Part shown: one piece after another, positions 1-64,000 of the stretch
How the letters are laid out: the number at the start of each line of letters is the position of its first letter
Numbering within the stretch: the first letter of the stretch is position 1
Source of the DNA: an uncultured Desulfobacterales bacterium
GTDB lineage: Bacteria; Desulfobacterota; DSM-4660; Desulfatiglandales; HGW-15
Assembly: GCA_964450535.1 (NCBI GenBank)
Contig: CAYVDE010000004.1
Location: 9,083-73,082 of the forward strand
DNA length: 64,000 bases
Direction of reading: 5' to 3'
Position numbers and translations under genes: made by a program
The notes under the pieces: model-generated
What the model was told of the DNA's origin: nothing
The model's input: only the letters and a program-made list of their open reading frames with translations
Databases searched by the model: none

Positions 1-255
1 TCGGGGCTGATGTGTGGAACGGCGGATCGGTATGTTCTGCGAATCGAGTTCCCTTTCGTGCCGGGACCGGCTGTTGCTGTCGCTCAGCACATCGTAGGCT
101 TCGCGGATCTCGCGAAAACGCTCAGCGGTTTCCCTGCCGCCTTCGGCCGTATCCGGATGATAGCGGAAAGCCATTTCCCGGTAAGCCCTCTTGATCTCTT
201 CAGGGCCTGAGTCGCGGGCAATTCCCAGGATGCGGAAATAGTCTTTTTGTGACAT
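1..255 (-). CDS. J-domain (DnaJ-like) protein, partial; the 3' end lies outside the window
   Basis: Not in the ORF track because it runs off the window edge. My minus-strand translation from the ATG at 255 gives MSQKDYFRILGIARDSGPEEIKRAYREMAFRYHPDTAEGGRETAERFREIREAYDVLSD, a J domain with the HPD motif. Confidence 0.8.
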   Translation of the reverse strand, partial: MSQKDYFRILGIARDSGPEEIKRAYREMAFRYHPDTAEGGRETAERFREIREAYDVLSDSNSRSRHERELDSQNIPIRRSTHQPR

Positions 256-371
256 AAGACTACCTTAACTAATAATTTAATAGGAAAAAAATTAGCTATT
301 ATATGCTAATATTTAGTAGTTTTATTAATAATTAATGCAACAAATAGCGTCTTTAATTTTACCAATGCCTC

Positions 372-424
372 CTTCGTGGTGAGACAGATGATATTATACC
401 ACGAAGATCACGAAGTGCACGAAG
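372..424. repeat. Inverted plus triple direct CACGAAG repeat in the divergent J-protein/lon intergenic region
   Basis: CTTCGTGG lies at 372-379 and its inverted partner CCACGAAG at 399-406. Two further CACGAAG copies follow at 409-415 and 418-424, giving 9-bp phasing. Function is unknown; a protein-binding site is possible. Confidence 0.5.
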
Positions 425-876
425 AGGGAGAATAAGAATATGTGATCTTCTTTGTAGAACCATTCACTTAGTCCAGGGCGTTTTTACCGCGTCCAACAAC
501 ACAGCCACGGATACGGATCACGGGTCTCAGTGAGAAGATGTGGCTGTCCCCAGCTCATATCCATTGACCGTATTTTATCTCATTTGTATTCCCGATTCAA
601 TTTATCAAGGCGATCAGACCGCTGAAAACGATGGGTTTGTCTTCTTGAAAGGCCTGCCGGTAAAGGCCTTCGCTTTACAGTAGCCCGACGCTCTACTGCT
701 GATCAGTCTTATGCCGCCTGTGAAACAATACCCAGGTCGAGGCCCTTTACATCGGGGCAAACGTTCTTATTTTTAAGAATGAGTAATTCAACATGCATAA
801 AACAGTCAGGTTACGGCAAGATCAGAAGAAACACACGGAATTTGCCAAAACATATGTCAAAGGAGGCGTAGACCAT

Positions 877-3309
877 ATGGAAGAGCAACGCCATTCAAAT
901 AAAACAGTGGAGATTCCAGGAGAGCTTCCCATCCTGCCCTTGAGGAACATGGTGGGTTATCCGCTTTCGGTGATCCCCCTGCTTGTGGGAATTCCCAGAT
1001 CAGTTAAGTTGTTGGAGGACGCCTTGAGCGGCGACAAACTTGTGGGATTGGTGGGCATGCCTGATTCCTCCGTTGAAACCCCTCAGCCGGGGCAGACTTA
1101 CGAGATAGGGACTGTTGCCAAGGTGGACAGGGTGGTCAAGAGTTCCGACAACACCCTGCAGGTCCTGGTACACGGGCTGGAACGATTCAAAATCACTCAT
1201 TGGATCGAGACAGACCCTTACATGCGTGCCCAGGTGGAGCCCATACCAGACCGGGTGGACAAAGGAGTGGAACTGGACGCGCTTCAAAGGAGCCTGAGGG
1301 AACTGTCAAAAGAGGTGGTCAAGCTTTCCCCGAATCTTCCAGACGAGATCACTGCGTTCCTGGATCAGATTACCGATCCCCTGAACCTGGCCTATGTGGT
1401 GGCGGGTAACGCAGGGCTTGATGTGAAGGAGGCCCAGGAAGTCCTGGCGGCGGATACTGCATCTGAAAAGATGCGAAAGCTCATCAGGCATCTCACCCGG
1501 GAAAAAGAGGTGCTCAACCTCGGCCGGAAGATTGAATCCGAGACCAAGCAGACCATGGACAAGGCCCAGCGCGAGTTCTACCTGCGGCAGCAACTGAAGA
1601 CCATTCAGAAGGAACTGGGCGAGGACGAGGCCGGGTCTTCGGAGGCGGACGTTTACAGGCAGAAGCTGGAGGAGACGGAGCTGCCCGAAGAGGTGCGAAT
1701 GGAAGGCGAGCGGGAACTCAAGCGCATGGCCTCCATGTCCCCGCACTCTCCGGAGTACTCGGTGATTCGAACATATCTGGACTGGATCGTCGAACTCCCC
1801 TGGCAGGAGAGCAGTGAAGACCGGATGGATATTGAAGGCGCCCGGAAGGTCCTGGATGAGGATCATTACGACCTTGAGGATGTCAAGGAGCGCATTATAG
1901 AGTACCTCGCCGTTCGTAAGCTGATACAGGATAGAGGCCTGGATCTGGATAAGGAAGCGGTGGACGACGGGCGTGTACCTGATGCCAAAGGCGCTATCCT
2001 CTGTTTTGTGGGCCCCCCGGGTGTGGGTAAGACCAGCCTGGGCCAGAGTATCGCCAGGGCTTTGGGCCGGAAGTTCACCCGTATGAGCCTGGGCGGGATG
2101 CGAGACGAGGCGGAGATTCGAGGGCACCGGCGCACCTATATCGGGGCCATGCCGGGGAGAATCATTCAGGCCCTTAAGCGGGCCGGGACACGAAACCCGG
2201 TTTTTATGCTGGACGAGGTTGACAAGGTGGGGGCCGACTGGCGGGGCGATCCGAGCAGTGCGCTTCTCGAGGTCCTGGACCCGGCCCAGAATCATGCGTT
2301 TCGAGACCATTACCTTGATCTGGACTTCGACCTGAGCGACGTGATCTTCATCACCACGGCCAACCAATTGGAGACCATCCCGGCGCCTCTTCGCGACCGG
2401 ATGGAGACCCTTCACCTGGAGGGCTATACTGAGCTGGAGAAGCTCCATATCGCCCGGAAGTACCTGGTTCCCAGGCAAGTCAGGGCCAACGGACTCAGAG
2501 TGGATGAGCTCACCTTCTCGGATGAAGCCATTCAGAAAATCATACGGGACTACACCCGGGAAGCGGGTGTGCGGAACCTGGAACGCCAGATAGGGGCTGT
2601 CTGCCGGAAGTGCGCGGTCAAGGTCGCGGGCCAATCACTCAACCACGACCTTGTAACGCCCGATCTGGTGCGGGACTACCTGAAGAAGGAGCGTTTTGAA
2701 TCGGAGAATTCAGAGGAGATAGAAATCCCGGGGATAGCCACGGGTCTTGCCGTTACAGCCGTGGGGGGCGATATCCTGTTCGTAGAGGCCACGGGCATGA
2801 AAGGCAAGGGCCGTCTTACGCTCACGGGCCAGCTGGGGGAAGTCATGCGGGAGAGCGCGCGCATAGCACAGAGTTACGTGCGGTCCAAGGCTGCGCGACT
2901 CAACGTGGACCCGGCTGTGTTCGAACAGACGGACGTGCATGTCCACGTGCCGGCAGGTGCCATCCCCAAGGACGGTCCTTCGGCAGGGCTTCCCATGGTC
3001 CTGGCCATGGCAAGCCTGTTCAGCGGCCGCCCGGTGCGGGGGGACCTGGGAATGACGGGGGAGGTCACCTTGAGGGGCCGTGTGCTTCCTGTGGGCGGCA
3101 TCAAAATGAAGGTGCTGGCGGCACACCGGGCCGGACTCAAGGCGGTCGTCTTGCCCAGGCGTAACGAGCGGGACCTTGAAGATCTGCCGGATGAGGTGAG
3201 AAAGGACATCCGTTTTGTTCCGGTGGATCTCATTGATGAGGCCCTTGGTGAGGCCCTGGGTACTCCGGTGTACGAGGAGGAGGATTCACCTGCCGCTGTG
3301 AACGGTTGA
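877..3309 (+). CDS. lon: ATP-dependent Lon protease
   Basis: The N-terminal domain (IPGELPILPLRNMVGYP), Walker A (GPPGVGKTS) and catalytic-serine motif (PKDGPSAG) are all present. I chose the ATG at 877, preceded by AGGAGG, because it matches Lon N-termini better than the track start at 793. Confidence 0.95.
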   Translation: MEEQRHSNKTVEIPGELPILPLRNMVGYPLSVIPLLVGIPRSVKLLEDALSGDKLVGLVGMPDSSVETPQPGQTYEIGTVAKVDRVVKSSDNTLQVLVHGLERFKITHWIETDPYMRAQVEPIPDRVDKGVELDALQRSLRELSKEVVKLSPNLPDEITAFLDQITDPLNLAYVVAGNAGLDVKEAQEVLAADTASEKMRKLIRHLTREKEVLNLGRKIESETKQTMDKAQREFYLRQQLKTIQKELGEDEAGSSEADVYRQKLEETELPEEVRMEGERELKRMASMSPHSPEYSVIRTYLDWIVELPWQESSEDRMDIEGARKVLDEDHYDLEDVKERIIEYLAVRKLIQDRGLDLDKEAVDDGRVPDAKGAILCFVGPPGVGKTSLGQSIARALGRKFTRMSLGGMRDEAEIRGHRRTYIGAMPGRIIQALKRAGTRNPVFMLDEVDKVGADWRGDPSSALLEVLDPAQNHAFRDHYLDLDFDLSDVIFITTANQLETIPAPLRDRMETLHLEGYTELEKLHIARKYLVPRQVRANGLRVDELTFSDEAIQKIIRDYTREAGVRNLERQIGAVCRKCAVKVAGQSLNHDLVTPDLVRDYLKKERFESENSEEIEIPGIATGLAVTAVGGDILFVEATGMKGKGRLTLTGQLGEVMRESARIAQSYVRSKAARLNVDPAVFEQTDVHVHVPAGAIPKDGPSAGLPMVLAMASLFSGRPVRGDLGMTGEVTLRGRVLPVGGIKMKVLAAHRAGLKAVVLPRRNERDLEDLPDEVRKDIRFVPVDLIDEALGEALGTPVYEEEDSPAAVNG

Positions 3310-3347
3310 TGCTTTCCTGAACCGGCTCCGGCGGTCAGTCATGAAGC

Positions 3348-3379
3348 AAAAAAGGCAGGGCGATTGCCATGCCTTTTTT
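3348..3379. terminator. Bidirectional intrinsic terminator downstream of lon
   Basis: AAAAAAGGCA (3348-3357) pairs with TGCCTTTTTT (3370-3379). This forms a GC-core hairpin flanked by an A-run and a T-run. Confidence 0.7.
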
Positions 3380-3417
3380 GCTGCCTGGAAGGAGGATATG
3401 GTTCTACTCCCATTACT

Positions 3418-3760
3418 TTATCCGGCCTGAGGCGATCTCGCCGTAAAGGCCGGAGCCCACGAGCAGTACAGTGTGTCGAATCCGAAGGCGGACCGGAAGC
3501 CCCCCAAGTCGTTCCAAGCCCCACCTCGCAGGAAGCGATCCCGTTCAAAGGGTTCGCAACACACGGACTGCTCGCAGGGTCTCCGAAAAGTTGTGTGCGC
3601 GATCCGGGTCAGGAGCGGGAATCACTCCGCACCCGCTGATCAGCGCCCTTTTGTGGTCGGCCCATTTCAATCCACTTCCCTGCGAGGCCTTCCAGATGCG
3701 CCCATCTTCTGTAGCAAAGATGATGCCAGGAGGATGTTTTCTGGATAAAGTACGTAATTA
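3418..3760 (-). pseudogene. Decayed FGE-sulfatase (SUMF1/formylglycine-generating enzyme) family gene fragment
   Basis: Start-less minus-strand frames read ...PDPDRAHNFSETLRAVRVLR and then, after a frame change, RGGAWNDLGGFRSAFGF...stop (TAA at 3420-3418). RVLRGGxWN...RSAxR is the typical C-terminal signature of this domain. There is no intact ORF. Confidence 0.3.
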
Positions 3761-4094
3761 CAGGCTGTTGAGAGATGTGGTCTGTTTTTAAGGGGCCCAA
3801 AATATAGAGGATGAAAGGCTTTGCTGTCCGGGATTCAGGCATCAGGGGGTGAAATACACCTATAACCAGCTGTTGAAATTGTAAAATCGGATTGTCTTGG
3901 TGGTGTAGCAGATTCGGACATGTTCGCAGGGAGCACCCTTCTCAGCCTTCACCGCGATAATGATGAGGTTTAGGAAGAGGCGCTTGGAGACGGCGGGCAG
4001 CGATGAACCGGAATAAAGAGGATGAGTGGTCCGTTTCGCAGGAAAGACACCGGAATAATCACGCCCGCCGATGGTGAATCAGGGTGTGTTTTTA

Positions 4095-4595
4095 CTACAT
4101 GCTTCGGACTTTGGTGATCATGGCGTCCGCGAAGTCCCGGGCGTCATCCAGGTCCCCCTGGTCCGGGTGACCTGCCGCACTCTGGGCCTCCAGGGCCCAG
4201 GGCTTGTGCTCCATCTTTTTCATAAGGGCTTCGATGATGGAGCCTTTCACCTTGCCACGGCAACCGAAAGTGCCGAGCGTATTAAGGCGGGAGGCCAGTT
4301 GGGTGGCCTCGTAAAAGGCTGAGATGGCCAGTTCGCCGCCCCGCAGGGAACCATGAGTCGCAAAGAAAGCAATTTTCGTATCCTGAGGCAGGCTCTTGAT
4401 GAACGCGGCAACCTTTGAAGGCACGCTGTGGGCATGTACGGGAAAACCGCAAAAAACCACGTCATACTCATCCACTGGGCCCACATCCGCCAGTGGAATA
4501 ATGTCCTTGGTGGCTTCCTTGATGCCGTCGTAAATCGCTTCAGCAACCATTTTAGTGTTTCCGGTGTCGGAATAGTATGTTACCAGTGCCTTCAT
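4095..4595 (-). CDS. Flavodoxin-family protein
   Basis: The N-terminus MKALVTYYSDTGNTKMVAEAI is the flavodoxin FMN-phosphate loop. It is 166 aa long, and AAGGAGG precedes the ATG. Confidence 0.8.
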   Translation of the reverse strand: MKALVTYYSDTGNTKMVAEAIYDGIKEATKDIIPLADVGPVDEYDVVFCGFPVHAHSVPSKVAAFIKSLPQDTKIAFFATHGSLRGGELAISAFYEATQLASRLNTLGTFGCRGKVKGSIIEALMKKMEHKPWALEAQSAAGHPDQGDLDDARDFADAMITKVRSM

Positions 4596-4739
4596 CGTGT
4601 CCTCCTTGTCAAAATCAATGCCATGGTCTATGTACAGGATTTAGGAAGCCTTGACAAGAAATTTAACCGCGAGATTAAACCGCCTTGCCGAATGAGGCCT
4701 GTGCTTTGGTTTTTTATAAGACGGAGGCAATTACAGATC

Positions 4740-5768
4740 ATGAAAGCAATGGTACTTGAAAGAATCTGCAGTTTGGTGGAGGACACTTCGCCTCTCGAGG
4801 ACCGTGAGGTCCCTGAACCGGTTCCCCGGCAGGGAGAGATCCTGGTGGAGGTGGAAGTATGCGGGGTGTGCCACACCGAACTGGATGAAATCGAAGGCCG
4901 AACACCCCCTCCGATTCTGCCGGTGATCCCCGGTCATCAAGTGGTGGGTCGCGTGGTCGGGTTCGGTCCCGGAGCGGCCGCGTTTCAGACCGGAGACCGG
5001 GTGGGGGTCGCCTGGATCCATTCTTCGTGCGGATCGTGCAGGCACTGCCTCGCCGGCGAAGAGAACCTGTGCCCTGATTTTCGTGCCACAGGCCGCGATG
5101 CGGACGGAGGTTATGCCGAGTACATGACCGTCCCTGAATCATCGGCTTTTGCAATTCCCGGCGTCTTTTCCGAGGTGGAAGCCGCACCGCTTCTGTGTGC
5201 AGGTGCCATCGGATACCGTTCCCTCAGGCTGACAGGCCTCGAGGACGGTTGCGCCCTCGGGCTCACCGGTTTCGGCGCTTCGGCTCACCTGGTCCTCAAG
5301 ATGGTTGGACACCGCTACCCCAACACCCGGGTCTATGTGTTCGCCCGCAGTGAGAGGGAGCGCGCTTTTGCGCTGGAACTCGGGGCGGTTTGGGCCGGAT
5401 CAACGGAGGACCGGGCACCGGAGGAACTGAACTGCATCATTGACACGACCCCGGCTTGGAAGCCCGTGGTAAAGGCCCTTCAAAGCCTAGCACCTGGAGG
5501 ACGGCTGGTGATCAACGCCATTCGCAAGGAGAATGGAGACAAGGCCGAGCTGTTGGGCCTGGTCTACGAGGAGCATCTATGGATGGAAAAGGAAATAAAG
5601 AGCGTGGCCAACGTGGCCCGGCGGGATGTCTCGGAGTTTCTTTCCCTTGCGGCCGAGATTCCGATCCTCCCGGATACCCGGGAGTTCGATCTTGCCGATG
5701 CGAACCGTGCTTTGCTGGAGCTCAAGAATAGAAAGATTCGGGGTGCCAAGGTCCTGCGAATCAAATAG
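4740..5768 (+). CDS. Zinc-dependent alcohol dehydrogenase (MDR family)
   Basis: MKAMVLE...EVCGVCHTELDEIEG (catalytic Zn Cys/His) and a structural-Zn Cys cluster (CGSCRHCLAGEENLC) are present. The start was moved from the track start 4428 to the in-frame ATG at 4740. Confidence 0.85.
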   Translation: MKAMVLERICSLVEDTSPLEDREVPEPVPRQGEILVEVEVCGVCHTELDEIEGRTPPPILPVIPGHQVVGRVVGFGPGAAAFQTGDRVGVAWIHSSCGSCRHCLAGEENLCPDFRATGRDADGGYAEYMTVPESSAFAIPGVFSEVEAAPLLCAGAIGYRSLRLTGLEDGCALGLTGFGASAHLVLKMVGHRYPNTRVYVFARSERERAFALELGAVWAGSTEDRAPEELNCIIDTTPAWKPVVKALQSLAPGGRLVINAIRKENGDKAELLGLVYEEHLWMEKEIKSVANVARRDVSEFLSLAAEIPILPDTREFDLADANRALLELKNRKIRGAKVLRIK

Positions 5769-5784
5769 GAGATCTTGTAATCCC

Positions 5785-5842
5785 TTGATTTCCTTGATCT
5801 TGCAAAAAACATCTCACTTCTGAATTGGAAACTTGCCAGTGC
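5785..5842. repeat. Dispersed ~58-nt repeat, copy A (partner at 63942-64000)
   Basis: CTTGATTTCCTTGATCTTGCAAAAAACATCTCACTTCTGAATTGGAAACTTGCCAGTGC aligns with 63942-64000. By manual alignment there are only a few substitutions and 1-nt indels. Confidence 0.7.
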
Positions 5843-5997
5843 CCGAAAGGCGTTTCTGGATGGGCACTAATTTGCAATTATCCTTGACGATTTTGGCGTC
5901 TTGGCAATAGATGAAAAATAGTTATATTTATTTATACGCGAGGACGACTTCAACTCCGGGCCGGAACACCATATCCGGCCGATAATGGAAAGGGTTC

Positions 5998-7170
5998 ATG
6001 GCAGACGACTTCTACAAGATCCTGGGAGTATCAAAGGACGCATCCCAGGAGGAGGTAAAAAAGGCGTACCGTAAACTGGCCCGAAAGTGGCATCCCGACC
6101 TCAACCCCGGGAATCAGGATGCGGAGCAGAAGTTCAAGGACGTCTCCCGCGCATATGAGGCCTTGGGTAACGAAGACAAACGCAAGCTTTACGACGAGTT
6201 CGGAGAAGAAGGCCTCCAGTCAGGTTTCAATGCGGATCAGGCCAGGGAGTATAGTAAGTGGCGTTCCGCAGGCCAGGGATTCAGCCGCGACACCGGTCGG
6301 GGCTGGGCCGGAGCAGGCGCTTCCGCAGGGGGGTTCGGGCAGTACAGCAGCTATGAAGACATCTTCGGCGATATCTTCGGGTTCGGAGCGGGAGCAGGGA
6401 CAGGCGCGGATTTTGGACGCGAGCATCCGTCCCGTGGAAGAGACCTTGAGCACGAGATGACCATAGACCTCCTCAGTGCGCTCCGCGGCTTTGAGACCGA
6501 ACTTGCCATGGAAAAGCCGGTGAGCTGTTCCAGGTGCGGCGGGGGCGGCCAAGAGCCCGGTTCGACCATGAGACCGTGCCCGGCGTGCGGGGGCTCGGGC
6601 CGGCTCAATGTGGCGGAAGGCCCCATGCAGTTTACCAGAGCCTGCCCTCAGTGCGGTGGACACGGCCAACTGGGAACCCCGTGCTCCAACTGCGGGGGGA
6701 GCGGTCGAGTTCGCGGGAGCGAACGGATCAGGGTAAAAATACCCAAAGGCGTAAGAGAGGGTTCACGTGTGCGGGTGTCGGGCAAGGGTGAACCGGGTGC
6801 CGGGGGCGGCCCGGCCGGAGACCTCTACCTTGTTATTCATATCAAACCGCATCCACTCCTGCGGCGGGAGGGGGACGACCTGCACATGGAGCTTCCACTG
6901 ACCGTTCAGGAGGCGATGGCCGGTGCAAGCATTACCATTCCAACCCCGGATGGGTCCGTAAACGTGAAGGTCCCCCCCAAGAGCCAGAGCGGCCAGACCC
7001 TTAGGCTCAAGGGAAAGGGCGCCTATAACGCCAAGAAAAAGACCGAGGGTGACCTCCTGGTAAAACTGAGTGTAAAGGTTCCCAGAACGGATGATCCTCG
7101 GGCCCTGGAGGCTGCAGGGCGTCTGGAAGAGGAGTACCGGGAGGGCATTCGCAAGGACTTGAGGTTGTAA
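5998..7170 (+). CDS. dnaJ: Molecular chaperone DnaJ (type I: J domain, G/F region, four CxxCxGxG zinc-finger repeats)
   Basis: The J domain reads DFYKILGV...WHPDLNPG. It is followed by a Gly/Phe-rich linker and the zinc-finger repeats [24 protein letters not shown] and CSNCGGSG. Confidence 0.9.
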
Positions 7171-7180
7171 AAGGATCTCC

Positions 7181-7504
7181 TCAACGGTGGTTGCGCTCCT
7201 GAAGCAGCCTTCGGACATTGCCGGCCATGTCCTCGAGAATGTGATCAAATTGGGCCCGCATGTCAAACATGCACTGCCTCATGTGCAGTATGATCTCAAC
7301 ACCGGCCAGGTTGACGCCCATGTCTTCCACGAGCAGCTTTGCCAGCCTCAACCTTTCCAGATCGGCCTCTGAGTAACGCTTTTCGCAATGGTCTCCCGGG
7401 CTGTCCGGACAGACTATTTCCTCTTCTTCGAGTTCGTCCAGAAGCCGGGCTTCCATCTGAAATATTTCTATGATCTCAGTGCTCGTCCAATATTTATCAG
7501 CCAT
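7181..7504 (-). CDS. CbpM/MerR-like chaperone-modulator family protein
   Basis: The protein starts MADKYWTSTEIIEIF...RYSEADLERLRLAKLLVEDMGVNLAGVEIILHM, which resembles CbpM/HspR-type MerR-fold proteins. The start is the ATG at 7504, preceded by GAGGAGG. The gene is convergent with dnaJ. Confidence 0.6.
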   Translation of the reverse strand: MADKYWTSTEIIEIFQMEARLLDELEEEEIVCPDSPGDHCEKRYSEADLERLRLAKLLVEDMGVNLAGVEIILHMRQCMFDMRAQFDHILEDMAGNVRRLLQERNHR

Positions 7505-7521
7505 GACAGGCCTCCTCAGCC

Positions 7522-8361
7522 TCAAAGATTGAACTCCTCCTCTTGGCGGACGGCGGTGCAGCGCATGTCAGAACCTCTGCTGCGAATAATGTCCAGGCAC
7601 CTTTCCACGATTGCGTCCAGCTCTTTGTCCTCACGGTCCTGGTTGTGATGATAGAGCCCGAGGTGACGGACCCCGGCGGCCAGGGCCAGATCCACGGCGT
7701 CGGCATAAGAGGAGTGTCCCCATGTCTTCTTTATTCCGTACTCTTCGGGCGTGAACTCCGCGTCATGGATGAGAAGTTCCGCGCCTTGTGAGAACTCGGC
7801 GTAATCATCGAATATCCTGCCCCCCCGGTGACGATACCCCAGCTCGTTATCGGTCAGGAATACAAAGCTGCGGCCTTTTTCAGTAAACCGGAACCCTAAG
7901 CCGGTATTTGGATGGCTGAGCTGAATGGATTTGATTTCAATGGAGTCTATATAAAACGTCTCACTGCAGTCATTGGCGTAAAGAACAGCAGCCTTGAGCT
8001 TTTCAAACGGGTAAGGGAAATATGGTGCGCTCATGGTCTTGGAGAGCAGTTTCCTTATGTCTCCCTGCGTTGTGGCGCAGCCCATGAGGTGGATAGTAGA
8101 GTGTTCGCTGTAAATGGGTTTGAAAAAGGGGAATCCCAGGATGTGGTCCCAGTGGGAGTGGGTGAATAATATATTATACTCGAAACGGCCCTCCATCAGA
8201 AGATTGTTTCCCAGCCTGCGGATTCCGGACCCTGCATCCACTGCAATGATTGCGTCGTTCTTGCTTCTAATCTCAATGCACGTGGTGTCCCCTCCGTACT
8301 TCAGGTAGCCCTTGCCTGAGACCGGAATGGAGCCGCGAGCCCCGTGGCATCGAATGATCAT
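7522..8361 (-). CDS. MBL-fold metallo-hydrolase
   Basis: It carries the HSHWDHILG (HxHxDH) motif and is 279 aa long. GGGAGGG precedes the ATG. Confidence 0.8.
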   Translation of the reverse strand: MIIRCHGARGSIPVSGKGYLKYGGDTTCIEIRSKNDAIIAVDAGSGIRRLGNNLLMEGRFEYNILFTHSHWDHILGFPFFKPIYSEHSTIHLMGCATTQGDIRKLLSKTMSAPYFPYPFEKLKAAVLYANDCSETFYIDSIEIKSIQLSHPNTGLGFRFTEKGRSFVFLTDNELGYRHRGGRIFDDYAEFSQGAELLIHDAEFTPEEYGIKKTWGHSSYADAVDLALAAGVRHLGLYHHNQDREDKELDAIVERCLDIIRSRGSDMRCTAVRQEEEFNL

Positions 8362-8377
8362 TCAAGCCCTCCCATGG

Positions 8378-10030
8378 TCAATATTTACGGCTTCTCAGGA
8401 TGTTGAACACCAGCCAGAGCCCGAGGATTCCGGAAACCGAGTAGCCCAGTACTCCCAGCAAGGGAAAGCCGAAGAGAAACGGGCCGATGCCTGTGGTGAT
8501 TATCATGGAGGAGCCGATGATCATGGCGCCGATGATGATGCCCAGGGTCAGACGGTTGGAGCTGTTGTCCAGGGTCTTTCTCAGGGAGCCCAGGTTTTCA
8601 TGCTCAAAGCGGATGTGAATTTCTCCGCGGTCTATTTTATCCAGGATGCGGGAGATTCGGAGCGGAAAATCACTTCCCAAGGCCTTGAAGCGGTTCAGGG
8701 TGACCTTAAACTCTCGCCAGGAGGTCTTTGGGCTGTGCCGTCGGGCCGCCAATCGCCTCACATGGCTCTCGGCTTCGGCAACCACGTCCAGTTCCGGGTG
8801 GATCATCCGTGCAGTGCCTTCCGCCGTGACCAGGGACTTTATCATGATAATGAAATCCGAAGGCAGACGAAGGCGGTGCGTGCGCAGCAGGGATGCGATG
8901 CCCAGCAGGATATGCCCCAGGTTCAGCTGCTTCAGGGGGACTGAGTAGAAGTTGTCGAGCAGGTCCAAAAGGTCCCGCTCCAGGCTCGAACGATCAATCC
9001 CTTCATGGCCTGTGGCCAGTTCGAGCAGGCAGTCGCTCAATCTGCGGCTGTCCCTGTTCACAACGGCCTGGATTAAGTCAACGAGCTGGTATCGGTTCTG
9101 GGTGGTGAGGCGTCCCACCATGCCCCAGTCCAGAAGACAGAGGATATTTCCTTCGGTGAGGAGGAGATTGCCTGGATGGGGATCGGCGTGAAAAAAACCG
9201 TCTTCAAGAATCTGTTTGATGGCGAAGCGCAGCCCGTTGCCGGCAATGGTTTCCGGGTGCTCGAGCTCCTGAGGGTCCACTTCTCTGAGACGTTTGCCCG
9301 AGATGAACTCCATTATGAGGAGTTTGTCCGTGCAGTCGTCAATGTGGACCCGGGGAATGCTGATCCCCTTGTCCGGATCCAGGAACGACCGGGCTATCTT
9401 CATGTTCCTGGCTTCCAGCGTAAAATCCAGTTCGCGAAGCAGGAGCCTTCGGGTCACCCGGACGATGTTAGGGAGATCATAGACCTGGACCGTTTCCACT
9501 CGTTCATGAACCTGCCGGGCGAACGCCTCCAGAATGTCAAGGTCAGTCTCGATTACGCCTCGGATGTCCGGGCGCTGCACCTTGACGGCCACAACCAGGC
9601 CACTGTCCTTCATAACCGCCCGGTGCACCTGGCTCAAGGAGGCTGAGGCCGTGGGGGTCTCTTCGAACCGGGAGAAACGATCCTCCACCGGGGCGCCCAG
9701 TTCCTCCTCTATCACCGGGCGAATGCTTGCAAAATCCAGTGTGGTCACCTGATCCTGGAGTTTCTGGAGTTCCAGGATCATGGGGGGGGGAAGGAGATCC
9801 GGCCTAAGACTCATGATTTGGCCGAACTTTACGAAGGTGGGCCCGAGTTCCTCGAGCGCGAGGCGAATTCGCTGATAGACTGTGAGATTGATCTCCTTGG
9901 AGTAGATGCGCCTGACCACACCCATGCCCGGCAATTCCAGCCGCTCGACCATGTCGTGGAAACCATATCGCAGTAGAACGGAGATCAGGTCGCGAAAGCG
10001 TCCCAGCTTGGCAAGGGTCTTAAAATCCAA
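8378..10030 (-). CDS. ABC1/UbiB-family atypical kinase with C-terminal TM helices
   Basis: ABC1 motifs ASASLSQVHRA, VAVKVQRP and HADPHPGNLL are present, and the C-terminus is hydrophobic. The apparent TTG start lies directly after the upstream stop codon. Confidence 0.85.
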   Translation of the reverse strand: MDFKTLAKLGRFRDLISVLLRYGFHDMVERLELPGMGVVRRIYSKEINLTVYQRIRLALEELGPTFVKFGQIMSLRPDLLPPPMILELQKLQDQVTTLDFASIRPVIEEELGAPVEDRFSRFEETPTASASLSQVHRAVMKDSGLVVAVKVQRPDIRGVIETDLDILEAFARQVHERVETVQVYDLPNIVRVTRRLLLRELDFTLEARNMKIARSFLDPDKGISIPRVHIDDCTDKLLIMEFISGKRLREVDPQELEHPETIAGNGLRFAIKQILEDGFFHADPHPGNLLLTEGNILCLLDWGMVGRLTTQNRYQLVDLIQAVVNRDSRRLSDCLLELATGHEGIDRSSLERDLLDLLDNFYSVPLKQLNLGHILLGIASLLRTHRLRLPSDFIIMIKSLVTAEGTARMIHPELDVVAEAESHVRRLAARRHSPKTSWREFKVTLNRFKALGSDFPLRISRILDKIDRGEIHIRFEHENLGSLRKTLDNSSNRLTLGIIIGAMIIGSSMIITTGIGPFLFGFPLLGVLGYSVSGILGLWLVFNILRSRKY

Positions 10031-10360
10031 CTATTCCACTCCGACAGTGGGTTTGGATTCCTCCATCATCTGGAGACGTTTTTCGAGGTTTTCCACCCGG
10101 CCTCGAAGGGCCTCCAGTTCAGACCTCTTTCCTATATCCAGTTTACCAACACCCTTTTTCACAGTTTCCAGGACCCGGTTTTCCAGGTCGGCCCACTGTC
10201 CCTCTCCATCTTTCACCAGGTCGTCAGTGAGGCGTTGCGCGTCCTCTCGGCTCATCTTTGCTTCTTTTACGAGTTTGTCGGTGAATTGTTCGATCTTGTC
10301 CTTGGTAAGCAGGACGGCGCCTATGCCGGCGAAAAAACCTTTTTTCAAGTCATCCAGCAT
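10031..10360 (-). CDS. Phasin-like small coiled-coil protein
   Basis: MLDDLKKGFFAGIGAVLLTKDKIEQFTDKLVKE... is typical of this family, which is often paired with ABC1 kinases. GGGGAGG precedes the ATG. Confidence 0.65.
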   Translation of the reverse strand: MLDDLKKGFFAGIGAVLLTKDKIEQFTDKLVKEAKMSREDAQRLTDDLVKDGEGQWADLENRVLETVKKGVGKLDIGKRSELEALRGRVENLEKRLQMMEESKPTVGVE

Positions 10361-10689
10361 GTGATTACCTCCCCGAGTAACACCGGTTTAAGCCTTTCTT
10401 CCGGCAGTATGTGCATGAAGTCCTTGTCTAGGCCCCTTGAAAACCGGGGGTTTACAAAAGTTAAGTGTACTACCTTCCTCTTTCCGAAATCAACTGTCAA
10501 CAAGGCCTTTATTGATTCAGGATTGAGTTATGCCGTCCTTACCCACCCTGTTGGTTGGTGGCGTGGCCTTGCCGGGTCCCAAACAGAGGAACCCAACGTA
10601 GTTTAAATTTCGCTCATATACGCTGGGACGAAGAGGAAAAAAGAAAAGCAAGTTTCCTTAAGCTGGAAGCAGGAGTTCGTAGCCGGATA

Positions 10690-11319
10690 TCAGTCTTCTC
10701 TCCCCACGACAAGACTTTGTCCCGGTTGAATGACATCGGTTTTTTTTATGCGGTTCAGCGCGCAGAGCTCTTCAACGGTGAGGCCGTACAGCTTGGCAAT
10801 ACTGAAAAGGGTTTCCCCCTGCTTAACCATGTGTGTGGATGCGCTGCCGGCGGCGGGAGGGCTCGTCGGTCCTTGGGCCTGGACCCGTTTTAAGGCCGCT
10901 TCAAGGCGGCGATTCAAGGTCTCAACGCTGGTGTTGAGGGTGCGCCGGTCTTTTTCCAGCTTGGACACTGACTCACCGAGTCCATCGATCCGGCCTACCA
11001 GGCCCGGCACCTGCTTTACCGTTTCTTCAAGCCGATCCAGCCGCATTTCGATTCGATCCAACCGCTCTGCAAGAATACTCAAGGCCTCGTCGCCTTCGCC
11101 CTCCCCGCCCCCGATCAGCAGCAGGACAGCAGCCAGAAGGACCGCCGCTGCAATACCCCCAAAAAGGACGGTACGGCCGGTGCTGGAACCGGTTGACCGG
11201 CCGGTGGTTCTCCTTCGCGTGCCGGCACGGTTTGTGAATCGGCCTTGATCTTCGGCCATTTCCTCGACAATCCCTTTCACGTCATCATCAGAGCGAAGGT
11301 CCGTGGAAATCCGATCCAT
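10690..11319 (-). CDS. LysM-domain membrane protein
   Basis: There is one TM helix (VLFGGIAAAVLLAAVLLLIGG), a coiled-coil region and a C-terminal LysM domain (HMVKQGETLFSIAKLYGLTVEELCALN). Confidence 0.75.
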   Translation of the reverse strand: MDRISTDLRSDDDVKGIVEEMAEDQGRFTNRAGTRRRTTGRSTGSSTGRTVLFGGIAAAVLLAAVLLLIGGGEGEGDEALSILAERLDRIEMRLDRLEETVKQVPGLVGRIDGLGESVSKLEKDRRTLNTSVETLNRRLEAALKRVQAQGPTSPPAAGSASTHMVKQGETLFSIAKLYGLTVEELCALNRIKKTDVIQPGQSLVVGRED

Positions 11320-11348
11320 AATGAGCCTCGCCGCTGTACAGGTAAGGG

Positions 11349-11570
11349 TTAACGTCTCTTTTTAAGACTTTTTACTCCTCTTGCGATGGCATATTTGTAC
11401 TGATACTGCTTCTTTTTGTTGTCGAATTTAATGAGTTGAAATTCATCCGTATCATGGTTGAATGGTTCTTCGAGCGTTTCAATCCACTCGGAAATGCGGC
11501 GGTTTACCTCTTCTATGCGCTTGTCGATCGGCATGTCCTTATCCAATCGTATGGTTGTGAATTCAGGCAT
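11349..11570 (-). CDS. Hypothetical small protein (73 aa)
   Basis: The ORF has a good RBS (AAAGGAG) and is directly upstream of the LysM gene. I recognise no domain. Confidence 0.5.
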   Translation of the reverse strand: MPEFTTIRLDKDMPIDKRIEEVNRRISEWIETLEEPFNHDTDEFQLIKFDNKKKQYQYKYAIARGVKSLKKRR

Positions 11571-11944
11571 GATAACTCCTTTCTAATGCTTCTGGACCCA
11601 TTTGCAAAAAAGCCTCGGTCCGCGTAAATGCCGTCAGGAAAATTCGGCTTTACGCCCCGAGCCGGTTACCGGATACCGTTTTGCCGCGGCCCGGCGCCCT
11701 TTTCGGAAAAAACCCGGCTAAGCAGAAGGACGCCCGCCGGGCGTCCCTTAGGCCTGCTCATGGTCTCCAAAGAAACTGGGAAACTCAATCAGGACAACAA
11801 CTATTATCTTAGTCAATTTACTGTTTCTAATCAAGGACTTTTTTTGAGTGTTCCTTGTCCCTTCCATCCCGACACCGGCCTGAGACGTTTTGCTTCGCTG
11901 TTCATGGATCGCAGTTTAATAAAGCCGGGAAGGCCCTGTATCGC

Positions 11945-12988
11945 TCATCTTTGGTAAATATAATCACCCGTGAATGGGAGTAAAGGCTCAATCCGTTCCA
12001 GGGCTGAGCGAGCTGCTCCAATTAGAGCGGTTTTCTGGTCAAGGACTACCCTGACGGCGATTTTTTCCATGAGCGGCCTGAACCTGCCTTTGTCCATGAA
12101 AGCTTCAAGGAATTGTCCCTCCTTCAGGATCGGCAGAATCCTGGGTGGAATCCCTCCCCCCAGGTATACCCCGCCCGTGGTCATACCCATGAGTGCGACG
12201 TTCCCTGCCGCAGCCCCCAGAATGGATGAGAAGCAGCGCAGGGTTTCGAGACACAGTGGATCGTTTCCCTCGATCGCAGCCCGTGTGATGGCGGCCGGCC
12301 GGTCTCCGTTTTCGATCAGACGCGCGAGCCCTGAAGTTTCGGGGTGCCTCCCGGACTCCCGCAGCCACTCAAAAACATTGACCAGCCCGGGACCGGACAA
12401 TATCCGCTCCAGGCTCACGTGTCCGAACCGTCCTCGAAGATACCGCCACAAAGCGACTTCGTTGTTATTGGAGGGAGCGAAGTCCATGTGACCGCCTTCC
12501 GAAGGCAGGGGCTCAAATCCGTCTTTTCGGTTCAGCATAAGGGACATGCCGAGTCCGGTTCCCGGCGCTAGGAGGGCGCGGTTCAGACCGGGCCTGATTC
12601 CGGTGCGGTTGAGGGCTGCGAATTTTCTGTTTCCAAGTGAGGGAATGCCGTTGGCCATGGCAGTAAGATCGTTGACCAAGAGTACGTGCGGCCACCCAAA
12701 GCGCGATCTCAGTTCATTTTCGGAAACCGTCCAGGGAAGATTGGTGGTGCGGCAGCGGCCCCTGCTCACCGGGCCGGGGACTCCGAAACATGCGGAAGAG
12801 ATAAGGTAAGGGCGCTTCTCGATGAAGCGGGCCAACAGGTCGCCCAGGCTTTTTGCCTCGCGGCTGGGAATGGTGTCGTGCTCCATTAGTTGAAGGCCTT
12901 TTTCTCCATATGTAAAGATCCCGAGGATGGTCTTTGTCCCGCCCACATCTCCTGCAAGCACCAGGTGTTTTTTATCGCCGGTGATCAA
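11945..12988 (-). CDS. glk: Glucokinase
   Basis: It has the ROK/Glk N-terminal ATP motif LAGDVGGTKT and is 347 aa long. The start is TTG with GGAGGA upstream. It is the last gene of zwf-pgl-glk. Confidence 0.85.
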   Translation of the reverse strand: MITGDKKHLVLAGDVGGTKTILGIFTYGEKGLQLMEHDTIPSREAKSLGDLLARFIEKRPYLISSACFGVPGPVSRGRCRTTNLPWTVSENELRSRFGWPHVLLVNDLTAMANGIPSLGNRKFAALNRTGIRPGLNRALLAPGTGLGMSLMLNRKDGFEPLPSEGGHMDFAPSNNNEVALWRYLRGRFGHVSLERILSGPGLVNVFEWLRESGRHPETSGLARLIENGDRPAAITRAAIEGNDPLCLETLRCFSSILGAAAGNVALMGMTTGGVYLGGGIPPRILPILKEGQFLEAFMDKGRFRPLMEKIAVRVVLDQKTALIGAARSALERIEPLLPFTGDYIYQR

Positions 12989-13008
12989 CGTTTATCCTCC
13001 GTTGTAAT

Positions 13009-13737
13009 TCAATTTCCGCTTTTAGTTCCCGTAAGCCTGGAAGCCGCTTCGGCGTCAATGAGCCAGGTTGGGGCCCCGGAGATTTGTGATGCTGGAAGAC
13101 GGGTGTCTTTGGTTTCGAGTACGGCTCGGACCGCGTGCGCCTTTGCCCGGCCTGAGACCCCGAAGACCTTGCTTGCGGCGGAATTCAGCACGGGGAGGGT
13201 GAGTGTAAGCCGGTCGATCCTTGGAACGCCGCCCCTCACAGGGACGACCAGGCGTTCGGACTCGTTGAGTGCCGGATCGCCGGGGAAAAGAGAAGCCGTG
13301 TGCCCGTCGTTTCCAAGGCCCAGAAGTACCAGATCGAATCCTGGAAGGGAACCAGGAGGCAATTCAAAAATGCGGGCCAGCAGCCGCTCATACTCCACAG
13401 CTCCCGAATCCGGAGGTTGTTCGACGGGCATGGGAAAGATATTTTTTCGTGGAATGGGTACCCTGTCAAGGAGGTCCCGGCAGGCGTTACCGTAGTTGCT
13501 GGCCGGATCCTCCGGATTGACGCAGCGTTCGTCCACCCAGAAAACAGAGGTGAACTCCCAGGGGAATGAGGAACAGAAAGGTTCACCTGCCAGTAGCCTG
13601 TGAGCGGCCCGCGGCGTGGAGCCTCCGGAAAGGGCCACTGAGAAAAGGCCCTGTGTGGACACGCAGTGTGAGGCAGTGTGCAGTATGAAGTCCGCCAGGG
13701 CCCGGGAGAGCCCGAATTCATTAGGGAGAATGGTCAC
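13009..13737 (-). CDS. pgl: 6-phosphogluconolactonase
   Basis: The motifs ALSGGSTP and GLGNDGHTASLFPG are present. The start is GTG. Confidence 0.85.
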   Translation of the reverse strand: MTILPNEFGLSRALADFILHTASHCVSTQGLFSVALSGGSTPRAAHRLLAGEPFCSSFPWEFTSVFWVDERCVNPEDPASNYGNACRDLLDRVPIPRKNIFPMPVEQPPDSGAVEYERLLARIFELPPGSLPGFDLVLLGLGNDGHTASLFPGDPALNESERLVVPVRGGVPRIDRLTLTLPVLNSAASKVFGVSGRAKAHAVRAVLETKDTRLPASQISGAPTWLIDAEAASRLTGTKSGN

Positions 13738-13872
13738 GCGAGGTCCAGGGAAAATGCCTTTAATGGAAACGCCTCCACGCGCCGGGAAAGCCGGCGGCTC
13801 TTGACTGTGCCGGTGCTATGATCGCCTTTTCCTTTTCCGCAGTCCGGTCTCCGGCGGACAAGGCCGTGCAGT

Positions 13873-15444
13873 TCAGCCCTGGTCCCGGCCCGGGCTCGGG
13901 CCCCAGGTCCCCGAATCATAGGGATAGAGCAGTTCGTAACCCTTTCCGCAAGTCTCGCACTGCTCGAGAATGGGCGTTAGAAACGCCCAACAGAGTTCGA
14001 CACCGTCCTGCCTCCAGAACAGCATGTGGTCCCCCAGCATGCAGTCCAAAAGAACCTTTTCATAAGCCTCGAGCACAGGACCCGAATAATTCTGGTGGTA
14101 GTGGAAATCCATGGTCACTGTGCGCAGGCAGAGCTTTGCTCCGGGGTTTTTTGTCTGAAATGTCAAAGTTATTTTTTCCTCAGGATAAATCCCTAGGACC
14201 AGTTCGTTCGCCGTGATGTGCTCGCCCAGGGTCCCGCGGAACATGGAGTGTGGGACCTCCTTGAACCGTATGCGAATCTCGGTGAGCTTTGCCGCCAGGC
14301 GCTTACCTGAAACCATGTGGAACGGGACTCCCTGCCACCGCCAGTTGTCAAGGAACACCTTCATGCGGGCGTAGGTGGGGGTCAGTGAATCCGGCGGGAT
14401 ACCCGGTTCGTCACGGTAGGCCGGAACCCTTTTACCTCCCGCGGTTCCGGCCCCGTACTGCCCGAGGACCAGGTACTCCTCGATCCGGTCCAAGGGAAAC
14501 GGGCGCAGTGAACGGTAGACCCGGGTCTTCTCGTCCCGGACCGGGTCAGCCTCGAACAGGGACGGCGGGTCCATGGCCGTGAGAGAAAGTAACTGCATCA
14601 TGTGGTTTTGAAACATGTCCCGCAGGACTCCGGCCCGGTCGTAGTAACCGGCGCGGTGTTCCACCCCCAAGGTTTCGGCCGCCGTGATGTGCACCGATTT
14701 GATGTATCGTCGATTCCAGATAGGTTCGAATATCGAGTTGGCGAACCTGAACATGAGGATGTTCTGAACGGTCTCCTTGGCAAGATAGTGATCAATCCTA
14801 AAAACCTGCCGCTCAAGGAAGGACTCGTGAAGGACGGTGTCCAGTTCGACTGCAGAGGCAAGGTCGTGGCCGAAGGGTTTTTCCACCACTATACGCGACC
14901 ATCCGTTGCCGTCCTTTCCCTCTTCGGCCAGACCCGCCTGCCCGATCATGCGGGCGGATCCAGGGTAAAGGCCGGGAGGGATCGCCAGGTAAAAGACGCG
15001 GTTGCCCTGGGTCCCGCGCGTCCTGTCCAGATCCTTCAGCTCGAGGGCGAGACGGCGGAAACTTTCCGGGTCATCGTAGTCCAAAACCCTGTAAAACAGC
15101 AGGGCGGCGAAGGACTCCCAATCGTATAAATCGGCTTGAAGGTCTTCCTGGACGGCGAGAAGCATTTTTTCACGGAAAGCCTCATCGTTCAAGGGAGACC
15201 GGGCGCACCCCACTACTGAAAACGCCTCTGGCAGGCCCTTGTGCTGGAACAGGCTGTAAAGGGCTGGAACGATCTTTCGCGCTGTGAGGTCTCCTGAGGC
15301 CCCAAGTATCACAAGCGTGCAGGGAGAAGGAGGGGTCTCCAGGATGCAGGATGGATAGGGCACCTTGAGGTCAGGGGCCTCGGTGACGGCCATCGCATCG
15401 GCCCGGGACTCTGCCGCCCAAGAGAAACTCAAGGTGTTTTCCAT
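13873..15444 (-). CDS. zwf: Glucose-6-phosphate 1-dehydrogenase
   Basis: The motifs ILGASGDLTARK, EKPFGHDL and RIDHYLAKE are present. Confidence 0.9.
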   Translation of the reverse strand: MENTLSFSWAAESRADAMAVTEAPDLKVPYPSCILETPPSPCTLVILGASGDLTARKIVPALYSLFQHKGLPEAFSVVGCARSPLNDEAFREKMLLAVQEDLQADLYDWESFAALLFYRVLDYDDPESFRRLALELKDLDRTRGTQGNRVFYLAIPPGLYPGSARMIGQAGLAEEGKDGNGWSRIVVEKPFGHDLASAVELDTVLHESFLERQVFRIDHYLAKETVQNILMFRFANSIFEPIWNRRYIKSVHITAAETLGVEHRAGYYDRAGVLRDMFQNHMMQLLSLTAMDPPSLFEADPVRDEKTRVYRSLRPFPLDRIEEYLVLGQYGAGTAGGKRVPAYRDEPGIPPDSLTPTYARMKVFLDNWRWQGVPFHMVSGKRLAAKLTEIRIRFKEVPHSMFRGTLGEHITANELVLGIYPEEKITLTFQTKNPGAKLCLRTVTMDFHYHQNYSGPVLEAYEKVLLDCMLGDHMLFWRQDGVELCWAFLTPILEQCETCGKGYELLYPYDSGTWGPSPGRDQG

Positions 15445-15577
15445 GGGTTTGACCCTCTACGGAGAAAGGGAGCGGGGGCATGACAAGGCGGCAGACCCCG
15501 GCCTTGAGGTCAGGGGATGCATGGAGACGGTATCAGGCAGGCTGGATCGGCCTGCCGCCGTTGTGTACTAAAGGGCG

Positions 15578-15736
15578 CTATTCCTTTTCGAACTGGTCCT
15601 TGGCTGCCCCGCAGACCGGACATGTCCAGTCGTCCGGGAGATCTTCGAAAGAGGTTCCAGGGTCGATTCCATTGTCCGGATCTCCATCCTCCGGATCATA
15701 AACGTATCCGCACACCGTGCACACGTACTTATCCAT
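15578..15736 (-). CDS. Rubredoxin
   Basis: The sequence is [19 protein letters not shown]...[13 protein letters not shown], with two CxxCG knuckles. I chose the internal ATG at 15736, which gives the canonical ~52 aa. Confidence 0.9.
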
Positions 15737-15949
15737 CTTCACTGCCCTCCTGTCATAGGGTTTGATTTGAAATCGGCCTTCCCTTTCTATTGCATCCGGC
15801 CGTCGCATGTCGGCTTTCCCCGAAGGAAAACAGGACGGAGCGGCAGGACCGAAAACCGGCGGGCTGAAACCATCCGTGCAATATTAACCCGTATGGCGGG
15901 AAAACCTTTAGTGATAAAAAATAGCCGTAGCCTTCGGTTATGTCAAGGG

Positions 15950-16398
15950 CAACAGACCCGGCACATGATGCTCGGCAAGAATAAGGCCAAGATTTCCGTA
16001 CAGGATGAATTGGGGGTCACTTTCGATGATGCCGCATGGTAAAGGAATACGACTTGAGCGAATCGGTGGGCCAGGTGTACTTTGCAAGGGAGAAGAGAGT
16101 GCCTTACCTGAGCACACCCTTGAGCGAGGGGTCTGAGTACAGCCAGAGCACAGCCGAACTCATTGACAACGAGGTGAGGCAAATCATCGCCCGGCAATAT
16201 GAGCAGGCTTCGAACATCTTGCAGGAAAAACGTGCGGTCCTGGAGACCGGAGCCAAGCTGCTCCTCGAGCGGGAAAAGATCGATGGAGAAGAGCCCAAGG
16301 CCTTGATGGGCGAAATTATACAACCACCGGAAGATCCTGCATCCCATATCGGTCAAGAGGTTCAGGGAGCGGAATGCAAACCGGCCCTGCCGGAATAG
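15950..16398 (+). pseudogene. ftsH: ftsH remnant with an internal deletion (pre-AAA linker joined to the C-terminal tail)
   Basis: Frame 1 reads ...MMLGKNKAKISVQDELGVTFDDAAW-stop, which resembles FGKSKAK...VTFxDVAG of FtsH. It overlaps a second frame reading MVKEYDLSESVGQVYFA...AELIDNEVRQIIARQYEQA...LLLEREKIDGEE, the FtsH C-terminal region. The TM, AAA+ and HEXXH parts are absent. Confidence 0.7.
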
Positions 16399-16416
16399 CA
16401 TTGATCCATTAGGGGA

Positions 16417-16878
16417 TTAGTCTCCCTGTTCGGCCATGTAGTCATCGTACATGGTTTCAAGCGCCAGTTTGTGCTTGGCCTCTTCCTGAGAGAGCATCTT
16501 GAAGATACCGAGGACTTCGGTCTCGTCCACGTTTTCCGCCAACTCGTTGTAGAGTCTCAGGGAGGCCTCTTCCCGCTTCATGGCGAGGCGCAAAATATCG
16601 GCGTAGTCCATCCCCTCCTCATAAGCCATGTCAACGATGTAGTTGCTGCGCTTGAGGTCGGGAATCCATTCGAACTGATAATCGCCCGGGGCCTTTTCTT
16701 TTTTCAGGAAGTCCTTCAGCATGGATTCGTGCTTGCGCTCTTCCCGTGCAAAGGATTCAAAGGTCTCCTGCGCACCGGAGAATGTTTCTTTCCGGCTCAG
16801 ATTCTCGTAGAATGCGACGGCTTCCTTTTCCCGGTCAATAGCGAACTGCAAAATCTCATCAAAGGAATCAAAGCTCAT
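16417..16878 (-). CDS. Rubrerythrin/ferritin-like domain protein
   Basis: It has two ExxH-type helices (REERKHESML and QEEAKHKLAL) in a four-helix-bundle-like repeat. It is 153 aa long. Confidence 0.7.
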   Translation of the reverse strand: MSFDSFDEILQFAIDREKEAVAFYENLSRKETFSGAQETFESFAREERKHESMLKDFLKKEKAPGDYQFEWIPDLKRSNYIVDMAYEEGMDYADILRLAMKREEASLRLYNELAENVDETEVLGIFKMLSQEEAKHKLALETMYDDYMAEQGD

Positions 16879-17123
16879 GATACCACCCCCTTATATTGGA
16901 ATGAAACCAGCTTAAGGGAAAACCGCCTCCTTGTCAAAGCCTGCAGGTGTGATAAGGCCTTCTTTTTCTTTGACCCGGGAGGCTTTTTGTTTTATCCTGG
17001 TATCTAAACTGACAGGATGATCGTATAATAAGGATAGCAGGAGCCAAAATTACCGGTTAAAGGGGTTCGGTTCAACACACAGTCCATCAGGGGGCGGCAA
17101 GCTGGTTGCGAAGGGAGGCGGAG

Positions 17124-17354
17124 ATGAAAGAGTTGATCTCACTGATTGCGAAGGCGCTGGTCGATTACCCCGAGCAGGTCAAAGTTACCGAAATCGTAGG
17201 CGAGCAGACTTCTGTTATCGAGTTGCGGGTGGCCAAGGAAGACCTGGGCAAGGTGATTGGTAAGCAGGGAAGGACGGCGAAGGCTATGAGGACTATTCTC
17301 AGCGCCGCATCCGCCAAGATCAGGAAACGCCATGTCCTGGAACTGATTGAGTGA
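17124..17354 (+). CDS. KH-domain RNA-binding protein (YlqC/UPF0109 family)
   Basis: The sequence [21 protein letters not shown]...[15 protein letters not shown] contains the GxxG loop. I chose the ATG at 17124, preceded by GGGAGG. Confidence 0.8.
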
Positions 17355-17703
17355 GACGGGAAGGCGTTTCCCTGCCATCATCTCTCTTTGTTTCAACCAG
17401 CCTCATCACTCGCCCGGGGGCGCCCATGATTCTCGCTTTTCGGGGCCCCGGTGAGTGTCCCGTTTTTCAGCCCCATTCACCGCTTCCCGGCCTAGATGAA
17501 CTCCTTGAGTGAAACCTCAGGCCTGTTTCCTCTCAACACGGGGCGCTTCATGGGACGGCGGCGACAAGGTGTCCCGGCCCTTGAAACACCACATTCATGG
17601 TGGTAGGGTCCGTTTCAGGCAGGCGGATCGCTCGAGAACACGAGGGCGGCTGCGAGCGGTAGAAGCAGGTTTGAGTAAGTGACCCGCAAGGGGGAGTTCT
17701 ATA

Positions 17704-18963
17704 ATGAAGTCATATAAGACGGTGAACCACCGGGATGTTCCTCTGTTCAAGGATGTGCCTGATGAGGATTGGAACGACTGGAAGTGGCAGTTCCGGAATA
17801 CTATTCGAGACCTCAACGCCCTTGAGAAGATCATTCGCATAGATGAGGACGAGGGGCGTGACCTCGAGAGAGTCCTTAAGACCTTCAGAATGAGTATCAC
17901 GCCTTACTATGCCTGCCTGATGGATCGTGAATACAGGCGCGGCTCCGTAAGGCTTCAAGGCGTGCCGAGCATTCACGAACTGGCCTACGATCCCGACGAT
18001 CACGAAGACCCCCTGGATGAGGACGTGGACTCCCCGGTCCCCGGCATCACCCACCGCTATCCCGACAGGGTCCTGTTCCTGGTCACCCGCATCTGCTCCA
18101 TGTACTGCCGTCACTGCACGCGGAGGCGCATGGTCGGTTCACAGGACGAGCATTTGAGCGGCAAGGACATGGAAAGGGCTTTTGCTTACATCGAGGATCA
18201 TTCTGAGATCCGTGACATACTGATTTCAGGAGGGGATCCTCTGGTCCTTGACGACGAGTCCCTTGAGGCAATACTTAAACGCCTGCGCAGGATCGATCAC
18301 GTGGAGATCATACGAATCGGCAGCCGCACGCCGGTGGTCCTGCCCCAGAGGATCACGGAAGACCTGGTAAGCATGCTGCGCAGGTATCATCCTCTATACC
18401 TTAACACGCACTTCAACCACCCGGCCGAGATAACCCGGGAGTCCAGGGACGCCTGTGCACGGCTCGCAGATGCGGGCATTCCCCTGGGCAACCAGACAGT
18501 CCTCTTGAGGGATGTCAACGACTGCCCGTACATTATGAAAAAACTGGTTCACGAACTCCTCATGATCCGCGTGAAGCCTTACTACATTTACCAGTGCGAC
18601 CTTTCCAGGGGCATAGCGCACTTCAGGACGTCCATCACCAAGGGCATGGAGATTATAGAAAACCTGCGCGGTCACACCACGGGCATGGCCGTGCCCACAT
18701 TTGTGGTCGACGCCCCGGGCGGTGGCGGTAAGATTCCTGTCATGCCGAATTATATCCTCTCACAGGGCGACCGCCGTCTCGTGCTTCGCAATTACGAGGG
18801 TGTGATCACGACCTACACGCAGCCTGAGAACGTTTTTTCGGATTGCGGTCATTGTAACATCTGCGAGGATGAACGATATAAGCCCCTGGACGGGGTGGCG
18901 AAACTGCTTGCCGGGGAAAAGCTTTATCTCGAGCCCGCGGAACTCAAAAGGCGCAGGAGATAG
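17704..18963 (+). CDS. kamA: L-lysine 2,3-aminomutase (radical SAM/PLP)
   Basis: The cluster motif CSMYCRHC is at nt 18094-18117. ISGGDPL, the PLP-lysine block VVDAPGGGGK and a C-terminal Zn Cys cluster are also present. Acidic residues sit at both positions I recall as binding the lysine epsilon-amine in LAM (the D in VND and the D in VVDAP). Confidence 0.9.
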   Translation: MKSYKTVNHRDVPLFKDVPDEDWNDWKWQFRNTIRDLNALEKIIRIDEDEGRDLERVLKTFRMSITPYYACLMDREYRRGSVRLQGVPSIHELAYDPDDHEDPLDEDVDSPVPGITHRYPDRVLFLVTRICSMYCRHCTRRRMVGSQDEHLSGKDMERAFAYIEDHSEIRDILISGGDPLVLDDESLEAILKRLRRIDHVEIIRIGSRTPVVLPQRITEDLVSMLRRYHPLYLNTHFNHPAEITRESRDACARLADAGIPLGNQTVLLRDVNDCPYIMKKLVHELLMIRVKPYYIYQCDLSRGIAHFRTSITKGMEIIENLRGHTTGMAVPTFVVDAPGGGGKIPVMPNYILSQGDRRLVLRNYEGVITTYTQPENVFSDCGHCNICEDERYKPLDGVAKLLAGEKLYLEPAELKRRRR

Positions 18964-18985
18964 TGAAAACTGAAAAGGAGTGAAC

Positions 18986-20230
18986 ATGGAGGAAAAACTG
19001 AGGCTGGAAGAATCGGAAAGGCTCTATCATGAGGCCCTCGACCTCGTTCCGGGTGCAATCCTGGGAATTAGAAGACCTTACAATTTTGTGCCCGGCGAGT
19101 ACCCCGTATTTTTCGAATCCGCAAAAGGGGGACGCGTCACGGACGTTGACGGCAATGAGTACATCGACATGCTCTGCGCCTACGGCCCCATCATCATCGG
19201 CCACAGGGAGGAGGAGATCGACAACGCCGTGATCGATCAGATGCGGAACAAAGGGTTCTGTTTTTCCCTGACACAACCCATGCAGAACAACCTGGCGCGG
19301 AAGATGCGCGAGTTGATACCGTCAGCGGAAATGAGCCTTTTTCTCAAGACAGGATCCGACGCGACGACCGCCGCAATCCGGATCGCCCGGGGGCACACGG
19401 AGCGGATGAAGATCGCTCGGTGCGGTTATCACGGGTGGCACGACTGGTGTGTTGAGGTCAAGGGAGGCATCCCTAAGAAGCTCTACGAGGATATCTACGA
19501 ATTTCACTATAATGAGTTGGATGAACTCGAAGACCTCATGAAGGTCCATGGGGACGACATGGCGGCGATAATAGTGACGCCTGTCGGGCACCCGCTGGCC
19601 GAGAAGGTGCAGGAACCGGAACCCGGGTTTCTTGAAGGAGTGAAGACCCTGGCCGAGAAGTACGGGGCGGTCCTGATCTTCGACGAGATTCGAAGCGGGT
19701 TTCGTTTCGGCCTGGGCGGGGCGCAAAAGGAGTACGGCATTACGCCCGACCTTTCCGTGTTCGGCAAGGCCATGGCCAACGGCTATCCTATAAGCGCCGT
19801 CGTGGGCCGAAGGGAGGTCATGATGGCGGCTGCGGACCGGGTTTTTATCAGCTCGACCTTTTTCCCCAACAGCCTGGAGCAGGTGGCCGCCATTAAGACC
19901 ATCGAGATCCTGGAACGGGACCGGATCCTTGAAAAGGTCTGGGAAAAGGGGCGGCGCTTAGGCGAGCAGATCGAACGTATAGTCAAGGACAGCGGGGTGC
20001 CGGTTGAGTTCTCCGGGGCCCCCCTGATGCCATTCATCACGTTCCCGAAAGACAAAGACGGAAGATACAAGCAGCTGAGGACCGAGTTCTACACCAGGGT
20101 CATCCGTCGAGGGGTGTTCCTGCAGCCCTATCACCACGGGTATGTGGCATACCGCCATAAGGATGAGGATCTTGATTATACGGCCTCGGTTATTCGAGAG
20201 TCCCTCGAAGAACTGAGGTCGCTGGCCTGA
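18986..20230 (+). CDS. Class III PLP-dependent aminotransferase/aminomutase (glutamate-1-semialdehyde 2,1-aminomutase-like)
   Basis: DEIRSGFR and the PLP-lysine block SVFGKAMANGYP are present, and the protein is collinear with the GSAM family. The ATG at 18986 is preceded by AAAGGAG. Confidence 0.85.
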   Translation: MEEKLRLEESERLYHEALDLVPGAILGIRRPYNFVPGEYPVFFESAKGGRVTDVDGNEYIDMLCAYGPIIIGHREEEIDNAVIDQMRNKGFCFSLTQPMQNNLARKMRELIPSAEMSLFLKTGSDATTAAIRIARGHTERMKIARCGYHGWHDWCVEVKGGIPKKLYEDIYEFHYNELDELEDLMKVHGDDMAAIIVTPVGHPLAEKVQEPEPGFLEGVKTLAEKYGAVLIFDEIRSGFRFGLGGAQKEYGITPDLSVFGKAMANGYPISAVVGRREVMMAAADRVFISSTFFPNSLEQVAAIKTIEILERDRILEKVWEKGRRLGEQIERIVKDSGVPVEFSGAPLMPFITFPKDKDGRYKQLRTEFYTRVIRRGVFLQPYHHGYVAYRHKDEDLDYTASVIRESLEELRSLA

Positions 20231-20357
20231 TCCAAGAACCCCCGTTACCTAAAATTGCTTTTGGATTGACACATTTGAGCTCCTTAGATAGGTTTCGCCT
20301 TATCCCCCACCTTGCCGGTGGTCCAATGCCGGATTTTTCGAAAGGATTGCTAAGACC

Positions 20358-22808
20358 ATGCAAGACATCGCCTTTGAATCATCCGAGGAACAGGTCGAGG
20401 TGCCTGTGGCTGAACTCGTTGCGGAGGCCCTGGATTTCCTCAACAACTCAGCGGAAAGGCCTTTGGTGCCGGCTGAATTCATGGATCTTGTTGGAGACGG
20501 GGACGGTGGATCCAGGTTCAACCGGCTCCTTGAAGCCGCCGGCTTTGCAGATGACCCGGCCGGTTTCTTTGAATCCCTCATGAGAGCCGTAGCGCGGGGA
20601 GATGCCCGGGGCCGAGGGCCGTTTCAGATCAACGGAGTGGACATCCCCGGCCGGTTCATTGTGGCCCTCCTGGAGCGGACGGAGCCGGGGAATGAGTTCA
20701 TTTCCGTGCGGAATGTTGACCAACTGGAAGACATAGCCAAAATCCATATGGAAGAGGATAGGCGGGATGACATCCAGAAGGTCATAGACCTTTATCCTGT
20801 CAGGCTGTCAAGGCACACAGCCCGCCAGATGATGGTCTCGCGGGACGTGGCCTACCAGTACCTGCCTTTTGTGGAAGAGCTGGATCCTGTGGGACACGTG
20901 AACACCTGGATTGGACAGTTTCACCAGGGACTGCTGGAGCGGATGTATCGCAACCGCGTCATCTTTCTCCTGAACATGACTTGCCCGGTGTATTGCCGGT
21001 TCTGTTTCCGTAAGCACAAGGAGTCGCGAAATGAGACCTCCCCCACCCCGGATGAGGTCAGGGAAGCGGTGGCTTATGTAAATGCCTCGCCCACCATCAA
21101 GGAGATTGTAATCACAGGCGGGGACCCGTTTCTCAATAAAAAGAACATGGAGGTGGCAATCGATGGTCTCAGAGATGTCCCTCACGTCAAGACACTGCGG
21201 CTCGCCACCCGGTCCATTGCATACTACCCGCACCTTTTCCTTTCCAACGACGGTGCCTGGCTCAGCTACCTCAAGCGGAAGAACCTCGAGTTGGAGGAGA
21301 AAGGGAAGCGAATAGAGGTTGCCACCCACTTCATCCATCCGGATGAGGTGTCCCCGGACAGCCTGGAGATCATTTCCGAGCTGGTCCAAAGCGGCATACA
21401 GGTCTACGTGCAGACTCCCTTCCTCAATGACTGCAACGATCGGGGTCCCGAACTCGCTGAACTCTTCAGCAGCTTGAGGGGCGCCGGTGCCGAGATGCAC
21501 TATATCTACATTCCCTGCAGCCCGATTCACGGAAACAGCATTTACTGGGCCCCGCTTTCCAAGGGCATAGAGGCCGGCATTTACCTTAGAGCCCACGTTT
21601 CGGACCGGGCCATTCCAAGGATCTGCACGGCCACGCCCATCGGAAAAATGGACTGGAACAGCAGCGGCTGGGCCGTTGGGCGGGACCGGGAAAACGAGAA
21701 CTTCATATGGATCCGCTCCCCTTACACCCCGGACTACTTCAACGCCTTCGCCCCTGTTGCGAATGAACTGGAGAACGTCCGCGTCAACGACGAAGGGACC
21801 CTCGATGTAAAATACATGGCCCAGATAGGCGACGATGCGCTTTTCGCCGGTTCAAGGGTCCCGAGGCATCCTCTGAACGGAAAGACCGATCCCGGACTCC
21901 TGAATACCGTTCGCGCTGAGGGATTAAAGGACCAGCGATTCGCTCGTCCGGTTGTCTCTTCCGGTGTGCAAGGGGTTGTGCGGGTCCACGAGACACGGGC
22001 GGAGCTGGACATTGACCGCTTTAAGGCCGGAATAGATTATATTCGAAGGAACGGGCACATCACCGACGTGGTTGTTGCGGGGAAGCGGGACGGGATCGAC
22101 AGCTTGAGGGAGGTTCGGGATATTGTCAAGCACCTCCGCGACATTTCCCATGTCAATTCGGTCAGGCTTCGAAGCCTCGCATTCGCCGAAAACCCGAGTG
22201 CTTACACCCGCAGTGTTATCCGCGAACTGGCCGAACTGAACAGATTGACCGTGACAAGGCCCCTCCGGCTCGAGATCGAGACATTGTTTTTTCATGGCGA
22301 CGAATTTCTGGATGAGCACAAGAGGAAGGCCGCCCTGCTGCGAAGAAAAGGCATATCCGTTTACGTTAATACTCCGATTATTTCAGGAGGCAACGACAAT
22401 CCCGAAGAGATCCAGCGGGTGGCTTATTTGTGCAGGGATACAGGTCTTGAATTTCATCACGTTTACGCCTCCGGCCATCCCTTGCAGACGTCCCTGAACG
22501 ACGAGCGCCCCTTGGACGTGGACGATGTCCTGGATATTGCCACACTTGTCAGACGTGACGGCAGTGGCCGGGAGATACCGGCATACATACTGCAGACGGA
22601 GCTGGGCGAGGTGGACTTCGGCCTCTCATCCAGATTTGTTGAACGTGAAGGCGGGCTTTGGGCCCGGTTGCTCCCATATGACCTGGCCTACTTTCGGGCC
22701 ATGGACCCTGAATACAACTGGCCTGAAGGTGTGATAACAGACGAGAACGGCTGTCCGGTGGTTCCGGTGCCGGGTCTCGTTTCCAACACTGGGTTCATGG
22801 TGTCCTGA
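20358..22808 (+). CDS. KamA-family radical-SAM protein, 816 aa, with tandem KamA-fold modules (the second is degenerate)
   Basis: Module 1 has CPVYCRFC (Cys209/213/216, nt 20982-21005), ITGGDPF, HVKTLRLATRS, VATHFIHPDE, VQTPFLNDCND and TPIGK. Module 2 (from about nt 21970) repeats the same block order (ITDVVVAGKRDG, HVNSVRLRSLAF, LEIETLFFHGDE, VNTPIISGGNDN, ILQTELGEVDF). It has no Cys triad and no lysine at the PLP position. Confidence 0.8.
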   Translation: MQDIAFESSEEQVEVPVAELVAEALDFLNNSAERPLVPAEFMDLVGDGDGGSRFNRLLEAAGFADDPAGFFESLMRAVARGDARGRGPFQINGVDIPGRFIVALLERTEPGNEFISVRNVDQLEDIAKIHMEEDRRDDIQKVIDLYPVRLSRHTARQMMVSRDVAYQYLPFVEELDPVGHVNTWIGQFHQGLLERMYRNRVIFLLNMTCPVYCRFCFRKHKESRNETSPTPDEVREAVAYVNASPTIKEIVITGGDPFLNKKNMEVAIDGLRDVPHVKTLRLATRSIAYYPHLFLSNDGAWLSYLKRKNLELEEKGKRIEVATHFIHPDEVSPDSLEIISELVQSGIQVYVQTPFLNDCNDRGPELAELFSSLRGAGAEMHYIYIPCSPIHGNSIYWAPLSKGIEAGIYLRAHVSDRAIPRICTATPIGKMDWNSSGWAVGRDRENENFIWIRSPYTPDYFNAFAPVANELENVRVNDEGTLDVKYMAQIGDDALFAGSRVPRHPLNGKTDPGLLNTVRAEGLKDQRFARPVVSSGVQGVVRVHETRAELDIDRFKAGIDYIRRNGHITDVVVAGKRDGIDSLREVRDIVKHLRDISHVNSVRLRSLAFAENPSAYTRSVIRELAELNRLTVTRPLRLEIETLFFHGDEFLDEHKRKAALLRRKGISVYVNTPIISGGNDNPEEIQRVAYLCRDTGLEFHHVYASGHPLQTSLNDERPLDVDDVLDIATLVRRDGSGREIPAYILQTELGEVDFGLSSRFVEREGGLWARLLPYDLAYFRAMDPEYNWPEGVITDENGCPVVPVPGLVSNTGFMVS

Positions 22809-22858
22809 TTAGAGGGGTGAGGTACGTGTCTCCGTTAGAGTCTTGATTTTTTCTGTTT

Positions 22859-22885
22859 GGCCCCTTCACCCATAGTGAAGGGGCC
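22859..22885. terminator. Strong stem-loop downstream of the KamA-like gene (possible terminator)
   Basis: GGCCCCTTCAC (22859-22869) pairs with GTGAAGGGGCC (22875-22885) around a 5-nt loop. The downstream T-run is only weak. Confidence 0.45.
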
Positions 22886-22965
22886 TGCTCGTTTCGGAGC
22901 GGAATGATCTATAACAACGCCGCTGATTATTCACCACTGAGCGCACGAAGACCAACCTGTCTCAA

Positions 22966-24009
22966 ATGATATCGAACTTCGGCCCTTTCCCGGCCCGCGA
23001 AGACGGGCTCATAACGGTGGACCTGCATGCCGCCGGGGAACCCCTGCGCCTTATGGTGGGCGGTCTGCCCGACATCCCCGGAGGCACCTTGCAGGAGAAG
23101 AGGCTCTACCTCCAGGAAAATCTGGACTGGGTCCGGCTGCTTCTCACCAGGGAGCCTCGAGGCCACCGGGACATGTTCGCGGCTGTGGCCACCGAGCCCG
23201 CCGGCCAAGAGGGGAGCTTCGGAGTCGTGTTCATGGATGCCAGGCGTTATCCCTACATGTGCGGCCATGGTATCATCGCCGCCGTCACGGCTTTCATTGA
23301 GCTGGGCTGGACCAAGCCGCCCGTGAACCCCCCGTTTCTTACGGTGGACACTCCAGCAGGGCCTGTTCGCGCCTTTCCCCGCGTCCTCCGGAATGGAGCG
23401 GGAACGGTTCGCGTGGAATCAGTGGCTGTGGAGCTGGGTCCGGCCTTCGTATTTCAGCAGGAGCAGAAACTTTACCTGCCCGATTATGGGAGCGTCATGG
23501 TTGACGTGGTCTTTGCAGGCGGGTTCTTCGTGCTGGCGTCTGTCGAGCAGCTTGGGTTGACGCTCTCTTACGATCGTTTGCAAGAACTGGCCCGGCTGGG
23601 GATGGCCGTGATCGAGGAAGGGAACCGTAGCCTTAGGGTCAGGCACCCGGTGCTCGATCACATCCGTACTGTTGACGTGGCCGCCTTCTACGATCCGGCC
23701 GGTCATGAGGAGCAGAGAGGTAAAGGATTCGTGGTACTGGGTGAGGGGCATGTTGACCGGTCACCTTGCGGCACCGGGACCTCGGCCAAGATGGCTCTGC
23801 TTCACCGGCAGGGGCTCCTGCCGACAGGGAGTGTGTTCGAGAACTCCGGGCTCACCGGCACGACATTTATGGGGCGGATCGTTCGCGAGACCGAAGTCGG
23901 GGGGATTCCAGCAGTGGTCCCTGAGATTCGGGGGTCGGCCTGGATTACTGGATTTCATCGGTTCGTGACGTCCCCGGACGATCCGTTTCCAGAGGGGTTT
24001 CTGGTATAA
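22966..24009 (+). CDS. Proline racemase superfamily enzyme (Cys/Cys type: proline racemase or 4-hydroxyproline 2-epimerase)
   Basis: The motifs DLHAAGEPLRLMVGG, YPYMCGHG and DRSPCGTGTSA are present. Both catalytic positions are Cys. Confidence 0.85.
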   Translation: MISNFGPFPAREDGLITVDLHAAGEPLRLMVGGLPDIPGGTLQEKRLYLQENLDWVRLLLTREPRGHRDMFAAVATEPAGQEGSFGVVFMDARRYPYMCGHGIIAAVTAFIELGWTKPPVNPPFLTVDTPAGPVRAFPRVLRNGAGTVRVESVAVELGPAFVFQQEQKLYLPDYGSVMVDVVFAGGFFVLASVEQLGLTLSYDRLQELARLGMAVIEEGNRSLRVRHPVLDHIRTVDVAAFYDPAGHEEQRGKGFVVLGEGHVDRSPCGTGTSAKMALLHRQGLLPTGSVFENSGLTGTTFMGRIVRETEVGGIPAVVPEIRGSAWITGFHRFVTSPDDPFPEGFLV

Positions 24010-24011
24010 AA

Positions 24012-25433
24012 ATGAATCTATTGCGTCCATTTCGACGACTTGATGACAGCGACTGCAGCAAGCTTCACGAGGCGTCTCTTCACATTCTGGAGAGGACCGG
24101 GGTCCGGCTTCATCACCCCCCGGCGGTCCGGCTGCTGGAGAAGGCCGGCGCGCGGATATCAGAAGGGAACCGCGCTCGCATCCCATCAGGCCTGGTGGAG
24201 CGGGCCCTTGAGACCGCCCCCTCTACGATCACTCTTTTCAATCGTCATGGTGAGCCGGCTGTTGAGGCAGGCGGCTGTCGTTCGTATTTCGGCACCGGAT
24301 CGGATTGCCTGAACGTGCTTGATCACCGGACCGGAGAACGCCGCCGGGCCCGAATAAAGGACGTAATAGAAGGTGTGACGCTCTGTGACGCGCTTGATAA
24401 CGTAGACTTCGTAATGAGCATGTTCCTTCCTTCTGATGTTCCCCGCATGACGGCGGACCGATTCGCCATGCAGGCCATGCTCGAGCATACGACCAAACCC
24501 CTGGTGTTTGTGACCACGGATCCGGCAGGGTGCGAGGACGCCGTGGCCATGGCTGAAGTCGTGGCAGGAGGAGAGGATGCACTGCGGGAAAGGCCTCTTG
24601 CAGCCTGCTACATCAACGTGACAAACGGGCTGCAGCACAACCGGGAGGCCCTGGAAAAGCTGATGTTCCTCTCCGGCAAAGGCCTTCCCGTGACATACGT
24701 GCCGGTTTCTCTGGGCGGTGCGAGCGCGCCCGTCACAGTGGCCGGCGGCATGGCGTTGTGGAACGCCGGTTGCCTGGCCGGTTTAGTGATCGGGCAGTTG
24801 AACCGGCCCGGGTCCCCCTTCATCACGTCCGGGTGGGGAGCCAGCGCCCTTGACATGCGGACAGGTCTCAGCCCGTATGTGGAGCCTGAAAAGCAGTTCA
24901 TAGCCCAGGAACTGGCCCACTTCTACGGCCTTCCAATGTTCGCGTTCGGCGGCATTTCGGACTCCAAGCAGGTGGACGCGCAGGCGGGTGCCGAGGCTGC
25001 CCTCACTCTCCTTGCGAACGCCCAGGCCGGGAGTCACCTGGTGCACGACATGGGGTATCTCGAGTCTGGTCTCACCGGATCTCAGGCCCAGCTGGTGTTA
25101 TGTGATGAGTTGGTGGGGTGGGTACGCACGGCACTGTCCCCTTTGGAGATCACCGAAGAGACCCTGGCGCTGGATGTGATCGATGAGATCGGACCCGACG
25201 GGCAGTATCTTGACAGCCTGCACACCCTTCATCACTACCGGGACCGCTGGTATCCCGAGGTCATGGACCGGTCCGGGCATGAATCCTGGGTCGCCCGGGG
25301 CGGCAAGGACCTGGGCCGAAGGGCCGCGGAGCGTGTGGAGGCCCTCCTGGCGGAACACAGACCGGAACCCCTTCCGGACCAAGCCGCAGAACACATACAA
25401 GCCATTGTCGATCGCGCGGCAAAGAGATCTTAG
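24012..25433 (+). CDS. MttB-superfamily protein (trimethylamine methyltransferase family, non-pyrrolysine type)
   Basis: This is an uninterrupted 473-aa ORF with a family-typical N-terminus (LHEASLHILERTGVRLHHPPAVRLLEKAGARI) and typical length. It starts 2 nt after the upstream racemase gene. Confidence 0.75.
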   Translation: MNLLRPFRRLDDSDCSKLHEASLHILERTGVRLHHPPAVRLLEKAGARISEGNRARIPSGLVERALETAPSTITLFNRHGEPAVEAGGCRSYFGTGSDCLNVLDHRTGERRRARIKDVIEGVTLCDALDNVDFVMSMFLPSDVPRMTADRFAMQAMLEHTTKPLVFVTTDPAGCEDAVAMAEVVAGGEDALRERPLAACYINVTNGLQHNREALEKLMFLSGKGLPVTYVPVSLGGASAPVTVAGGMALWNAGCLAGLVIGQLNRPGSPFITSGWGASALDMRTGLSPYVEPEKQFIAQELAHFYGLPMFAFGGISDSKQVDAQAGAEAALTLLANAQAGSHLVHDMGYLESGLTGSQAQLVLCDELVGWVRTALSPLEITEETLALDVIDEIGPDGQYLDSLHTLHHYRDRWYPEVMDRSGHESWVARGGKDLGRRAAERVEALLAEHRPEPLPDQAAEHIQAIVDRAAKRS

Positions 25434-27052
25434 CGGCTGAACACCACCCGCCCGTCGAAGATGGTCATGTCCACGGAGGTCTCGATGATCTCCATGGGGT
25501 CCACGGAGAAGATGTCCCTGTCCAGGACGACCATGTCCGCCCGTTTTCCGGGTGAAATTGTTCCCAGTTCACCTGTAACGCCGTTCGCCTCCGCCGGTGC
25601 CAGGGTATAGCCGCGGACCGCTTCCTCCACGCTTATCCTTTCACGGGGGTACCATCCCCCTTCGGGGGAGCCGTCCCGCCGTTGACGGGTGACGGCCGCG
25701 TGGATGCCCACGAGCGGTCGCGGATCACAGACCGGCGAATCAGAGCTTAGCATGAGCGGAATACCGGCATCCAGCATGCTCCGATACGCGTAGGTCCATT
25801 GTCCCATTTCTCCTACGCAACTATCTATCATGTGGATGTCCAGAATCAAGTTATGTGGCTGCACACAACCCACCAGGTTTAGACGCGCCATGCGGTAAAG
25901 GTCCTCAGGCCGAATCATCTGTAGGTGCTCGATTCGGTGTGGGACGGCGGGGCGTGATGCGGGATCAATATCCTCAAAGGCTTTATCCCGTTTCACCGCC
26001 TCGAAAACTGAAATCAATTCCCGGTTGGCCCGGTCTCCTATTGCGTGAACCATGACGGCGAGCCCGGCCCGGTTCGCTTTAGTGATCCGTTCACGTAAGG
26101 CTTCCGGCGGGTAGAGGCTCATGCCCACACCACCATCCAGGTATGGGTCGATCATCCATGCGGTGCGCGCCCCCATTCCGCCGTCCATGAAGTATTTGAG
26201 GTGTCCCAACCTGAGTCTATCGTCTCCTAAGCCTGTGCGGATACCCAGGGCTTCCGCCTCATCCAGGCGTTCACCAGGAAGGCTCACCCAGCACCGCAGG
26301 TCCAGCTTTCCTTGCTCCCTGATCTGCTGCCAGGCGCGAAGGACGGGCGGCCCTTCCAGTCCTCCCATGAGCCGGACGTCGAATATCCCGGTCAACCCAT
26401 AGGAGTGGACTTCGGGAATGCCGTCCAGCATGGCCTCGTATACCCCGGCGGTGCCTGCCCTGTCTATGGCCGCCTTGATCAGGTTGGGAGCCAACTCACG
26501 GAGGATGCCGGTGGCACTTCCCGAGGTGTCCCTTGCAATGACGCCGGCGGGCGGGTCGGGCGTGCTGTCGTCGATGCCGGCCTCCTTCAGAGCGACTGAG
26601 TTGACCGTGGCCAGGTGAAGGTCACATCGCCAGAGCGCCACGGGGTGATCCGGCGCTACTCGGTCCAGGTCATGGCGTTCGGGCATGTGTTCGACTTCCC
26701 AGTCCGACTCGTTCCAGCCCTGTCCCACGATCCAGGCTCCCTGTGGAAGGTTGCGGGCGGCCTCCGCTACACGGTTTAAGAGGTCCTCCAGCGAGACCGT
26801 GTCGGCCAGGTTGAGCTGCTTCCGTCCCATGGACCAATCATAATAGTGGAAGTGGCTGTCCGTGAAGCCGGGCAGGACAAGCCTTCCTTCTAAGTCCTGG
26901 GTCTTGGTTCCGGATCGGGAGAGCGACGCTATTTCAGAGTTATCTCCTACGGCCAGGATCCGGCCGTTGCCCATGGCCACTGCCTGGGCCAGGGGGCGGG
27001 AAGGGTCCATGGTTCGAATGACTGCGTTTTGGAAGATGCGTTCCGGTTTCAT
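25430..27052 (-). CDS. Amidohydrolase (amidohydrolase-3 / YtcJ-like metal-dependent hydrolase)
   Basis: The N-terminal metal motif PGFTDSHFHY is present. It is 540 aa long with family-typical architecture. Confidence 0.8.
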   Translation of the reverse strand: MKPERIFQNAVIRTMDPSRPLAQAVAMGNGRILAVGDNSEIASLSRSGTKTQDLEGRLVLPGFTDSHFHYYDWSMGRKQLNLADTVSLEDLLNRVAEAARNLPQGAWIVGQGWNESDWEVEHMPERHDLDRVAPDHPVALWRCDLHLATVNSVALKEAGIDDSTPDPPAGVIARDTSGSATGILRELAPNLIKAAIDRAGTAGVYEAMLDGIPEVHSYGLTGIFDVRLMGGLEGPPVLRAWQQIREQGKLDLRCWVSLPGERLDEAEALGIRTGLGDDRLRLGHLKYFMDGGMGARTAWMIDPYLDGGVGMSLYPPEALRERITKANRAGLAVMVHAIGDRANRELISVFEAVKRDKAFEDIDPASRPAVPHRIEHLQMIRPEDLYRMARLNLVGCVQPHNLILDIHMIDSCVGEMGQWTYAYRSMLDAGIPLMLSSDSPVCDPRPLVGIHAAVTRQRRDGSPEGGWYPRERISVEEAVRGYTLAPAEANGVTGELGTISPGKRADMVVLDRDIFSVDPMEIIETSVDMTIFDGRVVFSR

Positions 27053-28086
27053 GGAAGAAAGCCTCCGGGAAAGGGATCGTCGGGTTCGATGTAAAAGGAG
27101 TGTAGGCCTGTTATGTGTGCGCTTCCACGGATTTCGATCACCACAGCAGGCACACCTCCTACATCTGTTTCAGTGACAATGCGCGCCTTGAACACTGTCC
27201 CGAGCGGGCTCGTGTTTTCGTAGATCCGGTCGATCCCGATTTTACCCCGCTGGTATAAAAGCGTCAGCTTGGCAGCCGTACCCGTCCCGCAAGGTGACCT
27301 GTCCATATGTCGTTCGCCGTATATCACCATGCTTTTCCCGCAAAGTGGACGCTCTGAATCTTCCTCGTAGAACTCCACCACATCCACCGTTGATACCTCA
27401 GGCCGCGTCGGATGGTGAACCTCCAGTTGTTGATCGGCGCTTTCAATGATAGTCATGCCCAGGTCTACGAGCCGCCTCGTGTTTTCCGGGGTGAGTGAAA
27501 GGCCTGTTCGTCGGATCGGGACCATCACGAAAAATCCACCCACGCAGACCGTGTCCACTTCTATACTCCCGAGACCCGGTACATCCAGAGTTTGGTCCAG
27601 GCCGTAAACGAATGACGGCACAGCCTGAATGGCAACCGACTCCACTTGCCCTTCACGGATACGAGCAAGGGCATCCATCGGACCGGAGGGAGTGTCTATG
27701 GTAATCGCGGTTTCGGGATCGCGCCGGTCGATGACCTCCGTGTCGAGAAGAGTGGTGACCGCGCCGATGGTGGCGTGCCCGCAGAGATACGGATAGCGCC
27801 GGGCGTCCATGTATATGAGACCGAAGGACGCCCCATCGGTCACCGGGTCTGTGATGGCGGCGGCTATCATGTCCCGGTGCCCTCTTGGTTCCCGCGTGAG
27901 CAGGAGACGCACATGGTCCAGGTTTTCCATGAAGTAGCGTCGTTTCTCCGCCATTGTGGAACCGGGTACTTCGCCGAATCCGCCCACAATAAGCCGGGTC
28001 GGTTCACCGGCGGTGTGGGAGTCAATGGTCACAAAAGGTTCGGGGAACCTTCGGGCCAGGGTCAGCCTTGCGCGATTGATATCCAT
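27049..28086 (-). CDS. Proline racemase superfamily enzyme (Cys/Cys type), paralog of 22966-24009
   Basis: The motifs DSHTAGEPTRLIVGG, YPYLCGHA and DRSPCGTGTAA are present. The shared block LLLTREPRGHRDM and the C-terminus DDPFPxGFL match the paralog. Confidence 0.85.
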   Translation of the reverse strand: MDINRARLTLARRFPEPFVTIDSHTAGEPTRLIVGGFGEVPGSTMAEKRRYFMENLDHVRLLLTREPRGHRDMIAAAITDPVTDGASFGLIYMDARRYPYLCGHATIGAVTTLLDTEVIDRRDPETAITIDTPSGPMDALARIREGQVESVAIQAVPSFVYGLDQTLDVPGLGSIEVDTVCVGGFFVMVPIRRTGLSLTPENTRRLVDLGMTIIESADQQLEVHHPTRPEVSTVDVVEFYEEDSERPLCGKSMVIYGERHMDRSPCGTGTAAKLTLLYQRGKIGIDRIYENTSPLGTVFKARIVTETDVGGVPAVVIEIRGSAHITGLHSFYIEPDDPFPGGFLP

Positions 28087-28293
28087 GCATTGAACCTTCC
28101 GGGGCCGCCTGCCCGGCTTTTAGGCGGCAAAAGCGGGTTGCAGTGACAAACGTCTATAAAAACCGGCTTCATATGTCGAGAGAATATGCCTTTCCGAAGG
28201 GCATTATGGGCGGTCATGGTCCATACGGTTTGGGACCCCCGGGAAGGAATGTGCTGCCTCAAAGAGAGGAGACGCGGGGATGTCGCGGGCTAA

Positions 28294-29406
28294 TTACCTT
28301 GTGGCGTTATCTCGGTGCAAAAGACCGCAGTCAATGGGAGGCGCGTGAATCAGGACGGAATCGCCCCGGCGGAACGGCTTGGAGCTGATTATGCTGATGG
28401 CGTGAAGTACGGTCCCGTTTTCAAGTTCCACGAAGTAGCTTACTTCACCCCCCATGTAACTGCGATCTTTGATTATGGCCTTGAAAGAGTTGATTTCAGG
28501 GGCCGAAGCGCCCTCCTTGTCCGGAAGGATGTCGAATTTCTGGGCGCGTATGACCAGTTCTACGGGCTCCCCCTGTTTCCACTCTTCAAGGTTAAGGGTG
28601 TAGAACTCGTTGCCGTCCTGGACTCGTACCTTGATGTAGTCCCCGTCGCGGCCCAGCACCTCGCCGTCCATGAAGTTGGAGTGTCCCAGAAAATCGGCTA
28701 CAAAGTGGTTCACCGGCTTGTTGTATACCTCCTCGGGATTCCCTTCCTGCTGCTTTCGCCCGTCCTTCATGACCACGATCTTATCGGACATGGACAGGGC
28801 CTCGCGCTGGTCATGCGTCACAAAGATGGTAGTCACGCCGAGTAACTGCTGTAGATTGTCCACCTCACGGCGCATCTCCTCACGAAGGTTCTCGTCCAGC
28901 GCGGAAAGCGGTTCGTCCATGAGCAGGACCACAGGCTCGATGACAATGGCGCGGGCCAGGGCTATCCGCTGCTGCTGACCTCCTGAAAGCTGGGAAGGCA
29001 TCCGGTTTTCCACGCCGGGCAGCCGCACCATTTCCAGGGCGCGCTGAACACGTTCCCGGGTCTCCTGCTTGGGTACGTTACGGTACTTGAGGCCGAACGC
29101 CACATTCTCGAAAATGTTCTTGTGGGGAAAAAGCGCGTAGTTCTGGAATATCATCCCCAGGTTCCGCTTGTGGATGGGGGTGTCGTTCACACGCTTTCCC
29201 TTTATGAAGATATCCCCTTCGGTCGGTGTCTCCAGCCCGGCGATCATACGCAGGATGGTGGTCTTGCCGCAGCCCGAAGGCCCGAGGAGTGTGACGAGTG
29301 ATCCCTCCTCGAACTCGAGGTTCATCCGCTCCACCGCCACAACCTTGTCGAAACGCTTGTAGACCCCCTTGAGCTCAACCGCTAGGGACTTGCCTTGGTT
29401 ATTCAC
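28294..29406 (-). CDS. ABC transporter ATP-binding protein (PotA-like, with a C-terminal TOBE-like domain)
   Basis: Walker A (GPSGCGKTT), signature (LSGGQQQR) and Walker B (LLMDEPLSALD) are present. The start is GTG, preceded by AGGAGAG. Confidence 0.9.
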   Translation of the reverse strand: MNNQGKSLAVELKGVYKRFDKVVAVERMNLEFEEGSLVTLLGPSGCGKTTILRMIAGLETPTEGDIFIKGKRVNDTPIHKRNLGMIFQNYALFPHKNIFENVAFGLKYRNVPKQETRERVQRALEMVRLPGVENRMPSQLSGGQQQRIALARAIVIEPVVLLMDEPLSALDENLREEMRREVDNLQQLLGVTTIFVTHDQREALSMSDKIVVMKDGRKQQEGNPEEVYNKPVNHFVADFLGHSNFMDGEVLGRDGDYIKVRVQDGNEFYTLNLEEWKQGEPVELVIRAQKFDILPDKEGASAPEINSFKAIIKDRSYMGGEVSYFVELENGTVLHAISIISSKPFRRGDSVLIHAPPIDCGLLHRDNATR

Positions 29407-29535
29407 CTCTCACCGCTCTCCTGATCGGCGTTGGTCGGGAGTGCCGTCCCGATCCGCCGGTAGGGAAGGGGACGGCACAGGTTTCACGAACTGTCCAGGC
29501 TATGCCGTAAGGCCCTGCCTGGACAGTTCCTTATA

Positions 29536-30696
29536 TCAGCCTACTCTGATCCGGTCCCATTTCTCCGTCCACTCGAGCTCGTGCTTGTTCCAGTATTCGG
29601 GTTTGGCGAACAGGTAGCCCTCGAGCGTGCCTGTGGGATCAAAGGCAGGCATCTTCTGTACCTCAGGGGGCATCTCCACTTTGGTGGGGTCCAGGCTCGG
29701 CGGGTAGCCCTGGGCCTTGGCAACAGCGATGGCCGCCTCGGGTTCCAGCATGAAGTTGAGCAGCTTCTGGGCCACTTCCAGGTCTGTTCCCTTGAGCACG
29801 AACATGTACTCCATCCAGGAATAGGTGCCCTTGGGGGACAGGTAGCCTATGGGGTGGCCTTCCTGCTGCAGCGCGCCGACGCGGCCGGACCAGGCCACCG
29901 TGGCATAGATCTCATCGCCGGCCAGAAGGCTCATGAGTTCGGCGCCGGATTCCCAGTACTTTTTCATCAGCCCCCGCTGTTCCGTCAGTGCGTCCCACAC
30001 CGCGTCTAGGTCGGTGATGTTGTTGGGGCTCTGTCCCGTGTGAAGGGCCGCATACCACATGTTGGTCCTGTAATCCGCCCCCCAGCTTCCCAGCTTACCT
30101 TTGAGGTCCTTGTCCCAGAGCAGAGCCACTCCCAGTTTCTCGGCCTTTTCCTTTGAGATGTGCTTGGTGTTGTAAGCTATTCCGGTCTGGCCCAGGTCGT
30201 AGGGAACGGCTGAAAGCTTGCCGTCGCTCAGCCCACGGAGGGCGTTTATCATGGGTAGCATAACCTTCTCAAGGTTGGGGATCTTGGCCTCATCAAGGAC
30301 AACCCCGAAACCCAGGCCCATGTACCGGGCATAGTCGAACACTGCGCTCAGGTGGGCTATGTTGAACTCACCACCCGGCGGGTAGGAGGCCTTGACCTGG
30401 GTCAGAAAGGCGTCCATGCCCGTAAAGGCTGCGTCGACCACCTCGATACCGGTTTCCTTGGTAAAGGGCTCGAATGCATACTTGCGAAGGGCCTCCGAAG
30501 TGGTGCCGCCCCAGGAATCCACCCGGATTGACTTGGAGGCACGAGCGCTGCGGGTCAGCATGCCGAACGGTCCTCCCACCAGCCCGGCCGCGGCCCCGGC
30601 GATACCGAGGTACTTGATGAAGTCGCGGCGGGTGATCTCGCCGTCCCTGTAAAGCGCTGCCACGGTTTCCAGTTGTTCGTTCAAATCCCTGCTCAT
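29536..30696 (-). CDS. ABC substrate-binding protein (PotD/PotF-type) with a Tat signal
   Basis: A twin-arginine signal (ITRRDFIKYLGIAGAAAGL) is present, and the length and composition resemble SBP_bac_8. GGGAGG precedes the ATG. Confidence 0.8.
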   Translation of the reverse strand: MSRDLNEQLETVAALYRDGEITRRDFIKYLGIAGAAAGLVGGPFGMLTRSARASKSIRVDSWGGTTSEALRKYAFEPFTKETGIEVVDAAFTGMDAFLTQVKASYPPGGEFNIAHLSAVFDYARYMGLGFGVVLDEAKIPNLEKVMLPMINALRGLSDGKLSAVPYDLGQTGIAYNTKHISKEKAEKLGVALLWDKDLKGKLGSWGADYRTNMWYAALHTGQSPNNITDLDAVWDALTEQRGLMKKYWESGAELMSLLAGDEIYATVAWSGRVGALQQEGHPIGYLSPKGTYSWMEYMFVLKGTDLEVAQKLLNFMLEPEAAIAVAKAQGYPPSLDPTKVEMPPEVQKMPAFDPTGTLEGYLFAKPEYWNKHELEWTEKWDRIRVG

Positions 30697-30813
30697 GGCT
30701 TACCTCCCTTTCATACAGTAAAGTTGGCGATCGACAGGAGTTATGCGCCCACCGGTTCTCCGGCACCGGATAGCCTCCGTACGGCGTGTGTCCTGTCAGG
30801 GTTAATGTATCAA

Positions 30814-31605
30814 CTATTTTCCCCTGGCGAAGCGACGAGAGAGGTACCCCGCGAGCAGGGGTGTTGAGATTGTCAATATAATCATTACGGTCCCCAGGGC
30901 GTTGATCTCAGGGCTTATAGAGGTGCGCAGCATGCTGAAGATCTTTACCGGGACCGTCTGATTCTGGGCCGTGGCCCAAAAAAGTGTGGCCGTTACGTCA
31001 TCGAATGAGATGGTGAAAGAAAACAGCATCCCCGCCAGTATGGCAGGCATAAGCAGCGGCAGCGTGATCTCTTTGAAGGCCTGGAAGGGGTTTGCGCCGA
31101 GGCTCATGGCGGCCTCCTCATAAACGCGCTTTATGCCCACCAGCCTGGCCTGAACCACCAGCAGGACATAGGGCAGGGTGAGGACCACGTGTCCGATGAG
31201 CAGCAACGCAAAGCTCTTGGGCTGCTGGAGCCACCGGATGAACAGTAGGAGGGCCACGCCCAGCACCACCTCCGGGATCATGATCGGGGCCAGGAGCAAG
31301 GTGTTCAGGCTGTTCTTGCCGGGAAACTCGTAACGCACAAAGGCCATTGCCGCAGGAATCGCAATGGTGGTGGTCATTACGGCCGTCAGAGACCCCAAGA
31401 CGAGGCTGTTCTTGAAGGCGTTTATAATGGTCTCGTTCTGGGCGAGCTTGATGTACCATCGGAGGCTGAGTCCCTCCATGGGGAAGGACCCGAACTGCTG
31501 CGGGTTGAAAGACAGTATGACCACCGCCACAATGGGGGCGAACATCCAGATGTAGACCATGATCGTGAAGAGGCGTATCAGTGACCAGCCCGTTATTCTT
31601 GGCAT
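30814..31605 (-). CDS. ABC transporter permease (PotC-like)
   Basis: It is a multi-TM protein with the EAA loop EEAAMSLGANPFQAFKEITLP. Confidence 0.85.
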   Translation of the reverse strand: MPRITGWSLIRLFTIMVYIWMFAPIVAVVILSFNPQQFGSFPMEGLSLRWYIKLAQNETIINAFKNSLVLGSLTAVMTTTIAIPAAMAFVRYEFPGKNSLNTLLLAPIMIPEVVLGVALLLFIRWLQQPKSFALLLIGHVVLTLPYVLLVVQARLVGIKRVYEEAAMSLGANPFQAFKEITLPLLMPAILAGMLFSFTISFDDVTATLFWATAQNQTVPVKIFSMLRTSISPEINALGTVMIILTISTPLLAGYLSRRFARGK

Positions 31606-31615
31606 TGTGAATAAC

Positions 31616-32476
31616 TCACTGCAGGCTCTTGAAGATCTGGTTGATCCCCAGGTAGCGGTTATAGGTGTACACGATTACGCCCAGCAGTGCCAGGAGGATC
31701 GTGCTGATGGCCGAACCAAAGGGCCAGTCAAGGGTCCCTACGACCCGTTTGAAGATCAGGTTGGCGATCATGTCGTTCCCCGGACCTCCCAGAATCATGG
31801 GTGGAAGGTATGTGCCGGATGTCAGGACAAAGACCAGGAGGCAGCCTGCGCTCACCCCCGGGAGGCTGAGGGGCAGGGTGACCTCGCGGAACGCCTGCCA
31901 CTCCGTGCATCCAAGGCTTCTCGCCGCCTCGAGTAGGTTCTTGTCTATCCCTTCCAGGCTCACATAGATGTTGAGGATCATGAACGGGAGCAGGTACTGA
32001 ATCAGGCCCATCAGAACTGCACCCTCATTGTAGAGCATGGCCAGGGGCCTGTCCATGAATCCGATTCGCATGAGAACGTGGTTGATCAGGCCGGTGTCAC
32101 CCAGGATGTTGATCCAGCTCAGGGTACGGATGATGAAGCTGATCCAGAAGGGAAGCATCACCAGGATCAGTAGAAACGGTTTGTACCTGCTCTCCGTTCG
32201 GTAGAAGAAGTACGCGGGGATGTACCCCATGACCAGGCAGAGAACGACCGTCTCGAGGGACACGCGTATGGTTCGAATCAAGAGGGAGGGGTAAAAAAAA
32301 TCTTCGAAGAACTTGGCGTAGTTCCCGAACTGAAACGCCGGAATGTCAGCCCCGCTCGGCGCCCTGAGCCAGAAGCTGTAGACCACTATGAAGCAGACAG
32401 GAATCACAAGCAGGAAAAAGATGGCACTCAGGGCAGGAGAAAGAAGAGCGGCGGGTTTCCAGAGCTTGTTTTCCAT
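31616..32476 (-). CDS. ABC transporter permease (PotB-like)
   Basis: It has the EAA loop EAARSLGCTEWQAFREVTLP. I chose the start at MENKLWKPAALLSPAL (ATG at 32476) instead of the track start at 32632. Confidence 0.85.
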   Translation of the reverse strand: MENKLWKPAALLSPALSAIFFLLVIPVCFIVVYSFWLRAPSGADIPAFQFGNYAKFFEDFFYPSLLIRTIRVSLETVVLCLVMGYIPAYFFYRTESRYKPFLLILVMLPFWISFIIRTLSWINILGDTGLINHVLMRIGFMDRPLAMLYNEGAVLMGLIQYLLPFMILNIYVSLEGIDKNLLEAARSLGCTEWQAFREVTLPLSLPGVSAGCLLVFVLTSGTYLPPMILGGPGNDMIANLIFKRVVGTLDWPFGSAISTILLALLGVIVYTYNRYLGINQIFKSLQ

Positions 32477-32808
32477 GTCTCGCCGAAGGTGTATCGGGTT
32501 CCTGTTAGAAAAGGATGCCGGCGCTGCCGAATTCGAGCGCCGTTTGAGGAGGCTAAAACCATGCCTGACTCCTGTCAGGCTTGAAAGACCGTCCACACTA
32601 CGCTGAACCGGTCCCGGCGCGCACCTGGTCACCCATTGCCGCCTTAGACGTAATCATATAGTGGACATAACGCCAAGAGTCAAGGACAATTGAGGCTCTT
32701 CCAGGCATCGCTCTTGTCCAGAAAGCCTGTCCCGGTTCAAGATCGCCGTATTTTTGTAGTGCAGGGAGATAAACCACCCCCTCGATGCGGACTCTGGTTA
32801 CCTCTGCC

Positions 32809-34620
32809 CTACCTTCCCAGAATCCGCTTCCCCAGAGCTGAGTAAATGAATCGCCGGAGTTTTTCCCTGTCCCTTCGCCCCGGCGGCTTGGTCCCTGAAA
32901 TATCGAGAGTTCGGAGAAGGCCGGAAGCGGCGATCATTTCCATTGCATGGTGGCTTTCCCTGTTTGTAAGGCCGTCCCTGCCGTTGTCGGCGGCCGCCGG
33001 GTTGAAGCGGACGTAAACGCCCCGGTTCCCGGAAGCCGCCCTGCGTAAGGCCCGGCGGGTCACCTCCCGGATACCCAGGAGATCCACATCCTCCATAGTG
33101 TACGATTCTATTCTGAACCTGCGGATGATTTCCGCGTCCTTTTCCTCCGCGTCCCGCAGGCAGAGAAATATCAGGCTTTCCGGTGAAACGCGTGCGAACG
33201 GCTTATGTTCTGATGGTTCCGATGAAGCCGTCGTGCTCGAGGGAGGGGCCAGGTCCTCCCGGCCCAAAAGGTCGAATGGAAAGTCGGGGAAGGGGCTGAT
33301 CCAGATCATCCCCGGCGGGTCGCCTGCAGCGGCCATGGCTGCATACAGGGGTTTTGTAAGAGGTTCGGTGCCGCCGGCGATTATGCAGTCCTTGTCCGGC
33401 CGCAACTCGGGTATTTCCGGTTTGAGCGCTTTAATAAAAATTCGTTCCGCGTAGCCGAGCTTCTCCAGTTCGTTCCACTTTTCCTGATTCCTGAACAGAG
33501 GATCGTCCCCCAGAAAAACGATGCGCACCCCGTGGGGGGAAAAGCGGTCGCCACCAACAGGGCGCTTTTCCACATACGACGAGGTCATGGCCGATAGAAG
33601 AGCCGAGTAGGAGAGGTTGAAGGTAATGACGTCTCCCAGATCCAGCTCTCCCGGATATTCAGTCACATCGAGGATCAGGTGGTCACTCGAGGCGCCCAGA
33701 ACGGAAATCCCCGGCTCCGCCGGTTCGAGCCCGCTTACATCCACATCTTCCCGCCCGATATTGAGAATCGCCCGGAGCATCTCCCCTTTGTCAGAAAATT
33801 CGGGTGTTCCGCCGAATGCGTCCTGGCCTGTCTCGCCGATCGGCATCGACGGTTTCCTTTTCAGTTCGATGACTTCCCCGGAGAGGAGAAACGCATCCTG
33901 GACCGTTCCCGGCCAGCATGTCCTGTTGATGGTCTCACGCCCCAGAAGGATGGCCTCGCCTATCCGGAGATGATTTATTTCCGGGGGCATTCTTCCGGAA
34001 GCAAGAAGCGGCAGGGATGAGGAGTTTCCGCCTGAAATAGTTTCGATCGGGATTCCGAACGTGTCCTCTATCCTGCGGGCCCAGTCGACCAGTTCCTGCA
34101 TGTTTTTTCGCGTCGGAATTACCCCGCCGTAACAGGTGAGGTTCGTGCCGATTCCCTGGATCCTGACGCCGGGAAGGTCGATGATCTCACGCACGGCCGC
34201 CATCAGGTCATCGGGCCAGAAACCTTCCCTCAGGTCCCCCAGGTCCAGCATCAGGATGATCCTGTGAATGATGCCGCGTTCTTCCGCCGCCTGGGAGAGG
34301 GCCCGGATAGCCGGGAGTTCCGAATTGAGGCTCACGTCAACCGAATTGACGATCTCTTCGGCCGCGGATACAGGCGGAATACGCAGAAGCATGATCGGCT
34401 CCAGAATTCCTCCCGCCCGGAGCCGGTGGATGTTTTCCATCCTGGATTCCCCGATCCCCGAGACTCCGCCCATGATCAGCGCTTTCGCGACTTGCGGCAT
34501 GCCGCAAGTCACTTTGGTCACGCCGGTTACCGTGACTCCATAACCAGCGCAGAGATTAGTGACCGCACGTGCGTTCGAGATAATTTTTTCAAGATCGATG
34601 GTCACGGCCGGTCCGGACAT
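32809..34620 (-). CDS. orr: Ornithine/alanine racemase-fold PLP enzyme fused to a degenerate arginase-fold C-terminal domain
   Basis: The N-terminal ~355 aa is an alanine-racemase-fold protein (VTGVTKVTCG lysine block). It sits in the position that orr occupies in the conserved ornithine cluster. The C-terminal ~245 aa is collinear with arginase/agmatinase blocks, but the Mn-ligand residues are replaced. Confidence 0.75.
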   Translation of the reverse strand: MSGPAVTIDLEKIISNARAVTNLCAGYGVTVTGVTKVTCGMPQVAKALIMGGVSGIGESRMENIHRLRAGGILEPIMLLRIPPVSAAEEIVNSVDVSLNSELPAIRALSQAAEERGIIHRIILMLDLGDLREGFWPDDLMAAVREIIDLPGVRIQGIGTNLTCYGGVIPTRKNMQELVDWARRIEDTFGIPIETISGGNSSSLPLLASGRMPPEINHLRIGEAILLGRETINRTCWPGTVQDAFLLSGEVIELKRKPSMPIGETGQDAFGGTPEFSDKGEMLRAILNIGREDVDVSGLEPAEPGISVLGASSDHLILDVTEYPGELDLGDVITFNLSYSALLSAMTSSYVEKRPVGGDRFSPHGVRIVFLGDDPLFRNQEKWNELEKLGYAERIFIKALKPEIPELRPDKDCIIAGGTEPLTKPLYAAMAAAGDPPGMIWISPFPDFPFDLLGREDLAPPSSTTASSEPSEHKPFARVSPESLIFLCLRDAEEKDAEIIRRFRIESYTMEDVDLLGIREVTRRALRRAASGNRGVYVRFNPAAADNGRDGLTNRESHHAMEMIAASGLLRTLDISGTKPPGRRDREKLRRFIYSALGKRILGR

Positions 34621-36044
34621 TATGTTTTCTCCGGGATGGTGCTTATGCGCAGGCTGCTTTTAAGAAGGGTGAGCGCGGCTTCAGGAAATTCCGCGGACAT
34701 CGCTCCCAGGCAGGCCATGGAGTAGTCTGTGTCGATAAGGACTCCGGCGTCTCCCGGCGGTGTCAGGGAATTGCCGGAGTTTTCCGAAAGGATCCTGCAC
34801 AGGATGTCCCTCCCGCCGGGAAGACGGGTCAGGGCGCCTCCGGTCCCGATCACGGTCTTTACCGCGGTCAGGTCTTTGCCCTCCACAACCCTTGTCCTTC
34901 CGGACGGACCGTACAGGTCCCGCCATACTCCCGCATGGCGGAGGAGCGCGGTCCGGGCTGCAACAAAGGTGAGTTCCTCCATCAGCCGGACTTCTTCAGC
35001 GGTTTCAGGGATCAGACCAACGGTTTCCAGGAGTTCGGCTATACGCGCGGCCGTTGTCCCGCACCTGGAGGCGAGCTCCTCCGGTGCCGAAAGCGCCGAC
35101 ACGTTGTTCCGGTTTATGAAAAGGCCGAGATCTCCTTCCACGGTCCGTTTCGCTTTGGGCTCAGGGGCCGTCTGCATCCGGGTGATTTCCTCGTTTCCCG
35201 AGGTGACCGAGTGGACGTCCGTTGTCGCACCCCCGACGTCTATGACCAGAAGATCGCCCATGTCCTCTGCAAGGAGTTCCGCTGCGAGCATCACCGCCCC
35301 GGGGGTCGGAATTATGGGTCCGTTCACCACCTCCCGGATGTGCTCCATACCCGGCGCGCGGGTGATATGTTCCTCGAAGAGCATGCGGATTACCTTCCTG
35401 GCCGGTTCCACGTTCAGCTCGTCGATGCGCGGATAGACGTTATCTATACAGCTTACCTTGATGGCGGCTTTCGTGAAGACCCTTTCAATCTCTTCCCTGT
35501 TTTCGACATTGCCGCCGTAGATGACAGGGGGTGCAAGCCCGGCTTCCTTCAGGGCCTGGGCGATGAGCCGGCTGTTTTCTAGGGCGGTTTCCCGTTCCCC
35601 GTAATCCACGCCGCCAGCAATGAGGATTATGTTAGGCCGTATTTTTATCAGGGTCTTCAGGTCCGACGGGCGGATGATGCCCGCGGTGACTTGGTGGATG
35701 TTGGCGCCCGCTCCCAGCGCGGCCTCGCGGGCGGCACGGACCGTCATATCATAGGCAAGACCGTGGACCGTCATCCTCAACCCCCCGGCGGCGCTGGAGG
35801 TGGCGAGGAACCGGCCGGCCGGCCCGGGAAGGCTCCCGTCGGGAACCGCTGTTCCAAGGGCCCTCATGCAGGCTTCCATCGCCCGGTTCAGACCGGTCCG
35901 GACATCTCCCGAATCCAGCGACGTGGGGGCATAGCCCTGTCCGAGGAACCCAGGGCCCCCGTTCGAAACCGGATCAATGCCGCATGCGTTCACTATGGTG
36001 GTCGTGCTGCCGATCTCGGCGATCAGGACGTCGAAGCGGCTCAT
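34620..36044 (-). CDS. GlmL/MutL-like ASKHA-fold protein (putative aminomutase reactivase)
   Basis: Two phosphate motifs are present (LIAEIGSTTT and VIDVGGATTDVHS). It lies between oraE and orr. Its stop overlaps the orr start (TAATG), and its start overlaps the oraE stop. Confidence 0.7.
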   Translation of the reverse strand: MSRFDVLIAEIGSTTTIVNACGIDPVSNGGPGFLGQGYAPTSLDSGDVRTGLNRAMEACMRALGTAVPDGSLPGPAGRFLATSSAAGGLRMTVHGLAYDMTVRAAREAALGAGANIHQVTAGIIRPSDLKTLIKIRPNIILIAGGVDYGERETALENSRLIAQALKEAGLAPPVIYGGNVENREEIERVFTKAAIKVSCIDNVYPRIDELNVEPARKVIRMLFEEHITRAPGMEHIREVVNGPIIPTPGAVMLAAELLAEDMGDLLVIDVGGATTDVHSVTSGNEEITRMQTAPEPKAKRTVEGDLGLFINRNNVSALSAPEELASRCGTTAARIAELLETVGLIPETAEEVRLMEELTFVAARTALLRHAGVWRDLYGPSGRTRVVEGKDLTAVKTVIGTGGALTRLPGGRDILCRILSENSGNSLTPPGDAGVLIDTDYSMACLGAMSAEFPEAALTLLKSSLRISTIPEKT

Positions 36045-38281
36045 TGTATTTTTTCACGCCGTTTTTTGACAAGAAACGTCGCCACATGGATCCCCTTCGT
36101 GCCGCGGCCGAACCCGGCGTCTACTCCCTGCCTGACCGCCGCTTCGGGGGAGACCTGCGTCCCTCCGCAGACGAGGATCAGCTGGTTCCTGACCCCCTTT
36201 TCCACGGCGATATCATGGAGGCGGCGCATGTTCTTGTAGTGAATATCGTCATGGCTTATGATCGTGGAGGCGAGGACCGCGTCCGCCTTCAGTTCCACAG
36301 CGGAGTCGATGAGCTTTTCCAGCGGAACCGATGTCCCGAGGTAATGGCATTCGATCCCCAAGCCCTCGATGCCGCCGTGCTTGATGTCGATCACTTCACG
36401 CAGCCCCACTGAATGTTCGTCGCTTCCCACTGTCCCTGCGACTATTTTCATCGGGCTTTTCCTTATTTCGGCCCGGATCTCCTCTTCGGTCATCACGTCA
36501 GGTTCCGGTGGGATGGTGAGGTCGGCAAGGTCTATGACGTGCTCGAAGCGTCCCTTGATTTCAACGCGAGTCCCCTCGGCTGGATGCATTACCTCGGTGT
36601 GTATCACCTCGGTTTCGCGCAGCCCCATGCGCGCCCCGATCTCCAGGGCCGCGGCCGAAGCTGCCCGCCTGCCGGCGGGTAGAAAGACAGTCACGTGGAC
36701 GACACCATCGCCCTGCCACTCCATCTCAGGCCTGATTTTTGTGCCCCCCCGCAGGTCCCGGGTCTCCTCCATGCGAAGGTACACATTGTCGTTCTCATCC
36801 AGCTCATCGATATAGACGATCATCTCAGGGTTTTCGAACGTGCAGCCGCCGATAAGCGAAGACGGCCCAGCGGTCCCGTTATCGCCGGCAACATCGCCCG
36901 GATCGTTTTGTGCGGGCAAACCGTACTGCGCGGTGTTGTTGTAGCCGAAATGGGCGGTTACAGGCGCCAGGTAGTCGGGATCGCGGGTGAAAATGGTGTC
37001 GGAGCCTATTCCCCCGTCAGCCTTCCGGATGATTCCGTCGCCGTTACGCCCGGGGTAGAGGCCGGAATCGACGAACATCCCTTTCTCGACCGCGGCGAAG
37101 TATCCTCCCGTTTCTATCATCTCCTCCAGGAAGAGTACCGCCCGTTCCTTCAGTTCGCGTATGGTCCCGGCCATGGGCTCATCGTGCCTGCGCAGGTTCA
37201 CGAGTTCCTTCAAGCCGTCCATGCCGTTGAAGGCCTGCCTGGCCGTGTCGGTCCCTTCAATGTTGTAGATGTGCCAGGGGACGTTACGCCCCTCATCCGG
37301 GGTTATGGTGGACTGGATGTCCGCTGATGTGAGTTCGGAGATGAGCAGATTGAGCGTATGGGTGACCGTGGCCTCCCGGGTGGAACTCGTCATGTACTTG
37401 GTGTTCTGCTGCGCCCGCATCTTGTAATCTCGGAAAAGCTCCCGCAGCGCCACAGCGTAAGGGAGGTCCAGCCGCATGCAGGGAGCGGGGGGAGCGGTAG
37501 GAGGAACCGTGGACAGGCAGATATCCTCCTTTTTCATGCCGGCCTTCACGGAAAAAGAGCAGTTCACCGCGTGCTGAACGAGAAGTTCCGGCATCACCTT
37601 CCACGCCTCCCGGGCGGTGGCGTTTGCGTTATGGGCCCCGTCGATCTGCGCCATACCGGACCAGGTCATGATCTTTTTCGCTTCGGCGGCGTCAACGAAG
37701 CTTCGAACCATGTTGACGTTCCGGTAGAGTACGTTGTACTGCGGGTCCTGGTGTGCCCCGTTTACTCCCTCCTCGGCAAAAAGCACTGCAATCTCCGGCC
37801 CGGCGACACCGCTCACGTAGGAGTGGTAGTTGATCGGCCTGCCGATCTCCTCCTCGATCAGATCGAGCGCCTTCCGCTGGGCCCGGACCTGCTTCCGTGT
37901 GATCGGAACGCCGCCGATCCCCTGCGGGGTCCCTTCCATGAGCCCGTCGATGTGGCTCTGCCCCACGGTACGGATGACCATCAGGTGGTCCGCGCCGTGC
38001 CACGCCGCCATCCGCATCCTTCGGATATCGTCTTCGAACCTGCCGGAGGCTATCTCCGTCGTTATGGTGGCGGCCGGCTGGACGTCGATGTCGCTGAAGT
38101 AGTGCGCAGCGGGCAGCGGTACGGAGTTCTCAAGGGGCTCGGAGCACTCGATATACTCGAAAGCGCCGGCGCGCAGCTTTTCTCCTTTTCCTGCGCGCCA
38201 GGTCCAGCCCCGCCGTTTCGGGCGGTAGTTTTCGAGTCCTTTGAGGATTCCTTCTATGTCGATTTTTTCTTCGGGCTTCAT
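36041..38281 (-). CDS. oraE: D-ornithine 4,5-aminomutase, large (beta) subunit, B12/PLP-dependent
   Basis: It is 746 aa long, and the N-terminus MKPEEKIDIEGILKGLENYRPKRRGWTWR is typical of OraE. The C-terminal cobalamin-binding domain carries the SDEHSVG (DxHxxG-type) motif. Confidence 0.9.
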   Translation of the reverse strand: MKPEEKIDIEGILKGLENYRPKRRGWTWRAGKGEKLRAGAFEYIECSEPLENSVPLPAAHYFSDIDVQPAATITTEIASGRFEDDIRRMRMAAWHGADHLMVIRTVGQSHIDGLMEGTPQGIGGVPITRKQVRAQRKALDLIEEEIGRPINYHSYVSGVAGPEIAVLFAEEGVNGAHQDPQYNVLYRNVNMVRSFVDAAEAKKIMTWSGMAQIDGAHNANATAREAWKVMPELLVQHAVNCSFSVKAGMKKEDICLSTVPPTAPPAPCMRLDLPYAVALRELFRDYKMRAQQNTKYMTSSTREATVTHTLNLLISELTSADIQSTITPDEGRNVPWHIYNIEGTDTARQAFNGMDGLKELVNLRRHDEPMAGTIRELKERAVLFLEEMIETGGYFAAVEKGMFVDSGLYPGRNGDGIIRKADGGIGSDTIFTRDPDYLAPVTAHFGYNNTAQYGLPAQNDPGDVAGDNGTAGPSSLIGGCTFENPEMIVYIDELDENDNVYLRMEETRDLRGGTKIRPEMEWQGDGVVHVTVFLPAGRRAASAAALEIGARMGLRETEVIHTEVMHPAEGTRVEIKGRFEHVIDLADLTIPPEPDVMTEEEIRAEIRKSPMKIVAGTVGSDEHSVGLREVIDIKHGGIEGLGIECHYLGTSVPLEKLIDSAVELKADAVLASTIISHDDIHYKNMRRLHDIAVEKGVRNQLILVCGGTQVSPEAAVRQGVDAGFGRGTKGIHVATFLVKKRREKIQ

Positions 38282-38673
38282 GGGATGTGCCTCCCTGATG
38301 AGGCTTCAGCCGTTACAAAGGACGACTCGACCTCCTCCCAGAGCTCACCCGCGGCGAGTTTCAGCCCGGCCTCGCGCAACGGGGTCTTCGTCAAAAGCGA
38401 TGCCCGGTAGACTACGTGGCCTGCTCCTTTACCTATGAGCGACCGGCCGATGCATCCGTCCACGATCGCCTTGGCCTCCATACTTGAAAACCCCATCCTC
38501 AAGAGCACCGACCGCTCGATGGAGGGCGTCGTGTGGTCCCTGGCAAGCTCGATGAGGGGGTCGGTGAGCTTATTGGACAATTCCCAGAAGCGGGCCTCCA
38601 GTTCCTCTTCTGAAAGCCGGGCGAGATGCGCGCGCCGTTTCTGAAAATCATCTCTTCTCTCGATGCCTCTCAT
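38278..38673 (-). CDS. oraS: D-ornithine 4,5-aminomutase, small (alpha) subunit
   Basis: It is 131 aa long, with RRDDFQKRRAHLARLSEEELEARFWEL...ERSVLLRMGFS. It shows 4-nt overlaps with both neighbours. Confidence 0.85.
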   Translation of the reverse strand: MRGIERRDDFQKRRAHLARLSEEELEARFWELSNKLTDPLIELARDHTTPSIERSVLLRMGFSSMEAKAIVDGCIGRSLIGKGAGHVVYRASLLTKTPLREAGLKLAAGELWEEVESSFVTAEASSGRHIP

Positions 38674-40100
38674 TGCAGTTTCTCCTTGAAGATCGAATCT
38701 AGGGCCGATTCCACAAACCTTTCGTCTCGTTTGGTTTCCTGCACGAGGAAGGCCATTGTCTCCCGGCGGGCACGGGCGGCATTGTCAAGTCCGGCAAGCT
38801 CCGGTTCAAACCCGGCCACCGCGTGGCGAATCCTCGATATCCTCAGTGGGTCCATGGACAGGTCTTTCGGGGTGATCAGGTCAGGCGACGCCGGCAGGAC
38901 CACCGATTCTCCCGGGATTTCTTCGGCCGGGTCGCCGATCCGGACATCGATACCGTTCTCCCGGGCGAACGAGAGCTGCGGCTGAACATGTTTTCCCGCT
39001 CCCGTGTACTCGCTCTCCTGGACTACGATGACCTGATCCCGGTCCATCTCCCTGGCCAGAGCGAACGCCGCCGCCAGGGAGATGTTGCCTGCGGGTCCCC
39101 GCTCGAGCCCTTCGAGCCTTGCAAGCGCTTCGGTCATCGCGAAGACCGGTCCCTGGGGCACGGTCAGGTACCGGTCCAGGTAACGCAGAGGGCGCGCGGC
39201 GCTGCGGGGAACATCGGAACGGTCCGGCATGACCGCGAAGGGTACGCCGAACCCGGTGTGGCCGGTAGTAAAGGACTTCCTGTTGAAGTGGGCGTCGTTC
39301 GCCATGTGAAGGCCGGTCAGGTTCACGCTTGCTCCTACGATCAGGGTATCGGAGGCGCCCGCCTTTATCAGCCCCCGTGCGGTTCCGGTAACGTTGCCGC
39401 CGCCGGCGTTGGTGACGACCACCGCATCGGGGAAGCGCCCTGTCCGCTCCCGGACCTGGCCCGCGACCTCCCCTCCGAGCGTCTCTATGCCGGCAATCCC
39501 GTACGGGGTGTAAAGGGATGCGTTGAAGTATCCTGTTTCCTCCAAGAGGGAAAGAAAGACCAGGAAAAGCTCGGGACCGACGGATAGCTGTATCACCTCG
39601 GCGCCGTATGCCTCACAAGCACGCGCCTTTTCGATGATCTCCGGCTGGCCGATGCCCTTTGAATCGTAGCACTCCTGCACGACGATGCACGAAAGACCCC
39701 GTATGGCGGCCTGACTCGCAACGGCGGCGCCGTAGTTGCCGCTGGTCGCGGCCATGACTCCCGGAAACCCTAAATCCTTCGCCTTCTTAACCGACACCGA
39801 CGCGCGCCGCGCCTTGAAGCTTCCCGACGGGTTGGCCGCCTCGTCCTTCAGGAAGATGCGGGCACCTTTCCCCCGGGGAGAATACTTCCGGGCGAGTTCG
39901 GTCAGGTTGCGCAGTTCCAGCAGGGGGGTATTGCCGACGCCTGTCTCCGCCTGAAGCTTCGAGGTCTCTTTGATATCACCTCCCGCCTCCGACATCATTC
40001 GTTCGTAGTCAAAGGCGATAAAGCCCGATTCATAGCGGGAATAATCGATGCCCACCGATCTTTTCATGATTTCGTTTTTTCGATCGAGGATGGCTTTCAT
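38670..40100 (-). CDS. ortB: 2-amino-4-ketopentanoate thiolase, beta subunit (PLP, Trp-synthase-beta fold)
   Basis: The PLP-lysine block NPSGSFKARRA is present. I chose the start at MKAILDRKNE (ATG at 40100), which overlaps the ortA stop by 4 nt. Confidence 0.85.
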   Translation of the reverse strand: MKAILDRKNEIMKRSVGIDYSRYESGFIAFDYERMMSEAGGDIKETSKLQAETGVGNTPLLELRNLTELARKYSPRGKGARIFLKDEAANPSGSFKARRASVSVKKAKDLGFPGVMAATSGNYGAAVASQAAIRGLSCIVVQECYDSKGIGQPEIIEKARACEAYGAEVIQLSVGPELFLVFLSLLEETGYFNASLYTPYGIAGIETLGGEVAGQVRERTGRFPDAVVVTNAGGGNVTGTARGLIKAGASDTLIVGASVNLTGLHMANDAHFNRKSFTTGHTGFGVPFAVMPDRSDVPRSAARPLRYLDRYLTVPQGPVFAMTEALARLEGLERGPAGNISLAAAFALAREMDRDQVIVVQESEYTGAGKHVQPQLSFARENGIDVRIGDPAEEIPGESVVLPASPDLITPKDLSMDPLRISRIRHAVAGFEPELAGLDNAARARRETMAFLVQETKRDERFVESALDSIFKEKLQ

Positions 40101-40402
40101 CTTGCATCCTCCCTGTACCGCCGCCCGATCTCTTGGAGTTCCGGTACGAACGCTCCGAACCCGTGTTCCCACGTCGGTTCTATTTCGGTGAGTGTACCCC
40201 TGAGCCTGCGGCCGGTGACCGTCTCGATATCCACCTCTTCCCCCGCCGCGGCAATATCCGATATCAGGTACCCTTTGACACGCATCGTGAGCGGAGTCCG
40301 GGCGGTCTCGGGGGGAAGCTGCGAGGTGCGTTCATCCGGTTCAAGTACGGTGCGGCTTATCAGCACCCAGTCCCCTTGGCGTGCGGATGTTTTCTTTGTC
40401 AT
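40097..40402 (-). CDS. ortA: 2-amino-4-ketopentanoate thiolase, alpha subunit
   Basis: It is a 101-aa protein (MTKKTSARQGDWVLISRTVLEP...) in the conserved position between ord and ortB. I chose the internal ATG at 40402 rather than the track start at 40708. Confidence 0.8.
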   Translation of the reverse strand: MTKKTSARQGDWVLISRTVLEPDERTSQLPPETARTPLTMRVKGYLISDIAAAGEEVDIETVTGRRLRGTLTEIEPTWEHGFGAFVPELQEIGRRYREDAR

Positions 40403-40413
40403 TTTCAGGCCTC

Positions 40414-41487
40414 CTATCGGAGCATGTCCCGCATATCCCCCATGACCGCGCGCGGCACCGGAAGATCCAGCATGGTCTTGAGCCCCGGTTCCGCGTTGAT
40501 GATCTGGGGGATCATGTTGACGCACATGGCGATAGTCCCGATGCCGCCCGGGACTTCCGGCTTGATGGAAAGGGATATTTCGGGATCGCCCGAGATGGTG
40601 ATGTAATCTCCGGTCTCCGTTCCTTCGGCTTCGGGTTCGATCTGCTGGGGGTGCTCCATCGTTATCTTTCTCTCGCCTTCCACATACCCTAAACCCTTCA
40701 TGTCGCATCCGGCGACCATCCCCGGTTTCACCACAGCATAGGGGCTCTGCCGCCTGATGGTGGTGATGATCGGCTTCATCGCCTGTTTCACCGCCTGCCC
40801 GCCGGGGGGCGCGTCGAGCTTCCAGCCGATACCGTCACAGATCATATGAATAGATTCGGCGAACCCCACATGTCCTGCAAGGGTTCCGGACGCCGCCTGT
40901 TTTTCAAACTCCTCGGGCGAAAGCCCGACTCCCTGCTCTTCCATGACAGCCGGTCCGAAAGGGGAGAGGCTGTTGACCCTTCGCACCTCGATTTCGTCGA
41001 CCCGTGCGCATGCCCCTGTCAATAGTACGACGAGCAGGTCCATGATTAGCCCCGGGTTGATGCCCGTTCCCAGCACCGAAACGCCGTTTTGTTTGGCAGT
41101 CTCATCGAGCTTTTGGGCCAGTTCCGGCTCCGAGGCCTTTGGGTATGCCATCTGTTCAGCTGTCGATATCACGTTGATTCGGTTTTCCAGAAGCAGGACC
41201 AGCTTATCGAAGGTCTTAGCAGTGAAAGAATCGGTGGCTACCAGGGCGATATCGGCGCATCCCGGGGAAACAACCGCCTCTATCTTCTCCTGGACGATCA
41301 GGTCCGGCCGGCCGCTGCGTTTGACACCAAGGAGTTCGAAGAGGCTTTTCCCCGCGCGGTCCGGATGAATATCGCATATTCCTGTAAGCTCGACGCCCTT
41401 TTTCTCGAGCAGCAGGCGCGCCATGCCGCTCCCCATGGCCCCGAAACCCCATATGATCACTCTGACGGGAGGCCTCTCGTGTTTCAT
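40414..41487 (-). CDS. ord: 2,4-diaminopentanoate dehydrogenase
   Basis: It has a Rossmann N-terminus (VRVIIWGFGAMGSGMARLL) and a DapB-like fold of appropriate length. It is the first gene of the ornithine operon. Confidence 0.85.
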   Translation of the reverse strand: MKHERPPVRVIIWGFGAMGSGMARLLLEKKGVELTGICDIHPDRAGKSLFELLGVKRSGRPDLIVQEKIEAVVSPGCADIALVATDSFTAKTFDKLVLLLENRINVISTAEQMAYPKASEPELAQKLDETAKQNGVSVLGTGINPGLIMDLLVVLLTGACARVDEIEVRRVNSLSPFGPAVMEEQGVGLSPEEFEKQAASGTLAGHVGFAESIHMICDGIGWKLDAPPGGQAVKQAMKPIITTIRRQSPYAVVKPGMVAGCDMKGLGYVEGERKITMEHPQQIEPEAEGTETGDYITISGDPEISLSIKPEVPGGIGTIAMCVNMIPQIINAEPGLKTMLDLPVPRAVMGDMRDMLR

Positions 41488-41510
41488 TGGGGGTTGCTCC
41501 TTATACTCAT

Positions 41511-41539
41511 ATAATAAGAATTTACTATTGCAGTAGTAA
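41511..41539 (-). promoter_or_regulatory. Candidate sigma70-type promoter of the ornithine operon, overlapped by a 16-bp palindrome
   Basis: Read on the minus strand, the sequence is TTACTA, then 17 nt, then TATTAT, ending 24 nt upstream of the ord ATG. The palindrome TACTAtTGCAgTAGTA (41523-41538) covers the -35 element and the spacer. Confidence 0.35.
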
Positions 41540-41689
41540 TTGTAGCCTGTGGGGCAGTGATGTCAAGCCGCGATTACGTAGGGTTTTGCTTTTCCATAAG
41601 ACCATGCGTGAATGATCGGAATGGAGGAGAGACGCGTATGGCCTGTGAAAAAGGCCCAGTCCGGTTTCGATAAAACAACGGGGATGGAG

Positions 41690-42487
41690 TTACTGAAATT
41701 TCCGACGCAGTTTTACAAGGTTCGGACCGTATAGTTCCGTGAGCTGCCTGCCGAAGTGGCGGTGAACCTCCGCCAGATATAGATCATGACAGATGTAGCT
41801 TTCGATTGATTGCACCAGGCCGCGGTTTTTCGTCCACACCACCTGGCAAGGGTAAGTCCCTCCGAGGGTTCCGGTGACGCAGAGCGTGGAGTCTACGACG
41901 CAGTCGAGCGTTCTTCCAAGCTCCCCGACAACCGGCATGTTCTCCGTACTGTGGAAATAGACCTCTCCGAAATCGAGTTGGGTGGTGCCGTAGAGCAGGA
42001 TAACGACCCTCGCCCCCTTCGTGTGAGCCCTTCTCAAGGGCTCTTTTAATACTTCCAACTCCTCTTCCCACAGACCGATGTAAACGGCGAGCTCCGCATT
42101 TTCTATCAGGCCGGCGGTCGTTTTCAGAGCTTCTTCGGGGTTCGGCAGATTCCAGACCGGGTCGAAATCCGAGACGAAGTTTCTCTGCTTGAGCCGTTTT
42201 TCCAGTTCCTCGGTAAACTTGTTATAATCGCGCCTCAGCTTTTCCAGCAGGTTTTTCGGAGAAAGCGGGCTGAATAGTTCGGGCTTGGTCCCGCTCGAGA
42301 TGGCAACTCCTCGCTTGATGAGTCTTCTCGTGACATCGTAAACCCGGGAATGAGGGACGCCCGAATGCCGGGAAATGGTGTAGGCGCTCGCAGGATGAAG
42401 GGAGAGGAGCGAGAGATAGACTTTCGCTTCGTATTCGGTGAACCCCATCTCCTTGAAATAATAAAGGGTTTCTTCCACATTATTCAT
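41690..42487 (-). CDS. TrmB-family transcriptional regulator
   Basis: The winged-helix N-terminus reads FTEYEAKVYLSLLSLHPASAYTISRHSGVPHSRVYDVTRRL. The start is at MNNVEE (ATG at 42487). The gene is divergent from kamD. Confidence 0.8.
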   Translation of the reverse strand: MNNVEETLYYFKEMGFTEYEAKVYLSLLSLHPASAYTISRHSGVPHSRVYDVTRRLIKRGVAISSGTKPELFSPLSPKNLLEKLRRDYNKFTEELEKRLKQRNFVSDFDPVWNLPNPEEALKTTAGLIENAELAVYIGLWEEELEVLKEPLRRAHTKGARVVILLYGTTQLDFGEVYFHSTENMPVVGELGRTLDCVVDSTLCVTGTLGGTYPCQVVWTKNRGLVQSIESYICHDLYLAEVHRHFGRQLTELYGPNLVKLRRKFQ

Positions 42488-42759
42488 AATGATCCGCCTT
42501 TTGGAATAACGGATTGTTAGATGAATCAATTATTCTCCGGTGAAGAGGGTATGTCAAGAAGACGCGGTTGCCCCTGCGCCCTTGACAGTGGTCGATGGGC
42601 CCTGGTAGAAACCACCTTATAATAGGTACAATCCCCCGTTTACAGCCCACCTGGCGCCGGCCGGGAGAAATGTCCTGGAAACCGAAGTCGAAGCTCTCTC
42701 ATTGCGGATCTAAGCGCGTTAACGGGACCTGGAAACTTTTCAGGGCAAGGAAGAACAGT

Positions 42760-44319
42760 ATGTTTGAATTGAATCTGGAAAAGGCGAAGATTGACCGGGC
42801 GCGTGAGGCCGCTGCTCGAATTGCGGCCGAAACCCTGGCGGAGATCGACGGCAAGACCACGGTTACGGTGGAACGAGCGGTCCTTCGGCTCCTGGGAGTG
42901 GAAGGGGTCACCGAGGATGGTGTGCCCTGGGTGAATGTGATTGTGGACGAACTCCTTTCCCGGGGCCTTCTGGGCAGAGGAGCCGCGGCCCCGTTCGTGA
43001 GCGCCCTCCTGGCCGAAGGAGTCTCACCGGGGGAGACTGCAGAGCGGATGGTTGAAGGAAGGATGGACCCTGGAGCTGTTCCGGCGGCCGATCCGGAAAG
43101 GCTTAGGGAGCGTATGCTTTCCCTTGCCCGCGAAGGGCTTTCGCGCATCGACCGGGCCCGCATGGACCGCGAGGAGAGGCTGGCGCGCCTGGGCCGGGGC
43201 CGGGAACCGTTGCGATACCTTATAGTGGCCACCGGGGACATACACGAAGATGCGGTCCAGGCCGGGGCGGCCGCGCGCGGAGGAGCGGACATCATCGCCG
43301 TGATCCGCCACACGGCCCAGAGCCTCCTCGATTATGTTCCGGAAGACGGGAGCATCGAGGGGGTCGGGGGAACCATCGCCAACCGTGAAAACTTCCGGGT
43401 CATGCGCGAGGCCCTGGACGAGGTCTCGGAGGAGCTGGGAAGGTATGTTTACCTGACCAACTACTGCTCGGGCCTGTGCATGCCCGAGATGGCCGTGCTG
43501 GGGGCCCAGGAACGGCTGGACGTGATGCTCAACGACTCCATGTACGGCGTGATCTTCCGGGACATCAACATGGTCAGGACGTTTATCGATCAGCATTTCT
43601 CCCGCGCCCTGCTGGCCAGGGCCGGCATGATGATCAACACGGGAGAGGACAACTACCTCACCACCTCCGATGCGTTCGAAAAGGCCCATACCGTTCTGGC
43701 GAGCCAGTTTATCAACGAGCAGTTCGCCCTCAAGAGCGGTCTTGCGCCCCGGCAGATCGGCCTGGGCCATGCCTTCGAGATTTCGCCCAAGCTCGAAGAC
43801 AGCTTCCTGTACGAGCTGGCCCAGGCCATGATGGTGCGCCGGATCTTCGCCGATTGCCCGGTCAAGTACATGCCGCCCACCAAGTACATGACCGGTAACA
43901 TCTTTCAGGGCAACGTGCAGAACGCCTTGTTCAACGCGGTCTCCGTGCTTACGGATCAGAGCGTGCATCTTCTGGGCATGCCCACCGAGGCAATTCACAC
44001 GCCGCACGTGCATGACCGTCACCTGAGCCTCGAGAACGTGGATTACGTCTTCAGGGCCATGAGGCACCTGGGCGAGGACATCATGTTCCGGCCGGGAGGG
44101 CGGGTGGAGTCCCGTGCCCGCAAGGTCCTCGCCGATGCGGTGGCCATGCTCGAGGACGTTGCCGGGATGGGCCTGATGGAGGCCATCTCCAAGGCCATGT
44201 TCGCGGACATCGCAAGGACCCGCGAAGGCGGCAAGGGGCTCGAGGGCGTGGTGTCCAAGGCCGATGGTTACTGTAATCCTGTTTCAGACCTCCTTGAGGA
44301 GGAAAGGGCTGCGTCATGA
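42760..44319 (+). CDS. kamD: Lysine 5,6-aminomutase, alpha subunit
   Basis: It is about 519 aa long, starting MFELNLEKAKIDRAREAAARIA (ATG at 42760), and is typical of the family. It shows a 4-nt ATGA overlap with kamE. Confidence 0.9.
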   Translation: MFELNLEKAKIDRAREAAARIAAETLAEIDGKTTVTVERAVLRLLGVEGVTEDGVPWVNVIVDELLSRGLLGRGAAAPFVSALLAEGVSPGETAERMVEGRMDPGAVPAADPERLRERMLSLAREGLSRIDRARMDREERLARLGRGREPLRYLIVATGDIHEDAVQAGAAARGGADIIAVIRHTAQSLLDYVPEDGSIEGVGGTIANRENFRVMREALDEVSEELGRYVYLTNYCSGLCMPEMAVLGAQERLDVMLNDSMYGVIFRDINMVRTFIDQHFSRALLARAGMMINTGEDNYLTTSDAFEKAHTVLASQFINEQFALKSGLAPRQIGLGHAFEISPKLEDSFLYELAQAMMVRRIFADCPVKYMPPTKYMTGNIFQGNVQNALFNAVSVLTDQSVHLLGMPTEAIHTPHVHDRHLSLENVDYVFRAMRHLGEDIMFRPGGRVESRARKVLADAVAMLEDVAGMGLMEAISKAMFADIARTREGGKGLEGVVSKADGYCNPVSDLLEEERAAS

Positions 44320-45062
44320 ATGAGCGGATTGACCCGGTTACGCCTTACGGAGATACGCGCGGGGACGGCGCGGTCCAGCTTTCCTTCACCCTTCCCGTAC
44401 CGTCCGGGGAAAAGGCCAGGCAGGCCGCCCTTATACTCGCAGCCAAGATGGGTCTGCAGGAAGCCAGGGTGGTATTGATGGATCCCATTGATCCGGCTTT
44501 CACCTATTTTATCCTGTACGGGCGCACTCGGGAGTCCGTGGACTTTTCTTCTATTCAGGTTCACGAGGCGGCTTACGAGGTAATGGCGCCGGATGAAATC
44601 AACCGGTTTATTCACGAGACATTCGGAAGAAAGCTCGTGGTGATCGGGGCGTGCATCGGGAGCGACGCACACACCGTGGGAATCGACGCCATCATGAACA
44701 TGAAGGGTTATGACATGCACAAAGGCCTGGAGAGCTACCCCCGGATCCGGGCCCTCAACCTGGGCGCTCAGGTGCCCTGCGAGACGCTTGTGGCCAGGGC
44801 CATGGAGGAGAATGCCGACGCTGTGCTGGTTTCACAGGTGGTCACGCAGAAAAACGCCCACCTGAAGAATCTCACGCGCCTTATAGAGATCCTGGAGGCG
44901 GAGAACGTAGCCGAGGAGATGGTACTGGTTGTCGGAGGGCCCCAGGTGACGCAGGAGCTGGCAAAAGAACTGGGATACGACGCAGGCTTCGGAAGGGGTA
45001 CCCACCCTGAGCATGTGGCCTCTTTTCTGGTCCAGGAGCTTGCCAGGCGGAAGAAGGGATAA
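44316..45062 (+). CDS. kamE: Lysine 5,6-aminomutase, beta subunit (cobalamin/PLP-binding)
   Basis: The B12-binding motif GSDAHTVG is present, in a Rossmann-like domain. It is 248 aa long. Confidence 0.9.
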   Translation: MNERIDPVTPYGDTRGDGAVQLSFTLPVPSGEKARQAALILAAKMGLQEARVVLMDPIDPAFTYFILYGRTRESVDFSSIQVHEAAYEVMAPDEINRFIHETFGRKLVVIGACIGSDAHTVGIDAIMNMKGYDMHKGLESYPRIRALNLGAQVPCETLVARAMEENADAVLVSQVVTQKNAHLKNLTRLIEILEAENVAEEMVLVVGGPQVTQELAKELGYDAGFGRGTHPEHVASFLVQELARRKKG

Positions 45063-45064
45063 AC

Positions 45065-45880
45065 ATGGAAAAACTGATCATCACCGCGGCTTTGGTGGGA
45101 GCTGAACTCACCCGCAGTGACACGCCCTATCTTCCGCTGACGCCTGCGGAGATAGCCGAGGAGGCCTCTCGGGCCTGCAACGCCGGGGCGTCCGTATTGC
45201 ACCTTCACGCCCGGGACGGGGAGGGGAATCCCACCCAGGACAGGGAGGCATACCGGGAGATAATCAACAGGGTAAGGGAACGCTGCGATGCAGTGATCCA
45301 AGTCTCCACGGGCGGAGCTGTGGGCATGAGCCCGGAGGAGCGGCTTCAACCGGTCTCCCTCGGTCCTGAGATGGCCAGCCTGACAGCCGGAACGGTGAAC
45401 TTCGGGGACGAGGTCTTCCACAACCCGCGGGACCTCATGGTCCGCTTTGCCGAGGCCATGCGTGAGCACGGGGTGAAACCGGAGATCGAGATATTCGACG
45501 CAGGCATGGTGGCCAATGCCTTGTGGCTGCTTCGAAAAGGGCTTGTGGATGAACCCCTCCACTTTGATTTCGTGCTGGGCGTGCCGGGGGCGCTTCCCGG
45601 GAGCATGAAGAACCTTCTCTATCTTTCGGAATCCATACCTCCGGGTTCCACCTGGTCCGTGGCCGGAATAGGCCCGAACCAGCTTCCCATGGCCGCGGCC
45701 GCGGTCATAATGGGCGGGCACGCCAGGGTAGGGCTGGAGGACAACATTTTTTACAGGAAGGGTGAGAAGTCAGAGGGAAACGCTCCGCTGGTGGAACGTG
45801 TCGTCCGCATCGCACGGGAACTCGAGCGGGAAGTGGCCTTACCGCAAGAGGCGCGGGCGATTCTGGGAATCGGTAGATGA
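45065..45880 (+). CDS. kce: 3-keto-5-aminohexanoate cleavage enzyme (BKACE/DUF849 family)
   Basis: The sequence MEKLIITAALVGAELTRSDTPYLPLTPAEIAEEA...LHLHARD is present, at family-typical length (271 aa). Confidence 0.85.
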   Translation: MEKLIITAALVGAELTRSDTPYLPLTPAEIAEEASRACNAGASVLHLHARDGEGNPTQDREAYREIINRVRERCDAVIQVSTGGAVGMSPEERLQPVSLGPEMASLTAGTVNFGDEVFHNPRDLMVRFAEAMREHGVKPEIEIFDAGMVANALWLLRKGLVDEPLHFDFVLGVPGALPGSMKNLLYLSESIPPGSTWSVAGIGPNQLPMAAAAVIMGGHARVGLEDNIFYRKGEKSEGNAPLVERVVRIARELEREVALPQEARAILGIGR

Positions 45881-46887
45881 GCCTGTGGGACGCGGTCCGT
45901 CGGAGCGGGTGCCGTTCTGTGGCCGTTTTCGGCATGGCCAAGAACGCGGGTAAGACCGTGGCCCTCAACCACCTGGTCGACGCCGCCGGCAGGGAAGGGG
46001 TCTCCCTGGGCCTGACCTCGATCGGCAGGGACGGTGAGGCGTGGGACGTGCTCATTCACCGCCGGAAGCCGTCGATTCATGTGGCTGAAGGTACCCTGCT
46101 GGCCACGGCCGAGGCATGCCTGAAGGCTGGAACGGCCCGGCTCGAGACCCTGGAGACATCCGATATCGCCACACCGCTGGGGCCTGTTCACATAGCCAGG
46201 GTTGAACAATCCGGCCGCGTGGAGGCGGCTGGACCCAGCCGGGTTGAACAGCTTCGCAAAATGGTGGGACGGCTCTTCCACCTCGGCGCGTCATTGGTCC
46301 TGGTGGACGGCGCCATTGACCGGAGGGGTCCAGCTTCCCCGCGGGTGACCGAGGGATGCATCCTGGCCACAGGGGCGATCCTGAGCGAGGACCAAGGTGA
46401 GGCGCTCCGCCTCACAGTGGAGCGCGTCAGGCAGATTACCCTGCCCCTGGCCTCCGAGGAAGACCGTCTGCAGTGGAAGGCGGGCCGTCTTGTGGTGAGG
46501 ATGGGCGGGCGGACTGAATCCTTTGCCGCTTCCGAGGCCCTGAAGGAGGATTCGGAAATCCGATCCATGATTCGAGGCTCCGAGGTCAAGGTCCTGGCAG
46601 GGGGGGCACTGACGGATCATCTCCTGAGAGGGTTCGTCGGAGAGCGCGCCCGGATCGTGGTTCGTGACCCGACATGTGTCTTTGTGGATGATCGACTTCT
46701 CCGGCGATTCGTAAAGGCCGGAGGGCGCGTCGAGGTGCTTGAACCTCTCAATCTCATTGCCGTCACCGTGAATCCCGTATCTTTGGAGGGATGGTCATTC
46801 GACGCGGAGAGTTTTTTCAGGGCCTTCAGGGACGCCCTTCCCGGAGTCCCGGTGTTTGATGTGACGGCCGGCCTGGGGCCGGATTGA
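45877..46887 (+). CDS. Uncharacterised protein with a BioD/CobQ-like (SIMIBI-type) P-loop, embedded in the lysine operon
   Basis: The N-terminal sequence VAVFGMAKNAGKTVALNHL follows the GxxxxxGKT spacing seen in BioD/CobB-type loops. Its start overlaps the kce stop by 4 nt. I recognise no other domain. Confidence 0.6.
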   Translation: MSLWDAVRRSGCRSVAVFGMAKNAGKTVALNHLVDAAGREGVSLGLTSIGRDGEAWDVLIHRRKPSIHVAEGTLLATAEACLKAGTARLETLETSDIATPLGPVHIARVEQSGRVEAAGPSRVEQLRKMVGRLFHLGASLVLVDGAIDRRGPASPRVTEGCILATGAILSEDQGEALRLTVERVRQITLPLASEEDRLQWKAGRLVVRMGGRTESFAASEALKEDSEIRSMIRGSEVKVLAGGALTDHLLRGFVGERARIVVRDPTCVFVDDRLLRRFVKAGGRVEVLEPLNLIAVTVNPVSLEGWSFDAESFFRAFRDALPGVPVFDVTAGLGPD

Positions 46888-46909
46888 AGACCCAAGGAGG
46901 AAAAAGACA

Positions 46910-47926
46910 GTGGAAACGAGGAAAAATGGATGCCCGTTCGGATCTCATCGCGTGCTGGAGCCCAAAGGGACACTACCCCAGGCGGCGTGGAAACTGGACA
47001 ACACCATGGAGCCGTGGGACAATGAACTTCTTATCGACGTGGACAAGCTGAACATCGATGCAGCGAGTTTCAGGCAGATCAGGGAAGAAGCGGGCGGTGA
47101 TACGGAAAAGATCAAGGAGACCATCCTCAAGACCGTGGCGGAGCGTGGTAAACAGCACAACCCCGTGACCGGCTCGGGAGGCATGCTGCTGGGGTCCGTG
47201 AACCGTGCAGGGGAAAACTTTCCCGGCAAGGTCACCCCGGGAGAGCGGATCGCCACGCTGGTATCTCTCAGCCTGACACCCCTGCGAATCGACCGTATTC
47301 TCGAAGTGGACGAGGAACGCGACCAGGTAAGGGTCGAAGGCCTGGCCATCCTTTTTGAAAGCGGCATTTTTGCCTCTATCCCGTCGGATCTTCCCGAGGA
47401 CTTCGCCCTGGCCATGCTGGATGTGGCCGGAGCTCCGGCTCAGACGGCAAAGCTGGTCAGCCCCGGACAGACCGTGCTCGTTATCGGAGGCGGCGGAAAG
47501 TCGGGTCTCCTGTGCATGTACGAAGCCCGGAGAAGGACCGGCGTGACCGGGCGGGTTGTGGGCGTTTCCTACAGTGAGAGGGGTTGCGGCCGGATCAGGG
47601 AGTCGGGGTTCGCGGACGTGGTCCTTCAGGCGGACGCCACCCGTCCCCTGGACTTTTTTCATGCCGTCTCCGGCGCATTGAACGGGGACTTGGCGGACAT
47701 AACCATCAACTGCGTGGACGTCCCCGGCACTGAGATGGCCTCGATCCTTGCGACCAGGGAGGGGGGTACCATTTACTTCTTCAGCATGGCCACCAACTTC
47801 ACCTCGGCCGCCCTGGGCGCGGAGGGGGTGGGTAAAGACGTGCGGATGCTCATCGGCAACGGGTACACCCGAGGCCACACGGAAATAGTCTTGGACATCG
47901 CCCGAAAGGTCCGGCACATCTTCTGA
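46910..47926 (+). CDS. kdd: L-erythro-3,5-diaminohexanoate dehydrogenase
   Basis: The N-terminus reads GCPFGSHRVLEPKGTLPQAAWKLDN...NPVTGSGGMLLGSV, and a GGGGKSG nucleotide loop is present. The start is GTG at 46910, preceded by AAGGAGG. Confidence 0.8.
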   Translation: METRKNGCPFGSHRVLEPKGTLPQAAWKLDNTMEPWDNELLIDVDKLNIDAASFRQIREEAGGDTEKIKETILKTVAERGKQHNPVTGSGGMLLGSVNRAGENFPGKVTPGERIATLVSLSLTPLRIDRILEVDEERDQVRVEGLAILFESGIFASIPSDLPEDFALAMLDVAGAPAQTAKLVSPGQTVLVIGGGGKSGLLCMYEARRRTGVTGRVVGVSYSERGCGRIRESGFADVVLQADATRPLDFFHAVSGALNGDLADITINCVDVPGTEMASILATREGGTIYFFSMATNFTSAALGAEGVGKDVRMLIGNGYTRGHTEIVLDIARKVRHIF

Positions 47927-48155
47927 TTCGAGGGCGCCTTGACAGGTTATCCGTTAGTATGATATTTCAGCTCACCGGCGTCACCGGTGAAAGCCTATTT
48001 GCGTGCGCTACGATCCATTAACGTATTACTTTTCTTGCCCCGACCAGGATCCGGATTGTTGTGTCTTTCGCCTCGTTGTAAAACACGTTTGATGGAACCT
48101 TGCCGGCCTGAAGACTCAGGAACGAGGTTCCGTTCAGTACCAGACAGGTGGATCC

Positions 48156-48932
48156 ATGGACAAGAGCGCATCCTCTGCTCTAATCGCTGAAGACATTCAC
48201 AAGCGTTTCGGTTCCTTGGAAGTATTGAAGGGGGTCACCGTCAGTGCCGACGAGGGGGATGTCATCGCACTGATCGGGTCGAGCGGCTCAGGGAAAAGCA
48301 CGTTTCTGAGGTGTATCAATCTCCTGGAAACGCCCGACTCGGGCAGGATTTACTTGAGTGGTGAACTGGTGAGAATGAAAAAGAACCGTCGGGGAGAATC
48401 GGTCCCGGAGGACTCAAAACAAGTGGATCGCATCCGGACGAAGCTTGGTATGGTATTCCAGCACTTCAACCTTTGGACTCACATGACGGTCCTTCAAAAC
48501 GTGATCGAGGCCCCGGTTCATGTACTGCACAAGCCCAAAAAGGAAGCGATTCAAAAGGCCCTCGAGTTCCTGGAGAAGGTGGGGATTGTAGAGAAGGCAC
48601 ATCATTACCCCTCCCAGCTCTCCGGAGGACAACAGCAGCGTGCCGCAATCGCCCGAGCGCTCGCCATCGAGCCGGACGTTCTCCTTTTTGACGAACCCAC
48701 GTCCGCCCTGGATCCCGAGCTGGTGGGCGAGGTGCTCCGCGTAATGCGGCAGCTTGCCGAGGAAGGGCGTACCATGCTGGTTGCAACCCATGAAATGGGG
48801 TTCGCAAAAGAAGTGGCCTCAAATGTGGTCTTCCTCCACGACGGCTGTGTCGAGGAGCAGGGTCCGCCCGAAAAGATGTTCGGAGATCCGTCCTCGCCGA
48901 GATGCCGTCAGTTTCTGGCGTCTTTTCTCTAA
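48156..48932 (+). CDS. Polar amino-acid ABC transporter ATP-binding protein (HisP-like)
   Basis: The motifs GSSGSGKST, LSGGQQQR and LLFDEPTSALD are present. Confidence 0.9.
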   Translation: MDKSASSALIAEDIHKRFGSLEVLKGVTVSADEGDVIALIGSSGSGKSTFLRCINLLETPDSGRIYLSGELVRMKKNRRGESVPEDSKQVDRIRTKLGMVFQHFNLWTHMTVLQNVIEAPVHVLHKPKKEAIQKALEFLEKVGIVEKAHHYPSQLSGGQQQRAAIARALAIEPDVLLFDEPTSALDPELVGEVLRVMRQLAEEGRTMLVATHEMGFAKEVASNVVFLHDGCVEEQGPPEKMFGDPSSPRCRQFLASFL

Positions 48933-49033
48933 ACCCATGAGCTGCGGGCCGCATACAAGGTCCTGTTGTGTCTTGAAGTACCAAGAGGATTCGGGTTAAA
49001 TCTTATTTTTTCACCAATGAAGGGAGGGGGAGT

Positions 49034-49825
49034 ATGAAGAGATTTGTCAGAGTTTGGAAGTGTATGATTGTTCTGGCCGTGGCAGTCATTTTTGCGGGGA
49101 CGGCTGGAGCCGGGGAATGGGAAAAGGTTAGGATCGGGACGGAAGGGGCCTATCCTCCGTTCAACTACATGGACAAGGACGGCAACCCCAGGGGTTTCGA
49201 CGTTGAGATCGCCAAGGCCCTTTGCGAGGAAATGGGCGTTGAGTGCGAGTTCGTAATTCAGGACTGGGACGGGATTATTCCCGGACTTCTGGCCAAGAAG
49301 TACGATGCGATAATCGCCTCCATGTCCATCACGGAGGAACGCAAGCAGAAGGTGGACTTCACCGAGAAGTACTACCTGACTCCGGCCCGTTTCGTGGCCA
49401 AGAAGGGCGCCGGCATCGAGATCTCCAAGGAAGGGCTCAAGGGCAAGACCGTAGGTGTCCAGCGCGCCACGATCCATGAGAACTTTCTCAGGGACAACTT
49501 CGGGGACGCGGTTTCGATCAAGTCATACGCCACCCAGGACGAAGCCAACATGGACCTGGCCTCCGGGCGCGTCGACCTCGTGATCGCTGACGCCACGGTG
49601 CTGCTGGGCGGTTTCCTGGAAACCGACGCCGGCAAGGACTACGAGTTTGTGGGTCCCGGTTTTACGGATGAGGAGTGGTTCGGCGAGGGCATCGGAATCG
49701 CTGTCCGCAAGGGGGACGATGAGCTGCGGAAAATGTTCAACGATGCGATCAAGGGCATCCGGGAGAAGGGCGTCTACCAGGAAATAAACGCCCGGTACTT
49801 TGACTTTGACGTGTACGGGGACTAG
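49034..49825 (+). CDS. Periplasmic basic amino-acid binding protein (HisJ/ArgT-like Lys/Arg/Orn family)
   Basis: It has a Sec signal (MKRFVRVWKCMIVLAVAVIFAGTAGA), family-3 SBP blocks (GTEGAYPPFNY, DAIIASMSIT) and a length of 263 aa. Confidence 0.85.
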   Translation: MKRFVRVWKCMIVLAVAVIFAGTAGAGEWEKVRIGTEGAYPPFNYMDKDGNPRGFDVEIAKALCEEMGVECEFVIQDWDGIIPGLLAKKYDAIIASMSITEERKQKVDFTEKYYLTPARFVAKKGAGIEISKEGLKGKTVGVQRATIHENFLRDNFGDAVSIKSYATQDEANMDLASGRVDLVIADATVLLGGFLETDAGKDYEFVGPGFTDEEWFGEGIGIAVRKGDDELRKMFNDAIKGIREKGVYQEINARYFDFDVYGD

Positions 49826-49945
49826 GTTAAACGGCCTCTTGCCCTGTCATGGCATTTGGGGCGGTCACGCGTGGCAGGCGGCCGCGCGTGACCGTGGTGA
49901 TCACCTGAACGCAAGCCGCACCGCCGGTATGAAACGGAGGCGCGA

Positions 49946-50635
49946 TTGATCGATCTGCAAGGCTACGGCTGGCTTCTCCTCAAAGGACTGCAGCTTACCA
50001 TCCTTGTCGGTCTCGTTTCCATGGTGATCGCCATCTTCCTCGGCCTGATCGGCGCCTGGGGAAAGCTGTCCGGTGGGCGGATCCCTCAAATGGCGGCCGG
50101 AACCTACACCACCGTCATTCGCGGAATCCCTGAACTCGTCCTCATCCTGCTTGTCTACTACGGTGTCCCCACCCTGATCCAGGACATAACCGCTGCGGCC
50201 GGTCATGGGGTCATAGTCGACCTGAATCCCTTCACAGCCGGAGTCGCAACCATCGGGTTCATTTACGGGGCCTTTGCCACGGAGGTCTTTCGAGGGGCCT
50301 ACATGGCGGTTCCAAAGGGGCAGATGGAGGCCGCCCGTGCCATGGGCATGAGCCCGGCCCTGACATTTCGCCGGGTCACCCTCCCGCAGATGTGGCGTTT
50401 CGCTCTGCCGGGCCTGGGCAACGTATGGATGGTCCTGATCAAGGCCACGGCCCTGATCTCCGTGATTCAGCTTCCTGAACTCATGCGAAACGCGGACATC
50501 GCATCACGGGCCACACGTATGCCCTTCACCTTCTACTTTGCTGCGTCTCTCCTCTACCTGGCGATCACCATAGCATCCATGATCCTTCAGCAGAAGGCTG
50601 AGGCCTGGGCCAACCGCGGCGTGAGGAGGGCCTAG
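49946..50635 (+). CDS. Amino-acid ABC permease (HisQ-like)
   Basis: It is a multi-TM protein with the EAA-type loop QMEAARAMGMSPALTFRRVTLPQ. The apparent start is TTG. Confidence 0.85.
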   Translation: MIDLQGYGWLLLKGLQLTILVGLVSMVIAIFLGLIGAWGKLSGGRIPQMAAGTYTTVIRGIPELVLILLVYYGVPTLIQDITAAAGHGVIVDLNPFTAGVATIGFIYGAFATEVFRGAYMAVPKGQMEAARAMGMSPALTFRRVTLPQMWRFALPGLGNVWMVLIKATALISVIQLPELMRNADIASRATRMPFTFYFAASLLYLAITIASMILQQKAEAWANRGVRRA

Positions 50636-50638
50636 GCC

Positions 50639-51358
50639 ATGGCGTTTGACATCATCCTGGACAGCCTGCCGCGACTCCTCAGCGGGACTTGGGTCACCAT
50701 CCAGATCACAGGGCTGAGCGTTATCATAGGGCTGTGCCTGGCCGTACCACTGGCACTCTTGCGTGTGTCCCCGAACCCTATCTGCTGGGTTCCCGTGTAC
50801 GGGTTTATCTTCTATTTCCGAGGGACACCGCTCCTGGTTCAGATCTTTCTTATCTATTACGGCAGCGGGCAGTTCCAGGAGTTCCTCAGCCATATCGGAC
50901 TCTGGACCTTTTTCAGGGAGGCCTATTTCTGCGCCGTACTGTCGCTTACCCTTAACACGGCCGCATACACGGCCGAGATCCTCCGCGGTGCCATCCAGGG
51001 TGTTGCCTGGGGCGAGATAGAGGCTGCCAGAGCCTGCGGCATGTCCGGTTCCCTGCTCTACCGCAGGATCATTCTTCCCAAGGCGTTTCGCCTGGCCTGG
51101 CCCGCCTACACCAACGAGGTGGTGTTTCTCCTTCAGGCCTCCTCCCTGGTTTCCATCATAACGCTGATGGACATCACGGGCGTGGCCCGGGTTATTGCGG
51201 CCCGCACCTTCGCCTTCTACGAGCTGTTCCTGACGGCGGCCGCCATCTACCTTGTCCTCGTCTACGGCCTGATCTGGGTCTTTCGCAAGATTGAGCACCG
51301 AATCTCCGGTCACCTCAGGGCGGCACCGGAGCCCTCCGACGCCACCGCCGGCATGTAA
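50639..51358 (+). CDS. Amino-acid ABC permease (HisM-like)
   Basis: It is a multi-TM protein with the loop EIEAARACGMSGSLLYRRIILPK. Confidence 0.85.
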   Translation: MAFDIILDSLPRLLSGTWVTIQITGLSVIIGLCLAVPLALLRVSPNPICWVPVYGFIFYFRGTPLLVQIFLIYYGSGQFQEFLSHIGLWTFFREAYFCAVLSLTLNTAAYTAEILRGAIQGVAWGEIEAARACGMSGSLLYRRIILPKAFRLAWPAYTNEVVFLLQASSLVSIITLMDITGVARVIAARTFAFYELFLTAAAIYLVLVYGLIWVFRKIEHRISGHLRAAPEPSDATAGM

Positions 51359-51434
51359 CAACCCTTTTCCCCTGGATTATGTCGTTACTTGTTCAGAAGA
51401 ATGCCCGGACCGATAATGCTGTCACCGAATTTCT

Positions 51435-52574
51435 CTACACCACTTCCGTAATGTACTTTGTCTTCAGCAATCTCCAGAACACCACGGCAAAGGCGGTCAG
51501 CGGAATGGCAAGCATCATTCCGAGGATCCCGCCGAGGGCGACGCCCCAGAAGAAGACCGCGAAGATGATCAGAGCGGGATGCAAACCTGTGCGGTCTCCC
51601 ATGATTTTGGGGGTGAGAAGATAGCCCTCGATCAGCTGCACCGCTCCGAACACGATCAGCACCAGTAGCAGCAGCGATATGCCGCCCCCATGGCCGAAAT
51701 AGGCCAGAGGCAGCGCGACGGCCAGGCCCGCTATGCTCCCCAGGTAGGGGATGATGTTGAGGAGTCCCAGGATCATGCCGATGAAAACGCCGTAGGGCAG
51801 CCCCACGAGGGCAAAACCAATCGCAAAGAGGATGCCTTGGGCAAGGGCGATGATTATCTGGCCGCGGAAAAACGTCAGGAGGATTGTGACGAACTGATCG
51901 AACAGATAGATGACGTCTTCCCTGGTTTCCTTCTTCAAAAACGGCAGGTATTCGCCGATCCGCCTGGGTTCGAAGGGCTTTGCCATGAGAAAGAAGGCGA
52001 GATAGACCGGGAGCACCGCCCAGGCGAACAGGCCCACTGCGGACTGAAACATCCCGGCGGCGGACTGCGAAATCCGCTCTCCCAAAGCCCGGAGCGCTTT
52101 GGCCACTATTTCCCCGGGGTTCTCCAGCAGTTTTCCGAACTCGGACATCAGTTCGTACTTCTCCAGGAGTGCGGCGACAGGCGGCCAATGCGATCGGCCC
52201 GCCTCCACCATTGCATTGATCATGGACGGCAATTCTTCGAAAAGCTGAATCAGTTGATTGGCGGCAAAGACCGCGGCGAACCAGATAAAGACTCCCAGCG
52301 GAACGAGCGCGGAGAGAAAAAACAAGACAAGGCCCGCAGCCCGGGACCCGCGGCAGACCTTGAGCAGCCAGTTGTAATAAGGACGCAAAAGCATCACAAG
52401 GATGCCCGCCACCACTGGCGGCAGCAGCACATTCTTGAAGGTGCCAACAAAGCGGGCCAGCCCCCACACGGTCGCGCTGAAAACCAGCACAAGCAGCAGC
52501 GCCGCCCCCAACGTCATCGCGGCGGCAACGGTCGCGCGTTGCCTGGGCCCCAGTTCCAGTTCTTTGAACATCAT
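51435..52574 (-). CDS. AI-2E family transporter (PerM/YhhT-like)
   Basis: It is a 379-aa polytopic membrane protein with the family-typical C-terminal block LGMMLAIPLTA. The competing same-strand ORF at 51385-52467 is Arg/Pro-rich and is rejected. Confidence 0.8.
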   Translation of the reverse strand: MMFKELELGPRQRATVAAAMTLGAALLLVLVFSATVWGLARFVGTFKNVLLPPVVAGILVMLLRPYYNWLLKVCRGSRAAGLVLFFLSALVPLGVFIWFAAVFAANQLIQLFEELPSMINAMVEAGRSHWPPVAALLEKYELMSEFGKLLENPGEIVAKALRALGERISQSAAGMFQSAVGLFAWAVLPVYLAFFLMAKPFEPRRIGEYLPFLKKETREDVIYLFDQFVTILLTFFRGQIIIALAQGILFAIGFALVGLPYGVFIGMILGLLNIIPYLGSIAGLAVALPLAYFGHGGGISLLLLVLIVFGAVQLIEGYLLTPKIMGDRTGLHPALIIFAVFFWGVALGGILGMMLAIPLTAFAVVFWRLLKTKYITEVV

Positions 52575-52768
52575 GCCTCCCGGTGCTGTTCCCTGTTGAA
52601 GTTCATCTTATCCGATAACGCTTGGGATGACCAGCTTTACCCCTTGCACCGATTCTTACAGGCTGCTGTTTTCTGTTATTATTGTTTATCTTTTACATGG
52701 TCCACAACTATAAATCCCTGCGCCTTTGCTTTCCTTCCGGCCCCGGTGTCTCCAGCAATTTCCGGATT

Positions 52769-54151
52769 TCACGAATCATGTCCATATCCCGCGGTTTGCC
52801 CCTGCAGTGCGATTTTTCGGCCCACCATTCTCCTTGCATAAAAAAGCGTGATCGCCGCGGCACTCCAGGTAATGGCGAAAATGCCCCACCAGATCCCCAG
52901 CAGGCCGAAGGGAAGGATACGTGTAAGAACCCAGAAGATGGCGATCGGTGCAGCAATCTGCCGGTATATGCCGATCCAGACGGCGAACATGGGTTTTTTC
53001 ATGCCCTGGAGGGCCGCCACATGTACAAAGAGAAGCACGTAGGCGTAAAGCACCAGGGCGTCGATTCGCAGATATGTGGTGCCGATGTTGATAACGGTTT
53101 CGTCCTCGGTGAAGAGCCCCATGAGGACCCGCGCTGAAGCCAGGATAACCACCGAACCGCCGGCCATGATCCAGGCCCCGTATTTGAGGCATTTCCGAAG
53201 GGTTTCCTGCACCCTGTCATAAAGTCCGGCCCCGTTATTCTGGGCCACAAGTGTCAGTGCGGCGATATTCAGGCCGATTGTGGGCACAAGAACGATCTGC
53301 TCGACACGCATGGCAATGCCGTAGGCGGCCACCGCCTCCTTGCCGAACCAGCTCACAAAATAGGTGATGACAAAGATGCCCATTCCCACAGTGAGCATAT
53401 TGAAGCTCGCAGGAAATCCTTGCCTGGCTATCTCCTTGAAGGGCCCCGGCTTCGGCAGAATATCCCTTACCGTGTAATTCGCAATAAGCCCTGTCCTGTA
53501 AACCTTGTACCCGAGGTATATGCAGCCGATTCCCTGAATTACCACGGTTGCCAGGGCGATGCCGAAGATGCCCATGGCGGGTAAGCCGAGTCCTCCATAT
53601 ATGAACCAAGGGTCCAGCGCGAGATTCAGCAGGAAGCCAGTGATCAGGAAGTTCCTGAAAGGCCTTGTTTCTCCCATCCCGTTCAACACTGAATTGAACA
53701 TGTAAAGAAGCATGAAAAGGATGGTGCCCAAAAAGATGGTGTTTATGTAGGTTACAGCCATCACGAGATAATCATCAGAGGCGCCCAGCATACTGAGTAA
53801 GAATGGTGAGCCGTAGATGCCGACCGCAGTGAGCGCGATGCCGGTCAGGTTGCCGAAGGTGATGCCCTGCACGGCATAGAGCCTGGCTTCCCCGGTTCGG
53901 CCCGCGCCCAGGGCGTTGGCCATGAGAGCCGTAGTCCCCGTGGAGATGCCTGTTCCCATGGCGATAATGATGAAAAAAACAGGGAAGGAAAGGGACAGGG
54001 AAGCCAGGGCCTGGGTGGATATGAGGCCGCCGAAAAAGGTGTCCACCGCGTTGTACAGGGTGTTGAAAAGGAAACCCACACTGGCGGGCACGGTGATGTC
54101 GCGTATCAGTTTGGGAATCGGTTCCGCTATCAGCCGGCTCTTTTCCACCAT
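52769..54151 (-). CDS. MATE family efflux transporter
   Basis: It is a 12-TM-like protein with the N-terminal block PASVGFLFNTLYNAVDTFFGG. I chose the start at MVEKSRL (ATG at 54151). Confidence 0.85.
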   Translation of the reverse strand: MVEKSRLIAEPIPKLIRDITVPASVGFLFNTLYNAVDTFFGGLISTQALASLSLSFPVFFIIIAMGTGISTGTTALMANALGAGRTGEARLYAVQGITFGNLTGIALTAVGIYGSPFLLSMLGASDDYLVMAVTYINTIFLGTILFMLLYMFNSVLNGMGETRPFRNFLITGFLLNLALDPWFIYGGLGLPAMGIFGIALATVVIQGIGCIYLGYKVYRTGLIANYTVRDILPKPGPFKEIARQGFPASFNMLTVGMGIFVITYFVSWFGKEAVAAYGIAMRVEQIVLVPTIGLNIAALTLVAQNNGAGLYDRVQETLRKCLKYGAWIMAGGSVVILASARVLMGLFTEDETVINIGTTYLRIDALVLYAYVLLFVHVAALQGMKKPMFAVWIGIYRQIAAPIAIFWVLTRILPFGLLGIWWGIFAITWSAAAITLFYARRMVGRKIALQGQTAGYGHDS

Positions 54152-54293
54152 GACGCCGCTATTGGCTTTACTCCTTCCGGGGGGGCATTCAAGGACGCAA
54201 TTCCGTTGCGTGACCTTTATTCTACACGGAGGCGGTATATTTGAGCCCATCAGTTTCTGGCAACTGAAGTTGAAGCGTTTTTTTGTTTATCTT

Positions 54294-55217
54294 TTATCGA
54301 CGCTTCTCAGATCGGTTGATGGTACTGTGATTAATCTGCAAATTAGTTTTTTCCGTAAGATAATCAGCAATTATTTTTGCTCTATCATTAGATAGTTCTT
54401 CAGTGTTGTCGCTATTCCAAATATATCCATCATTAAATAATATCTTGATTGACATATCTGTTTTAAATTGATTTTTAATATCTGTTACAAAATCAATAGA
54501 CTTAATATCGGAGTATTGATAAGTTCTTTTGTTTAAACTCATCAATGAACTGGATTGAATATTTTCATAAGATAGTATCATGTAGTTATTAATTGTCAAG
54601 ATAGTAGCAATAAAACATAAAATAAATAACACAAAAAGCATTGATCTGAGCAATCTAATTACATTTATGCCTAATTTCAGGCTTCCATAACATGCGAATT
54701 CCGCAAATTGAGATTTGAGAAATATTCTATACAGGATTAATGTGCCGGCGCCGCCCACAAAAATCGCACCCGGCACCGCAGGTAAAAGGCAAATTTCATG
54801 TCTTGGAAACAGCAGGTGTTCACCGACAAAAAAACCAGCTCTCCACGAGCACAATGCACGGCAAAGTTCCCAGGTTACATAACCCCCTGCAAAACCCAAG
54901 AATATTACAAATAGTCCTCCAAGCAAATCCCACTTGCGATATTTAGACTCTAATTCACTGGAGATGGGCATTAATTCTTTACATTTTTGGGGAACAGGCC
55001 AATGACGTCGCAAAAAGCGGAAAAAAAATACAAAACAAACGGGAGCAATAATAACAAATAAAAGTAGGGCTAATAATTTAGACAAGCCTATTTGCATTAA
55101 TAGACCCAGCATTTTAAATGTATTGTCATCAATTGTAGTCGCAATTTTGATGGAGTTGTAATAAGCCGAGACCTCGAGATTTGCCTCTAACGATTCCAGT
55201 GACTTAAGCGTAGCCAA
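54294..55217 (-). CDS. Hypothetical membrane protein in an AT-rich island
   Basis: This 307-aa ORF has about four hydrophobic helices and an Asn/Ile/Lys-rich soluble C-terminus. Its composition is strikingly AT-rich relative to the flanks. The start codon is uncertain (TTG at 55217, or ATG at 55112). I recognise no domain. Confidence 0.5.
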   Translation of the reverse strand: MATLKSLESLEANLEVSAYYNSIKIATTIDDNTFKMLGLLMQIGLSKLLALLLFVIIAPVCFVFFFRFLRRHWPVPQKCKELMPISSELESKYRKWDLLGGLFVIFLGFAGGYVTWELCRALCSWRAGFFVGEHLLFPRHEICLLPAVPGAIFVGGAGTLILYRIFLKSQFAEFACYGSLKLGINVIRLLRSMLFVLFILCFIATILTINNYMILSYENIQSSSLMSLNKRTYQYSDIKSIDFVTDIKNQFKTDMSIKILFNDGYIWNSDNTEELSNDRAKIIADYLTEKTNLQINHSTINRSEKRR

Positions 55218-55537
55218 CAGGCGGCCGAGCGGGTTTTTGCGAGACCGTCAATTTTTGAAGTCGCCGTATTCATCACCTCTAAGTATGACAACAATATATC
55301 ATACCAAGGCCCGTTTCCAGTTTAATATGTCCGGCGGTTAATCCACCGCCTCTAAGGCTACCGATGGTCCCGACTCTAGCCCGGGAGTGGTGGGACGATA
55401 CTAATCAATGATTTGTTGAATGTCATGTGATAGGTCTTGGTCTCAAGCAATCAGAGCAGGGGCACCTTTAAATTGTGGATTATAGGTGCTCACCTCAAAT
55501 CGATCAGGCCATCGCACCGACCAGGCACAGGAGGAGT

Positions 55538-57229
55538 ATGAAAAACCCGTCGAAAGAAAACGCCTTCACGTTAGCGATCATCGGGGGCGGCCTGACCGGT
55601 ACATCCATGCTCTGCCAGTTTGTCGGGCGTATGCAGGCATTGCTGGCCCAAGGAAATGCGGCCCCTGCACCCATCGACATGCACGTGATTGAAAAACAGG
55701 ATTTTTTCGGGCCTGGATTTCCGCACAGCGATCAGAATTCCATGCCGTTCCATCTCATCAACATGTGCGCCCGGGACATGAGCATCCTTTCAGCTGAGCC
55801 GGACGACTTTCAGGATTGGGTGAACCATCATATCCATGAGATGGAGGAGCAATTTCCAGGAGTGGCAGGCAACGAGGGAAGTCCTGACCCGAAGTGCCAT
55901 CATTTTCCCCGCCCTGTCATGGGCGAATACCTGAAAGCCCGTTTTCACGGAGCGGTCCTTGAAGCGAAAAGGATCGGCATCAGAGTTCATCTTCACCCGG
56001 GTTGTGAGGCAATCGATATGTCGGAAGGCGAAGATGACCAGGTCCGGGTTTCCATTATGGATCGGCAATCGCGGACTGAAGTTGTCCTCCATGCGGATCG
56101 TGTCCTTCTGGCCACCGGACACTGGTTTGGCGAGGAAAGGAGGGATGGATACTTCCCTTCGCCCTGGCCGCCCAGGTCCCTTCAGGAGAATATACCAGAA
56201 GGGGTGGAGGTGGGAATTATCGGTACCAGCCTGAGTGCCGTAGACGCCGTCCTTACCCTGACTGCCAATGGGTGCTTTTTGCGCTCACCTTCCGGTGAAC
56301 TCCTGTATGAGCCCCCCAGCAAACCCAGACGACTGGCCCTTTATTCGAGGAGGGCCCTCCTGCCCACGGTGCGCGGCCGCATCGGGCCCTACAAAAACCA
56401 ATTCACGTTCCCCGGAAAAATTCAAGCCCTGGTCGACGAAAAGGGACATCTGTCACTGGAAGACCTGTTTGACTTGCTGGATAGGGACCTGAAAAAGGCC
56501 TATGGTCATCCCTTTCCGTGGAAGGAAGTGACAAGCCCTGAGGGGACGGCGAAGTCGCTTCTTGAAAAACATATCAGTTATGCCAGATATGGAGACGGCC
56601 CCCATGGCGAAATCGTCTGGCAAACTGTCCTGCAACAGATTTTCCCTATGGCGCGCAATATGTACCTGTCGCTATCCCCAGACGAAAGGATTCGGCTGGA
56701 CAAGGACTTCAATACCCTCTTTTTCATCTATGCCGCCCCTATGCCCATGATCAACGCGGAAAAGCTTCTTGCACTCATGAATGCCGGTATGGTTGTGGTC
56801 AGAAAACTGACGGGGGAGTCTGCTTTTCGAGCAACAGAGGCCCCCTTCACTTTTACCTTCCAAGGCCCCGGCGGCAAAGAGATGGAAGCGACCCACCCCT
56901 ATGTAGTGGACGCCAGAGGACAAAGCCCTTTTTACAATAAAAACAAGCATATGCTGGCAGTCAATCTCCTTCGCTCAGGAACCGTGGAGGTTGAACCGCT
57001 TCCTATGAAATCCTCGATGGTTGGTGAGAGGATGGGAGGACTCTGGATTGAGCCGCATACCCATCGAATTCGCCGTACCCGATCCGATGGAAACGTCGCC
57101 GTCTCGGAAAGGATCACCGCAGTGGGGGCCATGACCAGAGGTCAGATCATCGATGCAAGCATGGCCCACGGCAGCGCCGTGTCTACGGAAACCATCGCCC
57201 GAGATTGGGCAGACTACGTGTTCTCTTAA
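55538..57229 (+). CDS. FAD/NAD(P)-binding domain protein
   Basis: The N-terminal dinucleotide loop FTLAIIGGGLTGTS is present. I chose the ATG at 55538, preceded by GGAGGAG. The rest of the protein is unassigned. Confidence 0.7.
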   Translation: MKNPSKENAFTLAIIGGGLTGTSMLCQFVGRMQALLAQGNAAPAPIDMHVIEKQDFFGPGFPHSDQNSMPFHLINMCARDMSILSAEPDDFQDWVNHHIHEMEEQFPGVAGNEGSPDPKCHHFPRPVMGEYLKARFHGAVLEAKRIGIRVHLHPGCEAIDMSEGEDDQVRVSIMDRQSRTEVVLHADRVLLATGHWFGEERRDGYFPSPWPPRSLQENIPEGVEVGIIGTSLSAVDAVLTLTANGCFLRSPSGELLYEPPSKPRRLALYSRRALLPTVRGRIGPYKNQFTFPGKIQALVDEKGHLSLEDLFDLLDRDLKKAYGHPFPWKEVTSPEGTAKSLLEKHISYARYGDGPHGEIVWQTVLQQIFPMARNMYLSLSPDERIRLDKDFNTLFFIYAAPMPMINAEKLLALMNAGMVVVRKLTGESAFRATEAPFTFTFQGPGGKEMEATHPYVVDARGQSPFYNKNKHMLAVNLLRSGTVEVEPLPMKSSMVGERMGGLWIEPHTHRIRRTRSDGNVAVSERITAVGAMTRGQIIDASMAHGSAVSTETIARDWADYVFS

Positions 57230-57324
57230 GGGTTTAATGTTTCCCGGGAAAAGGGCGGGTTCTCCAATGCCGTCCGGCGCGTTGCTAGGGAGAGATACCC
57301 GGCCTTTCAATACCCCTTCGCAGT

Positions 57325-57648
57325 TCAGGAGGAGTTCCAGAGGAGCTGAACGAGCTCAACCAGCAGCTTTTCCTGCTCTTCCCGGGGTGCTCCGGCCATG
57401 GCCTTCTCCAGCGCCAGATTGACTGTGTTCCGGTACCGTACCTCCCTTTTTCGCAGCTCACTGCTCAGGACGGGGCCTTCCCCGAGTTCGTCGGCAAGCT
57501 GTACGAAAAAGCGGTTCAGCACGAATGCGGAAAGCAGCCTATCAGGGCGGCTTTCCTCCCTGCAGTGGGCTGCCATCGCCACCAGGTTTTCATAGTAAAA
57601 CCCGTTGATGGTCAGGTCCCGGGCCTTCTTCAGCGCGTTCTCACTCAT
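57325..57648 (-). CDS. Hypothetical protein (107 aa)
   Basis: The ORF has a plausible RBS (ACGGAG). I recognise no domain. Confidence 0.45.
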   Translation of the reverse strand: MSENALKKARDLTINGFYYENLVAMAAHCREESRPDRLLSAFVLNRFFVQLADELGEGPVLSSELRKREVRYRNTVNLALEKAMAGAPREEQEKLLVELVQLLWNSS

Positions 57649-57758
57649 GATCGACTCCGTTTTACCACCCTCATTTTTTTATGTGGGTCTGCCGAACGGT
57701 CTAGATGACCGGGGCTGCAGGATAAGTTGGATTTTAAGAGAAAGCCGTTGTTTGCGCA

Positions 57759-58907
57759 TCAATGGCCGATTTCGGTATCCGTCATCTGAAGCAACCTGTG
57801 AACAGCAGCCGTCCTGTTGGAGACACCCAGTTTCCGGTAGATGGATTTGAGGTGGTTTTCCACCGTGTACTCGCTGATAAAGAGCTTCTCGGCAATGTCC
57901 GCATTCCTGGCCCCCCTGGCAAGAATCTCAACGACCTCCACCTCCCGCCGGGTGAGGCCCCTATCCCTCAAGAAACGCATCGTGAAGCTGATCTGTTCCT
58001 CGCCACCCAGGAACAGCAGAAACAGAGGTCCGCTTTTCTGGTTGTCTGCGAGGCGAATCCGGACAAGGATCTTCCTGCCGGAGCAGTCTGATCCAAGATC
58101 GACCCGGCGTGCCCGCTCCAGGGGTTCTAAGGGGTTGTTTCCCCGGGCCGCGAGCGCCTCTTTGCAGGCCCCTGAAACGGCCTTTTGAAAGCCCCCGAAA
58201 CCGGGGTCGATATTCGGGGTTGTCAGGCCGGACAGGAGGCGCATTGCCCGCTCATTCGTGTAAACAGGATTCAGGAATCGGTCGAGAATCACGAGCCCGT
58301 CGCGCGGCTGTTCCCGGATGATCGCCGGCAAAGCCGACTCGAGGGCATGGCTTATTTCCGAAGCCAGGGCCATTTTCAAGGCGCCCGAAAGATAGGGCGC
58401 AACGGCGAGGGCCCTGCACTTGTTGCGCACCGAGAAGCCGCCCGCCCGACGGCTTCGAAAAAGGGCCACGACCCCCAGCAGCTGCCTGCCTGATTTCAGG
58501 TGGATCGTCATCTGGTGGTGTATGGATTGAGGCTTAAGAAAGTCGTTGTAGTATTCCGTGCGTGTCAAATCCCTGAAGGAAACGATGTCTTCCGTGGTCA
58601 GGACGTCGAAAGCCCCCTCCGGTATCTGTTCCGCAAAGTTCAGGTAAAAGGGATCCAGCTTCCAGTAGTAACTGCGATAATTACGAAGGGCCCGGTCCTC
58701 TATGCCCCTTTTTACGATCCTCATGAAACTCACGGGCCTGTCCGGGGCCTCGGCCATGAAGAAGTTTCCCTTCTCCGCACCCAAATGCGTCTCGAAAAAG
58801 GCCAGGGTTTCATGCCGCATCTCATCCACGTCATTGAGTGTGAAGAGGCCCCCGCAGAATGCGTGAATGATCCGGTGATCTCCGGCTGTCAGGTTCGAAG
58901 AGATCAT
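57759..58907 (-). CDS. LuxR-family transcriptional regulator
   Basis: The C-terminal HTH reads LTRREVEVVEILARGARNADIAEKLFISEYTVENHLKSIYRKLGV. The N-terminal sensor-like domain is unassigned. I prefer the ATG at 58907 (MISSNL, with an AAAGGA RBS) over 58964. Confidence 0.8.
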   Translation of the reverse strand: MISSNLTAGDHRIIHAFCGGLFTLNDVDEMRHETLAFFETHLGAEKGNFFMAEAPDRPVSFMRIVKRGIEDRALRNYRSYYWKLDPFYLNFAEQIPEGAFDVLTTEDIVSFRDLTRTEYYNDFLKPQSIHHQMTIHLKSGRQLLGVVALFRSRRAGGFSVRNKCRALAVAPYLSGALKMALASEISHALESALPAIIREQPRDGLVILDRFLNPVYTNERAMRLLSGLTTPNIDPGFGGFQKAVSGACKEALAARGNNPLEPLERARRVDLGSDCSGRKILVRIRLADNQKSGPLFLLFLGGEEQISFTMRFLRDRGLTRREVEVVEILARGARNADIAEKLFISEYTVENHLKSIYRKLGVSNRTAAVHRLLQMTDTEIGH

Positions 58908-59095
58908 GACGCAGTTCCTTTCCCCATCGGTCAGTACCCTTACAAGTGAACACAACCATAACACAGTTTTCAGGGTTTTAAAAAAAATGACGGATTCCAG
59001 TCATTGTCTATCTGCGGGAAATCTGGTTTACCTGCTTTTGAGAAACTGACAGAGACGGTTTTTGAACAAAACACAAGACGAAAAGGAGGGGGGAG

Positions 59096-60070
59096 ATGAG
59101 TGGCCGGAACGACATCCTCAAGGAGTTGTATCGCCGCATGATCCTCGTGCGGTTCATGGAGGAAACCCATGACAGTCTTCTCAAGGAGGGGAAAATCCAA
59201 CTGATGGGCCATTTCGGAACCGGCCAGGAGGCGGTGGCCATCGGGGTGACCGGCCCCCTCAGACAAGAGGACATATTGTTCGGGACCCACAGGGGGGTGG
59301 GCGAATTCATCGGAAAAGGAATGACCCCCAGGGACATCTGGCTGGAGTACATGGGCAAGAAGGACAGCCCGTGCCATGGAAAAGGCGCACTGCACCTGTG
59401 TGACAAGGGGCGGAACATCCCGGGCCTCGTCGCCACCCTGGGTTCGGATTTTTCCATAGCCGTGGGAACGGCCCTGGCCTCCAAGATGAAGAAGACCGAC
59501 CAGGTGACCCTGTACTTCGTGGGCGAGGGCACCTGCAACCAGGCGGACGCCCACCCGTCCATGTGCATGGCTGCCCTTTGGAAGCTTCCCATTGTCTTCG
59601 CGGTTTGCACCAACCAGTTCTGCGAGCTTTCCTACATGTGCGATCACTACCCCACAAAGGATGTCGCGCCGCGGGCCGCAGCCTATGATATCCCGTTCAA
59701 CATCGTGGACGGACAGGATATTGAAAAGGCCTATGAGGCCACCCGAACAGCGGTGGAGCACGCGCGCAGCGGCAACGGCCCCTACCTGGTGGAGTACAAG
59801 ACCTATCGCATGGCCACGCACTTTTCCGGGGACCCGGGCACATACGTCAACAGGGATGAACTCGAAGAGTGGGCTCAAAGGGACCCCATCGCCCTGTGCA
59901 GGGAAAAGCTCATGGAGCGTGGTCTTTTGTCCGAGCAGGAGGACCGGGAGCTGCGGAACGGGATCCAGGCGGAGGTGGACGACGCTGTGGCGGCCGCCCT
60001 GGCCGCCCCCGACCCCACAATCGAAGATCTGTTCAAGGACGTTTACTCAGGAGAGGGGGTGATCCAATGA
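59096..60070 (+). CDS. acoA: TPP-dependent dehydrogenase E1 alpha subunit (acetoin dehydrogenase-like)
   Basis: The TPP motif VGEGTCNQ is present. YRMATHFSGDPGTY resembles the AcoA-type GHFxGD block rather than the GHSxSD block of PDH. GGGGGAG precedes the ATG. Confidence 0.8.
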   Translation: MSGRNDILKELYRRMILVRFMEETHDSLLKEGKIQLMGHFGTGQEAVAIGVTGPLRQEDILFGTHRGVGEFIGKGMTPRDIWLEYMGKKDSPCHGKGALHLCDKGRNIPGLVATLGSDFSIAVGTALASKMKKTDQVTLYFVGEGTCNQADAHPSMCMAALWKLPIVFAVCTNQFCELSYMCDHYPTKDVAPRAAAYDIPFNIVDGQDIEKAYEATRTAVEHARSGNGPYLVEYKTYRMATHFSGDPGTYVNRDELEEWAQRDPIALCREKLMERGLLSEQEDRELRNGIQAEVDDAVAAALAAPDPTIEDLFKDVYSGEGVIQ

Positions 60071-61041
60071 GCAGGACCATAACGTTTTCTCAGGCCCTCA
60101 ACGAGGCCATGGCCGAAGAGATGAGGCGGGACCCCGGTATCTTTATAATGGGGGAAGACGTACGGGTCAGTCCCTTCGGGCAGACCGCCGGGCTGGTGGA
60201 CGAGTTCGGAGAAGAGCGTGTGCTCAACACGCCCATCGCCGAAAACGCCATCACAGGTGCGGCCATGGGAGCCGCCATGAGCGGCATGCGGCCCGTCCTG
60301 GAACTCATGTTCATGGACTTCACCATGCTGGCCATGGATCAGCTCTGCAACAACCTGGGACAGTGGAGATACATCACCGGCGGGCAGTACAACATCCCCA
60401 TCACCATCCGGACCGCCTGCGGCGCCGGAATGAGAATGGGCTATGGCCACTCCCAGTGCCTCCAGTCCCAGTTGATCCAGGCCCCGGGGCTGATAATCGT
60501 GGAGCCTTCCACCCCGTACGACGCCAAGGGACTTCTCAAGGCCGCCATCCGTTCCGACGATCCGGTCATCGTAGTGGAGTCCAAAAAGCTCATCTTCGGC
60601 GGCGTGGAGGGTGAGGTGCCGGAAGAGGACTATACCCTGCCCTTTGGAGAGGCGGCCGTCCGAAAAGAGGGAAAGGACGCAACCGTAGTGGCGGTGGGGT
60701 TCATGACCTACGAGGTACTGGGCGCGGCAGCGGAGCTTGCCGGGGAGGGAGTCGACATCGAGGTGATCGATCTCCGGTCTATCGTGCCCATGGACAAGGA
60801 CACCATCTTCAAGTCGGTGGAAAAGACAGGACGCCTCATCACCGTGGAGGAAGGCCGCATCCGCGGGGGGATCGGGGCCGAGATCGCGGCCCTGGCAGCA
60901 GGGGAGTACTTCTCCCTCCTGAAGGCCCCCATACAGCGAGTGGCCGCGCCCATGGTGCCCATACCGGGGAGTCCGGCCCTGGAGGACCTCTACCTGCCGA
61001 ACAAGGACACCATTGTCAGGGCCGTCAAGCGGACCCTCTGA
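60067..61041 (+). CDS. acoB: Dehydrogenase E1 beta subunit (transketolase-like)
   Basis: The sequence MSRTITFSQALNEAMAEEMRRDPGIFIMGEDV is present. The ATG at 60067 overlaps the acoA stop (ATGA). Confidence 0.85.
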   Translation: MSRTITFSQALNEAMAEEMRRDPGIFIMGEDVRVSPFGQTAGLVDEFGEERVLNTPIAENAITGAAMGAAMSGMRPVLELMFMDFTMLAMDQLCNNLGQWRYITGGQYNIPITIRTACGAGMRMGYGHSQCLQSQLIQAPGLIIVEPSTPYDAKGLLKAAIRSDDPVIVVESKKLIFGGVEGEVPEEDYTLPFGEAAVRKEGKDATVVAVGFMTYEVLGAAAELAGEGVDIEVIDLRSIVPMDKDTIFKSVEKTGRLITVEEGRIRGGIGAEIAALAAGEYFSLLKAPIQRVAAPMVPIPGSPALEDLYLPNKDTIVRAVKRTL

Positions 61042-61157
61042 CCGAAACACCCCGCCCTGCGGGCCCCGCCGGCCGGGGCTTGCAGGGCGGGCCCATGCGC
61101 GCCGGTACCGGCTCGGGAGAATCGTTCCCTCCGGGACCAGGGAGGTCGTCGAACGAC

Positions 61158-62294
61158 ATGGCATCGGAGATTCGTGTGCCCAAGCTGGGCATGGTTCAGA
61201 CCGACATCACCGTGATCGAGCTTTCCAGGAACGACGGAGACGCAGTCGAAGAGGACGAAAAAGTTGCGGTCATAGAGACGACCAAGGTGTCCTACGACAT
61301 CTACGCCCCGGCCGCTGGAATGGTCTTTTACCTGAAGAGGGTCAAGGACAAGGTGTCTTCGGGGGACCTCATGGGCGTTGTGGTCGAAAGCCGCGAGGCA
61401 TTCGAGCTGTTCATGACCGGGCGCCCGCCCCAGGAAAAGGGGCATCCGGGCGTGGTCACGCCCGTGGAGCAGGAGGGGGACCAAGAGGAGTGGGGGGTCC
61501 GCCTTTCTTTTGAAGAGGAAGTCCCCCCGGACCCGGCGGCACTCGGAAGTACGGCCACAGCTCCTTCGCCCGCACTGCCCCGGGTGAATCTCGAGGGAAG
61601 AAAGATCCTGAAGCGCATCCCCTTCCTGGGCATGCGACGGGCCATTGCAGACAACCTGGTCGCCAGTCTTCAGACCGGCGCCCAGCTGACCATTGTATCC
61701 AAGACGGACATGACCGGGCTCGAGGCTTTCAGAAAAGAACTCCTCCTGGACTACCCGGACACCAAGATCACCTACGTAGACATGCTGGTCAAGATCCTGG
61801 CCGTTGCCTTGAAGGACTACCCCATTGTCAACGCGACCCTGGTGGAAGACGAGATCGTCTGCTGGGACGAGGTCCACATGGGGGTGGCCGTGGCACTGGA
61901 GGAAGGGCTGGTGGTCCCGGTGTTGAGAAATGCGGACAAAAAGGGCCTTGCAGCGGTGAGCCGGGAGATCAAGATGCTGTCTCGAAAGGCCCGTCAGAAC
62001 CAGCTCGGACCCGAGGATTATCAGGGGGGGACCTTCACCCTGACCAGCGGCGGCAAGGTGGAAACAGACATCATCACCCCCATCATCAACCCCCCTCAGA
62101 GCGCCATTCTGGCCGTGGGGAAAATCGCTCCCCAGCCGGCCGTGCATAAGGGCGAACTCTCTATCAGGACTCTGACCCACCTCTGCCTGACGCATGACCA
62201 CCGGATCATCGACGGGGTGCCGGCCTCCCTTTTTCTGGGACGGGTGAAGGAGATCATCGAGTCCCCGGAACTCTTCAGGAAAGTGCTGCGATAG
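61158..62294 (+). CDS. acoC: Dihydrolipoamide acyltransferase E2 (a single lipoyl domain plus the catalytic domain)
   Basis: The lipoyl-lysine context VIETTKVSYDIYAP and the catalytic motif DHRIIDG are present. The ATG at 61158 is preceded by GGAGG. Confidence 0.85.
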   Translation: MASEIRVPKLGMVQTDITVIELSRNDGDAVEEDEKVAVIETTKVSYDIYAPAAGMVFYLKRVKDKVSSGDLMGVVVESREAFELFMTGRPPQEKGHPGVVTPVEQEGDQEEWGVRLSFEEEVPPDPAALGSTATAPSPALPRVNLEGRKILKRIPFLGMRRAIADNLVASLQTGAQLTIVSKTDMTGLEAFRKELLLDYPDTKITYVDMLVKILAVALKDYPIVNATLVEDEIVCWDEVHMGVAVALEEGLVVPVLRNADKKGLAAVSREIKMLSRKARQNQLGPEDYQGGTFTLTSGGKVETDIITPIINPPQSAILAVGKIAPQPAVHKGELSIRTLTHLCLTHDHRIIDGVPASLFLGRVKEIIESPELFRKVLR

Positions 62295-62345
62295 GACCGG
62301 ATCATGGCTCGGGCGCGGACCGCGGCACGAGGAGAAAGATCTCCA

Positions 62346-63737
62346 ATGAAAAATGACACATGTGATCTGCTGGTTGTGGGCGGAGGGCCGGGCGGCTATA
62401 CCGCCGCCATGAGAGGGGCGGTCAAGGGCCTTCGCGTAATCCTCGCAGAAAAAGGCCGCATGGGCGGCACCTGCCTCAACCGGGGCTGCCTGCCCACCAA
62501 GACCCTGCTGGATGACACGCTCACGATCGACCGGTTGAGGAACGCCCGTTTTCTCAAGGGCGACCTCAAGATCAACCGTGAGCGCATCCTCGAGAGAAAG
62601 GCCGCACTGGTGGAGGAATCCGTGGCAGGCGTGACGCAGACCGCCCTGGAAAAGGGGGTGACCATCATAAAGGGGGAGGCCTCTTTTGCGGGCCCCGGGA
62701 GGATGGTCCTGAGTCGCCCCGGAGAGGAGACCCTGGAGATCCAGGCGGAACACATACTTCTCGCCACCGGCTCCAAGCCTGAGTATGGGCCCGGGTTCAC
62801 GATCGACGGCCTGAGGGTCCTGGATACGGATGCGGCCCTTGCCATGGAATCCATCCCCCGATCCATGGCGATCGTGGGTTCAGGCAACAGAGGTGCGGAA
62901 TTCGCAGTCCTCTACTCAAACCTCGGGGTCCGGGTGACCCTGATCGAAAAAGAGAAGCGGATCCTCCCCAGGGAGCATCGTTGGATTTCCGGGCGGTACA
63001 GGCAATCGTTGGGGCTCCGCCGCGTGCAGGTCCTGACTCAGACCGAGGCCGTTGCCGCCGGGCACACCAGGGGCGGGGGCGTTCGCCTGGCTCTCGTGTC
63101 CCAAAACGGCGGTGAAGAACGCCTGGAGACAGACCAGGTTCTGCTGACAGGATCTCGGCGGCCATCCTTTCAAGGGTTGAACCTGGATGCGGCCGGACTG
63201 GCCTTGCGTGACGGGCTCCTCGAACACGGCCCCACCCTGGAGACCGGTCAAAAGGGCATCTATGTGGCAGGCGACGCCGCCGGCGCCCCCTTCCTTGCCC
63301 ATAAGGCCATTGCCCAGGCCATGTTGGCGGTGGACGGGATTCTGGGCGAAGGGGTCTCCGCCGAATCCCTGGTTATTCCCAACTGCATCTACGGCGACCC
63401 GGAGGTCGGCTCCGTGGGCCTCAAGGACTACGAGGCCAAAAAGATCGGACACGCCGTCAGGCTTGGGGAGTTCTATTTCGCCCGCAACGGGCGCGCAGGA
63501 AGCATGGGAAAAAACGAGGGGCTCGTGCTCGTTGTGAGCAGCGAGGACACGGGCAAGGTCCTGGGAATGCACATCATGGGCCCGTCTGCGACCGAACTTA
63601 TCGCCCTGGGCGTCCTGGCAATGCGAAACGGGCTCACCGTCGGGGACCTGAAAAAGACCGTCCTCCCGCACATGACCCTCTCGGAGGCGGTTTTCGAGGC
63701 GGCCGCCGCCACGGACGGAGAGGCCGTCCACCAGTAA
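62346..63737 (+). CDS. acoL: Dihydrolipoyl dehydrogenase E3
   Basis: It has the FAD loop VVGGGPGGYTAA, the redox disulfide GGTCLNRGCLPTK and a C-terminal interface domain. Confidence 0.9.
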   Translation: MKNDTCDLLVVGGGPGGYTAAMRGAVKGLRVILAEKGRMGGTCLNRGCLPTKTLLDDTLTIDRLRNARFLKGDLKINRERILERKAALVEESVAGVTQTALEKGVTIIKGEASFAGPGRMVLSRPGEETLEIQAEHILLATGSKPEYGPGFTIDGLRVLDTDAALAMESIPRSMAIVGSGNRGAEFAVLYSNLGVRVTLIEKEKRILPREHRWISGRYRQSLGLRRVQVLTQTEAVAAGHTRGGGVRLALVSQNGGEERLETDQVLLTGSRRPSFQGLNLDAAGLALRDGLLEHGPTLETGQKGIYVAGDAAGAPFLAHKAIAQAMLAVDGILGEGVSAESLVIPNCIYGDPEVGSVGLKDYEAKKIGHAVRLGEFYFARNGRAGSMGKNEGLVLVVSSEDTGKVLGMHIMGPSATELIALGVLAMRNGLTVGDLKKTVLPHMTLSEAVFEAAAATDGEAVHQ

Positions 63738-63897
63738 GCCGTACAAGAGATCATAACGAGAATATCACGGCCTTTGGCGTTTCCACGATTGCCTTTTCCA
63801 GCCATCCTGCCTGGGTGCCAACCCAGAGAGACGACCAGGGCCGTTGATAGTTTCCATCCAGAAATGGTCCTTTTTGCCAATCTCGGCGTCAATCTGC

Positions 63898-63942
63898 GAG
63901 GTTGCTTGTGCGGCGTACTTCAGTACGCCTCCGCGCAACCTC
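63898..63942. other. Composite stem-loop downstream of the E3 gene, abutting repeat copy B
   Basis: The outer arms are GAGGTTGC (63898-63905) and GCAACCTC (63935-63942). The inner perfect hairpin is GGCGTAC-ttca-GTACGCC (63912-63929). No T-run follows, so a terminator role is uncertain. Confidence 0.4.
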
Positions 63943-64000
63943 TTGATCTCCTTGATCTTGACAAAAAACCCTCATTTCTGAATTGGAAACTTGCCAGTGC
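63942..64000. repeat. Dispersed ~58-nt repeat, copy B (partner at 5785-5842), truncated by the window end
   Basis: CTTGATCTCCTTGATCTTGACAAAAAACCCTCATTTCTGAATTGGAAACTTGCCAGTGC aligns with copy A. The last 27 nt are identical. Confidence 0.7.

Follow-up and report, generated by a model that had tools for sequence, protein, structure and literature searches.

We found that three consecutive genes, kamA, kat and dKamA, likely form two neighboring units: kamA-kat (17704-20230), which belongs with the lysine fermentation genes, and a second unit led by dKamA, which lies among genes for an importer and several enzymes. Thus, the three ORFs probably do not constitute one unit. All three lie on the same strand of the window (the 64-kb stretch of DNA that was analyzed), at the positions first described.

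17704..18963, + strand: kamA, lysine 2,3-aminomutase (radical SAM and PLP), 419 aa (TIGR03820, PF12544 LAM_C, PF04055)
18986..20230, + strand: kat, predicted ortholog of 3-aminobutyryl-CoA:2-oxoglutarate aminotransferase, a 'HemL-like' class III enzyme (PF00202)
20358..22808, + strand: dKamA, 816-aa tandem-duplicated KamA-like radical-SAM protein (two KamA-like stretches, NCBIfam)

An ORF check and profile matches bore out the positions and family calls of the first-pass annotation (kamA, a GSA-aminomutase-like PLP enzyme and a double KamA-like protein), and the spacings of 17, 23 and 128 nt between these ORFs were correct when recomputed. The class III ORF opens with a GTG (18980) and ends at 20230, but AAGGAG precedes an ATG at 18986 that is the likely start, which fits the 414-aa length of the identical database protein. 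A database protein, also of 816 aa, matches the third ORF (20358-22808) exactly.

kamA and kat probably belong to a known variant of lysine fermentation

The kamA assignment is secure in profile comparisons (TIGR03820, 599.8 bits against an NCBIfam equivalog cutoff of 525.4), and the protein carries all of the defining motifs of Clostridium subterminale KamA (PDB 2A5H), with CSMYCRHCTR, YIYQCD and VVDAPGGGGK all found. The class III ORF matches PF00202, and its best NCBIfam matches are GSA-aminomutase models, all far under cutoff. In a database comparison, however, this enzyme aligned from end to end with proteins of Cloacimonadota and Bacteroidales at 72-77% identity, and one of them bears the NCBI name 3-aminobutanoyl-CoA transaminase. 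Specifically, it is 74% identical to a Bacteroidales protein encoded in a full lysine cluster (L086; AtoD-kat-kce-kdd-kamA-kamB-mutS-kamD-kamE-AtoA-thiolase), and it shares 73% and 77% identity with Cloacimonadota-type proteins whose genes have a thiolase-kat-kce setting (L087 and L091). The Kat-type proteins of L086 and L087 are 69% identical to each other, and the window protein is nearer to each (74%, 73%). The gene layouts of L086, L087 and L091 are those published for biochemically verified Kat enzymes, 3-aminobutyryl-CoA aminotransferases that replace Kal (Perret et al. 2011; PMC3149608). Judged via these close proxies for CLOAM0809, the class III enzyme is a Kat ortholog, neither HemL nor a new enzyme. 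The earlier claim that no class III transaminase or aminomutase occurs in the lysine pathway was incorrect, as Kat was described in 2011 (PMC3149608).

The window enzyme shares the class III fold and 'HemL-like' look with the Kat of 'Ca. Cloacimonas acidaminovorans' (CLOAM0809) and a digester Bacteroidetes enzyme (PMC3149608), and its gene likewise occurs together with kamA, kamDE, kdd and kce. The published Kat genes, however, encode verified enzymes and either have thiolase and kce as neighbors or are part of a complete cluster, whereas the gene for the predicted window Kat is paired with kamA only. It lies in a genome of Desulfatiglandales type, and 24 kb separate it from kce and kdd.

42595..47926, + strand: kamD, kamE, kce, kamB and kdd, each above its NCBIfam equivalog cutoff

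The split layout described earlier is right: the remaining lysine genes lie ~24 kb off, with kamD starting 23.6 kb past the end of kamA. None of kamA, kal or kat is present within the kamDE-kce-kamB-kdd cluster (42.6-47.9 kb), and none of kal, atoAD or thiolase inside the 64-kb window. kamA and kat, which are probably co-transcribed, supply two functions absent from that cluster. Compared to canonical or Kat-type clusters (Fusobacterium; Bacteroidales L086), the same set of kamA, kamDE, kamB, kdd, kce and kat is present, but it is split over two loci and lacks AtoAD and thiolase within 64 kb. KamA would convert L-lysine to beta-lysine, and Kat would convert 3-aminobutyryl-CoA and 2-oxoglutarate to acetoacetyl-CoA and glutamate, replacing Kal (3-aminobutyryl-CoA ammonia-lyase), such that lysine fermentation in its Kat variant would be encoded by the two loci together. 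Of the steps in this variant that act on the amines, KamA carries out the first and Kat the last. Since Kat is part of this published variant, kamA-kat belongs in the main pathway and not in a side branch for beta-lysine or a similar compound, as had been proposed for all three genes.

dKamA probably lies in a separate, transporter-linked gene module

We found dKamA relatives in 369 species. Near dKamA in 52 distant species loci were genes for an ABC ATPase (40 loci), a binding protein (39), a proline-racemase homolog (38), IclR (37), an M23-like protein (35) and an amidohydrolase (33), but KamA turned up in one locus and Kat in none. The genes of the module may be arranged divergently, convergently or all on a single strand, and the module is also present in other lineages (Ca. 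Vecturithrix, Anaerolineales). The importer, proline-racemase homolog and amidohydrolase of the distant loci are also encoded just downstream of dKamA in the window.

22966..24009, + strand: proline-racemase-family paralog 1 (Cys/Cys type), PF05544 318.7 bits
24012..25433, + strand: non-pyrrolysine MttB-family methyltransferase, PF06253 316 bits
25430..27052, - strand: YtcJ-like (Amidohydro_3) metal amidohydrolase, PF07969 361.7 bits
27049..28086, - strand: proline-racemase-family paralog 2 (Cys/Cys type), PF05544 340.9 bits
28294..32632, - strand: PotABCD-like ABC importer (Pfam)
28294-29406, - strand: importer ATPase (Pfam)
29536-30696, - strand: importer TAT-signal SBP_bac_8 binding protein (Pfam), most similar to polyamine-binding proteins
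30814-31605 and 31616-32632, - strand: importer permeases (Pfam)

Gene neighborhoods thus indicate that dKamA is part of a module of its own, which is conserved widely and tied to a transporter. In the window, the proline-racemase homologs, non-Pyl MttB, YtcJ-like amidohydrolase and PotABCD-like importer (22966-32632) would belong with it. Paralog 1, with MCGH and SPCGTG motifs in its translation, falls under all NCBIfam equivalog cutoffs, and its type also follows dKamA in L005, L023 and L089. Paralog 2 (LCGH and SPCGTG) has true proline racemases as its best PDB matches, and its gene and the amidohydrolase gene share 4 nt. The amidohydrolase has 3ICJ as its best PDB match and is 26% identical (E 5e-21) to the epsilon-lysine acylase of S. 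griseus, an activity represented in the YtcJ-like family. The best PDB matches of the MttB-family protein are glycine betaine methyltransferases (TIGR02369, 372 against 525 bits), and in Ca. Vecturithrix the MttB gene is the last of a one-strand dKamA operon.

The first-pass annotation had offered conservation of the three genes as neighbors as a check, and the outcome was divided: the kamA-kat-dKamA order is kept in close relatives (L001, L002, L004, L085 and L090) but not in the distant loci, and in L003, L006 and L009 kamA and dKamA have no kat between them. The order is held in two sublineages (L085 and L090) whose dKamA proteins are just 63% identical, and in L085 kat and dKamA are 43 nt apart, so some functional coupling within this clade is possible. 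The upstream synteny (rubrerythrin, KhpA) is conserved too, however, and the shared order may therefore reflect mere common descent.

Two sequence elements lie between kat and dKamA.

20266..20294, + strand: promoter-like motif TTGACA-N17-TAGGTT ahead of dKamA, conserved in close relatives
20315..20332, + strand: short hairpin (6-bp stem) with a T-run after it, between kat and dKamA or in the leader of dKamA

TTTGGATTGACA and, 17 nt later, TAnGnT are retained in the window as well as in L001, L002 and L004, although the flanks diverge, and the 11-mer is also found upstream of dKamA in L003, which has no kat there. TTGACA-N17-TAnGnT precedes dKamA whether the upstream gene is kat or kamA. Thus, dKamA in this clade has its own conserved, putative promoter-like motif. 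Two substitutions in the L001 hairpin change G.U pairs to G-C pairs, but the total count of hairpin-type sites in a scan of the kat-dKamA region was not above that in shuffles; both elements are motifs only.

dKamA is a duplicated KamA-type enzyme with altered side-chain-binding residues

By alignment, dKamA is an internally duplicated KamA-type enzyme, which begins with an extra N-terminal domain (~1-115) and continues with two KamA-like halves, the first catalytic (~116-500) and the second degenerate (~540-800); hhalign matched the C-half to the N-half with a probability of 99.5 (E 4e-23). Its AF2 model has a pLDDT of 85.7 and a pTM of 0.90, and its sole significant PDB match is 2A5H. The N-half has the fold, CxxxCxxC triad, carboxylate-binding Arg, PLP Lys, and PLP-contact Tyr and Arg of C. 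subterminale KamA, with R134 and K337 of KamA retained as R218 and K430. In contrast, the two Asp that bind the lysine epsilon-amine are replaced (D293 to S388, D330 to A425). Across 41 sequences, residues C209, C213, C216, R218, Y197, R200, K430, S388 and A425 do not vary. In the C-half, neither the cluster motif nor the PLP Lys remains. Unlike the homotetrameric KamA, dKamA lacks the LAM_C zinc-binding tail and adds the 115-residue N-domain and a fused dead barrel copy. Glutamate and arginine 2,3-aminomutases (TIGR04368, TIGR04468) similarly retune the KamA scaffold to other alpha-amino acids via side-chain-binding residues, but dKamA is twice their length and scores equally poorly on all such models (139-157 bits against cutoffs of 525-650).

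On this basis, the N-half would be fully equipped to initiate SAM/[4Fe-4S] radical chemistry and to bind an alpha-amino acid via PLP, while the C-half would be a catalytically dead copy, probably standing in for the partner subunit of the KamA dimer. We infer that dKamA may act as a 2,3-aminomutase, and that the amino acid it takes would be imported and would carry something other than a free ammonium on its side chain. Our leading guess is a diamino acid that is omega-N-acylated or carbamoylated, for example the N-epsilon-acetyl-lysine/N-epsilon-acetyl-beta-lysine pair, from which the amidohydrolase would take off the omega-N-acyl group. Consistent with this guess are the two Asp replacements with R218 and K430 kept, the epsilon-lysine acylases of the YtcJ-like family, and AblB (TIGR03827, 307 bits against a cutoff of 205), which is encoded near dKamA in 14/52 distant loci, often without AblA. 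Against it, the two proline-racemase homologs, MttB and the M23-like protein have no role in the scheme, the amidohydrolase is just 26% identical to the acylase, the window encodes no AblB, and direct deacetylation of N-epsilon-acetyl-beta-lysine would need no aminomutase.

AblB and KamA as neighbors of dKamA hint at beta-lysine or N-acyl-diamino-acid chemistry. Based on the 14 AblB loci and an AblA-AblB pair near dKamA in L039, a link to beta-lysine-type or osmolyte chemistry is possible; the earlier solute idea stands in this weaker form, although its reading of the trio as one branch is mostly not right. In methanogens, a KamA-type mutase is likewise paired with the AblB acetyltransferase (AblA/AblB; TIGR03820, TIGR03827), on the route to N-epsilon-acetyl-beta-lysine. 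AblB also adjoins dKamA in many Desulfobacterales loci. There, however, it lies amid importer, amidohydrolase and IclR genes, a setting that looks catabolic or salvage-like, and dKamA is without the residues for binding a free epsilon-amine.

Alternative explanations

We considered that the trio might form one functional branch, in which KamA would supply beta-lysine, dKamA would either shift an amino group a second time or use a different diamino acid, and the class III enzyme would transaminate the beta-amino product or its CoA ester. The gene order in the window and its five close relatives, the short gap in L085, the AblA/AblB or lone AblB genes near dKamA in other lineages, and the in vitro activity of Kat on other beta-aminoacyl thioesters (PMC3149608) all speak for this reading, and the order in L085 and L090 and the breadth of Kat count against two units. 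Nevertheless, we regard one branch as rather unlikely: Kat is absent and KamA nearly so from the distant loci, kat is missing from three closer ones, the order may be inherited with the upstream synteny, dKamA has its own promoter-like motif, the trio includes no CoA ligase or transferase, and kamA and kat are exactly what the distant kamDE cluster misses. It is extremely unlikely that the class III enzyme is instead the HemL of this organism (glutamate-1-semialdehyde 2,1-aminomutase), serving tetrapyrrole synthesis beside kamA by chance. GSA aminomutases are its top NCBIfam and many of its PDB matches, and some databases so label its relatives, but the scores (259.5 bits on TIGR00713, which has a cutoff of 527.3, and 285 on the best GSA-like model, which has one of 486) do not make it the hemL ortholog that the first-pass annotation allowed for, 73-77% identical proteins sit inside lysine fermentation clusters, and the same HemL mislabel of Kat was examined and corrected by experiment (PMC3149608).

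Two other readings concern dKamA. If dKamA served ornithine or proline metabolism and not lysine-type solutes, for example as an ornithine or citrulline 2,3-aminomutase, this would fit the proline-racemase homologs (38/52 loci), the OAT gene (TIGR01885, 536 bits against a cutoff of 378) directly 3' of dKamA in the sister genomes L001, L004, L009, L085 and L090, the DDAH/ADI-fold protein after dKamA in L089, the D-amino-acid or proline-dehydrogenase-like genes after it in L084, and the ord-ortAB-oraSE-orr ornithine fermentation operon that runs into the ABC importer, paralog 2 and amidohydrolase genes in the window. We nonetheless think this unlikely, as no acidic residue was identified to hold the ornithine delta-ammonium, BLAST with Orr, OraE, OrtB and Ord found ornithine fermentation genes in 0 of the other 80 loci, and the AblB linkage is left unexplained. 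Alternatively, dKamA may not be an aminomutase at all, but may use the KamA scaffold for elimination, epimerization or C-C rearrangement of an N-methylated or cyclic imported compound, upstream of MttB, the proline-racemase homologs and hydrolases. dKamA does fall under the cutoffs of all KamA-family NCBIfam models, even that of the broad TIGR00238 (141.8 against 199.2 bits), and has no LAM_C domain, while MttB co-occurs with it in the window, L005, L009 and L083, as do sarcosine-oxidase-like genes in L084. This reading seems quite improbable to us, since the PLP lysine, PLP-contact Tyr and Arg, and carboxylate-binding Arg are invariant, the set needed for a PLP-mediated 1,2-amino shift, and polyamine-type and LAO-type binding proteins would be unusual for betaines.

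A known variant of lysine fermentation probably accounts for kamA and its class III neighbor

The three ORFs that the first-pass annotation placed in a row on one strand are indeed present, with the spacings it gave (17 nt from kamA to the opening of the class III ORF, 23 nt to its ATG, and 128 nt onward to dKamA), and both Pfam and NCBIfam agree with its family calls.

17704-18963 (+), kamA, 419 aa
18986-20230 (+), class III PLP enzyme (Kat), 414 aa
20358-22808 (+), dKamA, a tandem-duplicated KamA-like radical-SAM protein, 816 aa

The class III ORF opens with a GTG at 18980 and ends at 20230; the ATG at 18986 is the preferred start, since it is preceded by AAGGAG and fits the 414-aa length of the identical database protein. 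The database protein identical to dKamA is likewise 816 aa. The remaining lysine genes (kamD, kamE, kce, kamB and kdd) do lie about 24 kb away, at 42595-47926; each scores above its own NCBIfam equivalog cutoff, and no kal (encoding the ammonia-lyase Kal) is found within their cluster.

The kamA product is predicted to be an ordinary lysine 2,3-aminomutase. It passes the equivalog cutoff of TIGR03820 (599.8 bits; cutoff 525.4), contains the motifs CSMYCRHCTR, YIYQCD and VVDAPGGGGK in its translation, keeps both the cluster motif CxxxCxxC and the equivalents of Arg134, Asp293, Asp330 and Lys337, and carries a LAM_C domain (PF12544, 129 bits).

The ORF at 18986-20230 has a class III fold (PF00202, 187 bits). 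In NCBIfam and the PDB it most resembles GSA aminomutases, with NCBIfam scores that are all far under their cutoffs. The option that it is simply HemL fails on the scores (TIGR00713, 259.5 bits against a cutoff of 527.3; PRK00062, 273.4 against 398) and on the lysine-cluster gene contexts of its relatives. A homology search returned full-length matches from Bacteroidales and Cloacimonadota that are 72-77% identical, and one of them carries the NCBI name 3-aminobutanoyl-CoA transaminase. The window protein is 74% identical to a Bacteroidales protein (locus L086) and 73% and 77% identical to Cloacimonadota-type proteins (loci L087 and L091), and is nearer to both the L086 and L087 proteins than these are to each other (69%). 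The gene order is AtoD-kat-kce-kdd-kamA-kamB-mutS-kamD-kamE-AtoA-thiolase in L086 and HSP33-thiolase-kat-kce in L087 and L091; these are the arrangements published for verified Kat (PMC3149608).

Perret et al. (2011, PMC3149608) identified a "HemL-like" protein as a 3-aminobutyryl-CoA:2-oxoglutarate aminotransferase dependent on the thioester, and this enzyme, Kat, stands in for Kal in a variant of lysine fermentation; its two verified versions are ~65% identical to each other (PMC3149608). We used this value, at least ~65% identity over the full length, as the criterion for Kat because it links the two verified groups; the window protein lies above it against proxies rather than against CLOAM0809 itself. 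The class III enzyme is thus, from its sequence and the gene contexts of its relatives, probably Kat, a predicted 3-aminobutyryl-CoA aminotransferase, and the earlier premise that the lysine pathway has no class III enzyme was wrong. The sulfate reducer NaphS2, a related strain, has a 60%-identical Kat homologue without lysine-fermentation genes (PMC3149608), whereas here Kat occurs together with genes of the pathway.

Together, kamA and kat provide two functions absent from the kamDE-kce-kamB-kdd cluster; AtoAD and thiolase were not found in the 64-kb window. Both genes are already known; what varies is the layout, in which they pair at a distance from the rest of the pathway. This result is mostly a correction, in that Kat-type proteins are still widely labeled HemL or generic class III aminotransferase, and it adds a Desulfatiglandales-type lineage to those with the Kat variant of lysine fermentation. 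The proposal that the trio forms one branch is mostly explained away, while its third gene leads to an uncharacterized, testable enzyme family.

dKamA has one predicted catalytic half and one degenerate half

The sole significant PDB relative of dKamA, by sequence or by fold, is lysine 2,3-aminomutase (2A5H). Nevertheless, dKamA falls under every KamA-family cutoff, including that of the broad TIGR00238 (141.8 bits; cutoff 199.2), and Pfam finds no LAM_C domain (PF12544) in it. Profile comparison revealed that residues ~541-800 duplicate residues ~217-482 (probability 99.5, E 4e-23, 27% identity), and AlphaFold gave a confident model (pLDDT 85.7, pTM 0.90).

The N-terminal half retains the catalytic residues. 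C209, C213, C216, R218 and K430 are invariant among 41 sequences and align with C125, C129, C132, R134 and K337 of 2A5H, so that R218 matches the carboxylate-binding arginine and K430 the PLP lysine; the PLP-contact residues Y197 and R200 are also invariant in the 41 family members. We conclude, on the strength of this alignment, that the catalytic half is predicted to work like a KamA-type enzyme. In contrast to these conserved positions, Asp293 and Asp330 of KamA, which bind the epsilon-ammonium group, are replaced by invariant S388 and A425. The C-terminal half begins directly past the cluster loop, lacks the Cys triad, the PLP lysine and the carboxylate Arg, and has a Glu at the position of the PLP lysine.

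In KamA, the interface between partner subunits is held by a zinc site. This site is absent from dKamA, in which no Cys motif of the zinc-binding CxCxxC type occurs beyond residue 440. We infer that dKamA would consist of one catalytic barrel and a dead copy that replaces the partner subunit, and that its substrate would be an alpha-amino acid other than plain lysine. It differs from lysine 2,3-aminomutase in failing the cutoffs, in lacking the two Asp residues and LAM_C, and in both architecture and gene neighborhood. We found no description of this double KamA family in the searchable literature, an incomplete library.

dKamA is linked to an importer rather than to kamA and kat in distant genomes

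The homology search with dKamA gave more than 1000 matches, the best 120 of which are 738-867 aa long and 56-100% identical, and relatives occur in at least 369 GTDB species representatives. Among close relatives, the kamA-kat-dKamA order recurs in five loci (L001, L002, L004, L085 and L090); L008 has kat-dKamA at a contig end, and L003, L006 and L009 have kamA-dKamA with kat absent. Upstream rubrerythrin and KhpA genes are common to these genomes, and thus common descent accounts for much of the shared order. In one sublineage, kamA and kat are separated by a small GNAT acetyltransferase gene of opposite orientation (L085, 8055-8555 (-); L090, 9181-9627 (-)).

We retrieved 80 species loci, each with at most 10 kb of flanking sequence per side, mapped the window proteins and recurrent neighbors onto them, and counted neighbors in the 52 loci with a dKamA less than 62% identical and at least 8 kb of flank.

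Genes near dKamA in 52 distant loci
PotA-like ABC ATPase, 40/52
SBP_bac_8 binding protein, 39/52
Proline-racemase homologue, 38/52
IclR regulator, usually divergent, 37/52
M23-like 226-aa protein, directly downstream of dKamA, 35/52
YtcJ-like amidohydrolase, 33/52
Class I/II aminotransferase, 17/52
AblB, 14/52
KamA, 1/52
Kat, 0/52

Thus, conservation of the trio as neighbors, which the first-pass annotation had made a test of its reading, holds in the five close relatives and fails in the distant loci. The layout of the partner genes varies (divergent, convergent or co-directional). Ca. Vecturithrix carries dKamA, ProRac, amidohydrolase, permeases, binding protein, ATPase and MttB in this order on one strand; on an Anaerolineales contig, dKamA occurs with the importer and with M23 and sarcosine-oxidase-like genes; Desulfoferrobacter suflitae has just the importer and dKamA; and in one lineage a polar-amino-acid ABC system takes the place of the usual importer.

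The M23-like protein (~226 aa, cytoplasmic-looking) is encoded directly 3' of dKamA in most Desulfobacterales loci (L077, 2632-3309, and 40 other loci; L084, 6153-6830; L088, 12635-13297) and is absent from the window. It keeps the zinc motifs HxxxD (HLGLD) and HxH (HTH), and aligns with the central part of NCBIfam PRK06148, in which a kinase, M23 and a class III aminotransferase are fused.

In the window, the dKamA partners follow directly downstream, at 22966-32632, where ABC genes (-) accompany the following genes.

22966-24009 (+), ProRac1, proline-racemase homologue
24012-25433 (+), MttB, non-pyrrolysine MttB-family methyltransferase
25430-27052 (-), amidohydrolase
27049-28086 (-), ProRac2, proline-racemase homologue

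dKamA is linked to two hydrolases and to a Cys/Cys proline-racemase homologue, the best PDB matches of which are true proline racemases. The importer linked to dKamA is of the polyamine or basic-amino-acid type; comparison with solved structures gave generic polyamine-binding relatives for the binding protein and generic glycine-betaine-methyltransferase relatives for MttB, which do not decide the ligand. Neither a cognate corrinoid protein nor a methylcorrinoid:THF methyltransferase for MttB was found anywhere in the window. The amidohydrolase (PF07969; best PDB match 3ICJ) is a member of the YtcJ-like family, as are the epsilon-lysine acylases (PMC10699109), but is only 26% identical over 341 residues to the characterized epsilon-lysine acylase SgELA (E 5e-21). 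We found nothing relevant on MttB-proline racemase-amidohydrolase modules in the searchable literature, an incomplete library.

In sister genomes, a bona fide ornithine aminotransferase (OAT) gene (TIGR01885, 536 bits; cutoff 378) occupies the slot after dKamA that holds ProRac1 and MttB in the window (L001, about 7670-8893; L009, 9952-11154; L085, 12627-13832; L090, 14274-15479), and L005 appears to carry OAT, ProRac1 and MttB together.

Possible substrates of dKamA

AblB, a putative beta-lysine N-acetyltransferase (TIGR03827, 307 bits; cutoff 205), repeatedly adjoins dKamA or ends the importer operon, mostly without AblA. AblA and AblB are adjacent in L039, and no AblA was found near AblB in the extra flank of L015, L052, L069 and L089; thus, the description "dKamA in an ablAB operon" is true for L039 only. 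In the window, tblastn gave no match to AblB.

Side loci with AblB or DDAH-fold genes
L089, 8961-9827 and 12536-13411
L052, 3811-4662
L069, 3727-4560
L039, 13142-15305

The adjacency of KamA in the window clade, the AblB linkage and the amidohydrolase family point to diamino-acid or beta-lysine chemistry. Since the Asp-to-Ser and Asp-to-Ala replacements would be compatible with a side chain that is neutral and omega-N-acylated, our leading guess is that dKamA is an aminomutase for N-epsilon-acetyl-lysine, N-epsilon-acetyl-beta-lysine or a compound like these, a guess that we nonetheless consider unlikely to be right and that leaves the ProRac homologues, MttB and the M23-like protein unexplained. 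The searchable literature, an incomplete library, held nothing relevant on N-epsilon-acetyl-beta-lysine catabolism. A reading in which dKamA acts on ornithine, citrulline or proline has support of its own, from OAT after dKamA in five relatives, from a DDAH/ADI-fold gene between dKamA and ProRac1 in L089, and from the ornithine-fermentation operon that adjoins these genes in the window. Hydroxylysine-type chemistry was another candidate, raised by the PRK06148 match of the M23-like protein and by the APH gene that D. suflitae carries. Pyrrolysine salvage, with a pyrroline-bearing N-epsilon-acyl-lysine as substrate, was an idea taken from the MttB neighbor and was dropped as unsupported.

The full form of the N-epsilon-acetyl proposal, with a new class of PLP/radical-SAM aminomutase, a dead barrel as partner subunit, an omega-N-modified diamino acid as substrate, and an importer-linked osmolyte pathway feeding kamA-kat, is improbable as a whole. 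If it were true, the leading candidate reaction would be N-epsilon-acetyl-beta-lysine <-> N-epsilon-acetyl-L-lysine, and dKamA would catalyze the key step of a pathway in which an osmolyte produced by methanogens is salvaged or remodeled by Desulfobacterota of sediments and by a few other anaerobes; in the source organism, lysine would pass straight to the adjacent kamA-kat fermentation. The family combines a clear radical-SAM/PLP catalytic half with an unusual pseudo-dimer architecture, and its gene neighborhood is stable. Both enzymologists and sediment microbiologists would take an interest in a new amino-acid aminomutase, or in a route by which beta-amino-acid osmolytes are turned over in anoxic sediments. 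Since there are cultured carriers (Desulfosarcina widdelii, D. alkanivorans, Desulfoferrobacter suflitae and Desulfopila sp.), the function of dKamA is directly testable.

A conserved motif precedes dKamA

Upstream of dKamA, TTTGGATTGACA followed by TAnGnT 17 nt past TTGACA occurs in the window (20266-20294) and in L001, L002 and L004, while the 11-mer alone occurs in L003, where the preceding gene is kamA, not kat.

Positions of TTTGGATTGACA in close relatives
L001, 4905-4915
L002, 9839-9849
L003, 8813-8823
L004, 9927-9937

The stretch from the motif to the dKamA start codon contains a small hairpin with a T-run (20315-20332), and the L001 hairpin has two changes, both of which strengthen pairing. 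Motif and hairpin may represent a promoter plus a regulatory leader. Site counts in a terminator and promoter scan were not above those in shuffles; we used the cross-genome conservation of the motif alone as evidence. In L085 the kat-dKamA gap is 43 nt, and thus co-transcription of the two genes is possible in some relatives. Rfam at gathering thresholds gave no matches in the window, and so we call no riboswitch ahead of kamA or dKamA; no tRNAs were found.

Other genes in the window

A complete oxidative ornithine-fermentation operon lies at 32809-41487 (-), comprising Ord, OrtA, OrtB, an OraS-sized gap, OraE, a GlmL-like Or-4 and an Orr-like racemase whose C-terminal extension has an arginase fold. 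Most of its genes pass the NCBIfam cutoffs, with Orr falling short (436.8 against 480), and the operon continues directly, without a change of strand, into the ABC, ProRac2 and amidohydrolase genes.

41690-42529, TrmB-family regulator, between the ornithine operon and kamD
48156-51358 (+), polar-amino-acid ABC transporter (ATPase, SBP_bac_3 binding protein, two permeases), directly after kdd
59096-63737 (+), 2-oxoacid dehydrogenase complex, four genes (E1 alpha, E1 beta, E2, E3)

Long minus-strand ORFs that overlap the 2-oxoacid dehydrogenase genes had no Pfam matches and are probably spurious. The GC content at 54001-56000 is 0.446, compared to about 0.56-0.62 elsewhere in the window; this stretch, in which the ORF at 54294-55217 (-) had no Pfam match, may be foreign DNA. 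The ABC transporter at 48156-51358 may plausibly serve the fermentation genes by importing lysine or ornithine.

Follow-up and report, generated by a model that had tools for sequence, protein, structure and literature searches.

The gene at positions 20358..22808 (+ strand, stop codon included) of the window, the 64,000-nucleotide stretch of DNA that we analysed, encodes an 816-aa protein, TKAM (tandem KamA-like radical SAM protein), in which two KamA-fold modules follow each other in one chain. We believe, at somewhat better than an even chance, that TKAM is a single-chain pseudo-dimer of a KamA-type radical SAM/PLP amino-acid 2,3-aminomutase, with module 1 as the catalytic part, module 2 as a degenerate copy and a substrate that is probably not lysine. 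The classic example of SAM serving alongside PLP as a reversible radical cofactor comes from enzymes of the KamA type, and to our knowledge only four KamA-type substrate specificities have been established.

The ORF starts with ATG and runs through 816 codons without interruption (ORF list and translation). Its first 115 residues (20358..20702, +) form a family-specific domain without a counterpart in lysine 2,3-aminomutase (LAM), which had no match in a Pfam search, was modelled as a folded alpha/beta unit, and is the least conserved part of the protein (2.6% of columns conserved at 98% or higher). Module 1 (aa 116-500; 20703..21857, +) has the makeup of a complete KamA-type catalytic unit, with a helical lid, six beta/alpha units and a C-terminal beta extension. 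A linker of low conservation (aa 501-540; 21858..21977, +; dN/dS 0.15-0.54) joins it to module 2 (aa 541-816, C-terminal beta extension included; 21978..22805, +), a copy of the same fold without the cluster motif and the PLP lysine.

A sequence-only reading had described two collinear KamA-fold modules in one polypeptide, and alignment bore this out. With aa 545-816 as the BLASTP query, aa 552-797 (query residues 8-253) aligned with aa 232-480 at 27% identity (E 1e-22), and profile-profile comparison of the two modules by hhalign gave a probability of 99.7% (E 7.8e-26, 255 columns). The neighbouring canonical KamA matched both halves of TKAM in BLAST (2e-30 and 3e-07). The two alternatives raised in that reading, an assembly error that hides a split ORF and a C-terminal half that is an unrelated known domain, were both tested with negative results. 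The length and both modules are kept in hundreds of independent assemblies, complete genomes among them, and the C-terminal half, for which Pfam returned no match, is homologous to module 1 and has LAM (2A5H) as its best fold match.

Module 1 retains the motifs first noticed, CPVYCRFC (nt 20982-21005), GGDP and the TPIGK lysine, as confirmed codon by codon. The CPVYCRFC-F-R segment (20982..21011, +), aligned to 2A5H, holds the Cys209/213/216 cluster triad and Arg218 and is invariant in 60/60 sequences of an alignment spanning 56-87% identity. Arg218, two residues past Cys216, matches LAM Arg134, which we take to be the alpha-carboxylate binder. GGDP (aa 254-257; 21117..21128, +), the SAM-binding GGD/E motif of radical SAM enzymes, is likewise invariant and aligns to SGGD of LAM. 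Lys430 (21645..21647, +), placed relative to the GGGGK motif of LAM, falls on the PLP-binding Lys337 and is invariant in two alignments (n = 60 and n = 46 sequences); it appears to fill the PLP-aldimine lysine position of the KamA family. These motifs are kept in clusters as far as 37% identity, and dN/dS of module 1 is 0.04-0.08. Module 1 found LAM 2A5H by phmmer with E 2.4e-23, NCBIfam KamA-family matches cover aa 116-434, and the Pfam radical SAM model PF04055 scored 48 bits over aa 208-353 against a gathering threshold of 29.5. Together with the invariant CPVYCRFC, the PF04055 score places TKAM in the radical SAM superfamily via module 1.

From these motifs we infer a conventional division of labour in module 1. 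Cys209/213/216 would ligate the [4Fe-4S] cluster responsible for SAM cleavage, GGDP would assist SAM binding, PLP would be carried by Lys430, and Arg218 would bind the substrate alpha-carboxylate. The 5'-deoxyadenosyl radical would then take the C3 hydrogen from the PLP-bound amino acid, and the amine would move from C2 to C3.

The absence of the Cys triad from module 2 and the replacement of its PLP lysine by Glu had also been claimed, and both statements held. The alignment of module 2 starts at VRVHETR (nt 21978), directly past the third-Cys position, and Glu751 (22608..22610, +), 98% conserved, aligns with Lys430. Besides the loss of the Cys loop and the K430 to E751 exchange, the GG of GGD is missing, and module 2 would be unable to bind a cluster or to form a PLP aldimine. 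It retains 34 strongly conserved module 1 residues (among them R542, H544, D578, R603, E639, Y669, N679-D680, E698, H700, R732, S736, R738, G750 and D753) and has invariant features of its own, E641 and GSGRE (735-739). At least 95% conservation was seen in 77/255 aligned module 2 columns (30%). The module evolves 2-3 times faster than module 1, and its dN/dS of 0.13-0.18 indicates that it is kept by purifying selection. Judged from its sequence, module 2 is a degenerate copy that appears to have lost its cofactor sites yet is maintained by selection.

The faster evolution and the disappearance of all cofactor-binding signatures could also mean that module 2 is a decaying relic, or that the long ORF arose artificially by fusion or misassembly. 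We find this hardly credible, and consider it refuted as far as sequence analysis reaches: the dN/dS is far from neutral, the proportion of conserved columns is as given above, and besides the constant length in independent assemblies, every one of the ~14 full-length clusters formed at 50% identity has both modules, across several phyla and to as little as 37% identity. Four candidates for stand-alone module 2 genes (P0144, P0149, P0165 and P0186) resemble gene calls that were cut short, one of them starting at internal Met487, so split versions of TKAM are not established.

Both modules scored best by HMM against a single-module sister family of ~375 aa, and not against canonical KamA. The module 2 HMM gave 114-122 bits on 5/7 single-module sister proteins, 102 on module 1 and 50 on KamA. 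Module 2 probably goes back to the ancestral subfamily of single-module proteins (~375 aa) that also gave rise to module 1.

The full-length AF2 model (pLDDT 86.8, pTM 0.91) predicts that the modules sit in a confident, fixed arrangement; confidence was low (pLDDT 42-72) at aa 171-230 around the cluster loop. Modelled alone, module 2 reached a pLDDT of 91.9, and its top Foldseek match was lysine 2,3-aminomutase 2A5H (E 3.8e-13, TM 0.65), followed by other radical SAM enzymes. For the whole protein as for module 2 alone, 2A5H was the only nearest structure, and PDB sequence and fold searches with TKAM returned only this 416-aa LAM. In LAM the partner subunit lies against the rear of the cofactor channel, which it is said to close. 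We infer that module 2, under selection as it is, most likely stands in for the second subunit of an ancestral homodimer, as a pseudo-enzyme or dimer mimic, and it may also supply substrate- or ligand-binding residues.

A larger role for module 2 is conceivable: it might bind a ligand, regulate the enzyme or offer a site for a second substrate. It might then hold, for example, an allosteric effector, or the far half of a substrate that is long or two-headed, such as an N-acyl diamino acid. It keeps R542/H544, the counterpart of the Arg/His pair after the module 1 cluster loop, where Arg would bind the substrate carboxylate, as well as many barrel-interior residues, its own invariants and the nearly fixed Glu751. 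Two amide hydrolases (Amidohydro_3 and an M23-like protein) are encoded nearby, as is an acetyltransferase, and these neighbours hint at N-acylated substrates. However, residues common to both modules may serve folding only, and no tool that we used indicated any ligand. We consider this active role unlikely, though by no means negligible.

Homologues of ~816-850 aa number more than 1000 and occur in 48 species genomes from several phyla; their public names are 'radical SAM protein' or an automatic 'lysine 2,3-aminomutase' only. Orthologues are present, for instance, in Desulfopila sp. IMCC35008 and Desulfospira joergensenii DSM 10085. Among curated NCBIfam models, TKAM stayed below every KamA-family cutoff: the KamA subfamily (TIGR00238, 141.8 vs 199.2 bits), the best-matching AblA equivalog (TIGR03820, 156.9 vs 525.4), glutamate 2,3-aminomutase (TIGR04368, 139.3 vs 650), arginine 2,3-aminomutase (TIGR04468, 151.9 vs 600) and EpmB (TIGR03821, 113.7 vs 369.3). 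Glutamate 2,3-aminomutase reportedly has Lys and Asn at two specificity positions; TKAM lacks this pair and has Ser and Ala there. None of the loci examined showed epmA or efp nearby. The LAM_C/zinc domain (PF12544) had no match in TKAM, with 129 bits for the neighbouring KamA, and the LAM zinc cysteine, presumably Cys268, aligns to Arg362. As the sequence-only reading had supposed, we found no characterised protein of ~816 aa in PDB sequence and fold searches, NCBIfam, public names or the literature, and literature searches (KamA fusions, uncharacterised KamA, acetyl-beta-lysine/ablB, ectoine) turned up no paper on a tandem KamA architecture. Other long KamA-like proteins (P0223, P0233 and P0260, 700-784 aa) have one KamA module only, so the tandem layout is specific to the TKAM family.

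The failure to reach any of these cutoffs, the general subfamily model included, raises the question of whether a KamA scaffold here performs some other radical SAM chemistry, such as 5,6 migration on beta-lysine or a PLP-independent reaction. The missing LAM_C/zinc domain and the additional N-terminal domain and second module fit such a departure, as does the fact that TKAM islands already carry KamA and the B12 aminomutases KamDE and OraSE. Against it stand the invariant PLP lysine and carboxylate Arg, and all characterised KamA-family members that we know of are PLP-dependent 2,3-aminomutases. We therefore regard different chemistry as very unlikely and retain 2,3-aminomutation as the favoured reaction.

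We next consider the substrate. LAM Asp293 and Asp330, which reportedly bind the epsilon-amine (epsilon-ammonium) of lysine, correspond in BLAST and HMMER alignments to Ser388 (21519..21521, +; at least 90% conserved among close relatives) and Ala425 (21630..21632, +; at least 90% conserved). The earlier alignment of Asp330 with Cys423 was in error, the equivalent being Ala425, and the underlying point that the lysine contact is lost stood, neither specificity position being acidic. The argument rests on two LAM positions, and Ser388 gives way to His in the most distant clusters (P0132 and P0135). In a separate exchange, Asp329 replaces LAM Asn235; it is one example of other acidic residues that could accommodate a shorter diamino acid. 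Because Asp293 and Asp330 are replaced by Ser388 and Ala425, and because a canonical KamA is encoded two genes upstream, the TKAM substrate is probably not free L-lysine; the proposal of a substrate other than lysine is supported, not proven.

That upstream gene (17704..18963, +) encodes a lysine 2,3-aminomutase of the KamA/AblA type (TIGR03820, 599.8 vs 525.4 cutoff; LAM_C present). A true KamA/AblA lies beside TKAM in ~10 loci, this window included, and would make TKAM redundant if it were a lysine 2,3-aminomutase. The JGI automatic annotation implies just that: a long LAM whose beta-lysine would serve the neighbouring AblB-type acetyltransferase or lysine fermentation. AblA is indeed the best NCBIfam match, the PLP lysine and the counterpart of Arg134 are retained, and the AblB equivalog (TIGR03827, 328.5 vs 205.1 cutoff) occurs within 10 kb of TKAM in 9/48 loci. 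In L005, L015 and L023 it is the next gene upstream, in the same orientation, and the stretch of locus retrieved has no canonical ablA. The AblA score is far below its cutoff, however, and both epsilon-ammonium-binding Asp residues are gone, and with the adjacent true enzymes in mind we think a plain long LAM quite unlikely. Ectoine, citrulline, proline betaine, meso-diaminopimelate and trimethyllysine were considered as specific substrates and set aside, the support for each being no better than loose context.

Immediately upstream of TKAM is a class-III, glutamate-1-semialdehyde aminomutase-like aminotransferase (18980..20230, +; PF00202, 187 bits; below all NCBIfam cutoffs), and immediately downstream a proline racemase family protein, ProR1 (22966..24009, +; PF05544, 318.7 bits; both catalytic Cys motifs kept). 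An MttB-family methyltransferase homologue follows (24012..25433, +; PF06253, 316 bits), of the non-pyrrolysine type without an in-frame stop. On the opposite strand lie a 540-aa YtcJ-like Amidohydrolase_3 and a second proline racemase, ProR2 (25430..28086, -), a pair that recurs beside TKAM in other genomes, and a PotA/PotD-type ABC importer (28294..32632, -; ATPase with TOBE_2, TAT-signal binding protein, two permeases), whose PotD-like protein lies at 29536-30696. A divergent IclR regulator is also part of the context. Such an importer is the most frequent neighbour of the family, and TKAM loci also contain proline racemase, amidohydrolase, AblB, class-III aminotransferases and lysine/ornithine fermentation genes. 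In phyla outside Desulfobacterota and Spirochaetia we found no conserved neighbours, so the context argument does not extend to the whole family. Downstream neighbour clusters c30-c42 (regulators, transporters or an HMGL-like gene, two loci each) were uninformative. An Rfam scan of the whole window returned no riboswitches or other RNA elements, and promoter and terminator counts over 17.0-25.6 kb were at chance level, so operon boundaries rest on short gaps only (16, 127, 157 and 2 nt).

With this context, the pseudo-dimer reading would have as substrate, more likely than free lysine, a lysine/ornithine-related or N-acylated basic amino acid, which would be imported by the neighbouring PotD-type transporter and then enter the fermentation of amino acids or pathways of beta-amino acids (AblB / aminotransferase / amidohydrolase). 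More tentatively, and with clear doubt, the fusion of an ancestral homodimer into an asymmetric chain may have recruited the dead module to recognise the distal part of a substrate new to KamA enzymes, defining a new uptake-and-catabolism (or osmolyte) pathway widespread in anaerobic sediment bacteria. Candidates would be derivatised diamino acids, for example N-epsilon-acetyl-lysine, N-epsilon-acetyl-beta-lysine or an ornithine derivative, and the enzyme would work in this pathway with the AblB-type acetyltransferase, the M23-like protein, the PotD-type importer and the pair of proline racemase and amidohydrolase.

The TKAM family has gone unnoticed despite its abundance in sulfate reducers, spirochaetes, Calditrichota and other anaerobes. 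It combines a different active-site pocket with what appears to be a fixed, asymmetric pseudo-dimer, and may serve as a natural experiment on which half-sites of an oligomeric enzyme are needed. In sediments, a beta-amino acid is likely to be the product or the substrate of TKAM during the anaerobic turnover of lysine/ornithine or of compatible solutes, probably by a new reaction. Possible uses are a one-gene scaffold for beta-amino-acid biocatalysis and a correction of the automatic 'lysine 2,3-aminomutase' annotations.

Among known systems, LAM (KamA of Clostridium subterminale, 2A5H) is the only solved relative. Module 1 has the same CxxxCxxC triad, GGD motif, Arg after the third Cys, PLP lysine position and six beta/alpha units. 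TKAM differs in being twice as long, with the extra 115-aa N-terminal domain, in having Ser and Ala for Asp293 and Asp330, and in lacking the LAM_C domain, whose zinc site links LAM subunits; LAM is a homo-oligomer, whereas TKAM has a second, cofactor-less module fused in cis. The sister family (e.g. P0159, P0170, P0286 and P0331), found in Myxococcota, candidate phyla and Pacearchaeota, is the closest sequence relative of both modules. It shares with TKAM a C-terminal beta extension (W.R.PY...F...G) that canonical KamA lacks and also falls below all NCBIfam cutoffs, but has one module with complete Cys triad and PLP lysine; its gene context, examined for functional hints, consisted of unrelated neighbours case by case, none conserved. 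Glutamate 2,3-aminomutase, arginine 2,3-aminomutase (BlsG type) and EpmB belong to the same KamA family and have altered side-chain pockets, which indicates that other amino acids can be accommodated by adjusting this scaffold; unlike TKAM, all are single-module proteins of ~320-420 aa. Eukaryotic Dph1-Dph2, presumably an ancestral homodimeric radical SAM enzyme turned asymmetric in which one half does the chemistry, is an analogy only, since its fold and family are unrelated to TKAM and its halves are separate polypeptides.

The ORF list and translation gave the tandem gene, window 20358-22808 (+), as 816 codons with an ATG start and no interruption. The single ORF of the sequence-only reading and its motifs were all found at their coordinates on the + strand: CPVYCRFC at nt 20982-21005, GGDP at nt 21117-21128 and TPIGK with Lys430 at nt 21645-21647. 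The two collinear KamA blocks noted there proved to be homologous. When aa 1-545 were compared with aa 545-816 by BLASTP, 253 columns aligned at 27% identity (E 1e-22), and comparison of the module regions as profiles made from 60 family members yielded 99.7% probability (E 7.8e-26, 255 columns). The canonical KamA (17704-18963, +), two genes upstream, matched both halves of the tandem protein (E 2e-30 and 3e-07).

A search of 5.8 billion proteins returned 1016 homologues. The best 120 of these were 56-100% identical and nearly all full length (816-867 aa; three were partial sequences of ~738 aa), and their public names were only 'radical SAM protein' or an automatic 'lysine 2,3-aminomutase'. 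A library clustered at 50% identity contained ~14 full-length clusters, with identity down to 37%; both modules were present in each, and the most distant clusters read retained CPVYCRFCFRKHK, the GK lysine and the GE glutamate. The length and tandem layout, proposed earlier for a database check, are thus common, and they rule out an artefactual ORF. The gene was present in 48 species-level genomes, mostly Desulfobacterota, with others in Spirochaetia, Calditrichota, KSB1, Aminicenantes and Gemmatimonadota; the protein search added Anaerolineales and Candidatus Vecturithrix. Carriers in culture are Desulfospira joergensenii, Desulfopila sp. IMCC35008 and Desulfoferrobacter suflitae.

Module 1 (aa ~116-500) aligned to lysine 2,3-aminomutase (LAM) from the helical lid through six beta/alpha units, ending just before the PLP lysine. 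The module then runs on as a beta-rich extension (aa 436-487), which is absent from canonical KamA. Module 2 (aa ~541-816) repeats this fold, extension included. Its alignment begins at VRVHETR, facing FRKHKESR of module 1 directly past the third cluster cysteine, so the entire cluster loop is absent. Position-by-position comparison showed that 34 strongly conserved module 1 residues are still present in module 2, among them R542 (equivalent to R218), H544, D578, R603, E639, E649, Y669, P673, N679-D680, E698, H700, R732, S736, R738, P741, T747, G750 and D753. The Cys triad, both glycines of GGD, H324, C387 and the PLP lysine are lost, and the PLP-lysine position is occupied by Glu751 in 98% of sequences, which bears out the cluster-less module with Glu for Lys described earlier. 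Peculiar to module 2 are the invariant features E641, GSGRE at 735-739 and Y743. Residues 1-115 (20358-20702, +) had no Pfam match and no equivalent domain in LAM; the only lead was a weak sequence match of aa 30-104 to PDB 6B2V, 'SorB' (E 0.004).

AlphaFold2 modelled the whole protein at pLDDT 86.8 and pTM 0.91, with confidence lowest near the cluster loop, as expected with the cofactor absent from the model. Its sole significant PDB neighbour was LAM of Clostridium subterminale (2A5H, E 3e-15). Modelled alone (pLDDT 91.9), module 2 again matched 2A5H best (E 3.8e-13, TM 0.65), followed by other radical SAM enzymes such as SkfB, NifB and PFL activase. These matches rule out an unrelated, already described domain, and the C-terminal half is predicted to be a radical-SAM/KamA fold without its cluster. 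By Nei-Gojobori comparison of the tandem gene with six close orthologues, dN/dS was lowest in module 1 (0.04-0.08), against 0.13-0.18 in module 2 and 0.14-0.22 in the N-terminal domain. Module 2 is clearly under purifying selection, though more relaxed than module 1, which rules out a relic.

The nearest relatives outside the tandem family were single-module proteins of ~370-410 aa spanning aa 115-487, including the C-terminal extension; other long KamA-like proteins had one KamA module each. Tested with a module 2 HMM, five of seven such sister proteins scored 114-122 bits and two scored 75-83 bits; module 1 scored 102 bits and canonical KamA 50 bits. This ranking indicates that both modules derive from the sister subfamily. 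The simplest history is that a homodimeric enzyme was duplicated and fused, and the second copy then lost its cofactor sites. Gene context of the sister family was not informative.

We propose that module 1 would act on a PLP-bound alpha-amino acid by the usual KamA chemistry, with module 2 as an obligatory, catalytically dead partner. Most likely, module 2 would stand where the ancestral dimer had its second subunit; in the LAM structure the partner subunit reportedly abuts the cofactor channel at its far end. A LAM_C/zinc domain was looked for in the tandem protein and none was found, and covalent fusion may substitute for the missing zinc-mediated link. A live alternative, favoured by the Arg/His pair retained after the missing cluster loop and by the invariant motifs of module 2, is that this module binds either an effector or the distal end of some larger substrate. 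The finding holds, essentially as first read: the protein is a KamA-family aminomutase variant, conserved and unnamed, to which a pseudo-enzyme twin is fused, and it is of interest mainly to radical-SAM enzymologists and students of anaerobic amino-acid or osmolyte turnover.

The tandem protein missed all curated KamA-family models: AblA (156.9 bits, cutoff 525.4), arginine 2,3-aminomutase (151.9, cutoff 600), glutamate 2,3-aminomutase (139.3, cutoff 650), EpmB (113.7, cutoff 369.3) and the general KamA subfamily (141.8, cutoff 199.2). We take the LAM substrate contacts to be Arg134, Asp293 and Asp330, the two aspartates holding the epsilon-ammonium of lysine. These contacts are said to be described by Lepore et al. 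2005 and Ruzicka and Frey 2007. The counterpart of Arg134 is the invariant Arg218; BLAST and HMMER alignments agree in placing Ser388 at Asp293 and Ala425 at Asp330. The sequence-only reading had placed Cys423 at Asp330, two residues off, and its conclusion on substrate stands. A genuine KamA (599.8 bits, above cutoff) lies within the same gene string. Together, the failed models, the replaced aspartates and this true KamA make free L-lysine an unlikely substrate. There are loose hints of a basic amino acid that is either shorter or derivatised: the pocket is neutral (Ser/Ala), an acetyltransferase and amide hydrolases occur as neighbours, and the importer is of polyamine type.

Five consecutive + strand genes encode KamA, a class-III aminotransferase, the tandem protein, a proline racemase homologue and a non-pyrrolysine MttB homologue, spaced by 16, 127, 157 and 2 nt. 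The 127-nt gap contains a weak hairpin that resembles a terminator and runs into ATTTTT (20315-20332, +); such sites were overall at chance level. The MttB-family gene (24012-25433, +) has no in-frame stop, starts 2 nt past the racemase gene and overlaps the convergent amidohydrolase gene (25430-27052, -) by 4 nt; it has no adjacent corrinoid protein, and MttB recurs beside the tandem gene at loci L004, L010 and L014. The convergent - strand genes encode this Amidohydro_3 protein, a second proline racemase (both catalytic Cys present; best PDB match proline racemase) and a PotA/PotD-type ABC importer. The binding protein (29536-30696) has a TAT signal.

Past the importer lies a complete oxidative ornithine pathway (all -): a 603-aa Orr/arginase-family fusion (32809-34620; racem_Orr 436.8 bits, slightly below the 480 cutoff, arginase-family domain C-terminal), MutL-like (34620-36044), OraE (36041-38281), OraS (38278-38673), OrtB (38670-40172), OrtA (40097-40708) and Ord (40414-41487). 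The fusion at its head suggests a direct arginine to ornithine to D-ornithine channel. On the other side of a TrmB-like regulator (41690-42529), and divergent from this set, lie the other lysine-fermentation genes (all +): KamD (42595-44319), KamE (44316-45062), Kce/BKACE (45065-45880) and Kdd-like (46910-47926). A 336-aa ORF between the last two (45877-46887, +) had no Pfam match, despite its place within the operon for lysine fermentation. The tandem gene is thus located in a basic-amino-acid fermentation island, which explains the canonical KamA at 17704.

Neighbour counts over the 48 genomes are lower bounds, as many contigs were short. The PotD-type importer was found at ~25 loci, the amidohydrolase/proline-racemase pair at ~15, a divergent IclR regulator at 13, canonical KamA at ~10, an above-cutoff AblB-type beta-lysine acetyltransferase at nine, a directly downstream ornithine-aminotransferase-like gene at eight, a polar-amino-acid ABC system at seven and MttB at four. 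No conserved neighbours were seen in Calditrichota, KSB1, Aminicenantes and one Gemmatimonadota genome. The importer permeases (window 30814-32632, -) were 78-95% identical across the importer loci where the tandem enzyme was only ~55% identical, unusually strong conservation for membrane subunits.

At 23 loci, the window not among them, a gene for a ~220-aa cytoplasmic M23-peptidase-like protein lies directly downstream (L016, 5005-5670; L043, 12424-13107; and 21 others). Its HxxxD and HxH motifs are intact, and in L043 its gene and the tandem gene share 4 nt. It is probably the nearest partner in function that the tandem protein has. The M23-like protein also matches the middle segment of NCBIfam PRK06148, whose members we take to be long kinase/M23/class-III aminotransferase fusions.

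KamA and YodT of B. subtilis are SigE-dependent and uncharacterised (PMC6522883). In L005, a complete Desulfobacteraceae MAG, a DDAH/arginine-deiminase-like gene of the amidinotransferase superfamily (12536-13411) separates the tandem gene from that for the proline racemase, a further link to arginine/citrulline/ornithine metabolism. Around the tandem gene, the combination of KamA and AblB with a class-III aminotransferase and a deacylase-like hydrolase recalls the beta-lysine N-acetylation/transamination route (EC 2.3.1.264, EC 2.6.1.65) and the B. subtilis kamA-yodT operon.

Follow-up and report, generated by a model that had tools for sequence, protein, structure and literature searches.

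A conserved gene unit combining proline-racemase-superfamily proteins, a YtcJ-like amidohydrolase and an orphan MttB homologue, with a possible link to lysine fermentation

Introduction

To our knowledge, the only YtcJ-like amidohydrolases that have been characterised are epsilon-lysine acylases, which cleave N-epsilon-acyl-lysine. Prolidases of the amidohydrolase superfamily are family neighbours of this group (PMC10699109). The characterised non-pyrrolysine members of the MttB family demethylate quaternary amines including proline betaine, and in MtgB the substrate acid group is bound by R312, an arginine conserved in MtpB, MtcB, MtyB and MthB (PMC13080624). Here we analyse a locus from an uncultured Desulfobacterales bacterium in which homologues of both enzyme types occur together with two proteins of the proline racemase superfamily (PRS1 and PRS2) and an ABC importer. 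No description of this gene combination was found in the searchable literature, and the locus is an undescribed variant assembled from known enzyme families.

Results and Discussion

The window, i.e. the whole 64-kb stretch of DNA that was analysed, contains the eight open reading frames that an earlier note on this DNA had assigned to the locus, with the same coordinates and Pfam families (Table 1). The junctions were also as described there, with a gap of 2 nt between PRS1 and MttB and an overlap of 4 nt between PRS2 and the amidohydrolase gene, to which PRS2 is predicted to be translationally coupled. The convergent MttB and amidohydrolase genes overlap by 4 nt in their stop codons (25430–25433). 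Ornithine and lysine fermentation operons lie on either side of the locus and support the view of the host as an anaerobic amino-acid fermenter; an ornithine-racemase/arginase-like fusion is encoded in the window as well.

Table 1: Genes of the locus and of the preceding plus-strand row.
Feature	Position	Strand	Family or model match
PRS1	22966-24009	+	Pfam PF05544 Pro_racemase, E 5e-95
MttB	24012-25433	+	Pfam PF06253 MTTB, E 3e-94
Amidohydrolase	25430-27052	-	Pfam PF07969 Amidohydro_3, E 1e-107
PRS2	27049-28086	-	Pfam PF05544 Pro_racemase, E 9e-102
ABC ATPase, PotA-like with TOBE domain	28294-29406	-	PF00005 ABC_tran + PF08402 TOBE_2
SBP, PotD/PotF family, Tat-exported	29536-30696	-	SBP_bac_8 + Tat signal
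ABC permease, PotC-like	30814-31605	-	PF00528 BPD_transp_1
ABC permease, PotB-like	31616-32476 (ORF open to 32632)	-	PF00528 BPD_transp_1
Canonical lysine 2,3-aminomutase KamA/AblA	17704-18963	+	TIGR03820; first of plus-strand gene row
Class-III aminotransferase	18980-20230	+	PF00202
Long KamA-family radical-SAM protein, 816 aa	20358-22808	+	KamA-family matches, residues 116-434

The gene combination is not a chance feature of the window. The adjacencies recur in many other bacteria, across phyla, in varied orders and with different importers, which bears out the proposal that these genes work together as a conserved unit. The window itself is a join of two modules that otherwise recur separately. 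A core module, consisting of a Pot- or Liv-type importer, a PRS2-type racemase and the YtcJ-like amidohydrolase, was present in 13 of 26 amidohydrolase-centred loci, and a PRS gene adjoins the amidohydrolase gene in 13 of the 26 loci in which the latter protein is at least 46% identical. The second module is an accessory pair of a PRS1-type racemase and MttB, seen in 13 of 21 MttB-centred loci; correspondingly, a PRS gene adjoins MttB in 13 of the 21 other loci with an MttB at least 64% identical. MttB is accessory and dispensable to the core, being present in only three of the 26 amidohydrolase-centred loci. The hosts, which come from anoxic sediments, include Desulfobacterales, Anaerolineae and Ca. 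Vecturithrix among others, and the contig titles indicate anoxic, methanogen-rich habitats. The mirror-image PRS pair is lineage-specific, with a single PRS in the other loci long enough to judge, and the Anaerolineae loci have a single row made up of an importer, one PRS, MttB and the amidohydrolase. Adjacency of PRS and MttB was found in two separate PRS lineages, the second and independent pairing occurring in Chloroflexi (L023, L029, L068 and L082), where genes for a corrinoid protein and for a methyl-THF methyltransferase are also present in L082. This recurrence favours an N-methyl imino acid as substrate.

Both PRS proteins possess cysteine at the two catalytic positions, as had been noted, with Y[ML]CGH (MCGH in PRS1, LCGH in PRS2) and DRSPCGTG. 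Their paralogy is likewise evident from the common motifs LLLTREPRGHRDM and DDPFPxGFL and from 50% identity. Their best-scoring models and structures are those of proline racemase (ProR), and the nearest solved structures of PRS2 are ProR-type (E 4e-83). Both nevertheless lie outside the ordinary ProR group, reaching only 341–347 bits (PRS1 340.9) against the ProR equivalog model with its cutoff of 556. They belong to two clades, the PRS2-type always being located directly upstream of the amidohydrolase gene, often overlapping it, and the PRS1-type always directly upstream of MttB. Both clades retain Cys/Cys, Asp296 and His132 and show RYP[YF][ML]CGH (RYPY[ML]CGH in the PRS1 clade), whereas ProR has GYLNMCGH.

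The amidohydrolase is predicted to be a cytoplasmic YtcJ-like (Amidohydro_3) metallo-enzyme, with invariant HxH (H67, H69), K286, H336, H372/H376 and D438 forming the full metal-ligand set. It can be aligned over its full length with the epsilon-lysine acylase SgELA (26% identity over 515 aa, E 2e-32), a similarity from which specificity is not transferable. The best PDB matches, 3icj and 3igh, are uncharacterised proteins, and there is a weak N-terminal match to an Xaa-Pro dipeptidase model.

The MttB protein scores 372 bits against TIGR02369 (cutoff 525). Its reading frame is uninterrupted and Ile315 aligns to Pyl334 of TMA-MttB; it appears to be a non-pyrrolysine member of an 'orphan' clade, which is monophyletic and lacks an adjacent corrinoid partner. 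Neither a corrinoid protein nor a methyl-THF methyltransferase gene was found in the 64-kb window, and both are likewise missing up to a distance of 10 kb in all 21 further loci of the clade. Sister clades with 55–61% identity usually have both nearby; these relatives share the same active-site motifs, and their genes have a corrinoid protein with DxHxxG on one side and a pterin-binding methyltransferase on the other. By comparison with these relatives, MttB has probably kept the function of a corrinoid methyltransferase; the lack of a nearby partner could mean, however, that the orphan clade works with a different acceptor or serves a different purpose. Where MtgB has Y97, R312, H348 and F356, the MttB described here has S97, F310, H345 and G353. 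Thus, phenylalanine, invariant in this clade, replaces the acid-binding arginine, and of the remaining three binding residues two are also changed. The loss of the arginine argues against classical alpha-betaines, proline betaine and hydroxyproline betaine among them.

The Tat signal claimed for the SBP is present as an N-terminal twin-arginine motif, TRRDFIK (TIGR01409, 27.3 bits, cutoff 16.7). All importer subunits that were scored stay below the equivalog cutoffs of the polyamine system, with 376 bits for the ATPase (PotA, cutoff 482), 60 bits for the SBP (PotD, cutoff 582) and 210 bits for the PotC-like permease (PotC, cutoff 326). Orthologues in related loci are 65–80% (ATPase) and 78–87% (PotC-like permease) identical. 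PDB neighbours of the SBP bind putrescine or spermidine but also GABA, mannopine and agropine, and the importers of these loci are PotABCD- or LivJ-like, with OpuAC/ProX-like systems in none of them.

Some recurrent partners had not been mentioned in the earlier note. The core often occurs with a long KamA-family radical-SAM protein (816–825 aa), an AblB-type acetyltransferase and aminotransferases, and frequently lies beside lysine-fermentation genes; these partners point to a lysine/beta-lysine connection. Canonical KamA with D293 and D330 retained, or KamDE, is encoded within 10 kb in six of 24 core loci including the window (the window, L003, L089, L094, L113 and L119). The KamA of the window scores 599.8 bits against TIGR03820 (cutoff 525), matches KamA from C. 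subterminale with E 2e-164 and keeps both aspartates. The long radical-SAM protein, found in 10 of the 24 core loci, retains CPVYCRFC, the Arg134 equivalent and PIGK, and the lysine-binding D293/D330 are replaced by Ser/Ala in all ten orthologues. Its first half looks active and its second, KamA-like half appears to be cluster-less. An AblB-like GNAT is encoded in four further core loci. In L092 and L093, both of which were scanned, it is an AblB equivalog (306–316 bits, cutoff 205), and in L101 and L103 it is 41–42% identical to these two; the AblB equivalog is encoded immediately next to the long radical-SAM protein, and canonical AblA is not adjacent. In the window, the gene between KamA and the long radical-SAM gene encodes a class-III aminotransferase whose nearest type is glutamate-1-semialdehyde aminomutase (best NCBIfam match 285 bits, below cutoff). 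As an orthologue with 82% identity is present in L003 and L004, it probably belongs to the unit.

As a possible but still tentative explanation we suggest that the imported substrate is an amide-linked compound with a proline-like imino acid in it, taken up along with its N-methyl form, and that its hydrolysis gives lysine or beta-lysine for fermentation. The data show the family memberships, the intact catalytic residues, the conserved adjacencies, the clades of PRS and MttB and the active-site substitutions; the substrate, step order, lysine product and corrinoid dependence given here are what we infer. The nitrogen compound brought in by the core importer would be small, cationic or zwitterionic, and would have both a cyclic, proline-like imino-acid centre and a C–N bond (amide or amidine) open to hydrolysis. 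PRS2 would invert C-alpha by the two-cysteine mechanism and the binuclear-metal amidohydrolase would split the C–N bond, as epsilon-lysine acylases do with N-epsilon-acyl-lysine. The amine released would most likely be lysine or beta-lysine, entering the lysine fermentation encoded alongside (KamA, KamDE, Kdd, Kce). The accessory module would act on this imino acid when N-methylated: PRS1 would epimerise it, and MttB would move its methyl group onto a corrinoid protein whose gene lies in another part of the genome. Because both aspartates that hold the epsilon-ammonium group are lost, the long radical-SAM protein might shift the alpha-amino group of a side-chain-neutral (e.g. N-acylated) intermediate, and the class-III aminotransferase might act on the same kind of intermediate. 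We know of no defined natural compound that fits every feature, pyrrolysine being the only natural lysine amide with a proline-like ring known to us. Several points speak against the proposal: PRS2 might simply racemise free proline, given the closest likeness of the PRS proteins to true proline racemases; the lysine genes could be nearby only through clustering of amino-acid fermentation genes; and if the modules are split in this way MttB should depend on PRS1, yet L089 and L113 have MttB with only a PRS2-type protein.

N-epsilon-acetyl-beta-lysine is the main compatible solute of methanogens, and a doubtful alternative is uptake and turnover of this compound or of N-epsilon-acetyl-lysine. 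After entry through the importer, the radical-SAM protein would interconvert the acetylated beta and alpha forms and the amidohydrolase would deacetylate them for fermentation to proceed from lysine or beta-lysine; AblB-type genes, in the loci that have them, would make the same solute, and PRS and MttB would serve another one. The methanogen-rich habitats, the polyamine-type SBP suiting a cationic amine, the adjacent KamA/KamDE, the homology to epsilon-lysine acylases (PMC10699109), the loss of both aspartates, fitting an acetylated side chain, and the AblB equivalog adjoining the long radical-SAM gene instead of a canonical AblA are all consistent with this. However, it assigns no role to MttB, nor to PRS2, whose gene shows the tightest coupling to that of the amidohydrolase. 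In addition, AblB occurs in only four of 24 core loci, and the radical-SAM step would be needless if beta-lysine arose by direct deacetylation. The earlier note had instead proposed catabolism of proline betaine or hydroxyproline betaine by import, 2-epimerisation by PRS, demethylation onto a corrinoid by MttB and a hydrolytic step. Its conserved unit, anaerobic fermenter and fit to an N-methyl imino acid stand, and it agrees with the activities of characterised MttB proteins (PMC13080624), with the two PRS lineages paired with MttB, once beside corrinoid and methyl-THF methyltransferase genes, and with the single row in Anaerolineae, which suits one substrate needing all three steps. Nevertheless, these betaines are unlikely substrates, as the importers are not of the OpuAC/ProX/BCCT type, most core loci have no MttB, and the amidohydrolase, KamA-like aminomutase and AblB homologue would have no role. 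The known proline-betaine system is ruled against by the MttB phenylalanine, the polyamine-type importer, the missing corrinoid partner and the dispensability of MttB.

We consider it quite unlikely that cationic proline dipeptides (Lys-Pro, Arg-Pro, Pro-Lys etc.) are used in a Stickland-type fermentation, with the amidohydrolase as prolidase or prolinase, Lys, Arg or Orn passing to the flanking oxidative pathways, PRS supplying D-proline to a reductase encoded elsewhere and MttB yielding proline from N-methylproline. The ProR-like scores, the existence of prolidases in the superfamily (PMC10699109) with the weak dipeptidase match, and the ornithine/lysine fermentation genes and fusion in the window would suit such a pathway, but the residues of the ProR pocket have changed and the equivalog cutoff is missed, with free proline as substrate one of the two PRS clades would be superfluous, the hosts include many Desulfobacterales of the sulfate-reducer type, peptides are not usually imported by Pot-type systems, and no D-proline reductase gene was found in any annotated neighbourhood. 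Breakdown of an ectoine-like cyclic amidine is very improbable. Here PRS would epimerise the ring alpha-carbon and the amidohydrolase would open the ring to an N-acetyl-diamino acid, to be processed by the radical-SAM protein and the aminotransferase. The metal centre with conserved Lys is of the cyclic amidohydrolase type, a ring amidine beside a carboxylate is chemically proline-like and the radical-SAM active site suits a side chain made neutral by N-acetylation; yet the lysine-gene neighbourhood and MttB stay unexplained, the binding proteins known for ectoine are from different families, ectoine as it occurs in nature does not have to be epimerised and no supporting literature was found. 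That the genes are merely neighbours without a common pathway has a negligible probability: promoter and terminator scans gave nothing above chance, which would suit this reading, but the recurrence of the same adjacencies and the start and stop codons overlapping by 2–4 nt effectively refute it.

Finally, the start codon of the last permease is probably the ATG at 32476, where the earlier note had placed the end of the locus, rather than the GTG at 32632, since the resulting product of 286 aa matches the length of its orthologues (276–289 aa).

Layout and genomic setting of the locus

The ORF listing agrees exactly with the eight-gene layout drawn up in the earlier note, and every family in it is upheld by Pfam and NCBIfam. 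The gap of 2 nt between PRS1 and MttB and the overlap of 4 nt between PRS2 and the amidohydrolase are both present, and the end at 32476 that had been chosen for the outer permease is an ATG giving a protein as long as its orthologues. Also the description of the proteins held up, as the two proline-racemase-superfamily proteins PRS1 and PRS2 carry Cys in both catalytic positions, share the quoted motifs and are paralogues (50% identical), and as the binding protein of the importer (SBP) shows a twin-arginine signal.

Genes of the locus and the neighbouring long radical-SAM gene (positions in the window)
Feature	Position	Strand	Basis and remarks
Long radical-SAM protein	20358-22808	+	816-825 aa; also in the compared loci L003, L005, L009, L092, L093, L096, L103, L105 and L111
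PRS1	22966-24009	+	ORF listing, Pfam, NCBIfam
MttB	24012-25433	+	ORF listing, Pfam, NCBIfam
Amidohydrolase	25430-27052	-	ORF listing, Pfam, NCBIfam
PRS2	27049-28086	-	ORF listing, Pfam, NCBIfam
ABC ATPase	28294-29406	-	ORF listing, Pfam, NCBIfam
SBP	29536-30696	-	ORF listing, Pfam, NCBIfam; TRRDFIK twin-arginine signal
Permease	30814-31605	-	ORF listing, Pfam, NCBIfam
Permease	31616-32476/32632	-	ORF listing, Pfam, NCBIfam

The host is an anaerobic amino-acid fermenter, and among named genomes its closest relatives are MAGs of Desulfobacterales and Deltaproteobacteria (83–86% identity). Upstream of the locus the plus strand encodes a canonical lysine 2,3-aminomutase (KamA; E 2e-164 against the enzyme from C. 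subterminale), a class-III aminotransferase and the 816-aa radical-SAM protein of the KamA family. Downstream, the minus strand carries the genes of D-ornithine fermentation (an ornithine racemase/arginase-family fusion, a MutL-like reactivase, OraE, OrtB and 2,4-diaminopentanoate dehydrogenase) followed by the lysine genes KamD, KamE, Kce, KamB and Kdd. MttB and the amidohydrolase are convergent with stop codons overlapping by 4 nt (25430-25433), leaving no space for a terminator between them. A promoter and terminator scan gave counts not above the shuffled expectation; by eye, a hairpin (32580-32563) and, upstream of the permease, the box TTGACT-17-TATATG only hint at a separate transcription unit.

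Conservation and modularity

To describe the conservation of the locus we used two neighbourhood samples, one built around MttB (79 loci of the genome collection together with look-ups) and one around the amidohydrolase (80 loci of the metagenome collection, again with look-ups). The first contains 21 other loci with an MttB at least 64% identical, in 13 of which a PRS gene directly adjoins MttB and in 7 of which the amidohydrolase is present; the MttB-centred loci of Desulfobacterales and Ca. Vecturithrix carry a Pot-type importer, those of Anaerolineae a GntR regulator and a Liv-type ABC system as importer. Among the 26 loci of the second sample with an amidohydrolase homologue at least 46% identical, a PRS gene is located directly upstream in 13, a Pot-type importer (permeases 77–93% identical) is found in 11, the long radical-SAM gene in 7 and MttB in only 3. 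Other recurrent neighbours are aminotransferases of class I/II or class III, regulators of the IclR or sigma-54 type and an aldehyde:ferredoxin oxidoreductase. The earlier note had considered that its gene order might be conserved in no relative; the gene combination recurs in both samples, in modular form, and these data exclude a chance adjacency of the genes.

In the phylogenetic tree the PRS proteins form two sister clades, the PRS2-type invariably encoded upstream of the amidohydrolase and the PRS1-type upstream of MttB without exception. What appears in the window as a mirror-image pair therefore represents two juxtaposed modules, a core module of importer, PRS2-type PRS and YtcJ-like amidohydrolase, and an accessory module of PRS1-type PRS and MttB; all other loci that extend far enough to be judged have a single PRS. 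The cluster is a substrate-specific uptake and catabolism cluster in which every protein comes from a known superfamily and only the flanking KamA reaches a curated equivalog threshold. The earlier note knew of no described pathway with these genes, and in the literature searched we found no paper describing this gene combination and none joining MttB with a proline racemase, apart from one unrelated co-mention.

The closest longer relative has an IS200/IS605-type Y1 transposase inserted between its MttB and amidohydrolase genes (L003 11421-12437, L004 7522-8538), and a class-III aminotransferase replaces PRS1 upstream of MttB. The neighbours of more distant amidohydrolase homologues (36–44% identity) were rejected as a functional clue, since YidC, Jag, ParA and ParB are origin-proximal housekeeping genes reflecting lineage synteny. 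In L005, L006, L092-L105 and L111 the Pot-type permeases are 77–93% identical even though PRS and amidohydrolase are only 50–65% identical, and the membrane components of the importer appear to be unusually strongly conserved across these loci.

The importer

The importer has the four-component architecture and the families of the spermidine/putrescine importer PotABCD. It differs from it in its Tat-exported SBP and misses all Pot equivalog cutoffs (PotA 376 vs 482, PotD 60 vs 582, PotC 210 vs 326 and PotB 203 vs 348 bits). As the whole system is exchanged for a Liv-type system in the Anaerolineae version of the cluster, a plain polyamine is unlikely as ligand. A search of solved structures gave no single pointer, the matches of Pot-type and Liv-type SBPs binding many different ligands.

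The PRS proteins

PRS1 and PRS2 match PF05544 with 318.7 and 340.9 bits, covering 324 of the 325 model positions, and together with all 25 aligned orthologues they show CGH and SPCGTG, that is the two-Cys type. In this superfamily a Cys/Cys pair marks racemases and epimerases and a Cys/Thr pair dehydratases. Fold, Cys pair and the Asp and His holding the imino nitrogen (Asp296 and His132, retained in PRS1 and PRS2) are shared with proline racemase (ProR) and 4-hydroxyproline 2-epimerase, and the best matches of both proteins are true proline racemases, including ProR structures. Nevertheless, they stay below every NCBIfam equivalog cutoff (340.9 and 346.8 bits for the ProR equivalog NF010576, cutoff 556), and every member of both PRS clades has the pocket segment RYP[YF][ML]CGH where ProR has GYLNMCGH. 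Among Phe102, Leu127 and Phe290 of TcPRAC, which we take to be the contact residues of the ProR pocket, Leu127 is replaced by Pro in both proteins, Phe102 by Ile in PRS2 and Phe290 by Leu in PRS1 and by Tyr in PRS2, so that one of the two ring-stacking Phe is lost in each clade. The altered pocket segment and the replaced ring-stacking Phe suggest a substrate unlike plain proline, for example an imino acid with a larger or substituted ring.

The neighbouring genes differ as well, being amidohydrolase or MttB genes instead of D-proline reductase or hydroxyproline oxidation genes, and no D-proline reductase (Prd families) was found in the window or in the Pfam-annotated neighbourhoods of the other loci. 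The possibility raised in the earlier note that these are ordinary ProR proteins thus finds no support, as they lie outside the ProR equivalog, with altered pocket residues and no Prd link. In a genome-neighbourhood study of the PRS superfamily we found no mention of amidohydrolases or aminomutases as neighbours. In Chloroflexi a third PRS group, more similar to ProR, adjoins two paired MttB genes; at one such locus (L082) a corrinoid protein and a methyl-THF methyltransferase are encoded as well, and this independent association supports the idea that MttB and PRS enzymes share substrates.

The amidohydrolase and the link to lysine

The amidohydrolase matches PF07969 (Amidohydro_3) with 361.7 bits and has a complete and invariant set of metal ligands (H67, H69, K286, H336, H372/H376 and D438). 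A search of solved structures returned only uncharacterised entries, and the only YtcJ-like enzymes we found characterised are epsilon-lysine acylases (PMC10699109). With these, SmELA and SgELA (EC 3.5.1.17, N-epsilon-acyl-L-lysine amidohydrolase), it shares the YtcJ-like family, a similar length and the metal-ligand positions over a full-length alignment (SgELA: E 2e-32, 515 aa, ligands in register), the identity of just 26% placing them in the same family with a specificity that is not transferable. SmELA and SgELA are actinomycete enzymes studied for the synthesis of fatty-acyl-lysines, and for them a PRS partner or transporter context is unreported.

The first half of the long radical-SAM protein carries the CPVYCRFC cluster, the equivalent of the carboxylate-binding Arg134 and a PIGK motif conserved in 10 orthologues, the Lys of which is probably the PLP-binding one, although it aligns with the PLP Lys only with a gap of two residues. 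Asp293 and Asp330 of KamA, which bind the epsilon-ammonium group of lysine (2A5H), have given way to Ser and Ala in each of the 10 orthologues but are kept in the canonical KamA neighbours. The second half is KamA-like, lacks cysteines and looks like a degenerate copy. Judged from these residues the protein may act as an aminomutase on an N-acylated compound. A GNAT gene adjoins or lies near the long radical-SAM gene in four loci, and the two scanned score as equivalogs of AblB, the beta-lysine acetyltransferase (306–316 bits, cutoff 205). In L092 and L093 a KamA-family protein hence adjoins an AblB equivalog as in the AblA/AblB pair of methanogens, although it is twice as long as AblA, with a degenerate second half and both lysine-binding Asp gone; the window itself has no AblB, and here a canonical KamA leads the gene row as in lysine fermenters.

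Canonical KamA or KamDE is encoded within 10 kb in 6 of 24 core loci, the window included, and an AblB-like gene in 4 further ones, these lysine-linked loci belonging to differing phyla and having differing importers. Genes of the KamA, KamDE and AblB type occur about once per genome, which together with the variety of phyla and importers makes repeated chance adjacency very unlikely. From the recurrent lysine-gene neighbours and the homology to epsilon-lysine acylases, the hydrolytic step most likely yields lysine or beta-lysine. Weak matches of the aminotransferases to the guanitoxin models GntE and GntC, all under cutoff, were judged to reflect family-level similarity only.

MttB

MttB matches PF06253 with 316.4 bits (model positions 28-495 of 500) and reaches 372.5 bits with TIGR02369 (trimethylamine methyltransferase, cutoff 525). 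No in-frame UAG interrupts its ORF, and the position of Pyl334 of the trimethylamine enzyme is occupied by Ile315. In the glycine betaine enzyme MtgB the substrate is bound by Y97, R312, H348 and F356, and R312, which pairs with the acid group of the substrate, is found in every characterised member (MtgB, MtpB, MtcB, MtyB and MthB), thus also in the enzyme for proline betaine (PMC13080624). Only the His is kept in the window MttB, with Tyr97 replaced by Ser, R312 by Phe310 and Phe356 by Gly. Phe310 is invariant in 26 clade members, the position is aromatic in all 29 aligned relatives, and the loss of R312 is common to the whole Desulfobacterales/Chloroflexi MttB superclade. The species-level genome collection contains 444 matching stretches encoding a relative of this MttB, and in a neighbour-joining tree the window MttB falls into a monophyletic clade with all members linked to PRS1, PRS2 and the amidohydrolase.

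The corrinoid partner looked for on behalf of the earlier note did not turn up, as the 64-kb window encodes neither a corrinoid protein nor a methyl-THF methyltransferase; with both proteins taken from sister loci as queries the sole match was the B12 domain of KamE. Likewise, neither was found within 10 kb in the 21 other clade loci. Such partners are encoded in about half of the sister-clade loci, and MttBs at 55–61% identity are usually flanked by a DxHxxG corrinoid protein on one side and a pterin-binding methyltransferase on the other, or belong to arrays with as many as six paralogues. Because some members of the superclade have these classical partners, the methyltransferase chemistry is probably retained, while the substrate class, judged from the binding residues, would differ from the known alpha- or omega-betaines.

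With the proline betaine:corrinoid:THF methyltransferase system MtpB-MtqC-MtqA from Eubacterium limosum and with MtgB from Desulfitobacterium hafniense the window MttB shares the pyrrolysine-free TIM-barrel of the superfamily, the anaerobic host and, through its 55–61% relatives, the neighbourhood of corrinoid protein and methyltransferase. In contrast to MtpB and MtgB, its motifs rather resemble those of the trimethylamine enzyme, no corrinoid protein, methyl acceptor enzyme or activase is encoded nearby, and it has a PRS enzyme as partner, for which the known systems offer no counterpart.

Several other arrangements around related MttB genes were observed. In L006/L007 (11508-12386) a gene with a homocysteine S-methyltransferase domain (PF02574) follows the orphan-clade MttB, and in L088 MttB is preceded by genes for 2-oxoacid dehydrogenase E1 alpha and beta and followed by a UbiE-type methyltransferase, with ORFs of matching size at the same positions in L011 and L016; such methyltransferase-type genes may hint at alternative methyl acceptors. 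A second conserved Desulfobacterales cluster with a related MttB (L037, L038, L043, L045, L047, L050, L059, L062 and L064, around 4000-12500) has the order distant MttB-like, asparagine-synthetase-like, metallo-beta-lactamase-fold, distant MttB-like, corrinoid protein, MttB, methyl-THF methyltransferase, CN-hydrolase and MarR. Anaerolineae loci (L024, L026, L030, L032, L046, L048, L054 and others) encode three to six MttB paralogues, 30–62% identical to that of the window and all without the substrate-binding Arg of MtgB, accompanied by a Dpp-type ABC importer, a CBS-domain protein, a PLP enzyme of Cys/Met metabolism and a 262-aa family.

Possible substrates and pathway

The explanation that we tentatively regard as best supported has two modules acting on related forms of one compound. 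The core module would import a compound combining an amide or amidine bond with a proline-like centre, epimerise and hydrolyse it and pass lysine or beta-lysine on to fermentation, whereas PRS1 and MttB, the latter relying on a corrinoid protein encoded elsewhere, would channel an N-methyl form into the core route. A weakness of this model is that we know of no common natural compound that fits. A turnover of acetyl-beta-lysine, on whose breakdown nothing was found in the literature searched, would account for the amidohydrolase, the radical-SAM protein, AblB and the lysine genes, yet it leaves PRS and MttB unexplained and is unlikely. The converse applies to the anaerobic catabolism of (hydroxy)proline betaine proposed in the earlier note, which explains PRS and MttB but clashes with the missing substrate Arg of MttB and with the importer type and leaves the remaining genes without a role, so that we consider it quite unlikely. 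Its logic, in which a proline derivative is imported, epimerised at C2 and then N-demethylated, is that of the aerobic pathway of Paracoccus and Pelagibaca with the epimerase HpbD and the demethylases HpbB/C and HpbA (PMC3950512; PMC4113996). However, that pathway uses an enolase-superfamily epimerase, Rieske and flavin oxygenase demethylases and other importers, needs oxygen and has neither an amidohydrolase nor a radical-SAM enzyme.

Cationic proline dipeptides feeding a Stickland fermentation would match the gene context of the window, but they fit poorly to the altered PRS pockets, do not account for two PRS clades and would need proline reductase genes, which the window and the annotated neighbourhoods lack; this makes them even less likely than the betaine. 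For an ectoine-like solute nothing but the chemistry fits, the literature searched holds nothing on anaerobic ectoine degradation, and we regard it as very improbable. Glycine betaine, carnitine, trimethyllysine, cyanophycin dipeptides, diaminopimelate, opines, creatinine, 5-oxoproline and the lactams of lysine or ornithine were rejected because each leaves the PRS or the amide step unexplained.

Going beyond the two-module model, Desulfobacterales, Anaerolineae and other bacteria of anoxic sediments would share an unrecognised pathway for an unnamed class of nitrogen compounds, a reading that is rather improbable as a whole. As its substrate one would expect a cyclic imino acid linked to or derived from lysine, together with its N-methyl form; the compound could be of the pipecolate type or a pyrrolysine-like N-epsilon-(imino-acyl)-lysine from methanogen biomass. 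Its enzymes would comprise two new PRS subfamilies, an amidase of the YtcJ type, a new 2,3-aminomutase for N-acyl amino acids and, without the substrate Arg, an MttB clade for which either the class of substrate or the methyl acceptor would be new.

PRS, MttB, YtcJ-like amidohydrolases and KamA-like radical-SAM proteins all have large uncharacterised branches, and the cluster offers a shared and testable context for one branch of each. For enzyme discovery it provides PRS proteins that may have a new specificity and a candidate aminomutase accepting a neutral side chain. As the residue recognising acidic quaternary amines is missing, the annotation of the Arg-less MttB superclade in anoxic metagenomes as 'betaine or TMA demethylases' may be wrong. 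If the lysine link is true, common anaerobes of sediments and digesters scavenge a nitrogen-rich solute, possibly derived from methanogens, into lysine fermentation.

Further observations in the window

The stretch 54001-56000, including a 307-aa ORF (54294-55217) with no Pfam match, has a G+C of 0.446 compared to 0.55–0.62 elsewhere and may be foreign DNA. The small subunits OraS and OrtA of the ornithine operon are absent from the annotated ORFs; they may lie in the 390-nt gap upstream of OraE (38281-38670) and in an overlapping 203-aa ORF near Ord (40097-40708). At the end of this operon a 603-aa fusion (32809-34620, minus strand) combines an N-terminal ornithine racemase (436.8 bits with the Orr model, cutoff 480) with a weak C-terminal arginase-family domain, and it might couple arginine- or agmatine-type hydrolysis to the racemisation of ornithine.
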